From Deltaproteobacteria bacterium (GTDB lineage Bacteria; Myxococcota; Kuafuiibacteriia; Kuafuiibacteriales; Kuafuiibacteriaceae): a DNA stretch of 64,000 nt. Location of the stretch: assembly GCA_040218735.1 (NCBI GenBank), contig JAVJQW010000046.1, forward strand, positions 96,001 to 160,000, in the 5' to 3' direction. Below the pieces are notes generated by a model. The model was not told the origin of the DNA and did not search any database. It saw nothing but the letters and a program-made list of their open reading frames with translations. Made by a program: the position numbers and the translations under genes. Position 1 is the first letter of the stretch. Each line of letters begins with the position of its first letter. Positions 1 to 64,000 of the stretch are shown piece by piece.

Positions 1-872
1 TCCAGACGTTCGGTGATCAGGCGCTGGTTCGGTAGGTTCGTCGTCGTGTCGAAGTTCGTGAGGTGCCGAATCCGTCGCTCGGCCTCCTTGCGGAACGTGA
101 TGTCCTGAACCGTGGCGATCAGCCGAAGCGTGCCGGTCGAGTCCTCGCGACCCACCTCGCCTTCCTGGTACACGATCCGAATCGCCTCGCCTTCCGGTTG
201 GATGCGGTGCTCGACGCGGAGTGGGTTGCGACGCTCGACGGTGTCGTCGATCGCCTCGAGGAGGCGTGCGCGATCCTCGCGATGGACGAGGGTCAACAGA
301 TCATCGAGGAGGACCGGGCCATCCTCCGCGAGCCCGAACACCCGGCGTGCGACCGGCGACATCTCGACGTGTTCGTCGCCGACCCGCCACTCCCAGTGTC
401 CGACGCGCGCGATGCGCTGTGCGTTGGCGAGTCGACGCTCGCTCTCGCGGAGCGCCGCGTTCGCCGTCGTCGCGCGCAGCATGTAGTTGAGGCGGTGGGT
501 CAGCACCGCGAAGTGGACGGGTTTGATGACGTAGTCGGTCGCCCCGACCGCGTACGCGCGGGCGATGATCTCCGGCTCGTCGTGCGTGGTCATGACGACG
601 ATCGGGACGTGCGCGCCGGCGGGCATGGATCGGATGCGCTCGCAGCACTCGAAGCCGTCCCCACCCGGCATCTCCAGATCGAGGAGGACCAGATCGAAGG
701 TGAGCGTCTCGAACAGCGCCGCGCCCTTCGCACCGTCCTGCGCGGTGACGACCTCGAAGTCGGCGCCGTACAGCGCCTCTTCGGCGATGGTCCGCATGAT
801 GGGGTCGTCGTCGATGACGAGCACACGCGCGTCGTCATCGGGGCGTCGAACCGGGAGGGTGATCGTGCTCAA
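1..872 (-). CDS. Response regulator receiver-PAS-GGDEF protein (diguanylate cyclase/phosphodiesterase family), truncated by the left window edge
   Basis: Not in the ORF track; manual translation from TTG 872 gives VLVIDDD...LVLLDLEMPG...DYVIKP (receiver), GHWEW...HRI...VQDITFRK (PAS/PAC), then HLTNFDTTTNLPNQR (start of a GGDEF domain). Confidence 0.85.
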   Translation of the reverse strand, partial: MSTITLPVRRPDDDARVLVIDDDPIMRTIAEEALYGADFEVVTAQDGAKGAALFETLTFDLVLLDLEMPGGDGFECCERIRSMPAGAHVPIVVMTTHDEPEIIARAYAVGATDYVIKPVHFAVLTHRLNYMLRATTANAALRESERRLANAQRIARVGHWEWRVGDEHVEMSPVARRVFGLAEDGPVLLDDLLTLVHREDRARLLEAIDDTVERRNPLRVEHRIQPEGEAIRIVYQEGEVGREDSTGTLRLIATVQDITFRKEAERRIRHLTNFDTTTNLPNQRLITERL

Positions 873-873
873 C

Positions 874-1263
874 TCAGGCCTCCGTGAACGGTCGCTCGCG
901 CACCAGCTCACCGACGGCGCGCTCGTACTCGCGCTGCAGATCGGACATGAGCTCTTGCGTATCGACCTCGGTCACGCCGCGCGCGAAGGACTCGAGCTCC
1001 CGCGCTACGTCCGCGACCGCCTCGACACCGAGGTTGACGCTCTTCGACTTCAAGAGGTGTGCGGCGTCCTTCAGGGCCTCCGAGTCGCCGTAGTAGACGG
1101 CGGTGACGATCTGCCCGATCAGATCGGGCGCGGCTTCGAGGTACATGTCGATCAGACGGGCGAGGACCGGCGGATGCCCCGGGCGTTGCAGCGACCGCAG
1201 TCGTTCAACGACGACGGGGTCGAGGGTTCGTCGCGTGTTCTCTTCGTTGAACCGATACGTCAT
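874..1263 (-). CDS. Hpt (histidine phosphotransfer) domain protein
   Basis: AAHLLKSKSVNLG matches the Hpt H-x-L-K-S/G-x-S-x-N-L-G motif; ATG 1263 overlaps the GST stop (ATGA). Confidence 0.85.
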   Translation of the reverse strand: MTYRFNEENTRRTLDPVVVERLRSLQRPGHPPVLARLIDMYLEAAPDLIGQIVTAVYYGDSEALKDAAHLLKSKSVNLGVEAVADVARELESFARGVTEVDTQELMSDLQREYERAVGELVRERPFTEA

Positions 1264-1982
1264 GCTGCCGAGGTGCTCCACGTAGGCTCATCGGCCGACG
1301 TGGGCGCCACTGAAGCGCCGAACCAGATCGGATCGCAAAGACGAGAAACGAGAGACGGGTCGAGCGCGCACTGGGCGTCTCGAACTGCGAGCGCGACGGA
1401 CGGGCGCTGGCGCGCGGCGTCGAACCACTCCAGGAGCTTGGGGAGCCGCGTCTCGTCCATGGGCATCCCGGCCGCGTGGGTCACCTGCACGGCGTACCAG
1501 ACGCTCAGGCAGAACGTCGCGTCGGCGATGCCGAACTTGTCGCCGAAGAACCACGGGGTCGGCGACACGCGGCGCTCCAGGGAGATGAGCTGGGCGTGCA
1601 CGGCGTCGGCGTCCGACGCGGTGACGCGGCCATCCACCATGTGGGTGTACGCGTCCGCGATCACCGGGGCGAGCGTGGCATCGTGGAAGCGCACCAGCGC
1701 GCGGGTGCGCGCCCGGTCGGGAGCGTTCTTCGGCATCATCGACGGGAACGGGTAGCGCTCGTCGAGGTACTCCGCGATCGCCGTGGTGTCCGCGAGCGCG
1801 AGGGTGCCGTCGATCAGGACCGGGGCGTGGGAGAGGGGGTGGACCGACGCGAGGCCCGGGCTCATCGGGCCGCCGCTCTTGGGCCCCGACAGGTCGAGCT
1901 CGATGTGTTTCTCCGACGCGATGATGCGGATGCGTGCGGACAGCGGGCTGATGGGGAGCTGGAAGAGCTTGAGGGCCGACAT
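1260..1982 (-). CDS. Glutathione S-transferase family protein
   Basis: N-terminal thioredoxin-like part (SPLSARIRI, APVLIDG, AIAEYLDERYP) and C-terminal GDKFGIAD motif. Confidence 0.85.
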   Translation of the reverse strand: MSALKLFQLPISPLSARIRIIASEKHIELDLSGPKSGGPMSPGLASVHPLSHAPVLIDGTLALADTTAIAEYLDERYPFPSMMPKNAPDRARTRALVRFHDATLAPVIADAYTHMVDGRVTASDADAVHAQLISLERRVSPTPWFFGDKFGIADATFCLSVWYAVQVTHAAGMPMDETRLPKLLEWFDAARQRPSVALAVRDAQCALDPSLVSRLCDPIWFGASVAPTSADEPTWSTSAA

Positions 1983-2037
1983 CGATCGGATCGGTCGGCA
2001 TTTCGAGACACGGCTTGAGGCTCGAAATGAGGCAGTG

Positions 2038-2928
2038 TCAGAACTCTTCGAGATCGCTGCCCATCATCGATTTGACCTTCTGCTTGGCACGCCACTTCGA
2101 GAAGGCACCCCAGGCCACCACGAACCCGACGACGAGGAACGCGAGCTTGAGGACGTCGTACAGAATCTCTTCGCCGCCCTCGATCTTGTCCTTCAGGCGC
2201 CGGTACTCGACGTTCATCGGCGCGATCTCCTCGAGCCGGGCCATCAGGTCCTTCATCTCCATCTCGTTCTTGGTCTCGTAGGCCGTCCACGCCTTGGTGG
2301 CGAGCTGCTCGCCCATCCAGATGCGCTCGTCCTCGTCGTCCCGCATCGCCTGCGCTTCGTTGTAGAGCTTCACGGCGCCCGAGATGTCTCCGGCCGACAG
2401 CTTCTTTCGGTACGACTCGCGGATGATCTTCTCGCGGAGCACCGTGTGGCGCGCGGTCGTACCGCCGTACTTCTCACTGCGCGCGAGGAGCGCCTCGGTC
2501 TTGTCGAAGTCGCCGCCGACGAACTTCATCTTGGCGCACTCGTAGAAGGCCTTGCCGGCCATCTTCGTCCCGCGCGGGTGCGACTGGATCGCCTCCTCGC
2601 CGCCCTCGTCGACGATCATGTCGAGCTTCTCACAGGCGTCCTTCCACGCCTGGCCGTCGTGGTAGCGCATGAGGAGCACGAACAGCCCGGGGATGCGTTT
2701 CTTGTCGCCCGGCGGGGGGAGCGTCTCCTCGGTGAGATACTCCTCCGGCTCGTCCCACTGCGCCTGGACCGCCCGCTCCCGCTTCGTGAGGCCGGGGCCG
2801 CCGATACGGCTGGAGCCCAGCTTGATTTCGGGAGAGGACTCCTCGCCTTGCGCCGAGGCCGTCGGCGCCCAGGCCAGGGTGGTGGCGAACGCGAGGAGCG
2901 CCCCGTACGTCTTCAGCTCGAGCATCAC
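2038..2928 (-). CDS. Hypothetical helical (TPR-like) exported protein with C-terminal membrane anchor
   Basis: Signal peptide ending ASA-Q, helical charged body, C-terminal hydrophobic segment followed by basic residues. Confidence 0.65.
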   Translation of the reverse strand: MMLELKTYGALLAFATTLAWAPTASAQGEESSPEIKLGSSRIGGPGLTKRERAVQAQWDEPEEYLTEETLPPPGDKKRIPGLFVLLMRYHDGQAWKDACEKLDMIVDEGGEEAIQSHPRGTKMAGKAFYECAKMKFVGGDFDKTEALLARSEKYGGTTARHTVLREKIIRESYRKKLSAGDISGAVKLYNEAQAMRDDEDERIWMGEQLATKAWTAYETKNEMEMKDLMARLEEIAPMNVEYRRLKDKIEGGEEILYDVLKLAFLVVGFVVAWGAFSKWRAKQKVKSMMGSDLEEF

Positions 2929-2967
2929 CGGGGCACCCTATGTGGGGGGCCTGGAATTTTCCAGGGG

Positions 2968-4194
2968 TCAGGCGTCGAAGGGCGCTTCGGCGGCGCCGGC
3001 GTGGTCGGCCAACAGGATCGCGTCGAGCTTCTCCCCCGCCGCGAAGGTGCGCTGATCCGCGGGCAGCATGACGAGCGCGTCCACGCCCAGCATCGACGGC
3101 AGCGATCCGGACCCCTGCAACCGCAGCGGCCGCGCCCGGACGACGCCGCCGTCGCGCTCCAGCGTGCACCGGGCCAGCTCCGGCCGGCGCGGGGAGTGTT
3201 CGTGGTCCACCGCCAGCTCCACGGTGTGGCGCACCCTGTACGGCGTCGGGTCGCCGAGCATCCGCCGGATGCCGGGCCGCACGAACACCTCGAACGTCAC
3301 CATCGCGCTCACCGGGTTGCCGGGTAGGCCGACCACCGGCTTGTCCCCCGCCAGCCCGAAGGTCAGCGGCTTGCCGGGTTTGATGCGCACCTTCCAGAAG
3401 CTCGCGTCGATGCCGTTCTTCTCGAACGCGTCCTTCACCAGGTCGTAGTCACCCACCGACACCCCGCCGCACGTCAGCAGCAGGTCCGCGCCGAGGCCTT
3501 CGCGCACACGCGCGACCGTGGCGTCCATGTCGTCCGGGACGTTCGGAATCACCCACGGCACACCGCCCGCCTCGCGGACCTGCGCCGCCAACGCGTACGC
3601 GTTCGAGTTGACGATCGTGCCGGGCTCCTCCGGGTCGGTGACGTCGCGCAGCTCATCGCCCGTCGAGAGGATCGCGACGACGGGTCGACGGTTCACGCCG
3701 ACCGCGCCGATTCGCTGCGCGGCGAGCAGCCCGATCTCCCCCGGACCGATCCGCATCCCCTTGGGCAGCATCACCGCGCCGCCCTCCAGATCACTGCCGC
3801 GGTGGCGGATGTTCTCGCGCGCGATGGGCGCCTGATCGATGGTCACCGCGCCGTCCCCGGCGGTGGTGTTCTCCTGCATCACCACCACGTCGGCGCCGAG
3901 TGGGACGACCGCGCCGGTGAAGATGCGCATCGCCTTACCGGGCTCCAGCGCGGGGGGCGTCGGTCCACCCGCGCGCGACTCTCCGGCGAGTGTGAGCGAA
4001 GCCCCCGCGGTCGCGTCCGACGCGCGCACCGCGTAGCCGTCCATCGCGCTGTTGTCGAACGGAGGGAGGTCGGCGCGGGCGAGCACGTCGCGCGCGACGA
4101 CGCGGCCCAACAGATCGTGCAGCGTCACACGCTCTTCGCCGAGCGTGCGAAACGCCGGCATCATGACTTCGAGGGCCTCTGAGATCCGCTTCAC
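2968..4194 (-). CDS. moeA: Molybdopterin molybdotransferase MoeA
   Basis: PPFDNSAMDGYAV, RIFTGA, STGDEL, GGVSVGDYD, KPGKP, GLPGNPVS motifs. Confidence 0.97.
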   Translation of the reverse strand: MKRISEALEVMMPAFRTLGEERVTLHDLLGRVVARDVLARADLPPFDNSAMDGYAVRASDATAGASLTLAGESRAGGPTPPALEPGKAMRIFTGAVVPLGADVVVMQENTTAGDGAVTIDQAPIARENIRHRGSDLEGGAVMLPKGMRIGPGEIGLLAAQRIGAVGVNRRPVVAILSTGDELRDVTDPEEPGTIVNSNAYALAAQVREAGGVPWVIPNVPDDMDATVARVREGLGADLLLTCGGVSVGDYDLVKDAFEKNGIDASFWKVRIKPGKPLTFGLAGDKPVVGLPGNPVSAMVTFEVFVRPGIRRMLGDPTPYRVRHTVELAVDHEHSPRRPELARCTLERDGGVVRARPLRLQGSGSLPSMLGVDALVMLPADQRTFAAGEKLDAILLADHAGAAEAPFDA

Positions 4195-4204
4195 GCGGCG
4201 TGCT

Positions 4205-4696
4205 CTACCGCGCCGCGAACCACCGGTCGAGGAGCTCGCGGTGGTACGGGTAGGTGCCGTCCGGGATCTCGTCCTGCGCGTAGAACCCGCCGCCGACGAT
4301 CTCGGTCTTCGAGCGCGGCACGATCGACGCCGGCGCGGCGTCGAGGGTCGCCGTCAGCGCGACGGAGACGTAGCCGCGCTCGGTGCGCACTTCGGTGTCG
4401 AAGTGCCGCCCGTGTACGCGCACCCCGGTCAGCCCGATCTCCTCGCGCAGCTCGCGCTCCAGCCCGAGCTCGAGTGACTCACCGCGCGTGATGAACCCGC
4501 CCGGGAGCCCCCAACGCCACGGCGTGCGGAAGCGGTGGTCGAGGAGGAGCACGCGGCCCTCGGGATCACTCACGATCCCCACGACGCCGACGAGGAACAG
4601 GTCGTTGGTCAGGAACAGGACCCGCCGACGCGCCGACTGGGGCATCACGTCCCAGAGCGTCTGCGCCGCCGACAGCCAGCGGTCTTTGAGCGTCAC
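4205..4696 (-). CDS. NUDIX hydrolase
   Basis: Nudix box LPGGFITRGESLELGLERELREEIGL; GTG 4696 overlaps the SDR stop (GTGA). The N-terminal part of track ORF 4205..5332 is a shadow. Confidence 0.88.
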   Translation of the reverse strand: MTLKDRWLSAAQTLWDVMPQSARRRVLFLTNDLFLVGVVGIVSDPEGRVLLLDHRFRTPWRWGLPGGFITRGESLELGLERELREEIGLTGVRVHGRHFDTEVRTERGYVSVALTATLDAAPASIVPRSKTEIVGGGFYAQDEIPDGTYPYHRELLDRWFAAR

Positions 4697-5550
4697 GACT
4701 TCTTGGGCCGCATCGCGGCGAGCATCTGCTTCACGTTGTCGCGGTCGTACTCGACGAAGCGGTTCATCTCGCCCGCGCCCTGCAGCCACTCGCCGCCGTC
4801 GATCACCACGCACTCGCCGTTCACGTACGCGGCCTCGTTGCTCATGAGGAAGACGGCGAGGTTCGCGAGCTCTTGGTGCTCGCCGAAACGTTTGAGCGGG
4901 ATGCGCTTCTTGATCTCGTCCTCCATCGCGGTGTCCGGGACGAGGCGTTTCCAAGCGCCGTCGGTCGGGAACGGCCCGGGTGCGATCGCGTTGCAGCGGA
5001 TGCCGTACGCCGACCCCCACTCCACCGCGAGCGACTTCGTCATCGCGAGCACGCCGGCCTTCGCCATCGCCGACGGCAGCACGAACGCCGAGCCGGTGTA
5101 CACGTAGGTCGTGAGGATCGACAGGATCGATCCGCCCTGTCCCTGCGCGATCATCTGGCGCCCGACCGTCTGCGTCGCGTTGAACGAGCCGGTCATCACG
5201 ATGCCGACGACGGCTTCGTAGCCGCCGACGGTCAGATCCTCCGAAGGGCACAGGAAGTTGCCGGCCGCGTTGTTCAGCAGGCCGTGCACCGCCCCGTACT
5301 TCTCGACGATCTTCGCGACCATCGCCTCGCACGCCTCGTGCGAGCGGACGTCGACCTGCACGCCGAACACTTCGCCGTTCGTCGCCTGCCGCATCTCTTC
5401 CGCGGCGGCTTCGATCTTCTCGATGTTGCGCGACGCGATGACGACGTTTGCACCGAGCTCGGCGTAGCGCGTCGCCATCGACTTGCCGAGGCCCGAGCCC
5501 CCGCCGGTCACGACGATCGTCTGCTCCTTCAGCAGGTCTTCGCGGAACAT
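4693..5550 (-). CDS. SDR oxidoreductase, 2,4-dienoyl-CoA reductase-like
   Basis: TGGGSGLG, NNAAGNF, SAMAKAGV, NAIAPGP motifs. Confidence 0.9.
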   Translation of the reverse strand: MFREDLLKEQTIVVTGGGSGLGKSMATRYAELGANVVIASRNIEKIEAAAEEMRQATNGEVFGVQVDVRSHEACEAMVAKIVEKYGAVHGLLNNAAGNFLCPSEDLTVGGYEAVVGIVMTGSFNATQTVGRQMIAQGQGGSILSILTTYVYTGSAFVLPSAMAKAGVLAMTKSLAVEWGSAYGIRCNAIAPGPFPTDGAWKRLVPDTAMEDEIKKRIPLKRFGEHQELANLAVFLMSNEAAYVNGECVVIDGGEWLQGAGEMNRFVEYDRDNVKQMLAAMRPKKS

Positions 5551-5554
5551 CGCG

Positions 5555-5974
5555 CTACTTCTTCAGCGTCCGCGCGTACGCGATGATCTGCTTCACCTGG
5601 TCCGGCTTGAACACCGAACCGAACGCCGGCATCTTGCCGCGCCCGTTCGTGATGAGCTGCGCGATCGCGGCGTCGTCGTACTTGTCGTGCGTCGAAGCGA
5701 GCGTGAGGTTGCCGATGTTCGGCATCATCTGCCGCATCATCTCGCCGGACCCGTCGGGCCCGTGGCAGTTGGCGCACGCCGTCATGAACAGCGCCTTGCC
5801 CTTGGTCGCCTCTTCGGAGAGCGCGGCGGCGGGCGGTGCCTTCGCAGGCGGCGCGGCGGGCGGCGCCTTCGCGGCCGTCGTCGTCTTCGCCGTCTCGGGC
5901 GCTTTGTCTTCTTTGCAGCCGACCCCCGCGAGGAGCGAGAGCGTGAACAATCCGATCGTGACAGGTCGCATCAT
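5555..5974 (-). CDS. Monoheme c-type cytochrome lipoprotein
   Basis: Lipobox LAGVGC, Ala/Pro linker, CANCH heme motif, distal Met in GKMPAFG. Confidence 0.9.
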   Translation of the reverse strand: MMRPVTIGLFTLSLLAGVGCKEDKAPETAKTTTAAKAPPAAPPAKAPPAAALSEEATKGKALFMTACANCHGPDGSGEMMRQMMPNIGNLTLASTHDKYDDAAIAQLITNGRGKMPAFGSVFKPDQVKQIIAYARTLKK

Positions 5975-6032
5975 CGACGGGCGGAGTAGCACGCCGCCCG
6001 TCTGTGCGCCAAGCAAGGCTGGAGAGGAAGGA

Positions 6033-7373
6033 TCAGGGGAACAGGCCGCGCGTGAGCATGGCCTCGGTGACGCGGTGGATGCCGAGCGCCAACGTCGCGC
6101 TGCGCATGTCCGTGTCGAGCTTCTTCTGGAACGCGATGCACTCCGCGAAGGCTTCGCTGAGGATCCGGAAGAGGCGCTGGTTGATCTCCTTGCGGGTCCA
6201 GAAGAACGACTGCAGGCCCTGCACCCACTCGAAGTACGACACGATCACGCCGCCCGCGTTCGCGAGGATGTCGGGCACCACGAAGATTTCGTCCTGGCGC
6301 TCCTTGAGGATCTTGTTGCCCTCGGAGGTCACCGGGCCGTTCGCACCTTCGGCGACGATACGGCACTTCAGCTTCTTCGCGATCTCCGCGTCGATCACAC
6401 CGCCGAGCGCCGCGGGGATGAGGATGTCGACGTCGAGCGTCAGCAGCTCCTCATTCGTGATCGCCTCACCTCGCGGGTAGTCCTTCAGGACCTTGCGGAT
6501 CTCGACGTACTTGAGCACGTGCCGGACATCGAGGCCGTCCTTGTTGTAGATGCCGCCGGTCACGTCGGACACCGCGACGACCTTGCAACCCATCCGCTCG
6601 AGCTTGCGCGCCGCGTACGTACCCACGTTGCCGAAGCCCTGGATCGCGACGGTCTTCCCTTCGAGCGGGAAGTCGAGGTGCTCCGCCGCCGACGCCACGC
6701 AGTACGCGACGCCGCGACCGGTCGCTTCCTTACGACCCTTCGAGCCGCCGACGTAGATCGGCTTGCCCGTCACGACCGACGGAACCACGTGCCCCTTCAT
6801 CTCGGAGTACGTGTCCATGATCCACGCCATGGTCTGATCGTTCGTGCCCATGTCCGGCGCCGGGATGTCGGAGTCCGGGCCGATCATGTCGAGGATCTCG
6901 ACCGTGAAGCGTCGCGTCGCGCGCTGCAGCTCCTGACGCGACAGCGGCCGCGGGTCCATGCGGATGCCGCCCTTCGCGCCGCCGAGCGGGATGCCCGCGA
7001 CGGCGCACTTGAACGTCATCAGCATCGCGAGCGCCGATACCTCTCCGAGGCTCACCTCTTCGTGGTAGCGGATGCCGCCCTTGAAAGGCCCGCGTGCGTT
7101 GTTGTGCTGGACGCGGTAGCCGATGAAGTTCTTCACCGAGCCGTCGTCCATGCGCGTGGGCACGCTGACGATCATGGCGCGCTGCGGAGTGAGCAGGCGG
7201 TTCCTGATGTTCGGATCGATGTTCGTCGCGTCGCAGGTCTTCTCGACCAGCTCTGCGGTGTCCCGATAGAACTTCGACTCCCACTCGAGATTGGAGCGGT
7301 AGCGGTCGAGGCTCTCGGTCACGGATCCGAGGTCGCCGGTGGTCGGCGGTCCGGGGGTCTTGGGGTCGCTCAA
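6033..7373 (-). CDS. gdhA: Glutamate dehydrogenase (Glu/Leu/Phe/Val dehydrogenase family)
   Basis: GPFKGGIRY, GGAKGG, DIPAPD, TGKP, ATGRG, QGFGNVG, EGANGP, NAGGVIVSYFEWVQ. Confidence 0.95.
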   Translation of the reverse strand: MSDPKTPGPPTTGDLGSVTESLDRYRSNLEWESKFYRDTAELVEKTCDATNIDPNIRNRLLTPQRAMIVSVPTRMDDGSVKNFIGYRVQHNNARGPFKGGIRYHEEVSLGEVSALAMLMTFKCAVAGIPLGGAKGGIRMDPRPLSRQELQRATRRFTVEILDMIGPDSDIPAPDMGTNDQTMAWIMDTYSEMKGHVVPSVVTGKPIYVGGSKGRKEATGRGVAYCVASAAEHLDFPLEGKTVAIQGFGNVGTYAARKLERMGCKVVAVSDVTGGIYNKDGLDVRHVLKYVEIRKVLKDYPRGEAITNEELLTLDVDILIPAALGGVIDAEIAKKLKCRIVAEGANGPVTSEGNKILKERQDEIFVVPDILANAGGVIVSYFEWVQGLQSFFWTRKEINQRLFRILSEAFAECIAFQKKLDTDMRSATLALGIHRVTEAMLTRGLFP

Positions 7374-7442
7374 GGCGGGCGGAAGCTACACTTGTTTGTC
7401 CCGCTTGCGAACCGATATCGACGAGTGTTCATCTTCGGATCG

Positions 7443-8660
7443 ATGCACACCTCGACGCCGCGATTCGCCTCGGGCCTTCTCCTCGCCCTCGTCGTCACCG
7501 CTTGTTCGGGAGGGGAGGAACCACCGCCCCCACCGCCGCCGACCCAGGTCCAGCTCACCGTGGTCGACGCGGTCGACGACGGGCCCCTCGCCGGCGCCTT
7601 CGTCTACGTCGCGGGCTCCGCCGGGTGGACCGAGGTGTCCGCGGACGGGGTCGTGACGCTGGAGGTCGACCCGGGCACCCACGCGTACTGGGTGGTCGCC
7701 CCGATGCACGTCACCGTGCCGCCGCCGCTCACCGACGCGCCGACGGTCGAGGCCGCCGCGAATCAGACCACCGAGGTGCGCGTCGTGGTGGACCGCCGCA
7801 GCGTCGGCGCCGCCGACGGGACGATCCGCGGCACGGTGACCGTAGACGGTACCCCCGCCGAGGGCGTCCTCGTGGTCGCCGCCGGCGTCCCGTCCTACGA
7901 GGGGTACTCGGACGCGACGGGCGCCTACGTGATCGCGGGCGTCGGCAACGGCAGCTTCCAGGTGCGCGCGCGGCAGGGCGGCACCGCCGGTGACGCATCG
8001 CAGAATGTCACGACGACGGCGGGGCAGACCTCGGACGGCGTCGACTTCGCGTTGGTGTCCGGCGGACAGGACGTGACCGGCACGATCGCCGGGGGCACCG
8101 GCTCCGGGCGCGTCGCGTTGCTCGACCCGGATGTTCGCCGTGTCGTCCCGGGGCTCTCGGTCTCGGCGGATCTGGCCTCCGGCTACACGATCACGGGCGT
8201 GCCGGCGGGGCGGTACCGACTGCTCGGCGCGTTCGACGCGGACGCCTACGTGATGGACCCCGAACCGATCCGCGAGAACGGGCTGCCCGTCGTCGACGTC
8301 GACGCCGCCGCCGTGACGCAGGACTTCGGCGTCGCCCCCGCGATCGATGGCCTCGCGCCGACGGGCACGGCGACGGCGACGCCGGAGCTCTCGTGGGCAC
8401 CGTTTGCAGGCGCGGACTACTACGTCGTCGACTTCCGTGACGCAGCGGGTCGAACCATCTGGGGTGGCTTCGACGCGACGGGGAACTGGTCGACGCGGAC
8501 CTTCGACACGTCCGTGATGTATGGCGGTCCGGCGCTCTCGCCGGGGGCGCGGTACACGTTCCGCGTGTTCGCTGCGGTGCAGGACCCGATCGTGCCCTCG
8601 GTGTTTGCGTTGGTCGCGGCGAGCGAGGCGGAGGGGGCGTCGTTCCGCGTGGCCCGGTGA
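7443..8660 (+). CDS. Lipoprotein with carboxypeptidase-regulatory/transthyretin-like beta-sandwich repeats
   Basis: ATG 7443, lipobox VVTAC, poly-Pro linker, GTIRGTVT and SDATGAYVIAGV repeats; the upstream part of track ORF 5448..8660 is antisense to gdhA. Confidence 0.75.
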   Translation: MHTSTPRFASGLLLALVVTACSGGEEPPPPPPPTQVQLTVVDAVDDGPLAGAFVYVAGSAGWTEVSADGVVTLEVDPGTHAYWVVAPMHVTVPPPLTDAPTVEAAANQTTEVRVVVDRRSVGAADGTIRGTVTVDGTPAEGVLVVAAGVPSYEGYSDATGAYVIAGVGNGSFQVRARQGGTAGDASQNVTTTAGQTSDGVDFALVSGGQDVTGTIAGGTGSGRVALLDPDVRRVVPGLSVSADLASGYTITGVPAGRYRLLGAFDADAYVMDPEPIRENGLPVVDVDAAAVTQDFGVAPAIDGLAPTGTATATPELSWAPFAGADYYVVDFRDAAGRTIWGGFDATGNWSTRTFDTSVMYGGPALSPGARYTFRVFAAVQDPIVPSVFALVAASEAEGASFRVAR

Positions 8661-8701
8661 GGGTTGACGTGGTTTCGAAAGGGTGGTCTGCGAAGAGGAC
8701 C

Positions 8702-10345
8702 ATGCGCGTTCGAACCGGGTTCTTCCTCATCGGCCTCTCGGCCTTCAGCTACGCCTGCGGCGGGATCTCCAACTGCAAGGAGGACGGCGCCGCGTGCGCC
8801 GAGATGCTGAACAAAAACGCGGAGAAGTGTGCCGCGGCCTACCAGCTCCGGCAGTCCGAGAAGAACCGGAAGTACTGCGTCAACGCGATCGACGTGGTGG
8901 GCGACCAGAAGATCGCCGCTGCGCTCCCCGGCCTGAAGGCGGTCCTGGCGGTTCCGGACTCGGACGTGCCGGACGACAAACACCGCGAAGAGGCGGTGAA
9001 GTCCCTCGCGCAGATCGGCGACGCGAGCGCGGTCCCGGATCTGGTCGCGGCGATCAACTTCACGGCGGGCACCAGCTCGGACCCGAAGGACAAGGCGGCG
9101 AACCTCACGAACGAGGCGATCGCGCAGGCGCTCGGTCAGCTGAAGGCGAAGGAGGCGGTGCCGAAGCTCATCGAGCTCACGAACAAGAGCCCGAACAACT
9201 ACGTCGTCCTGAAGTCGGTGCGTTCGCTCGGGCAGATCGGCGCGAAGGAGGCGGTGAAGCCGCTGGAGAAGATCGCGCTCGAGCACTCGAACAAGTTCAT
9301 GCGCAAGAACGCGGTCATCGCGCTGGGTGACATCGGCGATCCGTCGGCGACGGAGACGCTCATCCAGATGATGTTCGTCGAGTACCAGGGGGTGTCGTTC
9401 TACAAGGAGGCTTCGTTCGGCCTGTACCAGATCGGCCCGGCGACCTCCGAGGCGCTGATGAAGACGATGGCCGGCGAGAACAAGGAAGTGAACGCGTACT
9501 TCGAGAGCAAGGGTGGCCTGAAGACGTCGGCCATCAAGGCGAAGTGCGGGTTCGTGCTCGGTGACCTCCGCGACCCGCGCGCCGTCGAGCCGCTCCTCGA
9601 GGCCTTCAAGGAAGCGGCCGAGAAGCCGGACCCGGTGGTGCTCGTCTACGCGGCGGCGCCGCTCGGCGCGCTCGGCGACAAGCGCGCGGTGGGCCCGCTC
9701 GCGAAGGAGATGCTGACGCTCGACGCTTCGCTGCGCGACCCGATGATGCGTGCGCTCAACCACCTCGGCGATCGCTCGGTGGTGCCGGAGATGATCGAGG
9801 CGATGACGAAGGAGCACTTCGTCAAGGCGTGCATGAAGTCGGGCAACTCGAAGGAGGCCTGCACGAGCGACCAGACGAAGGCCTCGCTCTACGGCGCGCA
9901 GAAGGCGGCGATCGACCACGCGTCGAACCTCGCGGGCGCTGAGCACCTCGACGCCTACAAGAAGGCGGTCGAGGCCGAAGAGGACAAGGACATGAAGGAG
10001 TACGCGCAGGCGCGCCTGAAGCGCGTCGAGGCTGCGGGCGAGTGCAAGATGGACCCCGGCTGCTGGGTCAAGAAGCTGCAGGACTCCGACAAGCTGATCC
10101 GCGAGAAGGCCGCGTGGGAGCTCGGCCGCATCAAGGACAAGGGCTCGCTCGACGCCCTCGCGAAGGCGCTCCAGGACAAGAAGTCCGAGCCGCGCTCCGC
10201 CGCGATCATGGCGTACTGGGCCTTCGGCGACAAACGCGCCGTCGAGGCGATCGAGAAGCAGCTGGAAGACGAGGCCGGGATGGCGGACTACGTCCGCGTG
10301 AACGAGGACCTCAAGCGCCTGTTGGTCCACCTGAAGCGCTCGTAG
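8702..10345 (+). CDS. HEAT-repeat lipoprotein
   Basis: Lipobox-like SYAC; repeated ALGxIGDxxAVxxL HEAT-like units. Confidence 0.85.
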   Translation: MRVRTGFFLIGLSAFSYACGGISNCKEDGAACAEMLNKNAEKCAAAYQLRQSEKNRKYCVNAIDVVGDQKIAAALPGLKAVLAVPDSDVPDDKHREEAVKSLAQIGDASAVPDLVAAINFTAGTSSDPKDKAANLTNEAIAQALGQLKAKEAVPKLIELTNKSPNNYVVLKSVRSLGQIGAKEAVKPLEKIALEHSNKFMRKNAVIALGDIGDPSATETLIQMMFVEYQGVSFYKEASFGLYQIGPATSEALMKTMAGENKEVNAYFESKGGLKTSAIKAKCGFVLGDLRDPRAVEPLLEAFKEAAEKPDPVVLVYAAAPLGALGDKRAVGPLAKEMLTLDASLRDPMMRALNHLGDRSVVPEMIEAMTKEHFVKACMKSGNSKEACTSDQTKASLYGAQKAAIDHASNLAGAEHLDAYKKAVEAEEDKDMKEYAQARLKRVEAAGECKMDPGCWVKKLQDSDKLIREKAAWELGRIKDKGSLDALAKALQDKKSEPRSAAIMAYWAFGDKRAVEAIEKQLEDEAGMADYVRVNEDLKRLLVHLKRS

Positions 10346-10547
10346 ACACGCCGAGCCCTTCGAGCAGGCCGCGCAGCTCCTTCATCGCTTGGTCGAGCTG
10401 CTCCATCCGATCCGCGTTCCGCACCGCCGCCATCGCGATGTCCTCGCCGCAGTGCGGGCACGCGACCTCCTCCGGTTTCACGAAGCTCTTGCACGCGTGG
10501 CACAGCGCGAGCTGCGGCGGGACTCGGCCTTTCGCTCGGTTCGTCAC
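10311..10547 (-). CDS. Small zinc-ribbon protein (CHAC...CPHC) translationally coupled to the radical SAM gene
   Basis: GTG 10547 overlaps the rSAM TGA (GTGA); MTNRAKGRVPPQLALCHACKSFVKPEEVACPHCG followed by a helix. Confidence 0.7.
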   Translation of the reverse strand: MTNRAKGRVPPQLALCHACKSFVKPEEVACPHCGEDIAMAAVRNADRMEQLDQAMKELRGLLEGLGVSTSASGGPTGA

Positions 10548-11803
10548 GCGAGCACCACCAGTCGGGGGTGTCCGACCTGCGTGTGGCGCGGCTCGGCGGC
10601 GATGCGCTTCACTTCGGCGCCGTCGTCGATGCGTTCCTCGATCAGCTCGAAGCCGCCGTAGTCGAACGGCTGGCCGGGCGCCGCGCGCACCTTGACGATG
10701 CGCTCGCGGAGGCCCTCTTCGGCGAGCTTGAGCGCGCGGTAGTGGCAGTACGGGTTGTTGCCGCTGCGACCGAACAGCGTGTGCGTCGTCCACGTGCAGC
10801 CCGCGCGGCAGACGTCGGCGTAGTAGCAACCTTGGCAGCGCCCCCACAGGTCCGCCGTGGTGCGCGTGCGGTTGAACGCGAGGGCGTCGGCGTCGTTCCA
10901 GATGTCTTCGAGGCTCAGGTCGCGGATGTTGCCGCCCGAGAACGGCGTAGTCGGGAGCGACGGGCAGCCCTTGATCGTGCCGTCCGCCTCGATGCCGAGG
11001 GTGTTGAGCCCCGCGTTGCAGCCCTTGAAGTGGCTGAACTCACTCCGCCCGCGCCACGCGTGTTCGTAGGGGCCGAAGTAACCGATGTTGTTGCCGGGGA
11101 TGAGGTCGATGCCGTGGACCTTCGCCTTCTCCCAGAGCTCGAACAGCACCGGATAGATCTCGAGCAGCTCGTACGGCTGCACCAGGAGCGCGTCGTTGTC
11201 CGCGGCGCGGCCCATCGCGACGGTGAGTTGGATCTGCCAGGTCGCGATCCCGATCTCGATGAAACGATCGAGCATCGCCGGGAGCTCGCCGAGGATCGAG
11301 CTGTGGATCTGCGTGTTGACGCTCAGCTCCATGCCGTAGCGCTTGCACGTCTCGAGCGCGGTGATCGCCTTGTCGAACGAGCCCGGTACGCCGCGGATCG
11401 CGTCGTGTGTCTCGGCGAGCCCGTCGATCGAAACGCCGATGACGCGCAGCCCCGCCTCCGCCGCTTCGGCGACGCGTTTCTCGGTGAGGTTGCGCGCGCC
11501 GGTCTGAACGCCCGGCAGCATCCCCGCGTCCGCGACGGCGCGGATGAGCGTCGTCCAGTCCTTGCGGAGGTACGCTTCGCCGCCGATCAGCGTGACCTCA
11601 CGGCAGCCGAGCGCCGCGAGCTGCGTGACGACGTCGAGGCACTCCGCAGTGGACAGCTCGTCGGGGCGTCGGCGCGCGGCGCGCGACCCGCAGTGGTTGC
11701 ACTCCAGGTCGCACGCGAGCGTGATCTCCCAGACCGCGTGGGCGGGGAAGGGCGACGTCCAGTCGTCCTCCGTCAGCCTTCGGCCCGAGTCGATCGTCGC
11801 CAT
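10544..11803 (-). CDS. Radical SAM/SPASM peptide maturase, Y_X(10)_GDL-associated / splicease (PlpX)-like
   Basis: AVWEITLACDLECNHC (CX3CX2C), IGGEAYLR, SPASM cysteines GCNAG...KGCPSL...CQGCYYADVCRAGC...NNPYC, C-terminal APGQPFDYGGFEL. Confidence 0.9.
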   Translation of the reverse strand: MATIDSGRRLTEDDWTSPFPAHAVWEITLACDLECNHCGSRAARRRPDELSTAECLDVVTQLAALGCREVTLIGGEAYLRKDWTTLIRAVADAGMLPGVQTGARNLTEKRVAEAAEAGLRVIGVSIDGLAETHDAIRGVPGSFDKAITALETCKRYGMELSVNTQIHSSILGELPAMLDRFIEIGIATWQIQLTVAMGRAADNDALLVQPYELLEIYPVLFELWEKAKVHGIDLIPGNNIGYFGPYEHAWRGRSEFSHFKGCNAGLNTLGIEADGTIKGCPSLPTTPFSGGNIRDLSLEDIWNDADALAFNRTRTTADLWGRCQGCYYADVCRAGCTWTTHTLFGRSGNNPYCHYRALKLAEEGLRERIVKVRAAPGQPFDYGGFELIEERIDDGAEVKRIAAEPRHTQVGHPRLVVLA

Positions 11804-11805
11804 CG

Positions 11806-12429
11806 TCAGTTCCCTTGGATCGCCGCGTTGAGATCCTTGAGCGCTTCCATCGAAGCCGTCACGCCCTGCGGGGTCTCCGTCGAGCCACGCATGACGTTGG
11901 AGGCGCTCGCCGTCGCGAACACCGCAGCGCCGCGGCGCGGTGCGGCCGCGATGCCCGTGCCGTCGGTCGACGTCGTCGCCACAGAGGCGACCGGCGTCAG
12001 CGTGTCGGCCGCGTGCGCGGAGAGCATGCGCGCCATCGCGAGCTTCTCGGGGTTGCTCGGATCAGCGCGGACCTCTTCGGCGGCGCGACGAATCGCCACC
12101 GCGTACAGCGCCACGATCTCGTCGCCCGGGCGCGTGTCGGGGAGCGCGCCCATCATGCGGAGGAACGTCGCGCGCGCGGCCGGCTCCATCGCCTTGCCGC
12201 CGAGCAGCTTCGCGAGGCCTTCGCGGGCCTCCTTCGCGTAGGTCGTGGGCCCGCCGTCCATCGCGCGCGCGGTCGCCGGGTCGGCGTCGAACGCGGCCTT
12301 GATCGCGTTCATCTCCTGCCAGGTGATCTGCCGGCCGCCGAGGCTGCCGGAGTCGGCGAAGGCGTCGACTTGGATCTTCGCGGCGGCGAGGAGCTGTTGG
12401 GTGGTGTTGGGCGTCTTTCCGATGGCCAT
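11806..12429 (-). CDS. Hypothetical Ala-rich protein, candidate substrate of the radical SAM enzyme
   Basis: GGAG RBS upstream, stops 2 nt before the rSAM start, contains IVALYAVAI. Confidence 0.7.
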   Translation of the reverse strand: MAIGKTPNTTQQLLAAAKIQVDAFADSGSLGGRQITWQEMNAIKAAFDADPATARAMDGGPTTYAKEAREGLAKLLGGKAMEPAARATFLRMMGALPDTRPGDEIVALYAVAIRRAAEEVRADPSNPEKLAMARMLSAHAADTLTPVASVATTSTDGTGIAAAPRRGAAVFATASASNVMRGSTETPQGVTASMEALKDLNAAIQGN

Positions 12430-12586
12430 GGAGGTTCTCCGAGTGCGTTTCTAGCGGGCGGGGTGTGGGTGCATGACGGCCCGTGTAGTTGTTATCGGAA
12501 GCTCGTTTGCCCTGTTGCTCGGATCTCGCACCCGAATCCGACGCCGCGATCGGGCCTTTGTCCCGACCGGCGCGTGCCCTCGAGGA

Positions 12587-13237
12587 CTACAGCTGGGTCA
12601 TCGCGTACGCGTAGAGCTTGTACGCTTGGGTGCCGGGGTCGTTGTACGGGACCCCGAGCGTCGCGCAGAGGCGGCGATCGTAGAGCAGGTCGACGACCTT
12701 CTCGTGGATCTGGTGCTGCTGCGCCTGCGTGAGCGTCTCCCACTGCGCCGCGACCTGTGCCTCCGAGAGCACGGGCGTCGTGAGGTCCTCGGCGGTGACG
12801 GTCTGGGCCACCCAGGGGCGCGCGGCGGGTCGAAGCTCGACGTTTGCGCGCGGATCGTTCGTGCGGAGGAGCCGCGCGAGGTCACACGCCTTCGCGAGCG
12901 TCGTCAGGAGCTCGGCGGGAGACCACGGCTTGCCGACGAAACGAAACACCTGCGTCTCGTTGATCGCACGAATGACGGTCGAGCGCCGCGGGTCGCCGGT
13001 CAGCAGAATGGTGACGACGCTCGGGTGCCGCTCCGCGATCCACGCGAGCAGGTCGAGCCCGGTCGACCCCGGCATGAGGTGGTCGGCGACGACGACGTCG
13101 ATGCGCGTGGAGTCGAGGAGCGTCTGCGCGTCGTTGACGCACTCGACCGGATAGACGCGCGCGCCCAACTTCTTCACGACGCGCGAGAGCGTTCGAAGCT
13201 CGGCGCGGTCGTCGTCGACCAACAGCACGTGATCCAC
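12587..13237 (-). CDS. Response regulator receiver protein with uncharacterised C-terminus
   Basis: VLLVDDD, VVADHLMPG, LLTG, FVGKPW; GTG 13237 is the likely start. Confidence 0.85.
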   Translation of the reverse strand: MDHVLLVDDDRAELRTLSRVVKKLGARVYPVECVNDAQTLLDSTRIDVVVADHLMPGSTGLDLLAWIAERHPSVVTILLTGDPRRSTVIRAINETQVFRFVGKPWSPAELLTTLAKACDLARLLRTNDPRANVELRPAARPWVAQTVTAEDLTTPVLSEAQVAAQWETLTQAQQHQIHEKVVDLLYDRRLCATLGVPYNDPGTQAYKLYAYAMTQL

Positions 13238-13367
13238 CGGCGGTTCCCCTCTCCCCGGAATAACACGAGGGACCGAGTGTGGGTTGCACCGAGTTGAGAT
13301 TAACTTCACGTCGCGCTTGGAGAACGCCCGGACGTTCGGACAGGTCTGCGGCGGCGCGCCGGCCCGG

Positions 13368-13799
13368 TCACCACTCGCCGACGTTGGGCATCGACGCCCA
13401 CGGCTCTTGCACGGGGCGCGCTTCTCCGCGCTGCAACAGTTCGATCGAGATCAGATCCGGTGAGCGGATGAAAGCCATCCGGCCGTCGCGCGGCGGGCGG
13501 TTGATCGTGACCCCCGCGTCCAGCAGGCGCTGGCACAGCGCGTAGATGTCGTCGACTTCGTACGCGAGGTGACCGAAGTTCCGGCCGACGGTGTACGCCT
13601 CCTCCTGGTCCCAGTTGTAGGTGAGCTCGACGTGGGGGGCGTCGGCGTCCTTGGCGCGGGTCGTGGCGAGGAAGACGAGCGTGAAGCGCCCCTTCTCGGA
13701 GTCGCGGCGTCGCACCTCGTGCATGCCGAGTTTGTTCACGAAGAAGTCGAGCGCGGCGTCCAGGTCGCGGACGCGGATCATCGTGTGGAGGTATCGCAT
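13368..13799 (-). CDS. gloA: Lactoylglutathione lyase / VOC family protein
   Basis: [43 protein letters not shown]...IELL. Confidence 0.9.
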
Positions 13800-13843
13800 C
13801 GCGGACGAGCGTGCGCACAGGGGACGCCTGAAGGCGAGCGCGC

Positions 13844-13849
13844 TACAAT
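13844..13849 (+). promoter_or_regulatory. Putative sigma70 -10 element (TACAAT) for a leaderless selenoprotein transcript
   Basis: TACAAT ends 8 nt before ATG 13858; no Shine-Dalgarno visible. Confidence 0.45.
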
Positions 13850-13857
13850 GAACGTCG

Positions 13858-14181
13858 ATGGAGCCGATCACGCGAGGCCCGCTGACCGACATGAAGCGTC
13901 TGCACGCGAAGCTCGACGTGCACGGGATCGCCGCGGAGATCTTGCGCCCGATCGACTGCAACCTCGGCGCTTGAAACGCGACATTCGTGCTCGCGGTCGC
14001 GAGCCAAGACATCGAAGCCACCCGCCGGCTCCTCGACGACGCGTGGCGTGACTCCCTCGACGCCGAGCACCCCGACGTGGTCGTCGACTTCGACCAGGCC
14101 GAGATGACCTGCCCGGCGTGCCTCACCAAGTTCGCGACGGGCCCGCGCGAGTGTCCGGACTGCGGGCTGTTCCTCGGCTGA
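13858..14181 (+). CDS. Putative selenoprotein (CxxxxU) with C-terminal zinc ribbon, 107 aa
   Basis: ATG 13858 is in frame with track ORF 13987..14181 across a single TGA at 13972-13974; SECIS-like hairpin follows; ends TCPAC...[10 protein letters not shown]. Confidence 0.78.
13975..14004 (+). promoter_or_regulatory. Bacterial SECIS-like element
   Basis: Stem GCTCGC (13989-13994) / GCGAGC (13999-14004) with loop GGTC starting 20 nt after the UGA. Confidence 0.7.
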
Positions 14182-14721
14182 TCAGTTCTCGACGAGCGGC
14201 CCCTCGACCTCGACGCGGAACGCATCCTCGGGGATCTCGAGCGCGAGGAGGTTCGACTCGACGCAGGCCTTCGCGTCTTCGCTCACCACGCCGTAGTGGA
14301 CGACGCCGGTGAAGTGATCGATGCCGAGCGTCTGCATGTCCTCGATGACGAACACACCCCTGGAGCGGAGCTCGTACCGCCACAGCTGGGCGAAGTCATA
14401 CGTGGTCTTTTGCGGCGTCGCTGGATTGTTGCGCCAGGGGCGCTCGCCGTAGATCTCCACGAGCGCGTCGCGCGCCTGGTCGGCGAGGGCCTGGCTCGGC
14501 TCGACGAGCAGCACCGCGAGGTGCACCTGATCCCGCATGACGTAGGTGCCGCCGAACCCCGGGACGGTCTCGACGAGCGCCGCGAGCGCGCGTTGGTCTT
14601 CGAAGCCGGGGCCGGTCGGGAACGTCTCGGCCGCCGCCGCGACCGTCGGGCACACGAAGGGCTCCGGGGCACATCCCCAGGCGAACGCGACGAGGGCCAA
14701 CGCGAGCGTCCAGCGCATCAT
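14182..14721 (-). CDS. Hypothetical lipoprotein
   Basis: [17 protein letters not shown] lipobox; VPGFGG motif. Confidence 0.65.
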
Positions 14722-14809
14722 GGACCGTCGTACAACAGACGCCCCCGCATTGGCGACGAAGGGAAGTCGCCCCGTGGCGGGACCTGTTGGACACTCCCGA
14801 AATCGCCCC

Positions 14810-16585
14810 ATGTACGAAGAAGAAGACGAAGAAACCTACGAAGGCTTGAGCTGGTCGCGCCGCACCTTCATGCAGGCGACCGTCGCGGCTTCCGTGCTCG
14901 CCGCGAGCCGCGCCGCGCTCGCGAAGAAGACCGCCGGCACCGCCGCCGCGTACATCGCGGGGCAGCTCGCTCGCCACGGCGCGACGACGCTCTTCGGTGT
15001 CCCCGGCGCGACCTGTGATCCGCTCTTCGAGGCGTGCCACGGCAACCCGAAGATGTCGCTCGCGATCACCAGCAGCGATCTCGAAGCGGGCTACGCGGCC
15101 GACGGCTTCGCACGGATGCGCGGACTCAGCGCGCTGTCGGTGACCTACGGCGTGGGGACGATGAGCCTGATGTCCGTCGTCGCGGGGGCGTACGCCGAGC
15201 GGAGCCCGATCGTCGTCTTCAACGGCGGCCCGCACGGCACCGACCTGAGGCTGCAACGCGACTTCGACACGTACTTCTCACACTCCACGGGGCACGCGAG
15301 CAGCGACCTCGAGATGTTCCGCCGTATCACCGCGTACGCGAAGCGCGCGGAGCGGGCGAAGGACGTCCCGCGGGTCGTTGACGAAGCGATCCGCGTGGCG
15401 CTGCAGCAGCGACGCCCGGTCTACGTCGAGATCCCCAAGAGCCTGTGGACCGCGCGGGTGAGCGCGACGGGCGACACGATCGACGGGCGCGTCGCGGCGA
15501 GCGGGAAGGAGGCACAGGTCGCGGAGCGGATCGTCGACGTCCTCGCGAAGGCGAAGCGCCCCGCGCTGCTCCTGGGGGTCGAGCTCGAACGCTACGGGCT
15601 GCACGCGGAGGCGAAGCGCCTCGTCGAGCACCTCGGCGTCCCGTACGCGACGACGATGCTCGCGAAGACGGTCCTCGCCGAGGGGGCGCCGCTGTTCGCG
15701 GGGGTGTACGTCGGCGGTCGATCCGTCCCGGCGATGCGGAAGTTCCTCGAAGGCGCCGATGCCGTCCTCGCGCTGGGCTGTGTGTTCGGCCGGCAGTACC
15801 GGACCGTCGCGACGAAGTCCTCGAACCTGGTCGCGGTGTCGAACGGACGCGCGCGGTTCGGGCTCGGCAAGAAGGCGAGTGAGACGCCGGTGGCGCTCGA
15901 CGCGTTGATCGATGCGCTCCTCGCGAAACGGTTCAGCAAGAACGCTGCGCACGCGGCGACGAACCCACGTCGCGGTCGTTCGTTCGACGAGCGACGCGCC
16001 TCGCTGTCGAAGCGCGCGGCGGAGGGGCCCCTGACTTACGACGGTCTCCTGAAGACGGTGTCGGATCGGCTGCGCCCGGAGCACGTCGTCCTCACCGACA
16101 CGAGCCTGATGATGTACCCGGCGGGGGATCTCGACGTTCGCGGTCGCGGCGCATTCGTCTGCAACGGCGTGTGGCAGGCGATCGGCTTTTCGGCGGGAGC
16201 GGCGGCCGGCGTGGCGATCGCGGCGCCCGACAAGAAGCCGATCGTGATCTGCGGGGACGGCGGCTTCCAGATGACGGCGCAGGCGTTGTCGACGATCGCG
16301 AAGATGAAGCTCCCGGTCACGGTCATCGTCGTGAACAACGGGCACTACGGCATCGAGCAGTTCCTCCTCGACCGCAACTACTTCGACGCGGGGAAGGGCG
16401 GCATCCCGTACCTCGATCTCAACGACTGGGACTACGTCGGTTTCGCGCGCGCGCTGGGGATCACCAACGCCAAGGCGGTCACCACGACGGAGCAGCTCGC
16501 GGCGGCGCTGTCGGGCGACGGTCCCGCGTTCATCGACGCGAAGATCGCGCGGAGTGATCTCCCCGCGCAGCTGAGGAAGGCCTGA
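14810..16585 (+). CDS. ThDP-dependent enzyme (pyruvate/indolepyruvate decarboxylase-like) with Tat signal
   Basis: SRRTFM twin-arginine motif; AGYAADGFAR, TYGVG, AGAYAER; ThDP motif GDGGFQMT...NNGHYGIE. Confidence 0.88.
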   Translation: MYEEEDEETYEGLSWSRRTFMQATVAASVLAASRAALAKKTAGTAAAYIAGQLARHGATTLFGVPGATCDPLFEACHGNPKMSLAITSSDLEAGYAADGFARMRGLSALSVTYGVGTMSLMSVVAGAYAERSPIVVFNGGPHGTDLRLQRDFDTYFSHSTGHASSDLEMFRRITAYAKRAERAKDVPRVVDEAIRVALQQRRPVYVEIPKSLWTARVSATGDTIDGRVAASGKEAQVAERIVDVLAKAKRPALLLGVELERYGLHAEAKRLVEHLGVPYATTMLAKTVLAEGAPLFAGVYVGGRSVPAMRKFLEGADAVLALGCVFGRQYRTVATKSSNLVAVSNGRARFGLGKKASETPVALDALIDALLAKRFSKNAAHAATNPRRGRSFDERRASLSKRAAEGPLTYDGLLKTVSDRLRPEHVVLTDTSLMMYPAGDLDVRGRGAFVCNGVWQAIGFSAGAAAGVAIAAPDKKPIVICGDGGFQMTAQALSTIAKMKLPVTVIVVNNGHYGIEQFLLDRNYFDAGKGGIPYLDLNDWDYVGFARALGITNAKAVTTTEQLAAALSGDGPAFIDAKIARSDLPAQLRKA

Positions 16586-17763
16586 TGATCACCCGACGCC
16601 AGCTCCTGATCGCCGGCGCGACGATGCCGTTCGCGCCCGACGCTCTCGCGAAGCCGAAGAACCTCCGCGGCGGTGAGATCCTCCCGGATCCTACGTTCGC
16701 GAAACCGAAGGACTACCTGGTCGGCGTGCGCCCTTACCGCAAGACGGGTGTGCGGCTCGAGCGCGTCGACGCTCCGCTGAAAGGCGCGAACGGCGACATT
16801 CACCTCGTGCACAACTACGGCCACGGCGGCGCGGGTGTGACGTTGAGTTGGGGGTGCGCGAGCGTCGTCGTCGATCACGTCGACGCCATTCGTCAGAAGC
16901 TCAACGTGGAAGCGCCCCCCGCGATCGCGGTGCTGGGCACCGGCATCATCGGGCTGACGACGGCGACGGAGCTGCGGCGCCGGTGGCCGAAGGTGCCGAT
17001 CACGATCTATGCGAAGAGCCTCGACCTGAAGCGCACGGTGTCCTGGGTCGCGGGCGGGCAGTTCGAGCCGTCCGGGATGCACCGGCTCTACAAGGGGCGC
17101 GAGCGTCGCAAGGAGCTGCACGACCTCGTGCGGCGCTCCGCGAAGCGTGTCATCGAGCTGCAGAACTCGGGGAAGCGGCACGACTACGGCGTCGCGGTGC
17201 GGAAGAACTACGCGCTCGATCGGAAGCTCGCGGCGTTCGAGGTCGGGATGCCGCGAGACGTCGTCGCGAAGCCCCGCCGCGGGAACCTCCCGTTCGCGAA
17301 CCTGAACATCCGCGGCCGCGAGTATCAGACCTGGCTGATGACGCCGATGATCCTGATGCCGAAGCTCGTCGAGGATCTGAAGGCGTCCGGCGTGAAGTTC
17401 GTCGAGCGATCGTTTTCGACCCCGGCCGACGTCGCCAAGCTCTCCGAGTCGGTCGTCGTCAACTGCACGGGGCTCGGCTCACGCGAGCTCTTCAGCGACG
17501 GCGCGCTCATCCCGCAGCGTGGTCACAACGTGCTGCTCGAGAAGACCGACCCCAAGCAGTTCTACTTCTTCAGCGGCGGCTGCGAGAACTGGGTCATCGC
17601 GTACGTCTTCTGTCGTCAGAACGACGTCGTGGTGGGCGGCACGATCCAGAAGGGTCGCGACGACGTGAAGATCACGCCGGAGGACAAGAAGGTCTTCGCG
17701 CAGCTCCTCACCAACGGACGCGCGCTGTTCGACGGCAAGGTCTCCGCCTGCGTCCGTCCTTGA
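16585..17763 (+). CDS. D-amino-acid oxidase-like FAD oxidoreductase, circularly permuted, with Tat signal
   Basis: TRRQLL Tat motif; GVRPYR...VRLE and HNYGHGGAGVTLSWG precede the IAVLGTGIIG Rossmann motif; VVVNCTGLG; start overlaps the upstream stop (TGATG). Confidence 0.88.
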   Translation: MITRRQLLIAGATMPFAPDALAKPKNLRGGEILPDPTFAKPKDYLVGVRPYRKTGVRLERVDAPLKGANGDIHLVHNYGHGGAGVTLSWGCASVVVDHVDAIRQKLNVEAPPAIAVLGTGIIGLTTATELRRRWPKVPITIYAKSLDLKRTVSWVAGGQFEPSGMHRLYKGRERRKELHDLVRRSAKRVIELQNSGKRHDYGVAVRKNYALDRKLAAFEVGMPRDVVAKPRRGNLPFANLNIRGREYQTWLMTPMILMPKLVEDLKASGVKFVERSFSTPADVAKLSESVVVNCTGLGSRELFSDGALIPQRGHNVLLEKTDPKQFYFFSGGCENWVIAYVFCRQNDVVVGGTIQKGRDDVKITPEDKKVFAQLLTNGRALFDGKVSACVRP

Positions 17764-17842
17764 AGGACTGCACGCCAGGACTGACCGGCTGCACGCACGG
17801 ACAGGTGGCGTCCTCCGGGGCGCCGACTTAAGCTCCGCCGTC

Positions 17843-18708
17843 ATGCGTTCTCCGTACTTCGCGCTCCTCGCTCTCTCGCTCCTCACCACGCGCGCCGCCC
17901 TCGCGGAGACGCCGCCCGCCGACGTCGCCGCCGCGGGTGAAGAAGATCCGCTCGCGCAGTTCGCGTGGCAGATGGAGGGCCAAGGCAAGCTCGGCACCCG
18001 TGCCACACTCGAGATCCCGCAGGGGTTCCGATTCCTCGAAGCCGCCGAGGCGTCGCGGCTCGTCGAGGCGATGGGCAACCTCACCTCGCGCAAGGAGGTC
18101 GGCTGATCGCGACGCACGACCTCGAGTGGTTCGTCGTCTTCTTCTTCGACGACGTCGGCTACGTGAAGGACGACGAAAAGGACGAGCTCGACGCCGACGA
18201 CATGGCGGAGTCGATGGCCGAGAACCTCCAGTACTCGAACGAAGAGCGCCGCGACCGCGGGCTCGAGGAGCTGTCCTTCGACGGCTGGGCGATCCCGCCT
18301 CGTTACAACGAGACCTCGAACCGCCTGGAGTGGGCGCACCGCCTGCGTTCGGCGACCGGCGTGAGCGTCAACTACAACACCCGCGTCCTCGGCCGGCACG
18401 GCGTCATGCGCGTCATCCTCGTCACCGACCCCGAGCTGCTGGAGGCAACGCTCCCGCAGTACAACAGCTTGATGTCCGGCTTCGACTTCACGAACGGCGA
18501 GCGCTATGCGGAGTACCGGGCCGGCGACAAGATCGCCGAGTACGGCCTCATCGCGCTCGTCGCGGGCGGTGGCGCCGCGGTCGCCGCGAAGACCGGGCTG
18601 CTGACCGCGCTCGTCGCGTTCTTCAAGAAGGGCGCGAAGCTCATCATCGTCGGGCTCGCCGCCGTGGCGGCCTTCGTGAAGAAGCTGTTCTCGGGGCGCC
18701 GGGACTGA
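17843..18708 (+). pseudogene. DUF2167-like membrane-anchored protein split by an apparent 1-nt deletion near 18102
   Basis: Track ORF 17843..18106 continues in the frame of 17965..18708 (GYVKDDE, GWAIPPRY, VNYNTRVLGRHG, GDKIAEYGL); GGCTGATC reads as GG[G]CTGATC. Confidence 0.8.
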
Positions 18709-18733
18709 CATCGTCGGCGCCGACGCGACCCGC

Positions 18734-19861
18734 ATGGATCCCGCCGACGCCCTCATCCTCACCCTCGTCGCGCTCCACGTCGTGGAGGGCCTGTTCTGGG
18801 TGCACCGTCACGCGCTCGTAATCGCGCGGACGCCGAGCGGCGCGCGTCGCGTCGGCACCGACGGTCCGCTCGGCAACGCGGACCACGTGTTCGTGCTGCT
18901 CGATCCGTGGCCGCCGCTGCGCGAGCGCTTCGTGGTCGAGCCGTGGCCGATCAGCTTTACGGAGGCCGGCGTGGTGCCGGTGCGTCCCGAGCTCCCGATC
19001 GGCACACGCGAGCGACCGGCGGAGGTCGAGCCCATCGCCTGGGCGGCGCTGACGGAGGTGGGCACCAGCGGTAAGGAGGTCGTCACGCGCGACCGACGAA
19101 TCGCGGTCACGAGCAGCGTCGCATTTGCGCAGCAGCTCGCCGAGGACCTCCGCACCATCGCGTCGGCGGACGACAAACCGGCGGCGATCGAGGCAACGTT
19201 GGCGCGGGCCTTCGACGTCGACGCCGCGCGTGCCCGCCACGCGGCGTTCAAGAAACAGACGGGGTTCCTGAACGTGGTCGTGAACCTGGTGCCGGTCGTG
19301 ATGATCGGCGGCGTCGCCGGGATCTTCTACGTGGCGCCGCTGTTTTCGTTCTGGCCGACGCTCCTGACCATCGGCGTCGGGCTCGTGCTCCTCGCTGGCG
19401 TCGACATGTTCCGCGCGCACCGCGAGCTGTACCCGTCGCTCGGCGCGAAGCGCGTGCAGGACTTGTTGCTCATGCTGGTCTCGCTCCCCGCGGTCGCGCG
19501 TGCGCGCGGGTGGATCGCCCGCGACGTCCTCGCCGAGTACCACCCGATCACCGCCGCCGCGGTGCTGCTGGACGACGCCGCGTTCGCGGAGGTCGCGGCG
19601 GAGACGTCGCGGGGACTCGCCCACCCGCTCGCGGTGCCGGGCGCCGCCGCGCCGATCGTCGAGGCCATGCGGGCGCGCCTGCGCGGGTACGTGGAGCGGG
19701 TCTGCGAGTCGCGCGGCCTCGAAGCCGGGGCGTTGGCGACGACTCCGCGGCCCAGCACGGACCGCGTCGTCGGCATCTGCCCGCGCTGCCATGCGGAGTT
19801 CGAGCGCCCGCAGGACGAATGTCCCGATTGCCCAGGCATCGCGCTCGTCGCGACGAAGTGA
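18734..19861 (+). CDS. Hypothetical membrane protein with C-terminal zinc ribbon
   Basis: Several hydrophobic segments; ends CPRC...CPDCPG. Confidence 0.7.
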   Translation: MDPADALILTLVALHVVEGLFWVHRHALVIARTPSGARRVGTDGPLGNADHVFVLLDPWPPLRERFVVEPWPISFTEAGVVPVRPELPIGTRERPAEVEPIAWAALTEVGTSGKEVVTRDRRIAVTSSVAFAQQLAEDLRTIASADDKPAAIEATLARAFDVDAARARHAAFKKQTGFLNVVVNLVPVVMIGGVAGIFYVAPLFSFWPTLLTIGVGLVLLAGVDMFRAHRELYPSLGAKRVQDLLLMLVSLPAVARARGWIARDVLAEYHPITAAAVLLDDAAFAEVAAETSRGLAHPLAVPGAAAPIVEAMRARLRGYVERVCESRGLEAGALATTPRPSTDRVVGICPRCHAEFERPQDECPDCPGIALVATK

Positions 19862-19932
19862 GCGCCGCGCCTCACCGCTGACACGGCTGTCCGAGGTCGC
19901 CCGAAACCACGCTCTGCAACGTGCGCCACCGT

Positions 19933-19949
19933 TTGGCACGGGCCTTGGA
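19933..19949 (+). promoter_or_regulatory. Putative sigma54 promoter
   Basis: TTGGCACG-GGCC-TTGGA versus consensus TGGCACG-N4-TTGCW, just upstream of the vWA gene. Confidence 0.6.
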
Positions 19950-19962
19950 ATGGTCTCGGGTC

Positions 19963-21393
19963 ATGCCGAAGTCACGACACACCCTGCTGCTCACCTCTCT
20001 TCTCGTCACCGCCGCTTGCAGCGGTGACTTCGGCGCGACGCCTGGCGGCGTCCAGGACATGGGCTTCGCCCGCGAGCTGATCGACGCCGGCCGCATCCCC
20101 CCGCCCGAGGCGTTCACCGTCGAAGGCATGTACTCGGAGCACGACCTCCCGCTCGAAGGCGAGCCCTGCGACACGCTGCTCTGCCTCCGCGGCGCGCTCG
20201 GCCTCGCGCCCACGCTCGACGGCGAGGCTTCGGCGTGGCTGCAAGTCGGGTTGTCATCCACCATCGACCCGCAGACGTTTCGGCGCGACGACATCGCGCT
20301 CATCGCCGCGATCGACGTGTCGTGCTCGATGGGGTGGAACTACGGCGAAGACAGCGAGACGCCCGGCAAGGTGACGCGTGAGCTGATGCGCCGAGTCGTG
20401 GCCGAGATGGGCGCGGACGACCGCGTCGCGATCGTCACCTACGGCAGCAGCGTCGACACCAAGCTCGGCTTCACGCCCGGCGACCAGCAGTCGAAGATCC
20501 AGGGCGTCATCGACGACCTCAGCGACGACGGCTCCACGAACATGGAGGCCGGCCTGAAGCGCGCCTTCGAGCTCGCGCGCGGTCTGCAGGGCGACGCGCA
20601 GCAGATCCGCGTCATGCTGTTCACGGACGCGCAGCCGAACGTCGGTGCCACCGAGAGCAGTGAGTTCTCGCGGATGGTCGCGGACGCCGCGGACGACGGC
20701 ATCGGCATCACGATCATCGGCGCCGGCCTCGGGCTGGGGCAGGAGCTGGTCAACGAGATGGCGCACCTGCGCGGCGGCAACGCGTTCTCGCTGTTCGACA
20801 CGGAAGGCGTCGGCGAGCTGATGGCCGACAGCTGGCCGTGGATGGTCAGCCCGATCGCCTACGACATGAAGCTCGAGATCGAGGCCCCCGGCGACTACCG
20901 CGTCGCCGACACCTACGGCTTCCCGGGCTCCGCCGAAGAGGCGGTGCAGGCCAAGCTCGAGGTCGCGTCGGTGTTCCTCAGCCGCCGCCGCGGCGCGCTC
21001 CTCGTGCGCCTCACCAACGGCGACCTCGCCTACGACGGGCTCGACGTTGCGGGGCGCCTCACCTACGTCACGCGCGACGGCGCGACGGTCGAGGACCACA
21101 TCCAAGTGAAGAACGACGGCGCGACGCTCGACGAGCGGGGTCAGTGGTACGCGCAGACCAGCGTAGGTCGTTCGGTCGCGCTCGCGGTGCTCGTCGTCGC
21201 GATGAAGGCGAGCGCAGAGCACTACGCCGCCAACGATCAACCCGCCGCGGTCGAGCTGATGGAGAAGGCGCTGGAGCGGTTCGAGGGCGACGCGGCCGGT
21301 GACGACACGCTCGCGCCCGAGGTCGAGCTCGCGAAGAAGTACCTGGAGCTGCTGCGCGCGTCGGCGCCGCAGGGGAGCCTCTACAGCCGGTAG
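19963..21393 (+). CDS. vWA domain lipoprotein
   Basis: Lipobox VTAAC; MIDAS DVSCSM, GSTNM, LFTDAQPN. Confidence 0.88.
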   Translation: MPKSRHTLLLTSLLVTAACSGDFGATPGGVQDMGFARELIDAGRIPPPEAFTVEGMYSEHDLPLEGEPCDTLLCLRGALGLAPTLDGEASAWLQVGLSSTIDPQTFRRDDIALIAAIDVSCSMGWNYGEDSETPGKVTRELMRRVVAEMGADDRVAIVTYGSSVDTKLGFTPGDQQSKIQGVIDDLSDDGSTNMEAGLKRAFELARGLQGDAQQIRVMLFTDAQPNVGATESSEFSRMVADAADDGIGITIIGAGLGLGQELVNEMAHLRGGNAFSLFDTEGVGELMADSWPWMVSPIAYDMKLEIEAPGDYRVADTYGFPGSAEEAVQAKLEVASVFLSRRRGALLVRLTNGDLAYDGLDVAGRLTYVTRDGATVEDHIQVKNDGATLDERGQWYAQTSVGRSVALAVLVVAMKASAEHYAANDQPAAVELMEKALERFEGDAAGDDTLAPEVELAKKYLELLRASAPQGSLYSR

Positions 21394-21396
21394 GGA

Positions 21397-22071
21397 TCAG
21401 ACGCGACGGACGAGGCCGCGGACGGCGTCGTGGACGCGGCGGTCGAAGAGGCTGGAGACGTGCGCGCGGTCGTCGAGGATCAGCTGCTGCGCGCCGGCCA
21501 AGAGCGCGCTGTCGAACGGCTCGATGAACTGGTCGGCGCGCGCGGCGACGGTGAGGACGCGGTCCTCGAGGCGGCGCAAGCGATCTTGCGTCGCGAGCAC
21601 CTCGGTCATCATCGTGCTGTCGGGGCGGAGCATCCGGAGCTTGGCGCTGGGCGCGAACTTCGAGCGCCACGTCCCGTGCAGCGGCGCGCAGATGGAGACG
21701 AAGCCGGCGACGTGCGGGAGCGCGACCTCGCTCTGCAGCACCATCCGCAGGAGCAACCCGCCGAGGCTGTGGCCGACGACGACGAGGCGATCGACCCGCG
21801 CGCCGAGCTGTTCGATGTGCGCGGCGAGGTCGCGGGCGCGCCCGCGGGGGTCGGTGAGTGAGTTGTACTCGAAGGAGCCGAACCAGTCGGCCTCGTCTTC
21901 GAGGGCGGTCCGCATCGAGAGGAACTGCGCGCCGTTCGCGCCGAGCCCGGGGACGAAGAGCACGCCGACGTCGGCGTGACCCGTGGCGTTGCGGTCGAGC
22001 CGGCGGCGCTGGGGCGCGAGGAGCCCGAGGCGCACGTAGGCGAACGCTTCGTCACGGAGGAGGCGGAACAC
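21397..22071 (-). CDS. Alpha/beta-fold lipase/esterase
   Basis: FVPGLG oxyanion region, GHSLGG nucleophile elbow, PLHGT, C-terminal His. Confidence 0.85.
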   Translation of the reverse strand: MFRLLRDEAFAYVRLGLLAPQRRRLDRNATGHADVGVLFVPGLGANGAQFLSMRTALEDEADWFGSFEYNSLTDPRGRARDLAAHIEQLGARVDRLVVVGHSLGGLLLRMVLQSEVALPHVAGFVSICAPLHGTWRSKFAPSAKLRMLRPDSTMMTEVLATQDRLRRLEDRVLTVAARADQFIEPFDSALLAGAQQLILDDRAHVSSLFDRRVHDAVRGLVRRV

Positions 22072-22076
22072 GTGCG

Positions 22077-22991
22077 TTACTTCTTCCCGGGGACCTTCGG
22101 CACCGGGATGTCGCCGAAGAGGCTCTTGCCGTGGTTGTGGCCGTCGTCCTCGGTGCCGGAGCCGCGTTCGAGATCCTGACCCGTCGACAGCGAGAACCGC
22201 CCTGGTTCGAGGATGGTGTGGAACGCGCGCTCACCGAGCCAGCGGAAGAGGAGGTCGCGGCCCCCGATGCGCACGAGCCAGTCGAGCGCGGCGTTGGCGG
22301 CGACACTCATCTCGTTGGCGGCTTCCGCGCGGAACATGGAGTGGCGCCAGATGAGTTTGCCGTCGCGCCAACTCTCGAGCCCGAGGGTGACTCGGGCGGC
22401 GCGCTGGCGTGGGTTGGGTTGTTTCATCGACTCGACGCCGACCTTGAGGATGACTTCCGCCTGTTTGGCCGGGACGAAGTCGATCGAGAACCCAGCCGTC
22501 TTCAGGCCTTTTTCGAACGCCGCCTGAATCGTCTTCTTGTCGAGGTCCGCGCCGCGCACGAGGAGTGCGGCCTTCAGCGTGCGTTGTTTCTTCGTGCCGA
22601 GTTTTTTCTTCGCGTAGGCGTGGTTTGCGAGCGTGCGATCGAACCAGGCTTTCAGCCCGGGCTCGGTGAGATCGAGCCTCGCGAAGGTCGTGAACGCCTT
22701 CTCCCAGCGGATGGCCTCCGGGAGGCGTTCGTTGCCGCGGAGCTTCTTGCGCAGCTCGATCGCGGCGTCGCGCAGCTTGAGTGAGATGACGAGGTTCGGG
22801 TCGCTGCGGTGTTTGTCTTGCGCGGCGTCGAGGACGGCTTGAGCGTTGGACGGGCCGCGGTTGTCGTCGAGCTCGGCCTCGGCGGCCTGGGCGACGGTGG
22901 CCCGGAGGACCTCCGGCAGCGCCGGGTCGAGGCGTTCGGTCATGCCCGCCTGCGCGGCGAGCGTGAGGGCGATGGCGGCGAGGGCGCTCAC
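22077..22991 (-). CDS. Hypothetical exported protein
   Basis: GTG 22991 overlaps the redoxin stop; hydrophobic N-terminus VSALAAIALTLAAQAG. Confidence 0.6.
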   Translation of the reverse strand: MSALAAIALTLAAQAGMTERLDPALPEVLRATVAQAAEAELDDNRGPSNAQAVLDAAQDKHRSDPNLVISLKLRDAAIELRKKLRGNERLPEAIRWEKAFTTFARLDLTEPGLKAWFDRTLANHAYAKKKLGTKKQRTLKAALLVRGADLDKKTIQAAFEKGLKTAGFSIDFVPAKQAEVILKVGVESMKQPNPRQRAARVTLGLESWRDGKLIWRHSMFRAEAANEMSVAANAALDWLVRIGGRDLLFRWLGERAFHTILEPGRFSLSTGQDLERGSGTEDDGHNHGKSLFGDIPVPKVPGKK

Positions 22992-23578
22992 TTCTTCTTG
23001 GGCTTGGCTTTGTCGTGCGCGGCGAGGGTCGTCTCGATCTCGGCCGAGAAGTACTCGACGAGTGAGCCCTTCGCGTCGTGCTTCGACTTGACGACCTTGC
23101 CTTCGCGGTCGATCAGGAACGTAGCGGGGAGGGCGACGACCTTCCCGAGGTACTTCTGCGAGACGTAGTCGGCGCGGTCCACGACGACGGTGAACGGGAG
23201 CTTCTTCTCGTCGAGGTAGCGTTGGAGCTTCTTGGCGTCGTCGTCGCCCTCTTCGACGAGCGCGACGAGGAGCACGTAGAGGCCGCGCGCCTGGTACTTC
23301 TCGTGGGTCTTCACGAGCTCGGGCATGGCGGCGAGGCACGGCTCGCAGTCGGTGCGGAAGAAGTCGAGCAGCACGGGGCGCTTGGGGGCGTAGCTGCGCT
23401 CGCGGCCTTCGTAGGCGAGGTCCGACAGGCGGACCATCGCGCGGTCGAGGGCGCGGAGCTGGAACGCGGGCGCGGCGTCGCCGGGCTTGGGCGTCTTCGA
23501 CTTCTTCTTGGGGCGGGCGGTCGCGGTGCTCGCGGCCATGAGGCCGGCGAGGAGCAGGCACGCGGTCGTCTTGGTCAT
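22988..23578 (-). CDS. TlpA/peroxiredoxin-like redoxin
   Basis: Signal peptide, GDAAPAF, CEPC active site, LPATFLIDREG. Confidence 0.85.
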   Translation of the reverse strand: MTKTTACLLLAGLMAASTATARPKKKSKTPKPGDAAPAFQLRALDRAMVRLSDLAYEGRERSYAPKRPVLLDFFRTDCEPCLAAMPELVKTHEKYQARGLYVLLVALVEEGDDDAKKLQRYLDEKKLPFTVVVDRADYVSQKYLGKVVALPATFLIDREGKVVKSKHDAKGSLVEYFSAEIETTLAAHDKAKPKKK

Positions 23579-23589
23579 TCGAAATCCAC

Positions 23590-24717
23590 TCACTTGTCGA
23601 GCGCTCCCAGGGAGGTCTGCAGCCAGCTCACCATGTCGGCTTCGGCTTTGCTGCAGCCTTTCTCCATGGCGCCTTTGAAATGGACGTGTCCACCCTTCTG
23701 GGGCTTCACTTCTTTTACGGAAATCACGCGATTGGCGTCCGTGTCGTAGACGACGCCCCGGGCGCCGCAGTGGACGAAGGTGAACCCGTCCTCCTTAGCG
23801 GTCAGGTTGGCGCTGTACTGGACGGCGAGGACGTAACCCGCGTTGCGGAGCGAGGTGGTCGACTCGGGGTTCGACTGGGCGAGGATCTGTCGGGCGAGTC
23901 CGCCGTCGACGGCTTCCGTCGCGACCTTGAACCCGCCGGTGGCGACCTGCTGTTTGATGGCGCCGACGCGGTGGGATTGGCAGGACGCCTCTTTGCCGTC
24001 GTGGTCGCACTCGACGGCGACGGCCATGACGCCCTTCCGCTCCTTGGCCATCGACTCGAGGCGGGTCGAGAGGTCGGCGATGGCGTCGTACAGGAGGGTG
24101 GTGTTGGTCAGCTTGGCGTGTCGGACCGGGACCATGGAGCGCATCGGGCCGAGGGTGGTCTTGGCTTCGGCGCACCGGGTGCGGGCTTCGGACCAGCGTT
24201 TGTTGGTCGCGGCGGTGTCGGCGGCGATGTAGAGGTCGAGCGCGCGCTGGGCGCGGTCCTGCTGGCCTTGGACGACCTCGGCGTAGCGGGCTTTGGGCCA
24301 CTCGATGAGGACGTAGGCGTCGTACGAGCCGTCGCTGCCCTGGCCGATGGCGGCGTCCTTCACTTCGGCTTCCTTGATGGTCATCTCGTCGCCGGCGACG
24401 TCGACGGTGAGCGAGTACGACTGGTTGAGGACGCCGTTCTTCTCGACCTCTTCGGAGACGGCTTCGGACTTGGCCGTGGCGCCGCAGAAGACGGTCAGCT
24501 CGGCGAGGGCGGCCTGGACGGCGAGCTCACGGGCCATGGACTCGTCGGACGCGCCGTTGGCGGCCCCGACGAAGTACAGCTTGCTCACGCCGGTGGGCTT
24601 CTTCGCGTACCAGCCGGGCGCGGGGAAGCTGGTCCGGCTCCCGCCGGTGCTGCCCTTGGTGGTGCCGCAGCCGACGGCGACGCCGAAGACGAGGGGCCAG
24701 AGCCATCCGAGCTTCAT
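23590..24717 (-). CDS. Lipoprotein, LPP20-like N-terminal domain
   Basis: Lipobox AVGC; PGWY...LYFVG...ARELAVQAALAEL. Confidence 0.7.
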   Translation of the reverse strand: MKLGWLWPLVFGVAVGCGTTKGSTGGSRTSFPAPGWYAKKPTGVSKLYFVGAANGASDESMARELAVQAALAELTVFCGATAKSEAVSEEVEKNGVLNQSYSLTVDVAGDEMTIKEAEVKDAAIGQGSDGSYDAYVLIEWPKARYAEVVQGQQDRAQRALDLYIAADTAATNKRWSEARTRCAEAKTTLGPMRSMVPVRHAKLTNTTLLYDAIADLSTRLESMAKERKGVMAVAVECDHDGKEASCQSHRVGAIKQQVATGGFKVATEAVDGGLARQILAQSNPESTTSLRNAGYVLAVQYSANLTAKEDGFTFVHCGARGVVYDTDANRVISVKEVKPQKGGHVHFKGAMEKGCSKAEADMVSWLQTSLGALDK

Positions 24718-24798
24718 GGACTCTCAATACTTGGTAACCCCGGGGGGAAACAATCCATTTGTCCCCTCGGGGGGGCGATCACGCACGTCGGCGGGGCG

Positions 24799-25443
24799 TC
24801 AGGCGTAGGACAGGGCGGGGGCGCTTCGCAGGTAGGCGGCGGATTCGAGCTGCTGGAGCATGAACCCGGCGACGTCGGCGCGGGAGATCTTCAGCGTGAG
24901 GTCGGCGTCGGGGGTGCCGAGGCCGTGCCAGAAGTCGCCGGTGGAGGGGCCGTCGGTGAGGTTCGGGGGGCGAACGATGGTCCAGTCGAGGCCGCTGGTG
25001 CGGATGATGGCCTCTTGCGCCTCGTGCTCCTGGAGGGGGCGGCGAAGGTACGTCGGGAAGATGATCCAGCGGTAGAGCGCGGGGAGGTCCTTCTTGCTGT
25101 CGCCGGCCCCGAGCACGGAGACGCAGACGAGGCGGCGGACGTTGGTCGCGCGCATGGCGTCGACGATGGTCTGCGTGCCTTCGGAGCGGACGCGGCTCTT
25201 GCTGAGCGCGGGGGCGCCGAGCGCGATCAGGGCAGCGTCGGCGTTCTTGAGCGCGAGGCGGACGACGGCGGGGTCGTGCACGTCGCCTTCGACGACCGAC
25301 AGGCGCGGGTGCTCGGGCAGCTTGCTCGGGTCGCGCGCCAGGGCGGTGACGCGGTGGCCGAGAGCGAGCGCTTGGTCGAGGAGCGCGCGTCCGATGCCGC
25401 CGGTGGCGCCGAAGAGGGTGAGGTGGGTGTTCGTTGTTTTCAT
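24799..25443 (-). CDS. NAD(P)H-binding flavin-reductase-like SDR
   Basis: FGATGGIG, ARDPSKL, LDWTIVRP, ISRADVA. Confidence 0.88.
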   Translation of the reverse strand: MKTTNTHLTLFGATGGIGRALLDQALALGHRVTALARDPSKLPEHPRLSVVEGDVHDPAVVRLALKNADAALIALGAPALSKSRVRSEGTQTIVDAMRATNVRRLVCVSVLGAGDSKKDLPALYRWIIFPTYLRRPLQEHEAQEAIIRTSGLDWTIVRPPNLTDGPSTGDFWHGLGTPDADLTLKISRADVAGFMLQQLESAAYLRSAPALSYA

Positions 25444-25478
25444 GGGCTCAGCATGGCGTTTGGCTGGCCATGAGCCAA

Positions 25479-25493
25479 ATGATTGACGACCAT
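25479..25493. promoter_or_regulatory. Putative LysR-type operator (ATG-N9-CAT)
   Basis: ATGATTGACGACCAT fits the T-N11-A LTTR box, between the divergent SDR and LysR genes. Confidence 0.45.
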
Positions 25494-25499
25494 AGCGGC

Positions 25500-26453
25500 A
25501 TGACGGACGTGCATGGTCTGGCGAGCCTCGACGCGAACCTGTTGGTGACGTTGGACGTGTTGCTCGCGGAGCGGAACGTAACGCGCGCGGCGGAGCGGGT
25601 GGGGGTGACGCAGTCGGCGATGAGTCACACGTTGCGTCGGCTGCGGGACTTGTTTGGCGATCCGTTGTTGGTGCGCGGGAAGGGGGAGATGGTGCTGACG
25701 CCGCGGGCCGAGGCGTTGGTGGTGCCGTTGCGGAGTGGGTTGGTGAGTTTGGCGCGGGCGATCGCGCCGCCGGTGGCGTTTGATCCGTCGACGGCGTCGC
25801 GGGTGTTTCGGATCGCTTCGCCGGACTTGTTCGATCTGATCGTGTTGCCGCGGTTGCTGGCGCGGGTTCGTGCGGAGGCGCCGGGGGTGGATCTGGTGTT
25901 CGTGCCGTTGCCGCGCGGCGAGGTGGCGGAGGCCTTGATGACGGGGGAGCTGGATCTGGCGATCGTGCCGGTGCGGATGGGGGAGGGAGAGGCGACGTTC
26001 GGGCCGGTGACTTCGGGTGACTTGATGCGGCGGGTTTTGTTCCGCGACTCACACCGGGTTTTCGTGCGGCGGGAGCACCCGGCGATGGGTAAGCGGGGGA
26101 TCTCGAGGAAGAAGTACGTGGGGCTGCCGCACGTGTTGGTGTCGCCGGCTGGGGCAGGCGTTGGGTTGGTGGACGAGGCGCTGGCGCGGGTGGGTTTGCG
26201 TCGGCGGGTGGCTTTGCGGGTGCCGAACTTCGCGACGGCCGCGGAGATCGTGGCGGGGAGTGACTTGGTGCTCACGGCGCCAGGGGCCTTGGGGCGGGTC
26301 GAGGCGCTGCGGGGGCGTATGAGTGATTGCGCGGTGCCGGTGGAGATGGAGGGGCATGCGCTGACGATGGTGTGGCACCCGAGGTTCGGTGAGGAGGCGG
26401 GGGCGCGGTGGTTGCGCGGGGTGATGGTGGACGTGGGTGGGGGCGCGGGGTGA
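25500..26453 (+). CDS. LysR-family transcriptional regulator (NodD/DntR-like)
   Basis: LDANLLVTLDVLLAERNVTRAAERVGVTQSAMSHTLRRLR HTH followed by a substrate-binding domain. Confidence 0.95.
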   Translation: MTDVHGLASLDANLLVTLDVLLAERNVTRAAERVGVTQSAMSHTLRRLRDLFGDPLLVRGKGEMVLTPRAEALVVPLRSGLVSLARAIAPPVAFDPSTASRVFRIASPDLFDLIVLPRLLARVRAEAPGVDLVFVPLPRGEVAEALMTGELDLAIVPVRMGEGEATFGPVTSGDLMRRVLFRDSHRVFVRREHPAMGKRGISRKKYVGLPHVLVSPAGAGVGLVDEALARVGLRRRVALRVPNFATAAEIVAGSDLVLTAPGALGRVEALRGRMSDCAVPVEMEGHALTMVWHPRFGEEAGARWLRGVMVDVGGGAG

Positions 26454-26585
26454 TCTTCGGATCAGGCGGAGGCTGAGGGGCGGCGTGTGATACGCTCGTC
26501 CGCGACACCGTCGTTCTGCGGGACTGCGAGATGGTGTCGCCGCGGGGGGGTATCTCGTTCGTTCTGCAAGACCGCGAAACGCTTA

Positions 26586-26592
26586 GTTAGGC
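26586..26592 (+). mobile_element. Integron core recombination site GTTAGGC (5' boundary of the first cassette; attI-like)
   Basis: Exact reverse complement of the inverse core GCCTAAC at 27649-27655. Confidence 0.7.
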
Positions 26593-26610
26593 CGATTTGG
26601 AGTTAGAGCC

Positions 26611-27654
26611 GTGTGGAAGTTCAAGCACGTGACCGCCTGGCAACTCGTTGGAGTCCAGCCACCTAAGTCCGATGTCGTGCTGCAATCTGCACGGTCCCTA
26701 CGAATAGTCTTCACCGCCGACATCGCACCGTTCGTCGTCGAGGCCGACCGCGCGCGGGTCGTGCCTGAGATGCTTCTTCGAGGCGAAGCAGGAGAAGGTG
26801 CCGCTTTGCGGCTTCGAAGCAACGTAGAGAAGGTCCGCAGACAGCGTCCCGACCGCGGCGCCTGGCTCGTCTTCGAGATGACCGGAGACGCGCAACCAGT
26901 TGACACAACAGGTGCCGCCGACTGGGAGGATGTTCGCGTCCTCCCGATTCCCGCAACGGAATCGCCAGGACACGCGTCTTCCTATAGCCCCGACGCCCCG
27001 ACGGTTCGCCGTTTAGCCGGGGCAGCCGCCGCCATCCTTCAGCCACGACAGATGCGCCAGTTCGCCAGCAACACGGCGCTCCTTGATGACGCCGGTCGAC
27101 AGGTGTACGCGACACGCCTCGTCATTCCGGGCGCCGAGCTGTTCCTATCGGAGGTTCCCGACCCTGTGCTTCTTGGGCAGTCCAAGAAGCTGTTCGGCAG
27201 GCTCGACACCGACCTCCGGTTGAATTCGGCGCTCGAACTACTTGCGGCTTCGCAGGACGACTGCTTTGACGACCAACGCGAGTTCCATATCTCTTGGGTA
27301 GCCGTCGAGGCCTTTGCGAAGGCACTACGCAAGGATTACAAGGCGAAGTACAAGACAATCGTCAGCAGTCCAATAGGCGGTGGTCAGCTGCTTACGATCC
27401 AGACGAACACGTCGAAGCAGAACGGATCGATTTCAAAAACCATGGTTGCTCTTGCCTACATCTTTGTATGTCTTGACCCCGCGGGTGCCGAGGCCGACTT
27501 CGATGAAGTCGATCGAATTCGCGATCAGCGGAACGACTATGTCCATTCACAACCTGATTCGAAGCTGCAGCATGGTCCCGAGTCGAGGCGACTCCGGGCG
27601 ATCCTCTTCAAGTACGTTTTGCTACACCTTCAGGGGGGCGCGCGAACGGCCTAA
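26611..27654 (+). CDS. Cassette-borne protein with C-terminal HEPN-like (ApeA-like) RNase motif
   Basis: Lower-GC codon usage; ISWVAVEAF and RNDYVH (RX4H); the TAA stop lies inside the attC inverse core. Confidence 0.7.
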   Translation: MWKFKHVTAWQLVGVQPPKSDVVLQSARSLRIVFTADIAPFVVEADRARVVPEMLLRGEAGEGAALRLRSNVEKVRRQRPDRGAWLVFEMTGDAQPVDTTGAADWEDVRVLPIPATESPGHASSYSPDAPTVRRLAGAAAAILQPRQMRQFASNTALLDDAGRQVYATRLVIPGAELFLSEVPDPVLLGQSKKLFGRLDTDLRLNSALELLAASQDDCFDDQREFHISWVAVEAFAKALRKDYKAKYKTIVSSPIGGGQLLTIQTNTSKQNGSISKTMVALAYIFVCLDPAGAEADFDEVDRIRDQRNDYVHSQPDSKLQHGPESRRLRAILFKYVLLHLQGGARTA

Positions 27655-27709
27655 CAACCCGTTGAAGACTGACGGGGCTTCGCCCCGCAGCTTAACGGGA
27701 GCGTTAGAC
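27649..27709 (+). mobile_element. Intact attC site (59-base element)
   Basis: GCCTAAC...CCCGTTGAAG...CGGGGCTTCGCCCCG...CTTAACGGG...GTTAGAC: a 61-bp imperfect palindrome with RYYYAAC and GTTRRRY ends. Confidence 0.92.
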
Positions 27710-27727
27710 GTAAGGAGGCCTGAGCAC

Positions 27728-27820
27728 GTGGACTTTAGATCGCACTTCTCTGCAGTCGTCGAGAGACTCCAGGCCGAGTATCGTCTTGCAGCGGCCTACC
27801 CGTATCGTGGAGGCAGTTGA
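27728..27820 (+). pseudogene. Truncated cassette gene remnant
   Basis: Strong RBS AAGGAGG just after attC, GTG start, stop after about 30 codons (VDFRSHFSAVVERLQAEYRL...). Confidence 0.4.
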
Positions 27821-28001
27821 GGCCTGGGTCGGCAAAGACCTTGTATACGCTGCGGGACGCTTGGGAGACCTCGAATGGACCCTTCGTATCGATCCCCGCT
27901 CCCAACAGGTCGTTCACGTGGAGACCTACGAGTGATTAACAGTGCTCCTCCGGCCGGCCAATGCTGGCACCAGGTTCGCCGACGTTCGTACGAGGAAAGC
28001 T

Positions 28002-28064
28002 GCCGAACAACACGTCGCAGAGGGACGGACGGCTTCGCCGAGCGCTGAACGTGAGTGCTACGGC
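28002..28064 (+). mobile_element. Degenerate attC site
   Basis: GCCGAAC...CACGT...CGGCTTCGCCG...GCTGAACGTG...GCTACGGC; right core decayed. Confidence 0.65.
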
Positions 28065-28103
28065 GACGTGTGGGTGGCTGCCAGAAGTGCTAGGTTAGAA
28101 ACG

Positions 28104-28718
28104 TTGCGAAGGCATGGTTGGTATTCCGTCTCAGGATTCATTCTTCTCTTCTGCTGGAGTGCGCTAGCTGCTTGTCGAGCGTCGAACACTACACGAGTAG
28201 TCGTCACTCGCACGGATAATATCGAGCGTCACGGTCGAGGTGGGCTGTTCATGCCGATGCTTCTTAGCCGTCCATCAAAGCCTTTCCGAACAGTCGCAAA
28301 GCTCTACGGATACCATGATGCCAACCGTGAGGACGACGAACTCTGGTACGCCTTGAGAAGGCGAGCGGCCGATCTGGGGGCGGATGCTCTTGTGTTTGTC
28401 CGACGGGTGATTGTCCCATGCGTGGATGGTGGCAGCAGCGGATACTACGTCTACACGGTCGGCGGTCGCACCTACGGAGGCGGAGGCTCAAAGCAGTCTA
28501 CGGTGATCGAATGCACCGTTATCGAGGCGGCTGGTGTCCTCATCGGCGAGTACGACTGTGAAGAGGAACAAGATTGCAGAACGGATCGAGAGGACGCTCT
28601 GGTGCTAGACGCGCCTCGCCACAACCTCGGTGAAGATCTAGCACCGTCAACCACGGCACTGGGGGACGGAGCGGTCGCAGAGACAAGTTCGGTGAGCCGA
28701 GGTCGCGAGGGCGAGTAG
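28104..28718 (+). CDS. Cassette-borne hypothetical lipoprotein (start uncertain)
   Basis: ALAAC lipobox-like signal; LRRRAADLGADALV resembles YbjQ-like folds; lies between two attC relics. Confidence 0.55.
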   Translation: MRRHGWYSVSGFILLFCWSALAACRASNTTRVVVTRTDNIERHGRGGLFMPMLLSRPSKPFRTVAKLYGYHDANREDDELWYALRRRAADLGADALVFVRRVIVPCVDGGSSGYYVYTVGGRTYGGGGSKQSTVIECTVIEAAGVLIGEYDCEEEQDCRTDREDALVLDAPRHNLGEDLAPSTTALGDGAVAETSSVSRGREGE

Positions 28719-28721
28719 ACG

Positions 28722-28775
28722 CCGGTTAGCAGCACACGCGGGCTTCGCCCCGCAGAATAGTCTGAGTGTCAGGGC
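28722..28775 (+). mobile_element. Degenerate attC remnant
   Basis: GGGCTTCGCCCCGCAG core shared with the intact attC; ends in GTCAGGGC. Confidence 0.55.
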
Positions 28776-28788
28776 TACGAGTAGATAC

Positions 28789-29424
28789 GTGACACGGGAT
28801 CAATTCATCGCTGAACTACTTCGAGTAGAGCACGGCCTCCGGCGACTTGGCGCTGATGTCATAAGGTGCGACGTAGGTGCGCTGGCGACAGCGGACGATC
28901 TCAGCGAAATCGAACGCGCCGTCGGCAAGAAGATGCCAGCTGAGATTCGTCATTTCGTTTTGAACGTAGCGGCGAAGGTGTCGTTCCATTGGAGTCTCGA
29001 TGACGAACGTTCGGACTTGGACCCGTCGCTGGTTCCCTGGGGTGAGTTCTCTTTCGATCTTAGTGAGATTCCAGATCTCGAGACAGGGAGGAGGTCCTGG
29101 GTGGACACCGTATTCCCGGACTCCAACAGTCCCTCCGACGCCGTCTGGCACAACAAGACCGCCTTCCAGGCGGTCGGCAACGGAGACCTTCTTGCATTGG
29201 ACCATGATGAGAGAGTCGTCTACTTGTCTCACGAAGACGGGCTGGGGCACGGCGTGATCTTCGCCCCCAGCTTTATGTCCTACGTTGCTGCCGGTCTCGA
29301 GCTCGCCTTCCCTGGACCCGAAGATGACTTCCTTCTAACGTTCTATTCCAAGGCGAAGTCCTGTATCGATCCCGACAGTGTCCAAGGACTCGCATGGAGG
29401 ACCCTGCTGACGCGCGAGCCCTGA
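28789..29424 (+). CDS. SMI1/KNR4 (SUKH) family immunity protein
   Basis: ATADDLSEIERAVGKKMPAEIRHF, GNGDLLALD, VVYLSHE. Confidence 0.85.
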   Translation: MTRDQFIAELLRVEHGLRRLGADVIRCDVGALATADDLSEIERAVGKKMPAEIRHFVLNVAAKVSFHWSLDDERSDLDPSLVPWGEFSFDLSEIPDLETGRRSWVDTVFPDSNSPSDAVWHNKTAFQAVGNGDLLALDHDERVVYLSHEDGLGHGVIFAPSFMSYVAAGLELAFPGPEDDFLLTFYSKAKSCIDPDSVQGLAWRTLLTREP

Positions 29425-29464
29425 GATGACGGCGATTCCAGACCACTGCTCGCTGGGGTCTGTA

Positions 29465-29560
29465 GGCGGCTGAGCAATCGCGTTCCAACGGCGACACGAC
29501 GCTTCGCCGCCCGCCGCTGAACGCCAGCGCTGAACAGACCACGGCTTCGCTCCAGCCTGA
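29465..29560 (+). mobile_element. Degenerate attC remnant(s)
   Basis: GCTTCGCCGCCCGCCGCTGAACGC and a second CGGCTTCGC, matching the GCTTCGCC / GCTGAACG signature of the other sites. Confidence 0.5.
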
Positions 29561-29634
29561 GACAAACGTCTCCCGTAACAGCTTGATCTTATTGGCCACA
29601 TCGCGAGGTCCTTCGTTTGGGGCTGTGGTACACT

Positions 29635-29847
29635 ATGGCGATGGAGCGTCGCCGGATCGTCGTCTCGAGGGTCGTGCGCCCAGGGGCGAAAGCCGTCCCT
29701 TTCGAAGCCGACGTCGAACAATCGATGGCCGAGCGCATCGATGCTGTCTGGGAACTGACAAAGCTATGCGCGGCGTGGAATCAGGAGACCACCGGTGAAC
29801 TCCGACTTCAGAGATCTGTTAGCCGCGTTGAACGACGCGGGCGCTGA
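29635..29847 (+). CDS. Small hypothetical partner of the nucleotidyltransferase
   Basis: AERIDAVWELT...RLQRSV; overlaps the 5' end of the nucleotidyltransferase gene. Confidence 0.6.
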   Translation: MAMERRRIVVSRVVRPGAKAVPFEADVEQSMAERIDAVWELTKLCAAWNQETTGELRLQRSVSRVERRGR

Positions 29848-30241
29848 ATACCTGGTGGTCGGAGCACACGCGCTCGCTGCGCATGGCCACGTTCGGGCGA
29901 CCAAGGACCTCGACGTCTGGGTACGCCCCACCGAAGAGAATGCACTCAACGTTCTCCATGCCCTCACTGCATTCGGAGCACCACTTCACGACCTCACGCA
30001 GGATGACTTGGCCCAGCCTGGCATTGTTTTTCAGATCGGCGTTGCGCCGGTTCGTATCGACGTCATTACCGCGATCGATGGCGTTGAATTTGACGATGCG
30101 TGGAGCGCGCGGATCCCTGTGCAACTCGGTGACATCCAAGTACATGTCCTCTCGCGCCATCACCTGATTCAGAACAAACGAGCGTCCGGGCGACTACAGG
30201 ACCTCGCCGACATCGAGCGGTTGGAAGGAGATCGAGAGTGA
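29795..30241 (+). CDS. Minimal nucleotidyltransferase family protein
   Basis: YLVVGAHALAAHGHVRATKDLD, IQNKRASGRLQDLADIERL. Confidence 0.85.
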   Translation: MNSDFRDLLAALNDAGAEYLVVGAHALAAHGHVRATKDLDVWVRPTEENALNVLHALTAFGAPLHDLTQDDLAQPGIVFQIGVAPVRIDVITAIDGVEFDDAWSARIPVQLGDIQVHVLSRHHLIQNKRASGRLQDLADIERLEGDRE

Positions 30242-30418
30242 AATCAACCGACGACGTGCTGGCGGTCGCCTAGGCGCGATGAGTTCTTGAGCTCCGCCGA
30301 GGCGCTTCGCGTACGCTTGAAGTAGTTTGCCCGAGACACGAAGCTCGTGCGGTCGGGGTGGCGTCACTGAGGCATGAGGGCGAGTCTCGTTGGCGTGACG
30401 CCACGCCGGAGGAAGACC

Positions 30419-30760
30419 ATGGCCAAGTACCTCATCTCATTCCCCGCCGCGGCGATGAAGGTGGCGGACAGCGATCTGGAGACCGTCGGTCGCGCCGCGC
30501 ACGATGTGATTCAAGAGGCGAAGGCAGAGGGCGTCTACGTCTTCGCCGGCGGTATCGACGAAACGGTTCCGCCGGTCCTCGTCGGGCCCGACGGCTCCGT
30601 CGTCGAGGGAGGCTATCCGTGGGCGCCACCCCTGAACGGTGGATTCGCCGTGCTCGAGCTGCCTTCGCGCGAGGCCGCCGTCGCGTGGGCTGCGCGCATC
30701 GCGCAGGCGTGTCGATGTGACCAAGAGCTTCGGGTGTTCGGACTGGACCCCGCGTCATGA
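30419..30760 (+). CDS. YCII-related protein
   Basis: GGAGGA RBS; GVYVFAGG, GGFAVLELPSREAAVAWA, QELRVF. Confidence 0.8.
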   Translation: MAKYLISFPAAAMKVADSDLETVGRAAHDVIQEAKAEGVYVFAGGIDETVPPVLVGPDGSVVEGGYPWAPPLNGGFAVLELPSREAAVAWAARIAQACRCDQELRVFGLDPAS

Positions 30761-30856
30761 AGACAGACCGCGCACGGATGAGCTCGGGCCACAGTTTCGC
30801 CGAAGCGGAGGTCTGTCGGCCTTGACCGCGAACCCAGCGTGCCGACGCTGCCGCGA

Positions 30857-31231
30857 ATGAGCTGGAGCAAGCTCGCTCAGGATCGCCTGAGCGAAGGGCA
30901 AGACGTCACCGTGCGCCCGAGCGGTCACTCGATGACCGGCGTCATCAACCACCGAGACGAGGTCGTCCTCGCCCCGATCGAACCCGACCGCATCTGCATC
31001 GGCGACGCCGTGCTCGTCCGCGTCGCGGGCCAGGTGTTCCTGCATCTCGTCAAGGCGATCGACACGCCCAAGCGCAGGGCGCAGATCGGCAACAACCGCG
31101 GCGGCGTCAACGGATGGGCCTCGCTCGACAAGGTCTACGGCGTGGCCGTGTGCATCGCCGGAACGCCGACCCAGGCCGCCTCCCGCGCGACCGCGCCGTC
31201 CACGGACGCCCACCCGGACCGCGACGCCTGA
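30857..31231 (+). CDS. S24/S26 peptidase-like protein
   Basis: GHSMTG, GDAVLVRV, FLHLVK, IGNNRG. Confidence 0.65.
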   Translation: MSWSKLAQDRLSEGQDVTVRPSGHSMTGVINHRDEVVLAPIEPDRICIGDAVLVRVAGQVFLHLVKAIDTPKRRAQIGNNRGGVNGWASLDKVYGVAVCIAGTPTQAASRATAPSTDAHPDRDA

Positions 31232-31284
31232 CCCCCCGCGGTGACCTCGCGGACCGTGCTACGTTCCGCCGCGAGGCCCCCGAG

Positions 31285-32187
31285 TTGGACTACCTACGCA
31301 CCCCCGACGACCGCTTCACCGACCTGCCCGGGTTCTCGTACGCGCCGCGCTACCTCCAGGTCGACGACACCGAGGGCGGCTCTCTGCGCGTGCACTACGT
31401 CGACGAAGGCCCGCGCGGCGGTCCCGTCGTCCTCTGCCTCCACGGCGAACCGAGCTGGTCCTACCTCTACCGGAAGATGATCCCGGTCCTCACCGCCGCG
31501 GGTCTTCGCGTGGTGGCCCCCGACCACCCCGGATTCGGCCGCTCCGACAAACCCACCAAGCCCGAAGACTATACCTACGCGCGCTTCGTCACCTGGATGA
31601 CCCAGGTCATCCACAAACTCGATCTCACCGACGCGACGCTGTACTGCCAAGACTGGGGCGGCCTCATCGGCCTCCGCATCGTCGCCGAGAACCCGGATCG
31701 CTTCGCGCGCGTCGTCGCCTCGAACACGTTCCTCCCCAAAGGCAAGAGCGCCGGCGATGGGTTCTTGATGTGGCAGAAGATGTCGCAGGAGATGGAGACC
31801 TTCGACGTCGGCAGCGTCCTGCAGATGGGCACCGTCACCGATCTCGACCCGGCGACGCTCGCCGCCTACGACGCACCCTTCCCCGACGAATCGTTCAAGG
31901 CCGGCGCCCGCCGCTTCCCCATGCTCGTCCCCATCTCACCCGACGACCCCGCGGTCCCCGCGAACCTCGCCGCGTGGGCCGTGCTCGAGAAGTGGACCAA
32001 GCCTTTCCTCACCGCGTTCGGCGACTCGGACCCCGTCACCGGAGGCATGGACGCCTACTTCCACGCGAAGATCCCCGGTGCCGCCGGCCAGCCCCACACC
32101 ACTATCGAAAAGGCCGGACACTTCTGCCAAGAAGACCAAGGCCAACGCCTCGCCGAAGTCGTCGTCAGCTTCATCGAGGCGACCTGA
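31285..32187 (+). CDS. Haloalkane dehalogenase
   Basis: HGEPSWSYLYRKMI, QDWGG nucleophile, AYDAPFPD, GHFCQED; TTG start 31285. Confidence 0.92.
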   Translation: MDYLRTPDDRFTDLPGFSYAPRYLQVDDTEGGSLRVHYVDEGPRGGPVVLCLHGEPSWSYLYRKMIPVLTAAGLRVVAPDHPGFGRSDKPTKPEDYTYARFVTWMTQVIHKLDLTDATLYCQDWGGLIGLRIVAENPDRFARVVASNTFLPKGKSAGDGFLMWQKMSQEMETFDVGSVLQMGTVTDLDPATLAAYDAPFPDESFKAGARRFPMLVPISPDDPAVPANLAAWAVLEKWTKPFLTAFGDSDPVTGGMDAYFHAKIPGAAGQPHTTIEKAGHFCQEDQGQRLAEVVVSFIEAT

Positions 32188-32210
32188 CACGGCATTGCTG
32201 GAGGACACCC

Positions 32211-32687
32211 ATGACTGAGATCCACTACCTCGCGGGCGACGCGACGTCGCCGCAGGCGAAGGGCGTCAAGGTCATCTGCCACATCTGCAACGACATCGGC
32301 GGCTGGGGTAAGGGGTTCGTGCTCGCGATCTCCAAGCGCTGGCCCGAGCCTGAGGCCGACTTTCGCGCGTGGTACCGTGAACGCGCTTCCAACGACTTTG
32401 GGCTCGGCGCGGTTCGGTTCGTCCAAGTCGAGAAGTTCCTGTTCGTGGCGAACATGGTCGCCCAGCGCGGTATCAAGAAGGGCAGCAACGGTCCGCCGAT
32501 TCGCTACGAGGCCGTAGAGCAATGCCTCGCGAAGGTCGCGCCGTTTGCGAAGGAGCAGGGCGCCTCGATCCACATGCCGCGCATCGGCTGTGGGTTGGCC
32601 GGAGGAAAGTGGGAACGCATCGAACCCATTATTCAGGCGGAGCTTTGTGCGCAGGATCTCGAAGTCTACGTCTATGACTTCGGGTAA
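32211..32687 (+). CDS. Macro domain protein (Poa1p/TARG1-like ADP-ribose processing)
   Basis: GDAT, HICNDIGGWGKGF, MPRIGCGLAGGKW; GGAGG RBS. Confidence 0.9.
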   Translation: MTEIHYLAGDATSPQAKGVKVICHICNDIGGWGKGFVLAISKRWPEPEADFRAWYRERASNDFGLGAVRFVQVEKFLFVANMVAQRGIKKGSNGPPIRYEAVEQCLAKVAPFAKEQGASIHMPRIGCGLAGGKWERIEPIIQAELCAQDLEVYVYDFG

Positions 32688-32689
32688 CG

Positions 32690-33637
32690 CTACCCATCCC
32701 GCCGATCCCAATCCACCGGCATCCGCGGCACGTACCCCAGCTCCTCCTTCGCCCGGCGTCCGTCCAACACGCCACCAAGGTGAAAGCGCAGCTCGTTCAA
32801 GTCATACCGAAAGTCCGTCCCCGTCAGCCGCGCCCGCAGCCCGTACAGCGGCGCCACCACCGGACCCGGAGTCGGCACGTCCAACCGCCCCGACAGCGCG
32901 ATGATCCGCGACAGCGGCAACGTGTCGTAACCCGGGATGTTGAACACCCCCTTCGCCTCGCTCGTCGCCGCCAGCGTCAACGCGTGCGCCGCATCCGAAA
33001 CCGTGAGCACGTTCAACATCGGATCGAACCCCGCCGGCCGCAGACACACCCGCGACGAGAGGTAGTCGTGCAGCTGACTCCCGGACTCCGGCGCCACACA
33101 CTCCGCCATGCGCAGCACCGTGATCGCCAGCGGCGACAAACCCATCGCCGTACACAGCACCAGGTCCGCCTCCAACCTATCGCGAACCAACTGCGGCGCG
33201 TCCGGCGACAGCTCGATCGGGTGGTCCTCCTCGATGATCGTCGGGCGGTCCGGACGCAGGTGATAGACGTCCGAGAAACTCCGAAACACAAAGCGCTGCA
33301 CCGTCGGGTGACGCTCCGCCATCTTCAACAAGTCACGCGTCGCATCGACGTTCAACGCACGCACGTGCGCGCCCTCGCGCCGCGCGCTGCGGTGGAGCGC
33401 GAGGTGCACGATCGTGTCGATCTCGATCTCACGCACCAACCCGAACAACAGGTCGTGCGCGCTCCGGTGCCGCGCCAGGTTCGTCGTCACGTACTCCACA
33501 CGAGGATCCGAGATCGCCGAGTCCCCGTCGGTCCCCACCGCCACCACCCGCTCGACGGACGAGTGCTCCACGAGCCGCCGAACCGTCTCGCGCCCGATCG
33601 GCGTCGTCGCCCCCGTCACCAGGATCCGGCGCTTCAT
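32690..33637 (-). CDS. NAD-dependent epimerase/dehydratase
   Basis: ILVTGATTPIG, IVHLA, NVDAT, GVFNIPG. Confidence 0.85.
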   Translation of the reverse strand: MKRRILVTGATTPIGRETVRRLVEHSSVERVVAVGTDGDSAISDPRVEYVTTNLARHRSAHDLLFGLVREIEIDTIVHLALHRSARREGAHVRALNVDATRDLLKMAERHPTVQRFVFRSFSDVYHLRPDRPTIIEEDHPIELSPDAPQLVRDRLEADLVLCTAMGLSPLAITVLRMAECVAPESGSQLHDYLSSRVCLRPAGFDPMLNVLTVSDAAHALTLAATSEAKGVFNIPGYDTLPLSRIIALSGRLDVPTPGPVVAPLYGLRARLTGTDFRYDLNELRFHLGGVLDGRRAKEELGYVPRMPVDWDRRDG

Positions 33638-34406
33638 ACGAACGTCCCCCGCCGGCGTCGCAGCCCGTCCGCGATCAACCCCTCTACTCGGCTCCGCACC
33701 AGCGCCGCGCGTCCGCCAACGAACGACTGTCGTCCGCGTCGTACGCCGACAGATCGATCGGCTCCCCGTAGTGCAGGTGGTAACGAACGGGGAGCGGCAG
33801 CGGCGTCAACGTCACGGGGAAGTACGGCGCACCGACCCACTTCGCCCCCGCCGTGATGCGCGCGAGCTGCGGCATCTGCTCCTCCGCCCCGATCACCGCG
33901 ACCGGCACCACCGGCACCCCGTTCTGAATCGCGAGCTCCGCGTGGCCGACGCGCCAGGCCTGCAGCTGATACCGCTGCGAAAACGCCTTGCCGATCCCCT
34001 GCGTCCCCTCCGGAAAGATGAGGATCCCCTCGCCACGCTCGAGCAGGTAGCGCACGTTCCCGCGGCTCCCCGTCACCGCACCGATGCGCGTAAGCCACGT
34101 CCCGAAGAACGGAAGGTTCGGCAGGAACCGATCCGCGACCGGCCGAATCAAGCGCTCCCGCTCGAACAGGATGTTCGCCGCGATCATCGCGCCGTCGAAC
34201 GGGAGCGTGCCGCTGTGGTTCGACACCACCACCACGCCCCCCGCCTCCGGCACGTGGTGGACGTCGTGCGCCGTCACCCGGAAGTAGACGTCGTGCAGGA
34301 ACTCGAGCACCGGCCGCACGCGCTCGAGCGCCGCGTCCGTCGCGCCGAACTCGTCGTAGCCGTGCCCCGCGTCGCGAAGGAACCCCACGCGGTCGCCTGT
34401 GTACAA
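33634..34406 (-). CDS. Lysophospholipid acyltransferase family protein with an apparent 1-nt deletion near 33710
   Basis: NHSGTLPFD, IFPEG, PVVPVAVIGAEE; the natural-looking C-terminus AALVRSRVEGLIADGLRRRRGTFV is in another frame and ends in an ATGA overlap with the epimerase. Confidence 0.85.
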
Positions 34407-34511
34407 ACCCCGTGCCCGCGCACCTGCCGCCCGAATGTCGACGGTCCGTTACGCCCGCGTAACGCCGCTGCGCGCGGTCGGCCCGTTGTCACCGACAACG
34501 GTGAGGACTAA

Positions 34512-34862
34512 CGTCGGCCCACGCTCCGCACGACGCCCACGCGCTTCGCGCTCCTGCTACTCGTCCTGGGGCTGCTCTCGGGCGGGCTCCGCTACGACTC
34601 CGACCGGCGGACTCTCAACGACGACACACTCTCCGCGACCGTCGCGTGGGCCGCCGTCGTCGGCGACGCACCCACCCCCAATCGGCCCGTACGCCCCGCC
34701 ACGGACGGAGTCCACTCGCACGATGCCACCGCTTCGTCGGCCGTACGCCTGAAGCCGACGCGCGATGGCCTCCTGCTGTCCCGGACACGCGAAGAGCTCC
34801 GCCGCGGAAGCGGCGTCGCCTGCGCCCGCCGCGCAAGGGCTCCGCCCCTCTCCCTCGCCTGA
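34512..34862 (+). CDS. Putative RAPP-motif leader/arrest peptide (start codon unresolved)
   Basis: Open frame RRPTLRTTPTRFALLLLVLGLLSGGL...RARAPPLSLA-stop; no in-frame start unless GTG 34501 joins through an indel. Confidence 0.45.
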   Translation, partial: RRPTLRTTPTRFALLLLVLGLLSGGLRYDSDRRTLNDDTLSATVAWAAVVGDAPTPNRPVRPATDGVHSHDATASSAVRLKPTRDGLLLSRTREELRRGSGVACARRARAPPLSLA

Positions 34863-34924
34863 TCGACATCCCTTTCGATTCGACGACGAACGCGCCGCTA
34901 CGGTGCGGCGCCGAGGAGACACAC

Positions 34925-35080
34925 ATGCAACGTATCGACGAGCCCACCCACGAGGTGGCGTCGCCACCGATCGATCCGACGGCTCAGAGCGACCGGGGCG
35001 ACAGCCCCGTCAAGTTCGCGGTCGTGGTGTTCTTGCTTCCGCTGTTACTCGCGGTCGCGGCGATGTTCTGGAGCCGCTGA
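34925..35080 (+). CDS. Small single-pass membrane protein (51 aa)
   Basis: GAGGAG RBS, ATG 34925, C-terminal FAVVVFLLPLLLAVAAMFW. Confidence 0.65.
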   Translation: MQRIDEPTHEVASPPIDPTAQSDRGDSPVKFAVVVFLLPLLLAVAAMFWSR

Positions 35081-35096
35081 CCCACCACGCCTACCG

Positions 35097-38000
35097 CTAC
35101 TCGGACTGAAACCGGTCCGGGATCCCATCCGCGTCCGCGTCGACCAACGCGCGCAGCGTCGACAACTCATCCTGGATTCCGTCCTCGTTGTCATCGACGT
35201 CCGCGTCGTCCGGGATCAAGTCATCGTCGTCGTCCGCGTCCTCGAGGTCCGACGTCCCGTCACCGTCCGTGTCGTTCAACGACAGCGGGTTGATCGCCTC
35301 GCCGTCGCCCAGCAGCACCTCGTAGGTGGTGGGGCAGGGCGGCGTCGTGCACATGCTCTCGTTCCCGAACGTGTCGACGGTGATCTCCACCGTACCCAGA
35401 TCCAGATCCACAATCGGCAGCGCCGACTCCGTTACACGCCCGAACACCAGGTCCGTCGTCCCGCCGTTGCCGTCGGGGAAACGCAGCGGCGCGACGAGGT
35501 TCCCCACGCCACCACCACCGGAGACCGGCGCCTGGAAGAACAACACGTACGCGCGATCCGTGGGCAGCCCCAACCGGAAGCGCACGGGCTCGCGGCCGTT
35601 CGCCGACGGCGAAAACGTCGGCCCCGGCACAAACGACAACAGCGGCTCCGACTGGGTTGCATCCAACGACGCCGCCACGAGCTGCAACGCCAACGGCTGC
35701 TTCGTGAACACGTCACCCGGCGGCGGCACCAACAGCCCGGTCACCAACCGACGCCCCGCGGGTGTCTCGTCGTCACCGTCGAACGAGCCACAACTCACCA
35801 AGAGCAGCAGCGCCAACACAAACCCACGCCGCACGCGCAGCGCCAAGACTCCGATCAAACCGAACAACATCCACACGCCCCCTCGCCCTGATTCCGTCGA
35901 AGTGCAAGCACAGCTGTCACCTTCACCGCCCGGGTTGTCGAACGCGCTCCCCGGTCCACCCGGTCCGGAGATCGCACAACCCTGCGCGTCGATGCGCGCG
36001 CCCGGCGCCGTCGTCGGGCACACGTCACACGCGTCGCCGCGGCCGTCGTCGTCGAGGTCCGACTGGTTCGGGTTCGAGCTCGCGATGCAGTTGTCCTCGA
36101 TGTCCGGCACGCCATCCATGTCGAAGTCCGCGTCCGGATCGACGCCGCCGTCGCGACCCATCGGGCCCCCGGTTCCACCGTCACGCCCCGGGTTCGAGTT
36201 CGCGGGCCGGATGTCCGGGAGCACGAGCGCGAATTCGAACAGCTCGTCGTTCGTGATGTCGTCGTTCGCCGTCACCGCCGCCGGCACCTGCGCCAGCACA
36301 CCACTCGCACCCGTACCGTAACGCGCCGCCGCGATGCCGATGTCCTCCGGCCACTCCGCTCCGAAGCGCTCCACGAGGTTCACCACCGTCTCCGTCGCGC
36401 CGCCGCTCACCGGGTTCGACGGCACGGTCTGCGTCCCGAACCACGGCCCCGTCCAGTCCGTGAAGTCACCGCGCCCCTCGTCGAAGAGCACATGCGCCGG
36501 CCCGCGTCCGCGTTTGCCGTGGGGCACCGGCGCGTCCGGCAACGCTTCGGCCGCGTCGCGGAGGAACAGCATGTGGTCCTCACCCGCCTTCGCGCCGGTC
36601 ATCGCGAGGTACAAGAGCTTCCCGTTGAACGACGCGTACAGCTTGAGCCCGTCGTTCTCCGCGACGAGGAACGCCTCGTCGTCGACTTCACCGTCGAGCA
36701 CGTAGTCGGGACGCGGCGCACCCGACGCCCGCGCGCAGCCGTCCATGCCGACGTCCTCACCGAGCGTCGAGCTCGGGCACTGGTCACACGCGTCCGGGAC
36801 GCCGTCGTAGTCCGCGTCCTCGTGATCGACGCTCGGCACCCCGACGCAGCGATCGAACGTGTCGAGGATCTCGTCCGCGTCCGCGTCCGGGAGCGCGATG
36901 TTCGACAGCTGGTAGATCTTCACCTCGTGCCCGCCGACGTTCGACGTGTGCCCCGCCATCAACGCCGACTTCGATACGGTGAGGGTGTCGGACGGCTTCG
37001 CGTGGTTCGTCATCACCACCTGCGTCCCGGGGATGCGATTCAGGATCTCTTGCGACATGTAATAGGTGACCGGCGTCCCGAGCACACTCGCGGGCTCGCG
37101 GTTCGCGAGCACCACGAACGTCTGGTTGTTCCCGTACCGAACGAAGCTGAAGATGCGGTCCGCGCCCTGGTCGCCGTCCGACGCGATGCGGAAGTAGTTG
37201 TTCCCGTACGCACCCGCGTTGTCGAAGGACTGGCCGCGGAGGCCCGGGTTGTGGTTTCGGATGCGGAGGTACCGGCGGTAGTGCGCGAGCATCTCCGGAT
37301 CCCGATTGAAGTTCATCCGCCCGCGCGACTCGATCATCGCGACCTCGTCGCCGTAGGTGATCAGCGGCGTACCGGGGAGCGCGAACTTCACCGCCGCCGC
37401 GACGCGCTGACGGTCGCGGCTGCCTCCGGCGAGGAAGAGGAAACGGTCCTCGTCCTGGTTGTCGAGGTAGCGGACGCGCACGAGGTTCTCCGGGTTCACC
37501 GCCTCGCGCACACGCGCGCTCCCCGCGTTCTGCACGTAACGCTCGGCCGCCTGCAGCGCCCCGTCGAGGCGTGAGTACTGCGCGTTGCCGGCGAAGGCGT
37601 CGCGCATCTCCCAGTACTGCCACGGGTCGTAGAACGCATCGAACTGATGCTCGATGAACTCCGCGACCGGCGGGATGATCTCCGCGAGCATGAACGCGTT
37701 CGGTTGTTTCGCGATCGTCGCCTGCCGCACGCGCTTCCACACGCTGTTCGGCGTGAAGCCGGCGATGTCGCAGCGGAAGCCGTCGAGCCCCTGGTCCATC
37801 CAGAAGTTCGCGCGGTCCACCGCAGCGCGACGCACGATCGGGTTGTTGTAGTCGAGGTCCGGCAGCCCGACGAAGTTGAACGTGAACTGGTACCCGAGCG
37901 GATAACCGTCCCGATAGATGTAGCGGTCGTGGGTGATCGCGTTGGGGTTCGCGTCCGCCGCGAGGAACCACGGGTGCCGGTTCGACGTGTGGTTCAGCAC

Positions 38001-39764
38001 CTTGTCGAGGATGACCATGATGCCGAGTTTGTGCGCCTCGTCGATGAAGCGCCGCAGCGCCGCGACGTCGCCGTAGTCCTCGTGCACCGCGAAGAACGCG
38101 TCCATCGAGTAGCCGTGCGTCGTGCCGCTGGGCTCCACCGGCATCAGCCAGATCGCGTTGACGCCGAGCTTCTTCAGCCACGGTAGGTTCTGCGTGGCGC
38201 CCTCGAGGTCACCTTCGTCGTCGCCGTCGGAGTCGGCGAACTCACGGACGAACAACAGGTAGAGGTTCACGTCTTCGCGCCACGAACGCGGGGACGCCGC
38301 GACATCGCGACCCTCGACCGAACCGTCGGCCGCCACGTTCACGATCGCCTGCGCCGCGTAGGTCGCCGCGCCCTGCGCGTCGCCGCCCTGCGCGTGGATG
38401 ACGTACGTGCCGGGAGCCGCGTTCTCGAGCGTCACCGCGCGCTGGTCCGCGGACGGCACGAGCGTGACCGGCGTGTTGTCGTCGGCGAAGAAGCGGATCG
38501 CACCGGTCGCGTCCGACGCGCGCGCCGACACCACGGGCGCGCCACCGTCGGCACCGATGTGCAGGCGGATGCGATCCGTCGTGAAGCTCGTCGCGACGTG
38601 CACCGTCGTGATCGCCTCCGCGCTCTGCAGGCCCTCGCGATCCGTGACGCGCAACCCGATCGTGTAGACGCCCGGCGCCGAGAAGCGCATCTGCGGTACG
38701 GCGTTCAGCTGCGGGAGCCAGTCGCCGATGCTGTTGCCGTGCACGTCGTAGACCGGGGAGCCGTCGCCGCCGCGCTGGCTGCCGTCGCGGTTGTTCGGTT
38801 CCTGGCTGTACGCCTGCATGTCGACGTCGCCGGGCCCGCTGATCTTTCGCCACGCGAAGGACGAAAAGCCGATGCCGTCCGGATCCTCCGAGAGGCCGCC
38901 GTCGATCTCCACCCACGCGCCGGTCGTCGTGAACACCGACGCGCCGATGTGCGCGACCGGCGCCTGGTTGTCCGCGTTGATCCACAGCGGGACCGTGGAC
39001 TCGTCAGCGTACAGGCCGTCCATGTTCGCGATGTTGACGTGGAGGAGGTGCAGGCCCTCCGGCGGGTTGTTGATCGTCGCGACGACCGTCTGACCGTTGA
39101 GCTGCACGTTCGATGCGGCGGCGCGCGTCACCTCGGGCGGCGTCAGCGGACCGGGGAGGATGCCGTAGGGCTCGTTGGTCTCGAGCTCCACGCGCACGGT
39201 CGACGCGTCGAGCGGGCTGCCGCTGTCGCCGAGCACGATCGGGACGGTGACCTGGAAGCTGTTCGTCGCGATCAGCGATCCTGCAAGCGGAGTTGCGTTC
39301 GGAAGATCGATCTTCGGCCGGTTCGGGTTGCGGACGAAGTAGAGGTTGTCGGTCGAGAACTGTCCGCCGAACCCTTCGAAGCGCGGGCGCGGGTCGTTGA
39401 AGAAGTTCGAGTCGGGGACGTCGTCGGGGTTGAGATCGGGATCCGTGAGGTCGACGTACTGCGTGGGGTTCGCGACGAAGACGTAGATGTAGTCGCCCTC
39501 GGCGAGCTCGGCATCGACACGCCAAAGATCACCGCCGGCGTTTGTCATGCGGCGCGCGGCCTGCAGACGGTTGCGACCGCCGTAGCGATCCAACATCAAG
39601 AAGATCTCGTTCACCGGTCCGCCGTAACTCGTCTCTGAGATACGAACCTCGAAACGGATCGTCTCGGTGTACGTCGACGCCTGCGCCTCGACGCGCGACG
39701 GCGACGAGAAAAGCAGTGGAATCAACACGATGGGCACGACCCGGATGGCGGACGACCACGACAT
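35097..39764 (-). CDS. Secreted GH13 alpha-amylase-family protein with CBM48-like, PKD-like and thrombospondin type-3 repeats, internal MYXO-CTERM and fused lipoprotein-like C-terminus
   Basis: FADSDGDDEGDL, LGVNAIWLMP, HGYS, LDKVLNH, DGFRCDIA, LAEI, YLDNQD, LPGTPLITYGDE; DxDxDGVPDxxDxC repeats; SCAC...LALRVRR. Confidence 0.9.
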   Translation of the reverse strand: MSWSSAIRVVPIVLIPLLFSSPSRVEAQASTYTETIRFEVRISETSYGGPVNEIFLMLDRYGGRNRLQAARRMTNAGGDLWRVDAELAEGDYIYVFVANPTQYVDLTDPDLNPDDVPDSNFFNDPRPRFEGFGGQFSTDNLYFVRNPNRPKIDLPNATPLAGSLIATNSFQVTVPIVLGDSGSPLDASTVRVELETNEPYGILPGPLTPPEVTRAAASNVQLNGQTVVATINNPPEGLHLLHVNIANMDGLYADESTVPLWINADNQAPVAHIGASVFTTTGAWVEIDGGLSEDPDGIGFSSFAWRKISGPGDVDMQAYSQEPNNRDGSQRGGDGSPVYDVHGNSIGDWLPQLNAVPQMRFSAPGVYTIGLRVTDREGLQSAEAITTVHVATSFTTDRIRLHIGADGGAPVVSARASDATGAIRFFADDNTPVTLVPSADQRAVTLENAAPGTYVIHAQGGDAQGAATYAAQAIVNVAADGSVEGRDVAASPRSWREDVNLYLLFVREFADSDGDDEGDLEGATQNLPWLKKLGVNAIWLMPVEPSGTTHGYSMDAFFAVHEDYGDVAALRRFIDEAHKLGIMVILDKVLNHTSNRHPWFLAADANPNAITHDRYIYRDGYPLGYQFTFNFVGLPDLDYNNPIVRRAAVDRANFWMDQGLDGFRCDIAGFTPNSVWKRVRQATIAKQPNAFMLAEIIPPVAEFIEHQFDAFYDPWQYWEMRDAFAGNAQYSRLDGALQAAERYVQNAGSARVREAVNPENLVRVRYLDNQDEDRFLFLAGGSRDRQRVAAAVKFALPGTPLITYGDEVAMIESRGRMNFNRDPEMLAHYRRYLRIRNHNPGLRGQSFDNAGAYGNNYFRIASDGDQGADRIFSFVRYGNNQTFVVLANREPASVLGTPVTYYMSQEILNRIPGTQVVMTNHAKPSDTLTVSKSALMAGHTSNVGGHEVKIYQLSNIALPDADADEILDTFDRCVGVPSVDHEDADYDGVPDACDQCPSSTLGEDVGMDGCARASGAPRPDYVLDGEVDDEAFLVAENDGLKLYASFNGKLLYLAMTGAKAGEDHMLFLRDAAEALPDAPVPHGKRGRGPAHVLFDEGRGDFTDWTGPWFGTQTVPSNPVSGGATETVVNLVERFGAEWPEDIGIAAARYGTGASGVLAQVPAAVTANDDITNDELFEFALVLPDIRPANSNPGRDGGTGGPMGRDGGVDPDADFDMDGVPDIEDNCIASSNPNQSDLDDDGRGDACDVCPTTAPGARIDAQGCAISGPGGPGSAFDNPGGEGDSCACTSTESGRGGVWMLFGLIGVLALRVRRGFVLALLLLVSCGSFDGDDETPAGRRLVTGLLVPPPGDVFTKQPLALQLVAASLDATQSEPLLSFVPGPTFSPSANGREPVRFRLGLPTDRAYVLFFQAPVSGGGGVGNLVAPLRFPDGNGGTTDLVFGRVTESALPIVDLDLGTVEITVDTFGNESMCTTPPCPTTYEVLLGDGEAINPLSLNDTDGDGTSDLEDADDDDDLIPDDADVDDNEDGIQDELSTLRALVDADADGIPDRFQSE

Positions 39765-39844
39765 GGGGGTAGCTAGCCAGGTTGCACCGACCCTTACAAC
39801 GGACACTTGCGTTGAGGGTTTCCATCTCTGATACGCTCGCGGGG

Positions 39845-40330
39845 GTGAGGCGGTTCATCCTGTTGATCGCAGCCGGGATTTTCGTGTCGGCGGGCGCGGT
39901 CGGGACCGCCGAGGCCAAGAAGGCGCCCAAGAAACCACGCCCCGTGGAGCGCCTGGATCGCACCCGAGCGGTCGGTGCGCCGGTCCTGGACGAGAAGGCG
40001 AAGCCCGGCATCTACGTGTGGCTCGAGGACGGCGCGTTTCGCGTCGCGGCCGTTCCATTCGAGAAGAAGCGCCGCGACAACTACGTCGTGAAGCTGCGCG
40101 GGTCGAAGAAGTTGAAGGTCGTCCCGCGCGGTGACTTCGCAGCGCGCGGCGGCGGCAAGTCCTTCACGCTCCAGGTGCGTGCGAAGGAAGCGGTCGCGAA
40201 GAGCGCGGTGGAGACGGAGGGCGACCTCGAGATCTACGGCGCTCGTTCGGGCTCCGGAAAGCGCCTCGCGATCTTCGTCGGCCCGCTCGCCAAGCGCGCC
40301 GCGTCGTCCGTGCGCATCGGTCGCTTCTGA
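39845..40330 (+). CDS. Hypothetical basic exported protein
   Basis: Signal peptide ending AEA-K; extended -10-like TGATACGCT just upstream. Confidence 0.6.
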   Translation: MRRFILLIAAGIFVSAGAVGTAEAKKAPKKPRPVERLDRTRAVGAPVLDEKAKPGIYVWLEDGAFRVAAVPFEKKRRDNYVVKLRGSKKLKVVPRGDFAARGGGKSFTLQVRAKEAVAKSAVETEGDLEIYGARSGSGKRLAIFVGPLAKRAASSVRIGRF

Positions 40331-40382
40331 ATCTCCGTCTTGCCCGGCGACCGCGCTTCGCGCGAAACGCAAGCGCCGCCCC

Positions 40383-42326
40383 ATGACCCGCTCGTCCGCG
40401 TCGACCTATCGCCCCGACATCGACGGCCTGCGCGCGGTCGCGGTGCTCCTCGTCGTGCTCTTCCACCTCGACGTGCCGGGCTTCTCGGGCGGGTACGTCG
40501 GCGTCGACGTCTTCTTCGTCATCTCGGGTTATCTGATCACCGACCGCATCCGTGCGCAGCGTGAAGCCGGCACGTGGTCCATCACGCGGTTCTACGTCAA
40601 ACGCATCCGGCGGCTCGTCCCCGCGCTCACCGTGACGATCGCGTTGGTGCTCCTCTTCGCGGCGCTCCTGCTCGACGCGGGGCTGACCGCCGCGACCGCC
40701 GAGTCCGCGGTGTTTGCATCGCTGTCGATCGCGAACTTCCACTTCTGGCTGACGTCCGGGTACTTCGACGTCGGCGCCCACGCTCGGCCGCTCCTTCACA
40801 CGTGGTCGCTCGGGATCGAGGAGCAGTTCTATCTGTTGTGGCCCGCGCTCCTCGGCGTCGCGCTCGCGTCGCGTCGCCGGCTCGCTGCCCTCGGTGTCTT
40901 CACCGTCGCGACCTTCGTCGCCTCGGAGGTGCTCTTCGCCGACGACCCGCCCGCCGCCTTCTTCCTCCTGCACGCTCGGTTCATCGAGCTCGCGATCGGT
41001 GCGGCGCTCGCGTTGAATCCAGGGACGCGCCCGGCGAGCGCGCCGCCGCGCGGCCTCCTCGGTACGGTGGGGCTCGCCGCCGCCTTCGGTGTCTTTGCGT
41101 TCGCTACGTTGACGTTCGACGACACCACGCGTTTCCCGAGCTACCCCGCTCTGATCGTCTGCGCCGCGAGCGCCGCAGCGATCGCCTGCGGCCGTGCCCC
41201 GGTCCTCGGACGACTCCTCGACAACCCGGTCGCTACCTGGATCGGACGCGTCTCGTACTCCGCCTACCTGGTGCACTGGCCGCTGATCGTCTTCGTCGAG
41301 TACGCGCTGTTCCGAGAGCCCGACGCCTTCGAGACCGCGCTCCTGTTCGCGGCGACCTTCGCGGGCGCGGCGTTGATGCACCACGGCGTCGAACGACGCT
41401 TTAGGTATGGGGCGAAGGATGGCCGCTTCCTCGTCGGTCAACTCGTGGCCACCGTCGCGGTGGCGCTCGTCGCGCTGCACGGCGCGCAGGACGGGTGGCC
41501 GGGGCGGCTCGACGCCACCGCCTCCGCGTTCGCGGCCGCGCGCGGGAAGACGGGTTACACACCCTGCCGCGAGAGCGACGTCGTGTGTCGCGTCGGCGCC
41601 GAGGGGCCCACGCAGCTCGTCGTCATCGGCGATAGCCACGCCAAACACCTCATCCACGGCGTCGATGCGTACGCGAAGCAGCGCGGGGTCGCGGCGGAGA
41701 TCCTCACCGAGAACGGTTGTGCTCCGCTCCCGGGCGTCACCACCGCACGCAAAGGCGTGGTGCGTCAGCTCTGCCTGAAGAGCCGCGACACGATCGACGC
41801 TCGCCTCGCCGGGCTTCGACCACGGCTCGTCGTCTACAGCCTGGCGTACCTCGGCTACCGACCGGCGTTCGTCGAACCCGACGGGACGCCGATCCCGTTC
41901 GAGGACGACGACGCCTTCGCGCGCTACTTCGCCGAACGCCTCGAAGCGAGCATGGATCGGATCCGCGCTCCGCGATTCGGCGTGGTGCTCCCGTCGCTAC
42001 GGCCGGGGTTCGATCCGGTGGAGTGCCTCGGTCGTCCGCGGATCCTCGACCGCCGCGACGCCGCCCAGCGGTGCCCGATCCCGCCCGCCGCGCAGGCCCT
42101 CGCGTCGAGCCGCGCGGTGGTCCGTGCGCTCGAAGCGCTCGCGGAGCGTCGCGCCGACCTGACCCTCCTCGACCCGAATGTAGCGCTGTGCCCGAACGGC
42201 GCCTGTCGCGTCGTCGACGACGGGCGGCTCCTCTACTCCGATCATCACCACCTCACCGCGCCGGGCGCCGACCTGGTCGTCGCTTCGTTCGCGGACCAGC
42301 TCGACGCACTCCTCGAAGGCCGGTGA
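40383..42326 (+). CDS. Acyltransferase-3 / SGNH fusion O-acetyltransferase (OafA-like)
   Basis: YRPDIDGLRAVAV, GVDVFFVISGYLIT, HTWSLGIEEQFY, GDSHA, DHHHL. Confidence 0.93.
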   Translation: MTRSSASTYRPDIDGLRAVAVLLVVLFHLDVPGFSGGYVGVDVFFVISGYLITDRIRAQREAGTWSITRFYVKRIRRLVPALTVTIALVLLFAALLLDAGLTAATAESAVFASLSIANFHFWLTSGYFDVGAHARPLLHTWSLGIEEQFYLLWPALLGVALASRRRLAALGVFTVATFVASEVLFADDPPAAFFLLHARFIELAIGAALALNPGTRPASAPPRGLLGTVGLAAAFGVFAFATLTFDDTTRFPSYPALIVCAASAAAIACGRAPVLGRLLDNPVATWIGRVSYSAYLVHWPLIVFVEYALFREPDAFETALLFAATFAGAALMHHGVERRFRYGAKDGRFLVGQLVATVAVALVALHGAQDGWPGRLDATASAFAAARGKTGYTPCRESDVVCRVGAEGPTQLVVIGDSHAKHLIHGVDAYAKQRGVAAEILTENGCAPLPGVTTARKGVVRQLCLKSRDTIDARLAGLRPRLVVYSLAYLGYRPAFVEPDGTPIPFEDDDAFARYFAERLEASMDRIRAPRFGVVLPSLRPGFDPVECLGRPRILDRRDAAQRCPIPPAAQALASSRAVVRALEALAERRADLTLLDPNVALCPNGACRVVDDGRLLYSDHHHLTAPGADLVVASFADQLDALLEGR

Positions 42327-42330
42327 GCGC

Positions 42331-42930
42331 TCAGTCTTCGAGGAACGAACGCGCCGCGGCGCGGATCTTGTGCTGCCAGTTGTAGACGACCTGCACCGTC
42401 ACACCCATCAGCTGAGCGACCTCAGGCGGTGCGCGGCCGTCCGTGAACGCGTGGCGAAACACGAGCCTACCGCGCGTGGGTAACGTGGCTTCGAGGTGCT
42501 CCGCGAGCCGCGCGGCGAGGTCTTGCATGCTGACTTGCGCCTCGGGCGACGCGTCGTTCGCCTGCAGGCGCGCATCCTCCAGCTCGACGGCGCGCAGGTG
42601 ACCGCCGCGTTTCTTGGCGAGGCCGTGCTCCCTGAGGTGCGCGACTTCGCGCTCCGTCACGAGGCCGACGAACCCCTCCAGCGTCGTCTTCTTCGCCGCG
42701 TCGTACGCACGCAGGCGTCGCCCGTCGTCGTCCAGCAGCTTGACCCAGACCTCCTGGACCATGTCCTCCATCCTCAGCGCGTCGAACGAACCCGGGCTCT
42801 TCGCCACCGAATGACGAACGCGCGCACACACCACCGGCATCAACCGCGACACGAGTGTCTTGACGGCCTGCGGCTCGCCGGCCATCGCAGCCTCGACGAG
42901 GCGCGTGTCGGATGGGCGTGGTGCGTTCAC
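42331..42930 (-). CDS. ECF sigma factor
   Basis: Region 2 EDMVQEVWVKL and region 4 EVAQLMGVTVQVVYNWQHKIR. Confidence 0.9.
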   Translation of the reverse strand: MNAPRPSDTRLVEAAMAGEPQAVKTLVSRLMPVVCARVRHSVAKSPGSFDALRMEDMVQEVWVKLLDDDGRRLRAYDAAKKTTLEGFVGLVTEREVAHLREHGLAKKRGGHLRAVELEDARLQANDASPEAQVSMQDLAARLAEHLEATLPTRGRLVFRHAFTDGRAPPEVAQLMGVTVQVVYNWQHKIRAAARSFLED

Positions 42931-42939
42931 GGTTCGACC

Positions 42940-45276
42940 TCAGAAGGAGACGCGCAGCGCCGAGTAGTCCTTGCTCGCGTGTTTGGCGTTCGGCGAGTCG
43001 AGCGTCACGACGAGCGTCGCTTTGATCGCCTCCGGCATCGACCACTCGATGTCGAGGTCCGCGACGCCGACGAGGATGTCGAGGTGCTCGCCTGGCGCCC
43101 ACTCACCGACCGACGGATCGTCCGGCAGCTCGAAGTAGAAGTCCTCGACCTGGTTCGAGTTGGGGTTGAATCCGGTCACCACGAGGAACGGCTCGGTCAC
43201 CTTCGTGCCCGGCTCGAAGTCGCGTGACAGATCGAGCTTGAGTTGAATCGAATCCGGCGGGTCGTTCAGGAAGAACGCGGGGCAGTCCGGACAGATCGGG
43301 CTGATCGGCTGCGGGCCGAACGAGCCGACGAGGGAACGTTGTGGGCCGTCTTCATGGGGACACACTCCGGAGCAGGACGACGCGGCGGTCCAGGGCTGCG
43401 TGAGGAGCGTCTCGTCCACGACGACGGTGCAGACGCCGCGCGCTTCGATGTACGCGCCGGGCCAGGACACGGGATCGTTGCGCGGGCTCGCGCAGCTCGG
43501 GACCAGGTCGCCGCTTCCGTTGACGTCCTCGAGACCACAGGCCGCAAGGTGGGTTGCGCAGTCGAGGACGGTCTCCGTCGTGATCGGCGGGTTCGTGATG
43601 AATTCGTCCGCGCATCCGACGACCGAAGGGCAGTTCGCGACGGCGTAGTCGAGGCGATCGATATCGAGGATCCGCACCGGGATGAACGAGCGGTTGATGC
43701 GGCACAAGTCGCGACCCGTGAGGTACAGGAGGCGCTCGAGGGTCTCGCGGCCTAGCGCCGGCTCGCCGTTCGCGAGGCGCTGATCCTGAACACGCGCGGC
43801 GGCTGCCGACACGAGCGCGGCGCTCACGGAGCTCCCGGTGAAGGCCCGCGGCAGCGCTTCGAATTCCGACAGCGAGGGGCCTTCGCCGCAGGCGGAACCG
43901 CTGGTCATCTCCGGCGCGTAGGGGCTCGTGGCGTACACGTGCTGGCCCGGGGCCACCAGCGGCGGCTCGGCGTTCGGAATGGCGACGTTCGTGGTGCGCA
44001 GTCGATCGTCGACCGCACCCGCGGTGAACGAGAGGAACGCACCCGCCTCGCTGGGGCGACACGACGTCTCCGTGAACCACTCCGCCGGGTAGTACAGCCC
44101 GTACGACTCCGGGGCCGTGGGGCAGGCGGGCTTCGAGGCGCCGGCCGGGGGCGGGGGGAACAGCGTCGGGTCGGTCGGCGCGGGCTGGTTGCCGGCCGCC
44201 GAAGTCACGAACACCCGTCGAACGCCGCTGGCGTCCATGCGTCGCGCGACGTCGAGCTCGTAGCGGACGAGCTCACCGAACGGGTCTTCGTGGGTGCTGC
44301 AACCGTTCGCGCTCGTGAGCATCGCGGGGTACGAAAGCTCCGAAGGCCACCCGAGGCTCATGTTGACGACGAGCGCGCGTGAAGTCGGCGTCGAGAACAT
44401 CGCGGCGTCGAGCGCGGTGGCGAGCGTCTCGCTGGTGCCCGAGCCGGTCCAGTCGAGCGCGCGGAGATCGTGGATCGCGGCGTTCGGCGCGAGCTGGCGG
44501 CCGAAGATCATCATCGCGCTGCCGTGCGGATGTCTGACCGTCGACGACGGGTAGAGGTCCATCGCGGAGGCCACGCCGATGCCCGCGGCGCCGATGGCCG
44601 CGTGAAGGCCGCTGTCGATCACGGCGAGGTCCACGCGCTGGGAAGCGGGCGCCGGCGGGCTCACGGCGGTCGTCGGCGGGAGCCCCAGCTCGGTGAGATG
44701 CCAGGTCACCATGTCGAGGTCCGGCGCGCCCTGCACGCCGGTCGCTGCGGAGGTCTCGCACTCTCGCCCGACGTAGAAGCCGGTCGACGGGACACCGCTG
44801 ACGCTCGTGACCGCGCTTCGGAGCGTCGATACGGCGTGACACTCTTGGTCCGGCAACACCGACAGCGGGAGCCCGTGGCCGGTGGTGAACTGGACGCGGA
44901 GGTACCTCACGTGGCCGTCCGCTCGGTACGAGGGGGCCGAGCGCTGGGGGAGGGCGGACCGTACCGTCACCGACGGAGTGGGGCAGCCGAACGGACCGGT
45001 GCAGAACCACGCGCCGTTGTTGTTCGCGATCTCGGCGGCGAGCGCGTTCTCCAGGTTCGTGTGGAAGTTGTACGCGTGCCAGGAGCCCGGCGTGGGGCGC
45101 GCGAGTGGGACCTCGACGAAGAAGGCATCGTTTCGGCAGGGCCGTTTCATCGTGCGCTGTCGCGTCCGGCCTGGGTTGCGCAGGGCGTCCGTGGCGGTGC
45201 CTTGCTCGGGCGCGGCGTCACAACTCACGACAATGACCAGGCCCGCGGCCCAGACGAGTTTCTTCGTGTTCATCAT
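42940..45276 (-). CDS. S8 (subtilase)-family protease lipoprotein
   Basis: Lipobox VVSC; catalytic Asp VIDSG, His HPHG, VVNMSLG, SAAGN, APG, Ser TGSSVSAA. Confidence 0.8.
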   Translation of the reverse strand: MMNTKKLVWAAGLVIVVSCDAAPEQGTATDALRNPGRTRQRTMKRPCRNDAFFVEVPLARPTPGSWHAYNFHTNLENALAAEIANNNGAWFCTGPFGCPTPSVTVRSALPQRSAPSYRADGHVRYLRVQFTTGHGLPLSVLPDQECHAVSTLRSAVTSVSGVPSTGFYVGRECETSAATGVQGAPDLDMVTWHLTELGLPPTTAVSPPAPASQRVDLAVIDSGLHAAIGAAGIGVASAMDLYPSSTVRHPHGSAMMIFGRQLAPNAAIHDLRALDWTGSGTSETLATALDAAMFSTPTSRALVVNMSLGWPSELSYPAMLTSANGCSTHEDPFGELVRYELDVARRMDASGVRRVFVTSAAGNQPAPTDPTLFPPPPAGASKPACPTAPESYGLYYPAEWFTETSCRPSEAGAFLSFTAGAVDDRLRTTNVAIPNAEPPLVAPGQHVYATSPYAPEMTSGSACGEGPSLSEFEALPRAFTGSSVSAALVSAAAARVQDQRLANGEPALGRETLERLLYLTGRDLCRINRSFIPVRILDIDRLDYAVANCPSVVGCADEFITNPPITTETVLDCATHLAACGLEDVNGSGDLVPSCASPRNDPVSWPGAYIEARGVCTVVVDETLLTQPWTAASSCSGVCPHEDGPQRSLVGSFGPQPISPICPDCPAFFLNDPPDSIQLKLDLSRDFEPGTKVTEPFLVVTGFNPNSNQVEDFYFELPDDPSVGEWAPGEHLDILVGVADLDIEWSMPEAIKATLVVTLDSPNAKHASKDYSALRVSF

Positions 45277-46046
45277 TCTCCCTCCGTCCTTGCGCTCGAC
45301 TGATAAGTCGCGCGCGCCGTCAGCCAGCGGTGTGCTGGCAGCCCCGTCCTGAGCGCCTCTTCCGAACCCACGAACTCAGAGCTCGTTGGATCGGCGCTCG
45401 CCGTGATCACGAAATGAATGGTGCGTTCGCCGTAGCGCGCCCCCCAGAGCTCGGCGGCCTCCGCGCGGAATCGGAGGACGCCAGTGGCGCCGCTGTCGAT
45501 CTCACCTCGCCGGGTGACTTCGACGAGCTGATCATCGTCACCATCGACGAAGACACGGAGCTGAAACTCACCCGTCGTCGTCTGTTCGGGTTCCACGAGC
45601 CAGCGCACCTTGCTCGTCGGGACGAACACGTTCGTGTGGCTCGGTGCACCGCGCGTCGTTGCGACGCCGCCCGCGGCGGCCGACAGCGTGTACCCGGGCA
45701 GGTCACCGTTCGCCCCGGGGCGCATCACGATCAGGAACGCCGCCGCCGCCGCGAGCGCGGCGAGGCCCACCGCCGCGCGTCGCGGCCACGACCGACGTTT
45801 CGCCGCAGCGACGATCTTGTCTTCGGCCCATGCGTCGAGCCCCGCCGGTACGGGCGCGCCGTAGGCGGCGATCAGTCCGCGGCAGTGCGCGCAGGCCGAC
45901 AGGTGTTCGTCGACGCGCTCGCGTTCTTCGTCCGCGAGGCTTCGGTCGCGGTAGGCGATCAGGACGCCGTCGTCGACATGGGCGCCGGCGTTGATCGGCT
46001 CGGGGACGGTTCGCAGCATCTCGTCGATGTCCTCTTCGTGGCTCAC
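45273..46046 (-). CDS. zf-HC2 transmembrane anti-sigma factor
   Basis: EHLSACAHC (HX3CX2C), one TM helix, extracytoplasmic domain; GTGA/ATGA overlaps with both neighbours. Confidence 0.85.
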   Translation of the reverse strand: MSHEEDIDEMLRTVPEPINAGAHVDDGVLIAYRDRSLADEERERVDEHLSACAHCRGLIAAYGAPVPAGLDAWAEDKIVAAAKRRSWPRRAAVGLAALAAAAAFLIVMRPGANGDLPGYTLSAAAGGVATTRGAPSHTNVFVPTSKVRWLVEPEQTTTGEFQLRVFVDGDDDQLVEVTRRGEIDSGATGVLRFRAEAAELWGARYGERTIHFVITASADPTSSEFVGSEEALRTGLPAHRWLTARATYQSSARTEGE

Positions 46047-48715
46047 TTCGCAGCTCCGAGCACATGGTACGCGGACCACACGTCCGCGGGGGTGCTCAGG
46101 GCGACCGTTCTCAGCGCCGCCGCGGGACGTGTCGCTCCGCCCGCGTCGTAGAAGCGCTCCATGAATCGACGTGCTTTGCGGTCATCGACGCGGCGGCTCG
46201 TCGCGACGACCGAGCTCGCGCCCGCCGCGAGGAAGGCCTCGGCGAGACCGACTTGGACCGTGCGGCCCATCGAGGAGCGCGTCCCGGTGTCACATCCGCT
46301 GAGGACGATGTGTTGGGCACGAGGTCGGCTCGCAAAGAGATCCTCCAGGGTGAGTCGCTCGCCGCGCGCGAGCGCGAGGTGCGTGCTCCACGGGTCCTCG
46401 TCGTTGAGCACGCCGTGTCCGGCGAAGTGGAAGTGGCGGGTCGACGACACCGCTTCGAGCACGCGGCTGCGGGTGGCCGCGTCACCCTCGAGGACGAGCG
46501 CGCCCAAGAGATGCGTCGCGACGATCTCACCCTCCTGTCGGGCGCTCGGAAGATCCGAGGTTGGGTCGGCGACGATGACTGCGCCGGCGTCGTTGCGATT
46601 CTCCGCGCGACGGACGAGCCGCGGAAATGGGACGAAACTCACCGTGGCGGCGGTGAGCCACTCACGATTCTCCGCGCGCGTACCCAGGGCGCTCCAAGCC
46701 TCGTCGTGCGCCATCGTCGCGACGTAGAGGTGCGGGGTGGCATCTTCCGGGGACGTCCACCAGGGACCTCGCGGCCGCGTCTTCATGACGCGGACGCCGT
46801 CGGGCCGCACCGCGAACCAGACCTGATCTTGGCCGTCACCCCACGGGACGAGCATGCCCTCGTCCGGTCCGAGCGCCGCGGTGAGTTTGTCGACGGTGAA
46901 CGCGTCCGAGAACCACCCACCCTCCGCGTTTTCGACGAGCGCGAACGCATCGTCGAATCGCTTCTGTAGCGCGATGCGCATCGCCGCGGTCTCGTCCCGG
47001 AACGCCGCGCGCTCGGCGGGGTGCACGAGCTCTGCTTGCTCTGCGCGCTTTTCGAGGGCTTCGCGCTCCGCGACGTAGACGTCGAGCGCGCGGCGCAACG
47101 CGACGCGCGTGCTGGCGTCGAGCTGGTCGAGGGCGCCACGGAGGTGGAGCACGCGGTAGGGGAACGATCGCGAGCCGTCGGCGGCGAGCAGCGCGAGGTC
47201 CACCCGTTCGTAGCGGAGGAACGCATCGACCGCATCGACGAAGAGGCGATAGCGATCGTCGATGAACGATGCTCGGTCCGTTCCGAGCTGAGTTCGGCGT
47301 GACAACGCTTCGAGGTGTGCGAGCGCGGTGGCGTAGGCTTCGAGAGTGCGTTCCGCATCGCCGTTGGCGTCCGCGACCTGCGCCAGACCGTAGTGCGCGC
47401 GCCACGTGGAGTCCGAGGGCTGGCCGTTTGCGTCGCGTTCGGCGCGTGCGAGCGCCGCGCGGAAGTGCACGTCGGAAGCGACGACTTCATCGCTGCGCAG
47501 GGCGAGGTGACCACGCATCAACTCGGTGAACACACCCACGAATCCCGGAGGCTCGAAGGCGAGGGACTCTAGCGCCGCCAGGATCTCTCGGCAGGCTGCG
47601 ATGTCGTCCGTGTAGAAACGGACGAGGAGGAGGTTCGTGAGGAGGATGGCGTACTCGGGGCCGCGGTGTTCGCGACGTTCCAACAGGGCACGCGCCCGTG
47701 CGAGCTCGTCGAGGACCCGTGGCCAGTCGACCGGGATAGCGCCCGCCGCCATCCCGCGTGCGAGCGCGAAGCCTCGGTCGTTGTAGTAGTTGGTCTCGTA
47801 CGCAGCGAAGTACGGGCGCGCGTGGTCGAGGGTCGTCCACGCCGCCTCGTACCGACCGATCTCGATCAGCGCGCTCGCGCGCGCCTGGACGATCGGCGCG
47901 AGCTCTTCGACGAGGCCGCGACTTTGCGCGAGCGCCAGGGCTTGGTCGTTCACCTGCAGCGCCTTGCGGTACTGCCCGAGCTCGGCGTGAATGAGCGCGC
48001 GATAATTCAAGGTGCGAATAAGACCCGGGTCATTGTCGATGCTCCGGTCCAACCCATCGGCGCGGTCCAGGAGCTCGAACGCCTCTGAGAACTCACGGGC
48101 GTACAGCGCCTGAAACGCCAGAGATCTCAGCGCGCGGCTGTGGGTGCTGGTCATTCCGACGCGTTCGGCCGCAGCGCGCCACGCTTCGAGCGCGCCGCGG
48201 TATTCCTCGGGGCCCGATCCGCGAATGAGTTTGAGCTTTTCGACGTGCGCAGCGAGGAGCGCGGGGCCTTCGAGTTTCTCGAGGAGTGCTTTCAGACGTT
48301 CGCGTCGTGTGGAGGTCTCGGTCGACAGCGCCGAATCGCTCAGCTGCGGCCAGGTCTTCGGGAGGGGGCGCAGCCGCCAGGTTCGGCCGACCGCTGCGAT
48401 CGCCGCGTCTTCGCCGAGCCCGGGGAGGGTGAACGTGACCTTCGTCCAGGCGCCGGCCGTGCGGGTGCTGGTCGACACGAGCGTCCGCCCGTCGCTCCGA
48501 ACGTCGAAGGCGTCGTGGGTCGCGGCGACGATGCCGAGCTCGGCGTGAGGGTGGACGTAGTGGACGGGGCGCCCGCCCTCGAGCGCGATCATCTCGGCAC
48601 CGAGGAGGCGAGCGGTCACCGGCGCGGCGCTGCGCCCGCAGGTTCCTTCACACGCCAGGGTCCAGGTCAGCAGCACGAGTGGGATGCTCCGTTTGGCTCG
48701 CCTACATCGCCCCAC
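46043..48715 (-). CDS. TPR + CHAT (caspase-like) protease, probably exported
   Basis: Hydrophobic N-terminus LVLLTWTLAC; TPR-like repeats; LPSARQE, HFAGHG, VLSGCDTG, AFLAAGA. Confidence 0.9.
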   Translation of the reverse strand: MGRCRRAKRSIPLVLLTWTLACEGTCGRSAAPVTARLLGAEMIALEGGRPVHYVHPHAELGIVAATHDAFDVRSDGRTLVSTSTRTAGAWTKVTFTLPGLGEDAAIAAVGRTWRLRPLPKTWPQLSDSALSTETSTRRERLKALLEKLEGPALLAAHVEKLKLIRGSGPEEYRGALEAWRAAAERVGMTSTHSRALRSLAFQALYAREFSEAFELLDRADGLDRSIDNDPGLIRTLNYRALIHAELGQYRKALQVNDQALALAQSRGLVEELAPIVQARASALIEIGRYEAAWTTLDHARPYFAAYETNYYNDRGFALARGMAAGAIPVDWPRVLDELARARALLERREHRGPEYAILLTNLLLVRFYTDDIAACREILAALESLAFEPPGFVGVFTELMRGHLALRSDEVVASDVHFRAALARAERDANGQPSDSTWRAHYGLAQVADANGDAERTLEAYATALAHLEALSRRTQLGTDRASFIDDRYRLFVDAVDAFLRYERVDLALLAADGSRSFPYRVLHLRGALDQLDASTRVALRRALDVYVAEREALEKRAEQAELVHPAERAAFRDETAAMRIALQKRFDDAFALVENAEGGWFSDAFTVDKLTAALGPDEGMLVPWGDGQDQVWFAVRPDGVRVMKTRPRGPWWTSPEDATPHLYVATMAHDEAWSALGTRAENREWLTAATVSFVPFPRLVRRAENRNDAGAVIVADPTSDLPSARQEGEIVATHLLGALVLEGDAATRSRVLEAVSSTRHFHFAGHGVLNDEDPWSTHLALARGERLTLEDLFASRPRAQHIVLSGCDTGTRSSMGRTVQVGLAEAFLAAGASSVVATSRRVDDRKARRFMERFYDAGGATRPAAALRTVALSTPADVWSAYHVLGAAK

Positions 48716-48751
48716 GCCCCGCGTGGTACGGGGTCTCCCGGGGGATGTAAA

Positions 48752-48783
48752 GCGGGCCTCGGTGCTGCTCTACCGAGGCCCGC
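48752..48783 (-). terminator. Terminator-like hairpin downstream of the large secreted gene
   Basis: Perfect 12-bp inverted repeat GCGGGCCTCGGT/ACCGAGGCCCGC followed by TTT on the minus strand; a second hairpin at 48803-48825. Confidence 0.55.
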
Positions 48784-48824
48784 CGGAGTCCTTTTCTTCG
48801 AAAGGCGCTTTTTTCGAGAGCGCC

Positions 48825-50945
48825 TCAGCGCGCCATCGTCACCTGCACCGCACGGAGCAGATCCGGATCCGAGGAACGTACCTCCAGGTCCGCGGAGGAC
48901 ACGGAGGTGGGCAGCAGCGAGCTCGGGACGGACTGCCGCGTGTTGGTCCCGGCCAGGAAGTACTGGGCGATCTGCGCGTCCGTACCTCGGAACGAGGACG
49001 GCACGGCGATCGGCGTCGAGTGCGGCACGAGGAGCTGACGACCCGAGCCGATCGCCGACACCACGTCGATGACGAGCGCCGCCGAGGTCACGTTGCCTCG
49101 CCAGTCGCGCGTCGTCTCGATGCGCGGGTCGAAGCCGACGCCGCTGTCGATCAGGTGACCGCGCGGATCCAGGAAGCCCATCACGACCTGCCGCTCCGTG
49201 ATGCGGAAGGGATCGCAGATCCAATCCTCCCACGGCTCCTGCCAGTTCACTTCGGGGGTCAGGCAGTTGATGAACTGGTTCGTCTTCTGAATGCTGCACT
49301 CCAAACCGGCTTCGCCGGGCGAGAGGATGCGGTCGAGCTCCACCGCGTACGTGCGGACTCCGGCCGACGTCGCGAACTTGATGAGTACCGGCTCTGGGTT
49401 GGCGTTGAACGCGTCGATGACCGGCTGGGTCAACGATGGGTTCACCGAGACCTCGACGGTGATCGGGAGGTTCGAACCGAGGTTCGCCGTGTCGACCGTG
49501 TACACGTTGCTCGGGTTGTCGATGACTTGGACGCTGCAGAAGCGCGCGGTCCCCGTCGCGTAGAGTCCGCCGCCGTAGTCACATTTCGACGCGTAGCAGC
49601 CCGAGCCGAGACCGAACTCGACATCGTAGGCCGTGACGTCGGCTTCGTAGACGTGGTTGGGGAGGCTGCTCGCGGCGCCGTTCAAAGTCAGACCGGCGCT
49701 GTCACCGACGACGCCGGCGAGGGAGAGGCTGGAGACGAGCCCGAAGCCGACCTGGAAGGGGCGCGGGAACATGGCGGCGTCGCAGGAGAACGTGTTGTCC
49801 GAGACCGGGCACTCCGACATCTCCTTGGTGATCTGCGGGACGACGTAGTGCTGCACGAGGTCGTCGAGGACGCCGAGCTCGATCAACGGAATCGCCGCGA
49901 GGAACCCGAGTGGTCCGTACGCGAGCGCACATTCGTTGGCGTCGGCGTTGCTCGGGTCCATCGTGAGCGCGCCGTTCATCGTGAAGCCCGTCGATGCGGC
50001 GTTCTTGGCCACGTCCATCGCGAAGAGGACGTCGACGTCGATGTCGTTCGGGCAGGGCAGCTCGGAGCTGGCGACGGTCGTGGGGACGAGCGCATTGAGC
50101 GTGGCGCCGCTGCTCCCGTTGCCGACCCACTGCGTCGCGATCCCACCGTTGAGCGAGATCTCCGAGCGTGAGTCGAGTCCCTCGGTCACCTGATCCGTGA
50201 GGAGCGAGATGAAGTTGGACTTGTGGACGAAGACACTCCAGTCGGTCGTCTGCGAGCCGGTGATGTTCCCCTGCATGAACGCGTTCCACGCGGTCATGCG
50301 CGCGGTGTCGTAGTCGGCCGCGGTTTGGTCGAGCTCGAAGCGGAGCGCGATGCGCGACCCCGAGTTGTTCACGCTGATCGCCGCGCCGGAGATCGTGTGA
50401 TCCTCCGAGCCGACGAACTCCGAGAGCTGCTGCTGGCTGAGGCCGATGCAGCGATCACTCGGCGGCATGGGGAGCCCGGGCAGCGTGGGCGTCATGTCGA
50501 GTGGGTTCAGGCAGATCTCACCGTCGCCCTCCGAGAGCTGAAACTGCGCCTGCAGGGTGTACGGCGTGACGGACGAGCAGGTCGGGTCGTTCGAACACGC
50601 CTCGGTCTGCACGTGGAAGGTGACATCCTGCGCGTAGAGGATGGGTTGGGCCGAGATCGTCGTGAAGTCGTTGATCGGGATGCTGTTGGCGTTGGCCGCT
50701 CGGCTGAACGTCCCGGGGCCACCGACCTCCACGCGGTCGAGCACGCAGTTCCCACCGCCGACGGGGCACGGGATGACGGTCGGGCAGAACGACCGCGTCG
50801 CCGCCACGAAGGCGCCGCGCACCAGTTCCGCGAACTTCGCGGAGGACATCTGGAACTCGAGGAAGTGATCGGTCGAAGCACTCGCCGTCTGCGTGGTGAG
50901 GGCACAGGCGCCCAAGACCAGGGTTTGGATGATTCTCGTCTTCAT
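48825..50945 (-). CDS. Large secreted Cys-containing hypothetical protein
   Basis: GGAGG RBS, MKTRIIQTLVLGACALTTQTASA signal peptide; no family recognised. Confidence 0.8.
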   Translation of the reverse strand: MKTRIIQTLVLGACALTTQTASASTDHFLEFQMSSAKFAELVRGAFVAATRSFCPTVIPCPVGGGNCVLDRVEVGGPGTFSRAANANSIPINDFTTISAQPILYAQDVTFHVQTEACSNDPTCSSVTPYTLQAQFQLSEGDGEICLNPLDMTPTLPGLPMPPSDRCIGLSQQQLSEFVGSEDHTISGAAISVNNSGSRIALRFELDQTAADYDTARMTAWNAFMQGNITGSQTTDWSVFVHKSNFISLLTDQVTEGLDSRSEISLNGGIATQWVGNGSSGATLNALVPTTVASSELPCPNDIDVDVLFAMDVAKNAASTGFTMNGALTMDPSNADANECALAYGPLGFLAAIPLIELGVLDDLVQHYVVPQITKEMSECPVSDNTFSCDAAMFPRPFQVGFGLVSSLSLAGVVGDSAGLTLNGAASSLPNHVYEADVTAYDVEFGLGSGCYASKCDYGGGLYATGTARFCSVQVIDNPSNVYTVDTANLGSNLPITVEVSVNPSLTQPVIDAFNANPEPVLIKFATSAGVRTYAVELDRILSPGEAGLECSIQKTNQFINCLTPEVNWQEPWEDWICDPFRITERQVVMGFLDPRGHLIDSGVGFDPRIETTRDWRGNVTSAALVIDVVSAIGSGRQLLVPHSTPIAVPSSFRGTDAQIAQYFLAGTNTRQSVPSSLLPTSVSSADLEVRSSDPDLLRAVQVTMAR

Positions 50946-50965
50946 GGGTTTTTTCCTCCGCTGTC

Positions 50966-51394
50966 TCACAGGTTGGGGAGCTGCCAGGGGTACACGTCGC
51001 CCGCGTCGTTGCCCTGGATGCTCAGGTCGCGCTTGATCGGGCAGGCGTCGGGCCCGATCGCGTTGATGTTGGTGTTGCAGGTGCCGTCGCCGTAGACGCC
51101 GACGAGCTGATTCAGAACGCCGTGGTCGAGCACCACGTAGACCTGCGAGCACGTGCCGTTGTTGCTCTGGACGTTGAGCGTGGTGACCAGCTCCGTGTCG
51201 TTGCCGATCTTCTTGTAGAGCGTGACGGCGTAGTCGTCGTTGCAGTTCTTGACCTCGACTTGTGAGTAGCCGGAGCTGGAGGCGGCGCCCCAGCCTCCGC
51301 CCCCGAGTCGGAAGTTGCAGCCCGTGGTGACGAGCGCGCAGGTAGCCAGGGCGACGAGGCCGAGGCCTCCCCGCAGACGAGAGAAGATAGTCAT
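50966..51394 (-). CDS. Small hypothetical lipoprotein
   Basis: AAGGAG RBS; lipobox VTTGC. Confidence 0.75.
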   Translation of the reverse strand: MTIFSRLRGGLGLVALATCALVTTGCNFRLGGGGWGAASSSGYSQVEVKNCNDDYAVTLYKKIGNDTELVTTLNVQSNNGTCSQVYVVLDHGVLNQLVGVYGDGTCNTNINAIGPDACPIKRDLSIQGNDAGDVYPWQLPNL

Positions 51395-51449
51395 GTCGGT
51401 CTCCTTGGGTGTGACGGTTGTCGGTGAGGTACTACCGAAGGAGACCGAC
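51395..51449 (-). promoter_or_regulatory. RBS-sequestering inverted repeat overlapping a putative ECF promoter
   Basis: GTCGGTCTCCTT (51395-51406) / AAGGAGACCGAC (51438-51449); the proximal arm contains the lipoprotein RBS. Confidence 0.6.
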
Positions 51450-51472
51450 GTTCCTAATCGAAGAACTTCGAC

Positions 51473-52309
51473 TCAGCGGGTCTTTGCCGCGTGGGCCACG
51501 ACGTCGAAGAAGGCGCCGCCGTCTTGGCCGACGACGACCGGCATGGTGCCGTCCCACTTCTCGATCGTGCGCAGCTCGAGCACCTCCTGCGTGAGCGTCT
51601 TTCGGATCATCGCCTGCGACTCCGCCTCCGCTCGCGCCAACGCGAGGTTTGCCTGCGCGCGACCCTCCGCCTGCGTGCGGACCTGCTCGGCCTCGATGCG
51701 GACGCGCTCGAGGTCGTTCTTCGCGCGCAAGGCAGCTTGCTCGGCGATCTGCTTGGCCTCGATCGCTTGCTCGAAGTCCTGCGAGAAGCGGAAGTCGACG
51801 ATCGAGAACTCCACCACGACGAGGTGGTGACGCGACAGACGCGTACGGATCGCCTCGAAGATCGACGCCTTCACCTCGGAGCGCCGGGTGATCAGCTCCT
51901 CGGCGGTGAACTTCGCCGTGGCGGCCTTCACCGACTCCTGGATCGCCGGCGTGACGATCGTGCGCTCGAAGTCCATCCCCAGGTCCTGGTAGATGGTGTG
52001 CGCGTGGTCGTGGTCGATCGCGTAGTTCAACGCGACGATCGACGACACGTTCTGCAGGTCCTTCGACGACGCGGTGGCGCGCGCCTCCTGCATCAGGACG
52101 CGGCCGTCCATCTCGACCACGTCGATGCCGATCGGGTCGACGAAGTGCAGACCCTCGCGCAGGACTTCGTCCTGTACGGCGCCGAACTTCAGCACGACGC
52201 CGATGTGTCCGGCGTCGACGACGACGAACGGAAGGAAGGTGACGGCGGCGAACGAAACCACCGCGAAGACGAGCGCGCCGATGACGACGCGCGGACGCAT
52301 ACGCAACAT
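51473..52309 (-). CDS. SPFH/prohibitin family protein
   Basis: VDAGHIGV, EGLHF, SKDLQNV, FTAEELITRR, AIEAKQIAEQ. Confidence 0.93.
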   Translation of the reverse strand: MLRMRPRVVIGALVFAVVSFAAVTFLPFVVVDAGHIGVVLKFGAVQDEVLREGLHFVDPIGIDVVEMDGRVLMQEARATASSKDLQNVSSIVALNYAIDHDHAHTIYQDLGMDFERTIVTPAIQESVKAATAKFTAEELITRRSEVKASIFEAIRTRLSRHHLVVVEFSIVDFRFSQDFEQAIEAKQIAEQAALRAKNDLERVRIEAEQVRTQAEGRAQANLALARAEAESQAMIRKTLTQEVLELRTIEKWDGTMPVVVGQDGGAFFDVVAHAAKTR

Positions 52310-52464
52310 GAGATACCTCCGGTTTTGGTGGGACGAGCGGGGCTTTTCAGACCCATTCCGGAGGGCCGACGACGAGGCACCCGGGCGTCGCGCTGGTCGC
52401 GGACGCGTAGGCGTGGGGTGCGCGTCGGTGCATGAAGATTGAAGTAAGGGCCCCCGCGATCACG

Positions 52465-53145
52465 TCAAGCGACCGCGCGACGGCGAATGCGTCGTTCGAC
52501 CCGCACCACGAACCACACCAGCGCGAGGAACACCGCGACGACGGAGGCGTGCCCCGTCACGAGGTGCGTCGGGTCGGAGATCGGGCAATGCAGCAGCAGC
52601 ACGAGCTGGCCGGTCAGCCCCGCAGCGCCCGCCGCGAGCACCGCACGGCTCGGGTCGCGCGTCCGGTCGAGCAAGCGCCCGACGACGTAGACGGGCAGCC
52701 CCACCAGCGCGCCGAAGTAGAGGCAGCGCAGCGCGTGGACCCACTCGGCGCCGTGCGGGAGGTGAGCGGGATCCGGAGCGTAGTGTGTCGGCGTGATCGC
52801 GAGGCCGAACGACAGCGCGACCGCACCGACCGCCATCGCCGCGACCGCCCACGGCGGAAGCGCGCGCTTGTGCATCGGGCGCAGGCTCCACCCGAGGCTC
52901 ACGAACAACACCGCCGCGATCGCGCCGATCGACACCGTCATCCGAAGCACAGGGTAGGCGTCGAGGTCGGGGCGGCGGAGGAACACGACGCCGAACAACG
53001 TCGCGCCGACGACCGTCAGCCCTGCGATGAGCTTGTGCACCCACGTCGGGCGACTCTTGAGCCATCCGACGATGCTCTGATCGTCATCGATCTTCTGCGA
53101 AAGGCGCGCGAACGCTGCGGCGGAATCGATGGGCTCGTGACTCAC
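52465..53145 (-). CDS. NrsF-like (DUF1109) membrane anti-sigma factor
   Basis: Multiple TM segments, RPDL, ALRC, LHCP...HLVTGH; GTGA overlap with the sigma gene. Confidence 0.75.
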   Translation of the reverse strand: MSHEPIDSAAAFARLSQKIDDDQSIVGWLKSRPTWVHKLIAGLTVVGATLFGVVFLRRPDLDAYPVLRMTVSIGAIAAVLFVSLGWSLRPMHKRALPPWAVAAMAVGAVALSFGLAITPTHYAPDPAHLPHGAEWVHALRCLYFGALVGLPVYVVGRLLDRTRDPSRAVLAAGAAGLTGQLVLLLHCPISDPTHLVTGHASVVAVFLALVWFVVRVERRIRRRAVA

Positions 53146-53732
53146 GATCGAACCTCCTCGTCGAGGGAGCTGCGCAGCTTCCCGTAGCCGCGGAACGCAC
53201 GGACCTTCACCGCGGACAGGCTCGCGCCGACGACGCGCGCGACCTCCTTGAACGGCATCTCGTCGAACCAGTGCAGCTCGATGACGCGCCGCTGACTCTC
53301 CGGCAGCTCCGCCAGCGCGTGCCGCACTCGCGCGGCGTCCTCCTCCGCGACGACGGTGTCGCGGAGCTCTTTGGGATCGGCGACCTCGAACGACTCGTCG
53401 ACGTGCAGCGCTTCCTCGGGGTGGCGGCCGCGGCGACGGAGTGTCCCGCGGTGAACGTTCAGCGCGATCGTCATCAGGTAAGGGCGGACGCGCGCGTCGC
53501 GCCGGAAGTCGTTCCGCGCGCGGTGGAGCTGGAGGAAGGTCTGCTGGACGAGGTCGTTTGCCTCGGACGCCGACGCGCCGCGTCGCCGCATCAGACGCAG
53601 CAGCATCGGGTGATAGCGGTGGAACAGGGCCTCGAACGCCCCCTGGTCGCCGTCGATGTACCTCGCCATGAGGGCCTCGTCGCTCTCCATACCCGCCGGT
53701 GTCGCCTCGGACCCTGGATATGCCGGCGCCAT
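53142..53732 (-). CDS. ECF sigma factor
   Basis: SDEALM, AFEALF, DLVQQTFLQL, region 4 KEVARVVGASLSAVKVRAFRG. Confidence 0.92.
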   Translation of the reverse strand: MAPAYPGSEATPAGMESDEALMARYIDGDQGAFEALFHRYHPMLLRLMRRRGASASEANDLVQQTFLQLHRARNDFRRDARVRPYLMTIALNVHRGTLRRRGRHPEEALHVDESFEVADPKELRDTVVAEEDAARVRHALAELPESQRRVIELHWFDEMPFKEVARVVGASLSAVKVRAFRGYGKLRSSLDEEVRS

Positions 53733-53737
53733 GCACC

Positions 53738-53765
53738 GGTTACGGACGAGCGCAGAAAAGTAACG
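53738..53765 (-). promoter_or_regulatory. Putative autoregulatory ECF promoter
   Basis: GTTACT-N15-CGTAAC on the minus strand, a few nt before ATG 53732; resembles GTAACC...CGAA promoters of NrsF-linked ECFs. Confidence 0.4.
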
Positions 53766-53772
53766 GGCGGTC

Positions 53773-55680
53773 TCAGACGGGTGCGGGGCGCCCGTCGCGG
53801 ATGGCGAAGACGCGGTTTCGCCCCGCCTCCTTGGCGCCGTACAGCGCGTCGTCCGCGAGGCCGATCAGGTCTTCGCGGACGTTGGTGTCGTCGGGGGTCG
53901 TCGCGACGCCGCAGGAGATCGTCACGCGACCGAGGGGCTGGAGGTAGCCGCGCCAGAAGTCGGCCTCGGCGATGGTGCGCCTCAGCTTCTTCGCGACCTG
54001 CTCCGCCTCCTCCTTGTTCGCGCGCGGGAGGATCACGCAGAACTCTTCGCCGCCGTAGCGCGCGACGGCGTCGACTTTGCGCAGGCTGTTCTCGAGGAGC
54101 TGCGCGACGCGGCGGAGGACGTCGTCGCCGGCCTGGTGACCGTGTTCGTCGTTGTAGTGTTTGAAGTGGTCGATATCGAGCATGACCACCGACAGCGGCG
54201 CGCCGTCGCGTCTTGCGCGCGACCACTCGAGCTCGAAGCGCTCGTCGAGCGCGCGTCGGTTGAGCACCCCCGTGAGGCCGTCGCGGATCGACAGCTCCAA
54301 CGTCTCTTGGAACAGCTGCGCGTTGGCGAGCGCGAGCGACGCCTGGTTCGCGATCGTCATCAGGAGCTCGCGGTCCGTCTCCGTGAACGCGTCGATGCGC
54401 GGGGACGAAAACGCGAGCACGCCGATCACCCCCTCTTGGTAGGTCATCGGTACGCAGAACAGGGTGCCCTCCGGATCCGAGTCACTTCGGTACGCGAGGG
54501 CGCGCGGGTCGGCGCGGGTATCGGGCACGTAGATCGACGCGCGGGTGCGCACGACCTCGCCGGTGATCCCCGCGCTCAGATCGATCGGGCGGTCTGTGAC
54601 CCCGCGCTCACCTTCGAAGCCGTGCCACTTCAACGCGCGCACGCGCTCCGTGTCGGCGTCGAACATCAGCACGGCGACCTCCGGCACGGGGAGCTGCTCC
54701 GTGACGTCTTCGCAGAACCGCGCGAGCGTGAAGTCGGTGTCGAGCTTGGTCGCGAGATCGCGCGCGAGCCGGTTGAGGAACGACAGCTCCGTGATGCGCG
54801 CGCTCAGGCCACGGTTCGCGGCTTCGAGCTGTTCGCTCTTCTGCGCGAGCCGCTCCTTGAGCGACAGCTCGTCCTTCACCTCGACGATCTCGCGCTCCTG
54901 TTCGATGTGCTCGACGCGCAGGTCCGTGATCTTCGCGATCATGCGGTTGAAGGTCCGGGTGAGGAGGCCGATCTCGTCGTCCGCCCGCACGGTCGCGCGG
55001 ACCATGTAGTCGCCTTCCTCCGCGGCCGTCATGACGTCGACGAGCGCGGTGAGGCGCGAGACCACCGTGCGGTGGAGGATGCCGATGAGGAGCGCGGTGA
55101 GGATCAGGCTCACCAGCACCACGCCGATCGCCGCTTGGGTCGTGTTGGTCAGCAGGTCACCGAGGAGCGCGCGCCGCTCGGCGACGATCGATACGGCGCC
55201 GATCGGGTCGGCGCTCTTGGCGTGGCAGGGCAGGCACGCCGCGCGGCGCCGGAGCGCGCGCACCGTCTCTAGCGCCTCCGGCTCGACGTAGGTCGCGGAG
55301 ACGGTGGTGGTCAGCACCTCGAGCGCGGCGGCGCCGGCGAGTCGTCCGCGGCGGCGCGGCTCCGACGACCAGCGGACCCGTCCGTGCCGGTCGAGGACGT
55401 CGACGCGCTCCACCCGCTTGGCGTTCCCGAGCTGCGCGGCGATCTCCTGAATGGGGTGTTGCCCGGTCCGGGCGTCGAAGACCACGAACGACGCCTCGAC
55501 CGCCTGCGCGAGGGTCTCCAGGTGCCGGACGGAGATCGCCTCCTGCGTTCGGTAGGTTTGGGAGAGCACGAGGAAGGTGCCGGCGAGCCCGAAGGCCATG
55601 CCCACGACCCCCACGGTCACGCCGATGCGGCGCCCGACGCGGCGCTTGACCGGGGTCCCCATCCCGAACCCATGCTTCAC
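53773..55680 (-). CDS. Membrane diguanylate cyclase: heme-c sensor, HAMP, GAF, GGDEF
   Basis: Two TM helices flanking CLPCH; DEIGLL HAMP; GAF; DGLTGVLNRR, DIDHFK, RYGGEEF. Confidence 0.92.
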   Translation of the reverse strand: MKHGFGMGTPVKRRVGRRIGVTVGVVGMAFGLAGTFLVLSQTYRTQEAISVRHLETLAQAVEASFVVFDARTGQHPIQEIAAQLGNAKRVERVDVLDRHGRVRWSSEPRRRGRLAGAAALEVLTTTVSATYVEPEALETVRALRRRAACLPCHAKSADPIGAVSIVAERRALLGDLLTNTTQAAIGVVLVSLILTALLIGILHRTVVSRLTALVDVMTAAEEGDYMVRATVRADDEIGLLTRTFNRMIAKITDLRVEHIEQEREIVEVKDELSLKERLAQKSEQLEAANRGLSARITELSFLNRLARDLATKLDTDFTLARFCEDVTEQLPVPEVAVLMFDADTERVRALKWHGFEGERGVTDRPIDLSAGITGEVVRTRASIYVPDTRADPRALAYRSDSDPEGTLFCVPMTYQEGVIGVLAFSSPRIDAFTETDRELLMTIANQASLALANAQLFQETLELSIRDGLTGVLNRRALDERFELEWSRARRDGAPLSVVMLDIDHFKHYNDEHGHQAGDDVLRRVAQLLENSLRKVDAVARYGGEEFCVILPRANKEEAEQVAKKLRRTIAEADFWRGYLQPLGRVTISCGVATTPDDTNVREDLIGLADDALYGAKEAGRNRVFAIRDGRPAPV

Positions 55681-55751
55681 CTTCGGGCCCGAAATGTCGA
55701 AAAGTTGGGCGTTTTTTGCGGAGTCGATCGGGCCGTGAGATCCTCGCCGGC

Positions 55752-56858
55752 ATGCGGTGGTTCTTCGGCGGGCTCTGCGCCCTCGCCCTGCTGGTCCCCG
55801 GACCGGCGCGGGCCGAAGAGGACGTGCGCATCTCGCTGCTGTCGCGCCGCGCCGCCGTCACCGTGTCCGGCCCGGGGCTGACCGTCCTCGACGCCGAGGT
55901 CGGGGATCGCCTCTTCTTCTCCGCGGCCACCGCGAAGAAACGCGTGCGCGTGAAGGAGGGCTACCTCGTTGTCGCCGACCGGCGCGCGAAGCGCATCCTC
56001 GTCGAGGCGAAGGACGCCGTGCACCTCGGCAAGGGGGTGTACTACGGCCGCCTGGAGATCGGCATCGAGCCCGACCACCCCGACAAACTCTACGTGCTCA
56101 ACCGACTGCCGATCGAGACGTACCTCCTCGGCATCGTCGGCAGCGAGATGAACCCGAGCTGGCCGATCGAAGCGCTCAAGGCGCAAGCCGTCGCAGCGCG
56201 GAGCTACGCGATGCAGCGCCGCATGATGATGCGCGCGGCGAACCGCCCGTACGACCTCGCCGACTCCGTCCTCTCGCAGGTCTACAAAGGCGCCGAACGC
56301 ATCCGCCCCTCCGTGATCCGCGCGGTCACCGAGACACGCGGTGAAGTGATCGCGTATCGCCACGGCCTCGTCGAAGCGTTGTTCCACTCCACGTGCGGCG
56401 GTCGCACCGTCTCGGCGCGCTCCGCCTTCGGAAACCACGTGCCGTACCTCAAGCCGAAGAAATGCAAGTGGTGCCGGGAGTCGCACCGCCACCGGTGGAA
56501 GGTGAACGTGCCGGTCGACGAGCTCTCCGGCCGTCTCTCCCGCGCGAAGCTCATCCGAGGGTCACTGTCACGACTCGAACGCGACGAGGGCGTGGAGTAC
56601 GTCTCCGTCCGCGACGGTCGCGGCAGTCGACGCCTCGACCCGCGGAAAGTGCGGAAGGCCGTCGGGTTCTCGAAGCTCTACTCGGCGCGCTTCTCCGCGA
56701 AGACGCGCGGTCGCCAGGTGGAGATCGAAGGGCGGGGCTTCGGACACGGCGTGGGGATGTGCCAGTGGGGCGCCCGCGGCATGGCCGCGCAGGGCAAGAC
56801 GTACGAGCAGATCCTCGAGTACTACTACGACGGCGCTCGTGTTCAGAAGATCTACTGA
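55752..56858 (+). CDS. SpoIID/LytB domain peptidoglycan lytic transglycosylase
   Basis: ETYLLGIVGSEM, EALKAQAVAARSYA, SQVY, FHSTCGG, GFGHGVGMCQWGA. Confidence 0.93.
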   Translation: MRWFFGGLCALALLVPGPARAEEDVRISLLSRRAAVTVSGPGLTVLDAEVGDRLFFSAATAKKRVRVKEGYLVVADRRAKRILVEAKDAVHLGKGVYYGRLEIGIEPDHPDKLYVLNRLPIETYLLGIVGSEMNPSWPIEALKAQAVAARSYAMQRRMMMRAANRPYDLADSVLSQVYKGAERIRPSVIRAVTETRGEVIAYRHGLVEALFHSTCGGRTVSARSAFGNHVPYLKPKKCKWCRESHRHRWKVNVPVDELSGRLSRAKLIRGSLSRLERDEGVEYVSVRDGRGSRRLDPRKVRKAVGFSKLYSARFSAKTRGRQVEIEGRGFGHGVGMCQWGARGMAAQGKTYEQILEYYYDGARVQKIY

Positions 56859-56880
56859 AGCGAAGATCTACTGAAGCGAA
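56846..56880. repeat. 16-bp tandem duplication at the junction of convergent genes
   Basis: GAAGATCTACTGAAGC twice (56846-56861, 56862-56877) plus GAA. Confidence 0.9.
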
Positions 56881-58184
56881 TCATCGACCGCGCGGCTGAG
56901 CTCCGCGAGCGCGCCGGCGAGGTCCATGTAGAGGCCGCGCGTAGCGCCGGGCGCGAGCCGCTGTCGGAGCTGCTTCAACCGATCCGTCAGGTGCCCGCGC
57001 GTCGTCGCATCGACGGGGGCGTTCTCGATCTGCTCCGCGACGAAGTCGAAGCGGCCGCGGAGGAACTCGAACCCGAGCATCGCGTCCGAGCCGAATTCGG
57101 GTTTGACGATCGGCATCAGGCTCTCCGCCGCCGGGACGAGATCGTCGGTGACCACCTCCTCCTCGCGGAACCCGAAGCTCGCGAGCTCGGCGGGGACCGG
57201 GGGGAGGTCGTCGCCGGTTTGCACCTCGACGGCTTCGCGCGGGAGGAGGGTGTCGTCCGGGCTGTCGTCTTCCTCGTCGGGGATCAGACCGAGGCGTTCG
57301 ATCTCGTCCGCCAGGAGCGCGGCGCTCCCGGGGCGCTTCTCGGGGTCCTTCTCCAGCAGCCACGCCACGAGCAGCTCCAGCCCGCCCGACTCCGGGAGGG
57401 GCGGCGGCGACTCCAGCGTGTGTTTCATGATCAGGTCGACCGTGTTGTCGGAGTCGAACGGCGGGTGCCCGGCGAGCATTCGGTAGAGCACGACCCCCAG
57501 CGCGTAGAGGTCCGACGCGCTCGACGCCCTCGCCGCGTCACGCGCGACCTCGGGCGCGAGGTACAGCGGCGTGCCGACCAGCTCCGAGTGGTGTGGGAGC
57601 TCCGCCATCAGCGCGATGAGCCCGAAGTCCACGAGGCGCGCGTGCGTCCGTCCGTTCTCCTTCGACAGCAGGACGTTGCTCGGTTTGACGTCGCGGTGGA
57701 CGCACCCCTGCTCGTGCGCGGCGGCCAACGCCAGCGCGAGCTGACGACCGATGATCGCGGTGCGCGGCGGCTCGACGGGGGCCTTCGAAGTGATCTCCGT
57801 CTCCAGCGTGCGCCCTTCGACGTACGGCATGATGAGGAAACACGTCCCGTGCTCGGCGCGCCCGAAGTAGAGCGGGACGACCACGTTCGGGTGGTCGATC
57901 CGCGACGCCGCCTCCGCGCTCTGGAGGAAGCGCTGCACGACCTCCTCGTTGGCCGCGAGGTCGCCGAAGAGGATCTTCATCGCGACGGTCGCGCCCCCCT
58001 CCTCGGCGTCGACGCGGTAGACCGCGCCGGTCGTCCCGACACCGATCCGTTCGCGCACCGGGAAGTTCGAGATGCGCGTGCCGACGAGCGGGTCGACCGA
58101 CGCATCTTCCAGCACGCCCCCATCCACCGCGCAGCGCGGCACATGGGCGCGATAGATCGCACGACATTGCGGGCAGAACCGCAC
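56868..58184 (-). CDS. Ser/Thr protein kinase (Hanks type)
   Basis: N-terminal CPQC...C, IGVGTTGAVY, VAMK, HRDVKPSN, DFG, GTPLYLAPE, DLYALG. Confidence 0.92.
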   Translation of the reverse strand: MRFCPQCRAIYRAHVPRCAVDGGVLEDASVDPLVGTRISNFPVRERIGVGTTGAVYRVDAEEGGATVAMKILFGDLAANEEVVQRFLQSAEAASRIDHPNVVVPLYFGRAEHGTCFLIMPYVEGRTLETEITSKAPVEPPRTAIIGRQLALALAAAHEQGCVHRDVKPSNVLLSKENGRTHARLVDFGLIALMAELPHHSELVGTPLYLAPEVARDAARASSASDLYALGVVLYRMLAGHPPFDSDNTVDLIMKHTLESPPPLPESGGLELLVAWLLEKDPEKRPGSAALLADEIERLGLIPDEEDDSPDDTLLPREAVEVQTGDDLPPVPAELASFGFREEEVVTDDLVPAAESLMPIVKPEFGSDAMLGFEFLRGRFDFVAEQIENAPVDATTRGHLTDRLKQLRQRLAPGATRGLYMDLAGALAELSRAVDDSLQ

Positions 58185-58333
58185 CGGGCCCGAAGCATAC
58201 CGAATCTCGGGGCGGCTGACCCGCCGACGGACGGGATTGCTCGGATGTCTCCGACCGCGCGGGGTTTCAATGCGACGACGACCCTCGATCCGGCGCACCG
58301 ATCCTTCGATCGGCCTGCTACCATCCGCCCGCC

Positions 58334-59341
58334 TTGCGGCTCTCGGACTTCGATTACGCGCTCGACGAGTCCTCGATCGCGCGCCACCCCGCGGAGCGGC
58401 GGGACGGCTCGCGGCTCCTCGTCGTGGACCGAAGCTCCGGTGCGCTGACACACACCACCTTCGCGCGCGTCGGCGAGCACCTCGCCGCTGGTGATCTCCT
58501 CGTCGCCAACAACAGCCGCGTCATCCGCGCCCGCCTCTCGGCGACGAAGGTCGGCACCGGCGGGCGCGTCGAAGTGTTCCTCGTCGAGCCGACGCAGGAC
58601 GACCGCACGTGGCGCGCGCTCCTGCGCCCGGCGAAGAAGGTGCGGGTCGGCGCCGAGCTGGCGATCGGTGACGACGTCGCGGTGGTCGAGGCGCTCGAGG
58701 GCGACGGGTTCGGCGTGCTGCGGTTGCCGCGAGCGGGCGCGGCCGTCGCCGCCGATCACGGCGCGCTCCCGCTCCCGCCGTACATCGATCGCCCCGCCGG
58801 ACCGGAGGACGAGGAGCGCTACCAGACCATCTTCGCCCGCGAGGGGCTCGAGCGCTCCGTCGCCGCGCCCACCGCGGGGCTGCACTTCACGGATGGTTTG
58901 GTCGAGCAGCTCGCGTCGCAGGGCGTCGGGCTGGAGAAGGTCACGTTGCACGTCGGGCCCGGCACGTTCCTTCCGGTGCGCACGGACGACGTCACCGACC
59001 ACAAGATGCACAGCGAAGCGTTCGAGCTGTCGGACGCCGCCGCGGCGCGCATCGAGGCGGCGAAGCGCGTGGTCAGCGTCGGGACGACGTCGACGCGCGT
59101 GCTCGAGACGGTGGGCCGCCCGGTGCGCGCGGCCGAAGGGCGCACCGAGCTGTTCATTCGCCCCGGCTTCGCGTTCGCGGTGGTCGGCGCGATGATCACG
59201 AACTTTCACCTTCCGAAGTCGACGCTCCTCATGTTGGTCTGTGCGTTCGGAGGGCGCGACCTGATCCTCGGCGCGTACGAAGAAGCGCGCGACGCCGGCT
59301 ACCGCTTCTATTCGTACGGCGACGCGATGTTGATCCTCTGA
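58334..59341 (+). CDS. queA: S-adenosylmethionine:tRNA ribosyltransferase-isomerase
   Basis: SDFDY, PLPPYI, YQT, AAPTAGLHF, LHVGPGTF, GTT, TNFHLPKSTL, YRFYSYGDAMLI. Confidence 0.97.
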   Translation: MRLSDFDYALDESSIARHPAERRDGSRLLVVDRSSGALTHTTFARVGEHLAAGDLLVANNSRVIRARLSATKVGTGGRVEVFLVEPTQDDRTWRALLRPAKKVRVGAELAIGDDVAVVEALEGDGFGVLRLPRAGAAVAADHGALPLPPYIDRPAGPEDEERYQTIFAREGLERSVAAPTAGLHFTDGLVEQLASQGVGLEKVTLHVGPGTFLPVRTDDVTDHKMHSEAFELSDAAAARIEAAKRVVSVGTTSTRVLETVGRPVRAAEGRTELFIRPGFAFAVVGAMITNFHLPKSTLLMLVCAFGGRDLILGAYEEARDAGYRFYSYGDAMLIL

Positions 59342-59349
59342 CGAGCGTT

Positions 59350-60462
59350 ATGCGAACCGTCCGCTACGAGCTGCTGCACGAAGACACCGAGACCGCGGGG
59401 CGGCTCGGCCGTTTGATCACGCCGCACGGCGTCGCCGACACCCCGACGTTCATGCCGGTGGGCACCGGCGGATCCGTGAAGGCGATGCTCCCCGAGGAGG
59501 TCGAGGCGACGGGCGCTCAGGTCATCCTCGGCAACACGTTGCACCTCATGCTGCGTCCGGGGCACGAGCTCGTGAAGGCGCTGGGCGGGCTGCACCAGTT
59601 CGCGCAGTGGCCGCACAGCGTCCTCACCGACAGCGGCGGCTTCCAGGTCTTCTCGTTGAAGGAGCTGCGCAAGATCAACGAGGAGGGTGTTCAGTTCGTC
59701 AGCCCGTACAACGGATCGAAGCACCTGCTCACGCCCGAGAAGTCGGTCGAGGTGCAGGAGGCGCTCGGGACCGACATCGCGATGGCGTTCGACGAGTGCC
59801 CGGGCGCCGACGAGAAGAAGACGTACGTCGCGAAGTCGATGAACCGCACTACGCGCTGGCTGGACCGCTGCATCGCGGCGCGTACGCAACCCGAGAAGAC
59901 CTCGTTGTTCGGCATCGTGCAGGGGGGGCTGTTCGAAGACCTCCGCGAGGAGCACGCGGGGACGCTCATCGAGCGTGACCTCGACGGCTACGCGGTGGGC
60001 GGCGTGGCGATCGGCGAGAGCAAGGAGAACATGGTCCGCATCGTCGAACACACGACGAAGTTTCTGCCGAAGGACAAACCGCGGTACCTGATGGGCGTCG
60101 GCCTCCCGGCGGATCTCGCGCGCGGCGTGTCCGCGGGGATCGACATGTTCGACTGCGTCGTCCCCACCCGCAACGCGCGCACCGGGCGCCTCTTCACTTC
60201 GGAGGGGCTCCTGATCGTCAAACACGCGAAGAACCGCGAGGACTCGCGCCCGATCGACGAGAACTGCGGCTGCCCCACGTGCCGCCGCTTCTCGCGCGCC
60301 TACGTGCGGCACCTGTGGATGACGAACGAGGTCCTCGTCCACCGCCTGACCACGATGCACAACCTGTGGTTCTTCGGCCGCCTGATGGAGCGCATCCGCG
60401 CCGCGGTGAAGGACGGGACGCTGAAGTCGCTCACGCAGGAGCTGATCGAGCGCTGGGGCTGA
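59350..60462 (+). CDS. tgt: tRNA-guanine transglycosylase
   Basis: TPTFMPVGT, TDSGGFQVFSL, FGIVQGG, PRYLMGVG, DMFDCVVPTRNAR, CxCxxC...H zinc site. Confidence 0.97.
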   Translation: MRTVRYELLHEDTETAGRLGRLITPHGVADTPTFMPVGTGGSVKAMLPEEVEATGAQVILGNTLHLMLRPGHELVKALGGLHQFAQWPHSVLTDSGGFQVFSLKELRKINEEGVQFVSPYNGSKHLLTPEKSVEVQEALGTDIAMAFDECPGADEKKTYVAKSMNRTTRWLDRCIAARTQPEKTSLFGIVQGGLFEDLREEHAGTLIERDLDGYAVGGVAIGESKENMVRIVEHTTKFLPKDKPRYLMGVGLPADLARGVSAGIDMFDCVVPTRNARTGRLFTSEGLLIVKHAKNREDSRPIDENCGCPTCRRFSRAYVRHLWMTNEVLVHRLTTMHNLWFFGRLMERIRAAVKDGTLKSLTQELIERWG

Positions 60463-60542
60463 GCGGCGGCGACGTACGGGTTCGAGGTGCGCGCGCCGGG
60501 CCCGTCGCGCGCACGGGCGAACCGTGCGATTCATAGAGCGCC

Positions 60543-61370
60543 ATGCGCGTCGCGTTCTTCGTTTGCCTCACGCTCCTGGGGTGCAGCGGCAGCGCGCCGA
60601 ACAGCGCGATTCGTGAGCTGTCCGTCGTCTCGATCAACCTCCGCCACGACCAAGACTTCTGGGAGGAGCGATTCGACCTCGTCGCGGACGAGATCGTTCG
60701 ACTCGATCCCGACCTGATCGGTCTGCAGGAGATCGAGATCAGCGTCGACCAGTCGCAGGTCCTCCACGAGCGCATCGTTGAACGCGGTGGCGCCGACTAC
60801 GCGATCTTCGAGCAGCTGAAGTTCGGCGTGCAGGGGCTGGGCGGGGAGGGCGTCGGCGTGTTCTCACGTTTCCCGATCCTCGAGACCGACGCCGTCGATC
60901 TCGACCACGGTCGCCCGGGTGTCTTCGTTCGCCTTTCGCTCGGCGATGGCGAGCGTATCGAGTTCTTCAACACCCACCTGCACAACGTCGGCGAAGACGA
61001 GGTCCGGCGCGCGCAGATGCAGTCGATGGTTGCGTTCGCCGACCAACATGCCGACGGCGCCCCGCAGATCCTCACCGGCGACATGAACGCCCTCCCGGAC
61101 AGCGGAACGCTGAACGCCGCTCTCGACGTCGGCTGGCGCGACAGCTTCACCGACGCCAACCCGTCCGCGCTCGGCGCGACGAGCGGCATCCGCCTCCGCA
61201 AGGACGATCCGACTCCGCAGCGCGCTCAGAATCGGATCGACTACGTGCTGTACGCACCGCGCGGACGCCTGAGCGTCGTCTCGTCGACCGTCACGTTCGA
61301 CCGCCCCCGCGCCGACGGCCTGTACCCGTCGGATCACCTCGGCGTGCTGTCGGTGTTCGAGCTGCGCTGA
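60543..61370 (+). CDS. Endonuclease/exonuclease/phosphatase family lipoprotein
   Basis: Lipobox LLGC; GLQE, NTHL, GDMNA, RIDY, PSDH. Confidence 0.9.
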   Translation: MRVAFFVCLTLLGCSGSAPNSAIRELSVVSINLRHDQDFWEERFDLVADEIVRLDPDLIGLQEIEISVDQSQVLHERIVERGGADYAIFEQLKFGVQGLGGEGVGVFSRFPILETDAVDLDHGRPGVFVRLSLGDGERIEFFNTHLHNVGEDEVRRAQMQSMVAFADQHADGAPQILTGDMNALPDSGTLNAALDVGWRDSFTDANPSALGATSGIRLRKDDPTPQRAQNRIDYVLYAPRGRLSVVSSTVTFDRPRADGLYPSDHLGVLSVFELR

Positions 61371-61410
61371 GCGCCGGCCCCGGAGGGGGCCATTCGGTGC
61401 GTCAGGCGCT

Positions 61411-62115
61411 TCAGGTGCTGAGCTTTTTCTTCCACTTCTCGAGGTCGGGCGGGAGCGGCGCTTCGTAGCGGACGTAGCGCCCGGTGTACGGGTGATCGAA
61501 GCCCAGGAACTCCGCGTGCAGGAAGATGCGGTGGGTCTTCTGCTGGCCGGGCTCCGCCGCGTACTTGCGTTCGCCGAGGAGGGGGTGGCCGGCCTCCGCG
61601 AAGTGGACGCGGATCTGGTTGCGGATGCCGGTCTCGAGCGCGACTTCGACGAGCGTCGCGTCGGCGAAGCGCTCGCGGACGCGCCAGTGCGTAACGGCGT
61701 GGCGTGTGCCGCGTTGGCCCTCTTCGCCAGAGAAGACACGGAGGGACTTGTGGTTCGTGACGAGCCAGCTGTCGAGGGTGCCTTCGTCGGCTTCGAGCAC
61801 GCCGTGCACCGCCGCGGTGTAGAGGCGCTGCACGTCGTGGACCTTGAACTGCTCGATCAGGGCGGCCTGTGCGTCGGGGCGGCGGGCGTAGACGAGGAGG
61901 CCGGAGACCACGCGGTCGAGGCGGTGCACCGGGAAGATCTCCGTGCTGCCGCGCCCGCGGAGGAATCGGCGGACGTGGTGGATGAGGGTGTTGCGCTCGT
62001 TCTTCTCCGTGGCCTGCGTGAGGATCCCCGCGCGCTTCTCCACGACGACGATCGACGGATCGACGTGGTGGACGAGGCACGGGTCGCCCGACTTCCACTT
62101 CCTGCGCAGCGCCAC
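61411..62115 (-). CDS. RluA-family RNA pseudouridine synthase
   Basis: VVEKRAG, VHRLDRVVSG, TGIRNQIRVH, GHPLLGE, FLHA. Confidence 0.9.
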   Translation of the reverse strand: MALRRKWKSGDPCLVHHVDPSIVVVEKRAGILTQATEKNERNTLIHHVRRFLRGRGSTEIFPVHRLDRVVSGLLVYARRPDAQAALIEQFKVHDVQRLYTAAVHGVLEADEGTLDSWLVTNHKSLRVFSGEEGQRGTRHAVTHWRVRERFADATLVEVALETGIRNQIRVHFAEAGHPLLGERKYAAEPGQQKTHRIFLHAEFLGFDHPYTGRYVRYEAPLPPDLEKWKKKLST

Positions 62116-62121
62116 AACGAC

Positions 62122-62910
62122 CTAGAACAGCTGCCCGCGGATGAAGGGGTGCGAAGACGACAGCCCGCCGTCGACGACGATCGCCTGGCCGTTCACGTAC
62201 GACGCATCGTCCGAAGCGAGGAACGCGACGACGCTCGCGATCTCTTCCGGCTCCCCCGCGCGGCGCGTCGGGTTGAGCTGGCCAATCTTGTCCATCTTCT
62301 CGGCGGCGCGTGCGTAGTCGAACAGCGGGCGTGTCATGCCGGTCTCCACCAGGCCGGGGCACACCGCGTTGACGCGGACGCCGCTCCCGGAGAGCTGCAC
62401 CGCCGCGGTCTGCACGAAGTTGATCACCGCGGCCTTGCTCGCGCTGTACGGCGAAGGGCCCGCGCCCGCGCGCAGGCCCGCGACGCTCGACGTGCAGACG
62501 ATCGAACCGCCGCCGTTGGCCTTCATGTGCCGCGCGGCGTGCGTGACGCAGTGGACGACGCCCATCAGGTTCACGCGGAGGACCTGCGCCCACTCTTCGA
62601 GGGAGACGTCGAGCACGTTCGAGAGCGTCCCCGAGATGCCCGCGTTGGCGTGCAGGAGCTCGAGGCCGCCACCTTCCGCGACGGCGCGCTCGACCGCGCG
62701 TGCGACGTCGTCGTCGTCGCCGACGTCGAGGCGATCCGCGATCGCCTTGCCGCCCGCGTCGACGATCGCCTTCACGGTCTCGTCGACCTCGTCGACGACG
62801 TCCGTCGCGAGGACCCACGCGCCTTCCTCCGCGAGGCGCATCGCGGTCGCGCGGCCGATGCCGCTCGCGGCGCCGGTGACGAGGGCACGTCGGTCAGTCA
62901 GTCTCTTCAT
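62122..62910 (-). CDS. SDR family oxidoreductase
   Basis: TGAASGIG, ANAG, YSASK, NAVCPG, VDGG. Confidence 0.92.
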   Translation of the reverse strand: MKRLTDRRALVTGAASGIGRATAMRLAEEGAWVLATDVVDEVDETVKAIVDAGGKAIADRLDVGDDDDVARAVERAVAEGGGLELLHANAGISGTLSNVLDVSLEEWAQVLRVNLMGVVHCVTHAARHMKANGGGSIVCTSSVAGLRAGAGPSPYSASKAAVINFVQTAAVQLSGSGVRVNAVCPGLVETGMTRPLFDYARAAEKMDKIGQLNPTRRAGEPEEIASVVAFLASDDASYVNGQAIVVDGGLSSSHPFIRGQLF

Positions 62911-64000
62911 CGCCGCCCACCGATACCAGACGTGCGGACCGAAGCCGATTGATCGCGGCGGCGATTTCGAAGCGGCGCGGGCGGGCGAAGTGCCCGGGGT
63001 GCCGTCCGGCGCGGACGAAGGGGTCCAGACCGTCGAGGCCATCGGCGTCGAACCGGGCCTGCTGGCGGGTGAGGGCCTCGGCGAGCGCGTCGTCTTCGAG
63101 GTCACGGCGGAGGTCCTCCAGCGCATACCCGACCGCGCGGGTCTGGCTGGTGTCGACGAGCTGCTCGACGCCGCCGAGATCGATCTCCGTGGTGCCGAAC
63201 GTCAGGCGGTCGACGGCGCGCACGTCGATCTTCACGTCGCGTTTGCCGCGGGCGGCGTTGATCGTACGGCGCTCGATCCCCCGACGCCGCGGCGCCACGA
63301 GGGGCGCGTCGTTCTCGCGGCGACGCCCGGTCGGGTGAGCCTCCGCGATCGCGTGCGCCTCGGCGGTGACGTCCTTCGGACGGTACGCGTCCATCTGCAC
63401 CACGGTGTTCGCCTGGTCGAAGTAGTCGCCGCTGCCGCCCATCACGAGCACCGTCGAGACGCCGAGCGTTTCGTAGAGCTCGCGTACGCGATCGACGAAT
63501 GGGGTGATCGGCTCGCGGTCGGCGTGCACGAGCGCCTGCATCCGCGCGTCGCGGACCATGAAGTTGGTGGCGGAGGTGTCCTCGTCGAGGAGCAGCGTCG
63601 TGGCGCCGACTTCGATCGCTTCGACGATGCTCGCCGCCTGACTCGTGCTGCCGCTGGCGTCGTCGGTCGAGAACGCGGTGGTCGTTCGCCCGCCCGGGAG
63701 CGCGCCGATGAACGGGCTGATGTCGACGGACGAGATGTGGCGGCCGTCCTCCGCGCGAATCTTCACCGCGTCGTGATCGGTGACGACACGTTCGCGACCG
63801 TCGTCCGGGACGTGGTCGTAGACGCCGCGCTGGATCGCGGAGAGGAGCGTCGACTTCCCGTGGTAACCGCCGCCGACGATCAGCGTGACACCGCGCGGGA
63901 CCCCGAGCCCGCGCACCGGGCCGGGCGGGTGCAGGCCCTCGAGCTCCACCGCGAGTGATTCGGGGGCGACGAAGGGGACGACGTCGGGGCCCGAGAGCGG
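62894..64000 (-). CDS. Predicted ABC-class ATPase domain protein, 5' end beyond the window
   Basis: Walker A GGGYHGKST, IRAEDGR, ASGSTSQAA, LLDEDTSATNFM, EPITP. Confidence 0.9.
   Translation of the reverse strand, partial: PLSGPDVVPFVAPESLAVELEGLHPPGPVRGLGVPRGVTLIVGGGYHGKSTLLSAIQRGVYDHVPDDGRERVVTDHDAVKIRAEDGRHISSVDISPFIGALPGGRTTTAFSTDDASGSTSQAASIVEAIEVGATTLLLDEDTSATNFMVRDARMQALVHADREPITPFVDRVRELYETLGVSTVLVMGGSGDYFDQANTVVQMDAYRPKDVTAEAHAIAEAHPTGRRRENDAPLVAPRRRGIERRTINAARGKRDVKIDVRAVDRLTFGTTEIDLGGVEQLVDTSQTRAVGYALEDLRRDLEDDALAEALTRQQARFDADGLDGLDPFVRAGRHPGHFARPRRFEIAAAINRLRSARLVSVGGDEETD

What the first reader, a model, noticed from the sequence alone, without database searches (positions are those of the whole stretch)
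10311..12429. Splicease-type radical SAM operon with a 207-aa protein substrate candidate (LYA) and a detached zinc-ribbon partner
Seen: three tightly coupled minus-strand genes, a 207-aa protein, the rSAM/SPASM enzyme (2-nt gap) and a 78-aa CxxC-x10-CxxC protein (GTGA overlap). Established: the enzyme's motifs match the Y_X(10)_GDL-associated/PlpX splicease clade, which excises tyramine from XYG motifs to leave alpha-keto-beta-amino acids. Seen: neither neighbour has YG; the 207-aa protein has only two Tyr (TTYAK, IVALYAVAI), and the second resembles the hydrophobic A-x-Y-G-V splice context, placed mid-protein. Inference: a whole protein is backbone-spliced at a YA site, with the zinc ribbon acting in trans as a recognition/leader element. 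My recollection that myxobacterial precursors carry a similar fused zinc ribbon is unverified here.
Basis: partly seen in the sequence, partly recalled or inferred. Interest (0 to 1): 0.82.

Follow-up and report, generated by a model that had tools for sequence, protein, structure and literature searches.

The report
Splicease-type operon with split zinc ribbon
Three coupled genes encode a radical-SAM enzyme of the tyramine-splicing family, its own zinc-ribbon tail split off as a small separate protein, and a 207-residue protein that probably gets its backbone rewritten at one conserved tyrosine followed by alanine instead of the textbook glycine.

Summary
Three minus-strand genes lie at 10311-12429: a 207-aa protein, a 419-aa rSAM/SPASM enzyme 2 nt downstream, and a 78-aa CxxC-x10-CxxC protein joined by a GTGA overlap.

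The enzyme sits in the TIGR03913 clade (571.8 bits; cut-off 591.75), next to the PlpX family.

The zinc ribbon is not a precursor part. It matches positions 420-477 of the enzyme model. It is fused to the enzyme in 55 of 93 related loci and is a separate ORF in 21, mostly Myxococcota. Independent assemblies show no indel at the junction.

The 207-aa protein is a near-orphan: 3 homologues in 5.8 billion proteins. Its block IVALYAVAI recurs in the otherwise unalignable upstream proteins of orthologous loci. It aligns with the start of Pfam DUF1843, the Y-x10-GDL domain encoded beside these enzymes.

In that family the Tyr is invariant. The next residue is Gly in 88 and Ala in 49 of 138 domains, so LYA is a family-wide variant of the XYG site.

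Not shown: that this clade excises tyramine, or that YA is processed. The complex prediction gave no verdict. Scott et al. 2022, the key survey, could not be read.

Verdict: a divergent member of a catalogued system, of moderate interest.

The parts
11806..12429 (-). Gene for the 207-aa candidate substrate protein (stop codon included)
   Evidence: ORF, with GGAG 6 nt before the ATG. Only 3 homologues in 5.77 billion proteins and 1 representative in 1.84 billion. dN/dS 0.47 against L012. BLASTP to the upstream protein of orthologous locus L011: E 8e-5, 28 of 88 identical.
12091..12117 (-). Core motif I105-V-A-L-Y109-A-V-A-I113. The Tyr109 codon is 12103-12105. This is the predicted modification site.
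   Evidence: Invariant in 4 of 4 homologues. The same 9-mer is in the upstream proteins of L011 and L009; the YG version is in L010. An HMM built from 98 motif segments of other clades aligns exactly here: 9.9 bits, E 2.4e-5 for a single-sequence test. hhalign places it on the YG site of DUF1843 precursors: E 0.0028, probability 10.9%.
11809..11853 (-). C-terminal helix S193-MEALKDLNAAIQGN-207. It resembles the family's terminal ALxxLKAEIAKLE helix and is a possible recognition ('follower') element.
   Evidence: Read by eye from the sequences printed and the alignment. Not tested statistically.
10544..11803 (-). Gene for the 419-aa radical SAM/SPASM enzyme. The CX3CX2C motif C31/C35/C38 lies at 11690-11713.
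   Evidence: TIGR03913 571.8 bits (cut-off 591.75), model positions 5-401 of 477; TIGR04103 476.3 bits. Pfam Radical_SAM and SPASM. The radical-SAM and SPASM cysteines are invariant in 11 of 11 aligned relatives. dN/dS 0.18.
10311..10547 (-). Gene for the 78-aa zinc ribbon plus helix protein. The GTG start overlaps the enzyme's stop as GTGA. C16xxC19-x10-C30xxC33 lies at 10449-10502. It is the detached C-terminal domain of the enzyme family.
   Evidence: Matches TIGR03913 model positions 420-477, E 4.6e-12. A separate ORF in the same frame offset follows the enzyme in L012, L011, L009 and L010. A DNA contig of an independent run bridges the junction with 0 gaps. dN/dS 0.31.
12430..12586 (-). 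157-nt intergenic region upstream of the cassette; presumed promoter region
   Evidence: Position only. The sigma-70 consensus scan found 0 sites in 9800-13600.

Best explanation
This is a three-gene protein-maturation cassette of the DUF1843 / 'GDL-motif peptide' branch of the splicease-like radical SAM/SPASM enzymes.

Shown:
- The three genes are translationally coupled.
- The enzyme belongs to the TIGR03913 clade.
- The 78-aa protein is that enzyme family's C-terminal zinc-ribbon-plus-helix domain, split off by gene fission. The split is conserved in the related Myxococcota loci.
- The 207-aa protein carries, next to the enzyme gene, the family's core motif around an invariant Tyr, with Ala where most members have Gly.

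Inferred:
- The enzyme and the zinc-ribbon protein reassemble into one holoenzyme.
- It docks the 207-aa protein through the core IVALYAVAI and probably the C-terminal helix.
- As in PlpX-type spliceases, it removes all of Tyr109 except its carbonyl carbon (a tyramine equivalent, C8H9NO, about -135.07 Da). It then joins that carbon to the carbonyl of Leu108. The result is an alpha-keto-beta-leucine ketoamide followed by Ala110, inside an otherwise intact protein.

What the modified protein does is unknown. By analogy with other ketoamide products, an electrophilic protease-directed warhead is the obvious guess.
For: Enzyme.
- TIGR03913 571.8 bits and TIGR04103 (the PlpX family) 476.3 bits.
- Radical-SAM and SPASM cysteines invariant in 11 of 11 relatives.
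- In a quick tree of 91 rows, the enzyme groups with L012 and L011 (support 100) inside the 67-row clade that holds all 55 fused enzymes.

Zinc ribbon.
- Matches enzyme-model positions 420-477.
- Of 93 loci: fused in 55, separate ORF in 21, not found in 17.
- No indel at the junction in two independent assemblies.

Substrate.
- IVALYAVAI is shared with the upstream proteins of L011 and L009. L010 has PIRALYGVFI and VVRPLYGVFI.
- BLASTP of the 207-aa protein to the L011 protein gives E 8e-5.
- The L011 protein scores 23.0 bits on Pfam DUF1843 (cut-off 23.3), starting 2 residues before the Tyr.
- Family HMM: 138 domains in 59 of 93 loci, all on the enzyme's strand. After the Tyr come G 88, A 49 and M 1. 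Five loci have only YA.
- An HMM built only from the part after GD finds 116 domains, and 116 of 116 have a Tyr 10-13 residues upstream.
- No other copy of the motif exists in a real frame in the 11.6-Mb genome.
- The proven PlpA2 splice tag GGPIRPLYGLPI (passages of PMC10533398) resembles the family core, such as VIRPLYAVTI.

Protein-sized substrates are normal here. Pseudomonas, Burkholderiaceae and Chromobacterium loci encode 190-230-aa DUF1842-DUF1843 proteins.
Against: - No call shows any chemistry. Every paper I could read describes the site as XYG. I could not check whether the TIGR03913 clade, or any YA site, has been tested.
- The 207-aa protein fails every formal family test. There is no Pfam or NCBIfam hit even at E 10. 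It is not among the hits at E<10 when the family HMM is run on the whole genome. hhalign probability is only 10.9%. The GD(L) that gives the family its name is missing.
- The link therefore rests on a 9-13-residue motif, gene position and one weak pairwise match.
- A motif does not guarantee modification: the DYG site of RcsA was not spliced (PMC11626197).
- The enzyme ORF alone scores below the TIGR03913 cut-off.
- The AlphaFold2 model of the 207-aa protein is unusable (pLDDT 46).
Confidence: 0.6

Rival explanations
1. Same cassette and same Tyr109 target, but this clade's chemistry is not tyramine excision. It could be another radical modification of the Tyr or its neighbours, such as a cross-link or a C-H functionalisation.
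For: The enzyme is below the cut-off of the PlpX-family model: TIGR04103 476.3 bits against 725. None of the texts I could read reports an assay of a TIGR03913-type enzyme. Ala after Tyr departs from the XYG rule stated in all of them.
Against: The enzyme matches the PlpX-family model over positions 5-382 of 412 at E 6e-143. The family core, P-[L/M/P]-Y-G-V, looks like proven splice tags. Per a review, 27 splicease-substrate pairs from a mining effort that found such enzymes in 189 genera were confirmed (PMC10849128). That set may well include this clade.
Confidence: 0.15
2. The 207-aa protein is not a substrate. It is either a degenerate relic of a DUF1843 precursor or an accessory or scaffold protein, and the enzyme acts on an unlinked protein or is idle.
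For: The GDL signature is lost, and no family model recognises the protein. Its overall dN/dS of 0.47 is the loosest of the three genes. Its full-length family is tiny.
Against: The block DEIVALYAVA[IL]RRAA is the longest invariant run across homologues down to 50% identity. The family HMM finds no convincing target elsewhere in the genome: the best is E 0.19. Gene order and coupling are conserved in the same-genus genome. The enzyme is under strong constraint (dN/dS 0.18). The YA-only loci L040, L053, L060, L069 and L011 would likewise have no substrate.
Confidence: 0.15
3. One reading: the 78-aa zinc ribbon is a leader-like recognition element that belongs to the precursor side and is supplied in trans.
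For: It is a separate small protein coupled to the enzyme gene. A role in substrate docking is not excluded by anything here.
Against: It is homologous to the enzyme's own C-terminus (TIGR03913 positions 420-477). The CxxC...CxxC scan was run only on the enzyme's C-terminal tail and the 420 nt downstream of its stop. There it found the ribbon fused to the enzyme in 55 of 93 loci. The upstream proteins were not scanned for it, and none of those I printed shows one.
Confidence: 0.07
4. The split between enzyme and zinc ribbon is a frameshift error or a recent pseudogenising mutation.
For: The fused form is the majority in the sample (55 of 93). The enzyme ORF alone falls just under the family cut-off.
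Against: The same frame offset with an ATGA or GTGA-type overlap is seen in L012, L011, L009 and L010. There are 21 split loci in two clades. A DNA contig of run X2 covers 10200-10729 with 2 differences and 0 gaps. A 33.5-kb contig of run X3 has no indel there. dN/dS of the small ORF is 0.31.
Confidence: 0.02

Closest known systems
PlpX/PlpY/PlpA and PcpXYA spliceases of Pleurocapsa (type I spliceotides; NCBIfam TIGR04103)
   Same: rSAM/SPASM enzyme of the same superfamily branch: 476.3 bits on TIGR04103. The substrate is encoded next to the enzyme. The target Tyr sits in a hydrophobic P/A-L/M-Y context like the PlpA2 tag PIRPLYGLPI. Three components are involved.
   Different: Below the TIGR04103 cut-off of 725. 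The site is LYA, not XYG. There is no Nif11/NHLP leader and no PqqD-like Y protein. The third component here is a zinc-ribbon fragment of the enzyme itself. The substrate is a 207-aa protein with the site in mid-chain.
[quoted passage not shown] In C. subtsugae the operon is quorum-sensing induced (PMC12114271, passages).
   Same: Best-scoring enzyme family and the same clade in the tree. The substrate gene lies directly upstream on the same strand. The invariant Tyr is followed by Gly or Ala. Substrates are protein-sized, about 200 aa.
   Different: The zinc ribbon is detached. The upstream protein has no DUF1842 barrel and no recognisable DUF1843: GD(L) is missing and the region between the core and the terminal helix is longer (about 80 residues against about 35). 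There is one precursor gene instead of two to four.
RhaX/RhaA binary splicease of Rheinheimera, and the engineered X-Y and X-leader fusions (PMC11414181; parts 1 and 2 of 4 of the text read)
   Same: A helix supplied by the leader, by a Y protein or by a C-terminal fusion to the enzyme activates splicing. Here the enzyme family naturally carries a C-terminal zinc ribbon plus helix, either fused or as a separate protein.
   Different: No homology between the zinc-ribbon protein and Y proteins or leaders was tested or seen. The functional parallel is my inference only.
PqqE/PqqD/PqqA and other rSAM/SPASM RiPP systems in which an accessory domain occurs fused or free
   Same: SPASM enzyme: PqqE 6c8v at E 5.3e-15 and SkfB 6efn at E 6.7e-19 are the nearest solved structures. 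An accessory module is found either fused or split.
   Different: The accessory module here is a zinc ribbon, not a PqqD-like RRE. The chemistry is different.

Membership tests
[quoted passage not shown] | Whole-protein HMM score at or above the curated cut-off of 591.75 bits | tested here: inconclusive
   The 419-aa ORF scores 571.8, below the cut-off. The 78-aa ORF adds 45.1 bits on model positions 420-477. The simple sum of 616.9 would pass, but the two are separate proteins and a sum is not a formal score.
[quoted passage not shown] | Radical SAM CX3CX2C motif plus SPASM auxiliary-cluster cysteines | tested here: met
   Pfam Radical_SAM 77.6 bits and SPASM 36.5 bits. C31, C35, C38, C262, C280, C323, C326, C332, C336 and C353 are invariant in 11 of 11 relatives.
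[quoted passage not shown] | C-terminal zinc-ribbon domain as part of the enzyme | tested here: not met
   Present, but as a separate translationally coupled ORF. It is fused in 55 of 93 related loci and separate in 21.
[quoted passage not shown] | Adjacent gene for a Y-x10-GDL peptide or protein. The wording of the motif is recalled; the spacing was measured. | tested here: inconclusive
   No Y-x(8-12)-GD[LIVM] in a real frame nearby. The neighbour keeps the Tyr core (E 2.4e-5 for a single-sequence test) but lacks GD(L).
Pfam PF08898 DUF1843 (for the 207-aa protein) | Score at or above the gathering threshold of 23.3 bits | tested here: not met
   No DUF1843 hit even at E 10. The homologous protein of L011 reaches 23.0 bits. 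hhalign against 16 DUF1843 precursors gives E 0.0028, probability 10.9%.
Pfam PF08898 DUF1843 (for the 207-aa protein) | Invariant Tyr at domain position 3, and Gly of GD eleven residues later | tested here: inconclusive
   The Tyr is present and conserved. The Gly/Asp is absent: the sequence reads Y-AVAIRRAAEE-VRA. In the family, 116 of 116 domains have the Tyr, 110 of them at exactly Y-x10-GD.
Splicease, PlpX type (NCBIfam TIGR04103; spliceotide pathways) | HMM score at or above the cut-off of 725 bits | tested here: not met
   476.3 bits.
Splicease, PlpX type (NCBIfam TIGR04103; spliceotide pathways) | XYG motif in the cognate precursor | tested here: not met
   The 207-aa protein has no YG; its two Tyr are both followed by Ala. 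The orthologous locus L010 has two LYG sites at the homologous position.
Splicease, PlpX type (NCBIfam TIGR04103; spliceotide pathways) | PqqD-like Y protein (required in type I systems only) | tested here: not met
   No PqqD-like family in the three genes or in four flanking ORFs. Binary systems also lack it (PMC11414181).
Splicease, PlpX type (NCBIfam TIGR04103; spliceotide pathways) | [quoted passage not shown] | not testable with these tools
   Needs co-expression and mass spectrometry.

The most novel reading that the evidence does not exclude
Three linked proposals.
1. The splice rule of this large enzyme branch is X-Y-[G/A], not XYG.
2. Recognition runs through a C-terminal 'follower' (the DUF1843 helices) rather than an N-terminal leader. 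Some precursors have the Tyr at residue 6, as in L034.
3. The family's zinc-ribbon-plus-helix tail is the natural counterpart of the activating helix that Y proteins or leaders supply in other spliceases.

In Myxococcota that tail has split off. This would create, by gene fission, a second and non-homologous kind of three-component splicease, one that works on whole proteins such as this 207-aa orphan.
Probability: 0.25. Interest if true: 0.6.

Novelty: new variant of a known kind. Interest (0 to 1): 0.42.

Why it matters
Tyramine splicing is the only known way cells put alpha-keto-beta-amino acids into ribosomal proteins, and it is being developed as a protein-engineering tool.

- If YA sites are processed, the accepted XYG motif is too narrow. 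Surveys that count YG (as one review describes the 2022 survey) would then miss a third of the sites in the largest non-cyanobacterial branch.
- The fused and split forms of the zinc ribbon offer a ready-made natural experiment on what that domain does.
- DUF1842-DUF1843 proteins were still treated as 'unknown function' in a 2024 structure paper that never mentions radical SAM (PMC10994174). The link therefore deserves stating.

For this locus alone the gain is modest: it is a divergent, lineage-restricted member of that system.

Tried and rejected
- Complex prediction: enzyme plus zinc-ribbon protein plus the 207-aa protein as partner. The verdict was 'no answer' (scores 0.21 and 0.31; mark 0.32; controls not run). 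I use it neither for nor against binding.
- AlphaFold2 of the 207-aa protein from a 4-row alignment: pLDDT 46.4, unusable.
- ESM Atlas: no usable hit by features; structural rows all had TM 0.41 or lower.
- PDB by sequence: no splicease structure, and no hit for the 207-aa family.
- NCBIfam on the upstream proteins of L011, L010, L009 and the window: nothing meaningful.
- A Y-x(8-12)-GD[LIVM] scan of the window in six frames: three hits, none near the operon, two of them in off-frame ORFs.
- The family HMM on all 137,269 six-frame ORFs of the genome did not recover the 207-aa protein at E<10. Its three weak hits (E 0.19-0.54) were not followed up.
- Promoter and terminator scan: 0 promoter-like sites; 1 terminator-like site on the plus strand, no more than the shuffles give.
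- Literature. Scott et al. 2022 (Chem) is not held. Searches for TIGR03913, TIGR04103, rSAM_nif11_3 and 'GDL motif', for 'spliceotide' and for DUF1843/DUF1842 found no paper linking DUF1843 or YA sites to splicing. Supplements were closed and I did not ask for them. So I cannot say that YA splicing is unpublished.
- RNA-library contigs of runs X19 and X20 touch parts of the enzyme gene and 12207-12357 of the 207-aa gene. Contigs from an RNA library do not prove transcription; I treat this as a hint only. Parts of the stretch without cover in those runs mean nothing.
- The careful tree search did not finish, so one search is the quick tree.

Caveats on my counts.
- L010 and L024 are the same sequence, so the 93 rows are 92 distinct loci.
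- The fused/split classes come from a CxxC...CxxC pattern. Only the five loci were checked ORF by ORF. Some 'not found' rows end at a contig end (for example L070).
- The 98 training segments of my HMM were picked with a pattern that required Y[AG]. The invariance of Tyr is therefore partly by construction. (an HMM of the part after GD only) was the control, but most of its hits are the same sequences.
- L091 and L092 were dropped from the tree because their match contains a stop.

Full report
**What is there.** The window (68% G+C) lies on contig 59 of an 11.6-Mb genome. On the minus strand there are three tightly packed ORFs:
- 11806-12429, 207 aa;
- 10544-11803, 419 aa;
- the frame 10311-10847, whose GTG at 10547 gives a 78-aa protein.

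GGAG lies 6 nt before the first ATG. There are 2 nt between the first stop and the second ATG. The second and third genes share a GTGA overlap. The small protein reads CHAC-x10-CPHC. The 207-aa protein has two Tyr (TTYAK and IVALYAVAI) and no YG.

The flanks do not belong to the cassette. Upstream on the same strand, after a 157-nt gap, is a response-regulator receiver protein, then a glyoxalase-family gene. Downstream is a convergent HEAT-repeat gene. In the same-genus genome the cassette sits directly after the glyoxalase gene, with no receiver gene between. The three genes therefore move as a unit.

**The enzyme.**
- TIGR04103, the PlpX-type 'nif11-class maturase 3': 476.3 bits (cut-off 725).
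- Pfam finds Radical_SAM and SPASM.
- The cluster cysteines are invariant in 11 of 11 aligned relatives.
- The nearest solved structures are only SkfB and PqqE.

The genome has two further enzymes of this kind on other contigs, at 452.2 and 399.9 bits.

**The zinc ribbon.** The 78-aa protein matches the last part of the enzyme model, TIGR03913 positions 420-477, at E 4.6e-12. It is therefore the enzyme family's own C-terminal domain, made here as a separate protein.

The split is conserved:
- tblastn finds the ribbon directly after the enzyme, in the same frame offset, in the same-genus locus L012 and in L011, L009 and L010.
- The ORFs there start with ATG or GTG overlapping the enzyme's stop.

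In a wider sample I had 93 loci: 80 from named genomes plus 13 from the relatives search. L010 and L024 are identical, so 92 are distinct. A CxxC...CxxC ribbon is fused to the enzyme in 55. It lies in another frame just downstream in 21, nearly all Myxococcota. It was not found in 17.

The split is not an assembly error:
- A DNA contig from an independent study covers 10200-10729 with 2 differences and no gap.
- A 33.5-kb contig from a third study spans the whole cassette. Its only indels are -1, -1 and +2 at 11937-11949 (net zero, in a low-complexity part of the 207-aa gene) and +1 at 12446 (intergenic).

dN/dS against L012 is 0.31 for the ribbon, 0.18 for the enzyme and 0.47 for the 207-aa gene.

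**The 207-aa protein as a full-length protein.** No Pfam or NCBIfam model recognises it. It has 3 homologues among 5.77 billion proteins, at 91, 71 and 50% identity. It has a single representative in 1.84 billion. Within these four sequences the longest invariant block is DEIVALYAVA[IL]RRAA. Y109 is kept in 4 of 4, while Y64 is Phe in one.

**The shared core motif.** The decisive observation came from the genes upstream of orthologous enzymes. These proteins do not align with the 207-aa protein in tblastn, yet they carry the same core:
- L011, 175 aa: PPIVALYAVAINDA;
- L009, 359 aa: HPIVALYAVAIDTT;
- L010, 176 aa: PIRALYGVFINDD and VVRPLYGVFIQTQ.

So the LYA of this locus stands where a relative has the canonical LYG. 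Pairwise BLASTP gives weak but real similarity: E 8e-5 to the L011 protein (28 of 88 identical, ending in the motif) and E 0.005 and 0.013 to that of L009.

**What that motif is.** Across the 80 named loci the upstream ORFs share P-[L/M/P]-Y-[G/A]-x-x-[I/L/V]-x-x-A-x-x-x-G-D-[L/V]-x-x-M-K...A-L-x-x-L-K-A-E-I-A-K-L-E. This is Pfam DUF1843 (PF08898), which begins two residues before the Tyr:
- 81.6 bits for a 64-aa protein;
- 68.5 bits for the C-terminus of a 200-aa Chromobacterium protein whose N-terminus is DUF1842;
- three stretches in a 146-aa Undibacterium protein;
- 23.0 bits, just under the cut-off, for the L011 protein.

It is also the Y-x10-GDL signature in the NCBIfam name. I recall the wording, but the spacing was measured: 110 of 116 domains have Tyr exactly 11 residues before the Gly.

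**How often Ala follows the Tyr.** An HMM of 98 unique motif segments, none from the window's own clade, finds 138 domains in 59 of the 93 loci. All are on the enzyme's strand. After the Tyr come Gly 88, Ala 49 and Met 1. Before it come Leu 76, Pro 54, Met 6 and Ala 1. Five loci have only YA.

Because my training set was chosen with a pattern that demanded Y[AG], I repeated the count with an HMM of the part after GD alone. There 116 of 116 domains have the Tyr, followed by G 76, A 39 and M 1.

YA and YG occur in paralogues within one cluster. Pseudomonas has a 62-105-aa PPYG protein plus about 215-aa and about 193-aa PLYA proteins. They even occur in repeats of one protein: Undibacterium has YA, YA, YG. 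So Ala after the Tyr is a normal state of this family.

**How firmly the 207-aa protein belongs.** Only loosely.
- The family HMM aligns to residues 105-117 with 9.9 bits, E 2.4e-5 when that one protein is the whole search space. In a search of all 137,269 six-frame ORFs of the genome it does not reach E 10.
- hhalign against 16 short DUF1843 precursors puts residues 100-119 on the YG site, with E 0.0028 and probability 10.9%.
- GD(L) is gone.
- By eye, a terminal helix (MEALKDLNAAIQGN) resembles the family's ALxxLKAEIAKLE. The stretch between the core and this helix is about 80 residues instead of about 35.
- On the other side, the degenerate core motif occurs only 3 times in 20.27 million six-frame residues of the genome, and the other two are in Ser/Arg-rich off-frame ORFs. 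Finding it by chance in the one gene beside the enzyme is unlikely.

**Place among relatives.** In a quick maximum-likelihood tree of 91 enzymes (careful search unfinished; two rows with an internal stop dropped), the window's enzyme groups with L012 and L011 at support 100. This group lies inside the 67-row clade that contains all 55 fused enzymes. The genome's two paralogues fall in the other clade. Its members have no ribbon, and their upstream proteins carry several proline-rich sites such as PLYGKAP and PHYGLPP.

**What the literature adds.**
- Spliceases excise a tyramine equivalent (C8H9NO) from Tyr in XYG and join the Tyr carbonyl carbon to the preceding residue's carbonyl. [quoted passage not shown]
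- Cyanobacterial type I systems need a small Y protein. Other systems are binary. A helix from the leader or from Y activates the enzyme and still works when fused to the enzyme's C-terminus.
- Per a review, the 2022 survey mined by YG frequency and confirmed 27 pairs (PMC10849128). Another paper counts 939 predicted systems. I could not read the survey itself.
- The Gly is not chemically part of the rearrangement as these texts describe it. Ala is therefore plausible, but none of them mentions it.
- In Chromobacterium subtsugae an operon of two DUF1842 proteins, one DUF1843 protein and the GDL-motif maturase is induced by quorum sensing (PMC12114271, passages).
- A 2024 crystallography paper on a DUF1842-DUF1843 protein calls its function unknown and never mentions radical SAM (PMC10994174, passages).

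**Mechanism proposed.**
- Shown: gene coupling, enzyme family, the origin of the ribbon, and the conserved Tyr core beside the enzyme.
- Inferred: the ribbon protein rejoins the enzyme; the 207-aa protein docks by its core and perhaps its terminal helix; Tyr109 is excised, leaving a Leu-derived ketoamide before Ala110.
- Open: what the product does. The cassette has no protease or exporter gene.
- Odds: about 0.6 for the whole picture, and roughly even odds that the YA site in particular is spliced.

**Verdict.** The system is a divergent, lineage-restricted variant of a catalogued family. Its wider value is as a pointer to three family-level questions: X-Y-[G/A] sites, follower-type recognition, and a domain that occurs both fused and split.

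Noticed in passing
L002 (G000 contig 67, 25215-29435) and L003 (G000 contig 28, 67344-71492): The same genome has two more splicease-like rSAM/SPASM genes (452.2 and 399.9 bits on TIGR03913) with no zinc ribbon. Their upstream proteins carry proline-rich YG sites: a 227-aa protein with PEYGLPP, PLYGKAP and two PHYGLPP, and a 140-aa protein with MACYGLPPC. Two further weaker rSAM/SPASM hits lie about 8-10 kb from L003 (L004, L006).
   Followed up: partly
L074, L077, L079, L081, L083, L086-L088, L092, L095-L097: A second Myxococcota clade of these enzymes also has a detached zinc ribbon (consensus CPxCxRHVRxxxxxCPFC). My scans found no DUF1843-like or clear YG/YA precursor within 1.5 kb upstream. 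Its substrates are unidentified.
   Followed up: no
L030, L035, L037, L042, L045 and other Pseudomonas loci; L033, L041, L073 (Chromobacterium): These clusters hold three tandem precursor genes of different sizes: about 62-105 aa with PPYG, about 206-220 aa, and about 193-208 aa. In Pseudomonas both long proteins carry PLYA. In Chromobacterium the first long one carries LYG and the second PLYA. The tested long form (the 200-aa L033 protein) has an N-terminal DUF1842 beta-barrel domain. This suggests a mixed set of protein and peptide substrates for one enzyme.
   Followed up: partly
L034 3065-3274: A 69-aa precursor beside a split-ribbon enzyme has the conserved Tyr at residue 6 (MVIVMYGTAI...). 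No N-terminal leader can exist there; recognition must lie C-terminal of the site.
   Followed up: no
window 26000-30000: G+C drops to 0.59-0.63 against about 0.68 elsewhere. No Rfam family was found in 22000-33000. The ORFs at 26611-27654 and 27942-28718 have no Pfam family. The ORF at 28789-29424 is a SUKH-1 (SMI1/KNR4) protein at 25.7 bits, a type often found as an immunity protein. A LysR regulator lies at 25434-26453. This is possibly a small acquired island.
   Followed up: partly
window 10311-10345: The 3' ends of the zinc-ribbon gene (minus strand) and the convergent 562-aa HEAT-repeat gene (8657-10345, plus strand) overlap by 35 nt.
   Followed up: no
window 11803-11805, in run X3: In a relative about 97% identical, the enzyme's ATG reads TTG and the 2-nt spacer also differs. 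The start codon of the enzyme is therefore not fixed within the lineage.
   Followed up: no

Follow-up and report, generated by a model that had tools for sequence, protein, structure and literature searches.

A short DG-like zinc-ribbon protein with a predicted selenocysteine at an in-frame UGA

Gene organization at the locus

The window, by which we mean the entire 64-kb stretch of DNA analyzed, carries a forward-strand frame that begins at ATG 13858–13860, comprises 38 codons up to an in-frame TGA at 13972–13974 (codon 39) and continues for a further 68 codons to a stop TGA at 14179–14181 (Table 1). With the internal TGA read through, the frame encodes 107 amino acids. Gene calling splits it, as the initial annotation stated: the 38-residue N-terminal half (P0166, on three contigs) and the 64-residue C-terminal half (P0002) are separate database entries. 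The third codon position has a coding-type GC content in both halves (0.92 and 0.93). The start at ATG 13858 is supported by P0044, a 38-residue protein with 74% identity to residues 1–38, which begins MEPI at the matching Met and ends at the same codon. An in-frame stop lies at 13849, three codons 5′ of the ATG; a second selenocysteine at this TGA with an N-terminal extension was rejected, because the extension would overrun gloA and P0044 shares the Met start. A TAnnnT hexamer is found 6–9 nt 5′ of the ATG in nine of the 23 selenocysteine (Sec) genes described below, and in the window it reads TACAAT. No Shine–Dalgarno match precedes ATG 13858, and the sigma-70 scan gave no full promoter. 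The position of the hexamer next to the ATG suggests a leaderless, stand-alone mRNA.

Table 1. Features of the locus in window coordinates.
Feature	Position	Strand	Basis
Short DG-like zinc-ribbon selenoprotein gene, 107 aa (predicted)	13858..14181	+	ORF; homologue P0044 shares the MEPI start and the stop codon
Sec39 (predicted), in-frame UGA	13972..13974	+	TGA in 22/59 scorable GTDB loci; Cys in 78/108 full-length homologues listed
Cys34, optional partner of Sec39 in the β2–β3 loop	13957..13959	+	No Cys within 8 residues in 6/23 Sec forms
SECIS hairpin, 6 bp with GGUC loop, coding (x)LAVAS	13989..14004	+	Pairing, covariation and comparative counts
N-terminal β-α-β-β-α domain, DUF2007-like / PrgK-D1-like fold, residues 1–66	13858..14055	+	Predicted structure; PF09413 in 4/124 alignment members
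C-terminal Cys4 zinc ribbon CPAC...CPDC (C85, C88, C99, C102)	14110..14163	+	Near-invariant Cys; zinc-ribbon Pfam matches; putative metal binding
TACAAT, −10-like hexamer 8 nt 5′ of the ATG	13844..13849	+	TAnnnT pattern in 9/23 Sec genes
gloA-type glyoxalase, divergent neighbor, outside the unit	13368..13799	−	Profile match; not conserved beside the gene

The initial annotation placed the gene divergent from gloA. The divergent transcription is correct, but the association is incidental, since gloA occurs at only one of 61 homologous loci and that one is a non-Sec locus. A 285-residue antisense frame (13368–14225) was rejected as an extended gloA, because the glyoxalase profile is matched from residue 4 onward, counting from ATG 13799, and a homologue aligns from residue 1.

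Conservation of the UGA codon

The initial annotation had read codon 39 as Sec, and the homologues agree with this reading. At the DNA level, one GTDB scan gave 61 loci, of which two truncated ones (L041 and L057) were dropped, leaving 59 that could be scored. TGA occupies the Sec codon in 22 of these 59, which are 22 of the best 23 loci, and the remaining one of the top 23 has TGC. Among the 37 non-TGA loci, the aligned column holds TGC or TGT in 16 and TGG in none. The TGA loci are labeled Myxococcota, Ca. Eisenbacteria, Nitrospirota, Planctomycetota and Bradymonadales. One Sec form with a bacterial-type SECIS (L020, 10001–10327) lies on a contig labeled Nitrosopumilus sp.; the locus has a GC content of 0.63, its protein clusters with Myxococcales rows, and it is probably mis-binned.

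At the protein level, a HMMER search of representatives returned 229 matches at E ≤ 0.001, and the best 150 of the 229 were examined. Removal of three repeat or multi-stretch matches (P0016, P0073 and P0142) left 147, i.e. 108 full-length homologues and 39 fragments. The Sec column contains Cys in 78 of the 108 full-length homologues listed and Trp in one (P0023); this protein keeps the LAVAS peptide and reflects a conversion of TGA to TGG or, alternatively, translation by the gene caller under code 4. Nearly half of the fragments listed (19/39) have their first residue no more than four positions from LAVA[S/G], just after the UGA. A word-based protein search gave 14 matches among 18 candidates, 11 of which are proteins of 66–67 residues whose sequences open with (M/V)LAVA directly downstream of the UGA; the other three are the C-terminal half of the window gene itself, a full-length Cys form (P0003, DCTSGACSS) and a ribbon-only protein. 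No fused form was found among 8000 long candidates, which counts as weak evidence, and no plasmid match was obtained with a Cys homologue as the query. Pooled codon-position differences are biased toward the third position both upstream of the UGA (0.53/0.43/0.59) and downstream of it (0.37/0.35/0.54).

TGA is also the stop of 42 of the 57 window genes in our own ORF calls, this gene included, and on this ground a genome-wide reassignment of UGA, or a changed genetic code, was rejected. The 372 open-flanked TGAs of the window include no other convincing candidate for readthrough.

The SECIS hairpin

The hairpin described in the initial annotation is present, with the stem strands GCTCGC (13989–13994) and GCGAGC (13999–14004) enclosing the loop GGTC (13995–13998). 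Its loop begins at +21, i.e. 20 nt after the UGA. The likeness to the E. coli fdhF element also holds, in that the apical loop of fdhF is likewise GGUC and begins at +19 relative to its UGA. However, the window element differs from fdhF in its perfect 6-bp stem without a bulge, its lack of a conserved lower stem and the absence of any match to the Rfam SECIS family, either at the gathering score or at E ≤ 10. The bSECIS criteria given in a recent review are a loop of 3–9 nt, a stem of 4–16 bp, a G in the first two loop positions, a spacing of 16–37 nt and an MFE ≤ −7.5 (PMC13188914); the window hairpin has a G-led 4-nt loop (GGUC), 6 bp, a spacing of 20 nt and an MFE of −12.1 kcal/mol.

Taken alone, this hairpin is weak and unremarkable evidence. 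Hairpins of at least 6 bp with a tetraloop and a G in the first two loop positions accompany 59 of the 1375 TGA triplets in the window, and six of these 59 have a GGUN loop. Single-sequence folding z-scores of 0.01 (hairpin) and 0.80 are uninformative. The support beyond chance is comparative. A hairpin of at least 6 bp with an RGUY loop is found in all 23 TGA genes, the window included, versus one of the 37 non-TGA homologues, and that lone locus carries it at another position; among the 16 loci with Cys in the aligned column, one has the hairpin. The loop starts at +21 in 22 of the TGA genes and at +24 in L012. When synonymous codons were resampled with the peptides kept, about 4.8 hairpins in 23 genes were expected, versus the 23 observed.

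Pairing was examined in a DNA alignment of 21 of the 23 TGA genes; L012, which has a 3-nt insertion, and L021 were omitted from it, and both were kept in the hairpin count. In these 21 sequences, all 126 of 126 cells are paired. One pair changes from C–G to U–A in five sequences and is synonymous on both sides, and another changes from U–A to U–G in four sequences (Ser to Gly). The covariation score was matched by none of 500 shuffles. However, the five compensatory sequences are mostly kin and may represent one or two events, which counts against our explanation. The hairpin encodes LAVA[S/G], a peptide found in only three of the 108 full-length non-Sec proteins listed; thus, the RNA structure appears to hold this peptide constant.

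The conserved UGA, the covariation of the SECIS and the pairing of Sec with Cys in the aligned column together give strong support to Sec recoding, and codon 39 is very probably a UGA read as selenocysteine in a gene that the annotation splits. Alternatively, the UGA might be a true stop, through a pseudogene, a split gene or a sequencing error, or might encode Trp or Gly under a changed code. The unexceptional hairpin of the single sequence, the Trp of P0023 next to an intact LAVAS and the lack of Sec genes seen in the window speak for this alternative. Yet the same TGA recurs in 22 other genomes labeled across several phyla, divergence is third-position-biased in both halves, the SECIS covaries and TGA ends most window genes, including this one. 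A stop or a changed code is very improbable.

Predicted structure

The initial annotation called the product a small zinc-ribbon protein, and the near-invariant Cys4 ribbon and the zinc-ribbon Pfam matches bear this out. The AlphaFold2 model, built from a 124-row alignment, has a pLDDT of 92.4 and a pTM of 0.65, so the domain arrangement is uncertain. Strands are modeled at residues 2–7, 26–29 and 43–47 and helices at 9–21 and 49–66, followed by the ribbon. The least confident block (79) is the one that contains Cys34 and Sec39, which is consistent with an exposed loop.

Foldseek returned nothing at E ≤ 0.001, and no homologue of solved structure was found beyond ribbon-only matches. With VIA-align, the top match for residues 1–63 is the first periplasmic domain of PrgK/EscJ, the ring protein of type III secretion (Z 9.3, r.m.s.d. 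1.3, 56 aligned residues, 16% identity). Unlike PrgK/EscJ, to which identities are 12–16%, the window protein has no evident signal peptide or membrane anchor, and no secretion locus surrounds the gene; we treat the likeness as that of a common small fold. The next match is RPA1041 (2HFV), which we take to be a DUF2007 protein, with a Z of 6.8 that is below the reliable level of the tool (r.m.s.d. 4.3, 64 aligned residues, 23% identity); its identity is the highest among the top rows (23–25%). The modeled domain would share the β-α-β-β-α topology of DUF2007 (PF09413, 'putative prokaryotic signal transducing protein'). It differs from DUF2007 in the added Cys/Sec loop and zinc ribbon and has no match of its own to PF09413, a family that is matched by four of the 124 alignment members, and weakly (E ≥ 0.0024). 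Our literature search found no function for DUF2007. Since the best fold match is PrgK/EscJ rather than the DUF2007 protein RPA1041, the fold gives no function. A homotrimer prediction for a Cys homologue with Zn scored 0.33 against a mark of 0.42.

Comparison with the DG family

The initial annotation described a protein of unknown function. The zinc-ribbon description stands, and a family can be named for the protein, since sequence homology links it to the published DG selenoproteins (NF049953). DG was predicted by deep-Sep (2025) in two Desulfosediminicola species, with TGA and Cys homologues noted elsewhere (PMC12013277), and a 2026 review lists it with the motif GUxG (PMC13188914). NF049953 is the sole NCBIfam match of the window protein at E < 0.001 (E 2.4e-18, 66.7 bits), and it aligns profile positions 61–171 of 172 with residues 3–106. 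The curated cutoff of 130 is not reached, and five other Sec loci score 60.7–82.5. In contrast, seven long homologues pass it with 169–266 bits.

The two forms share the middle domain, the Sec in a Cys loop with a Cys 11 residues before a conserved Leu, and the C-terminal ribbon. Like the window protein, DG is a predicted selenoprotein, and it goes by the names 'hypothetical protein DG' and 'zinc ribbon-containing (seleno)protein DG'. The two forms differ in several respects. First, the DG reference is longer, with a model of 172 positions and an N-terminal CxxC..CxxC ribbon, whereas the window protein has 107 residues and lacks the ribbon of profile positions 1–60. Second, the Sec motif listed for DG is GUxG, whereas that of the window is GAUNA, and a few relatives have GUG. 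Third, the DG reference reads CAKGUGGPDLQL in Table S2 of the deep-Sep report (PMC12013277), which places Sec seven residues before Leu, at the first Cys of the CxxGCC of relatives; in 22 of the 23 genes here, Sec lies six residues before this Leu, at the second Cys. The SECIS-coding peptide also differs, being LAVAS in the window versus LVVRA in the DG reference. Finally, the hosts of the short form are labeled Myxococcota, Eisenbacteria, Nitrospirota and Planctomycetota, whereas the host of the DG reference is Desulfosediminicola.

In a 75-row tree calculated without the loop and SECIS columns, the Sec group stands apart from the DG-like rows (99/94), in a sampling that lacks the DG Sec sequence itself and draws on protein libraries that cannot show TGA members. 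However, an AU test does not reject a single clade (p 0.342). Separate origins of Sec in the short form and in DG are thus suggested at most. A fuller version, which we consider quite unlikely, is that the short subfamily gained Sec independently at the neighboring Cys, that its own SECIS froze LAVA[S/G], that it spread over several phyla and that it serves as a non-catalytic selenol redox or metal sensor on a signal-adaptor domain; if true, bacteria would here be using Sec for regulation rather than for catalysis.

We conclude that the window gene belongs to a subfamily of short variants within a family known from computational prediction, outside NF049953 by cutoff. Our literature searches found no description of this short form, and BSepDB (PMC13326102) may hold these genes under DG.

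Genomic neighborhood

The Sec loci have no conserved neighbors beyond those shared by close relatives. Neither selA, selB, selC nor selD was found in the 64-kb window, and no gene of the Sec machinery occurs among 206 flanking ORFs of 22 Sec loci. The window contains no tRNA gene, and a tRNA scan of 28 loci did not find selC.

Several loci have neighbors worth recording. A CobW-family metallochaperone lies two genes 3′ of the Sec gene at two near-identical loci (L013, 1354–2298, and L015, 5209–6171). Nine loci with long non-Sec homologues, mostly without loop Cys and Anaeromyxobacter-like (L031, L039, L043, L045, L046, L049, L056, L058 and L061), share a conserved neighborhood in which the genes, named by eye, look like those for the glycine-cleavage H, P and T proteins and FolD; this neighborhood may offer a clue to what the family does. 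L017 (18076–20224), on a contig labeled Ca. Eisenbacteria, carries GatD- and GatE-like genes, with GatD above its cutoff. GatD and GatE are usually archaeal.

Elsewhere in the window, a DUF2167 gene (17843–18708, forward strand) extends over two overlapping frames (17843–18106 and 17965–18708), each with a Pfam match, and the frameshift near 18100 is either an assembly error or a pseudogene. On the reverse strand, 10311–12429 encodes a radical SAM/SPASM maturase near TIGR03913 (571.8 bits, cutoff 591.75), flanked by a 78-residue CxxC..CxxC protein and a 207-residue protein without assignment, and this region is possibly a RiPP-type cluster. Between 26000 and 30000, the GC content is 0.59–0.62 compared with 0.68, the ORFs score poorly and there are no NCBIfam matches; this segment is likely a foreign island.

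The cysteine loop and proposed function

The ribbon cysteines are near invariant in the alignments, whereas the loop varies in both length and Cys spacing. Among the 108 full-length homologues listed, 52 carry two loop Cys and 25 carry three, whereas 27 lack loop Cys altogether. The CxxxxU spacing, which the initial annotation considered uncommon, turns out to correspond to the commonest pattern in the family: CxxxxC, with Cys 11 and six residues before the conserved Leu, accounts for 24 + 13 of the 78 listed full-length homologues that have two or more loop Cys. Among the 23 Sec forms, ten are CxxxxU, four are CxxxU, three have Cys only at −7/−8 and six have no Cys within eight residues. Thus, the proposed Cys34–Sec39 pair is plausible in the window protein, but it is not a conserved core, since the partner is missing in six of the 23.

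Recoding of UGA by SelB and a hairpin is established biology. In the window gene, conservation suggests that SelB on the GGUC hairpin would insert Sec at UGA39. The predicted product would be a soluble protein of 107 residues with a DUF2007-like domain, whose exposed β2–β3 loop would present Sec39 and Cys34. After the loop would come a helix and then a structural Zn(Cys)4 ribbon, zinc being the metal presumed to be bound by the four cysteines. The domain and the ribbon together would form a small binding or adaptor module. The loop selenol would act as a reactive switch, either on oxidation, when it would be joined in a selenenylsulfide to Cys34 or to a thiol of a partner, or by binding a soft metal, and the state of the switch would alter the interaction of the module with a putative partner. 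We assign a rough probability of 0.4 to this explanation as a whole, i.e. Sec recoding combined with a small binding or adaptor module whose optional reactive loop senses oxidation or soft metals. The function itself, in which the loop of a small adaptor would switch in response to redox state or metal, is tentative.

A modulatory role is favored over an indispensable catalytic one because loop Cys are absent from a quarter of the full-length homologues listed (27/108), loop length and spacing vary, and the partner Cys is lost in part of the Sec forms. If the loop held a fixed catalytic dithiol, the spacing of the pair should have been preserved, and we therefore favor an adaptor with an optional loop. 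Against the explanation stand the lack of sel genes in the window and in the Sec-locus flanks scanned, the lack of a conserved neighborhood that would indicate a partner or pathway, and a fold match that gives no function in a model of uncertain domain arrangement. Moreover, most characterized selenoproteins are catalytic oxidoreductases (PMC13188914), which counts against a switch.

This prior from selenoproteins in general (PMC13188914) is one reason to consider that the protein, with Sec real, is instead a small enzyme, a thiol/selenol oxidoreductase, or an electron carrier. Peroxides or mixed disulfides would then be turned over by the Sec39/Cys34 couple, next to a possibly rubredoxin-like ribbon. 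A Cys pair is found in 78 of the 108 full-length homologues listed, and weak rubredoxin-like profile matches occur. However, the structure searches revealed no thioredoxin-like or other known redox fold, the loop Cys is missing in 27 of the 108 listed with variable spacing in the rest, and reductase neighbors are not conserved. We regard catalysis of this kind as rather unlikely. The loop could also, again with Sec real, be the soft-metal site (Cu, Zn, Ni, Hg or an Fe–S cluster) of a metallochaperone or metal-buffering protein. The three loop Cys in 25 of the 108 listed homologues, as in CxxGCC, the weak HypA matches in 42 of 124 alignment members, the CobW gene adjoining the two near-identical Sec loci and the RND efflux genes adjoining three related ones all point this way, but the ribbon accounts for the HypA matches, the CobW and RND links amount to one lineage each, and in six of the Sec forms the Sec stands alone in its loop. 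A dedicated metal site is unlikely. We therefore retain the adaptor with a switchable loop as the working explanation.

Implications

Nothing known about Sec decoding is overturned by these genes. An annotation error that recurs over many genomes is put right, affecting at least 23 genes and dozens of truncated database entries. The DG family, published from Desulfosediminicola, is extended to a distinct short subfamily that scores under the NCBIfam cutoff. The subfamily also offers a clean natural SECIS, a single invariant hairpin that can be read as a peptide motif and that comes with Cys-form controls. Finally, natural Sec, Cys and Cys-less variants of a protein of only 107 residues make an easy test case for the use of Sec outside thioredoxin-like folds.
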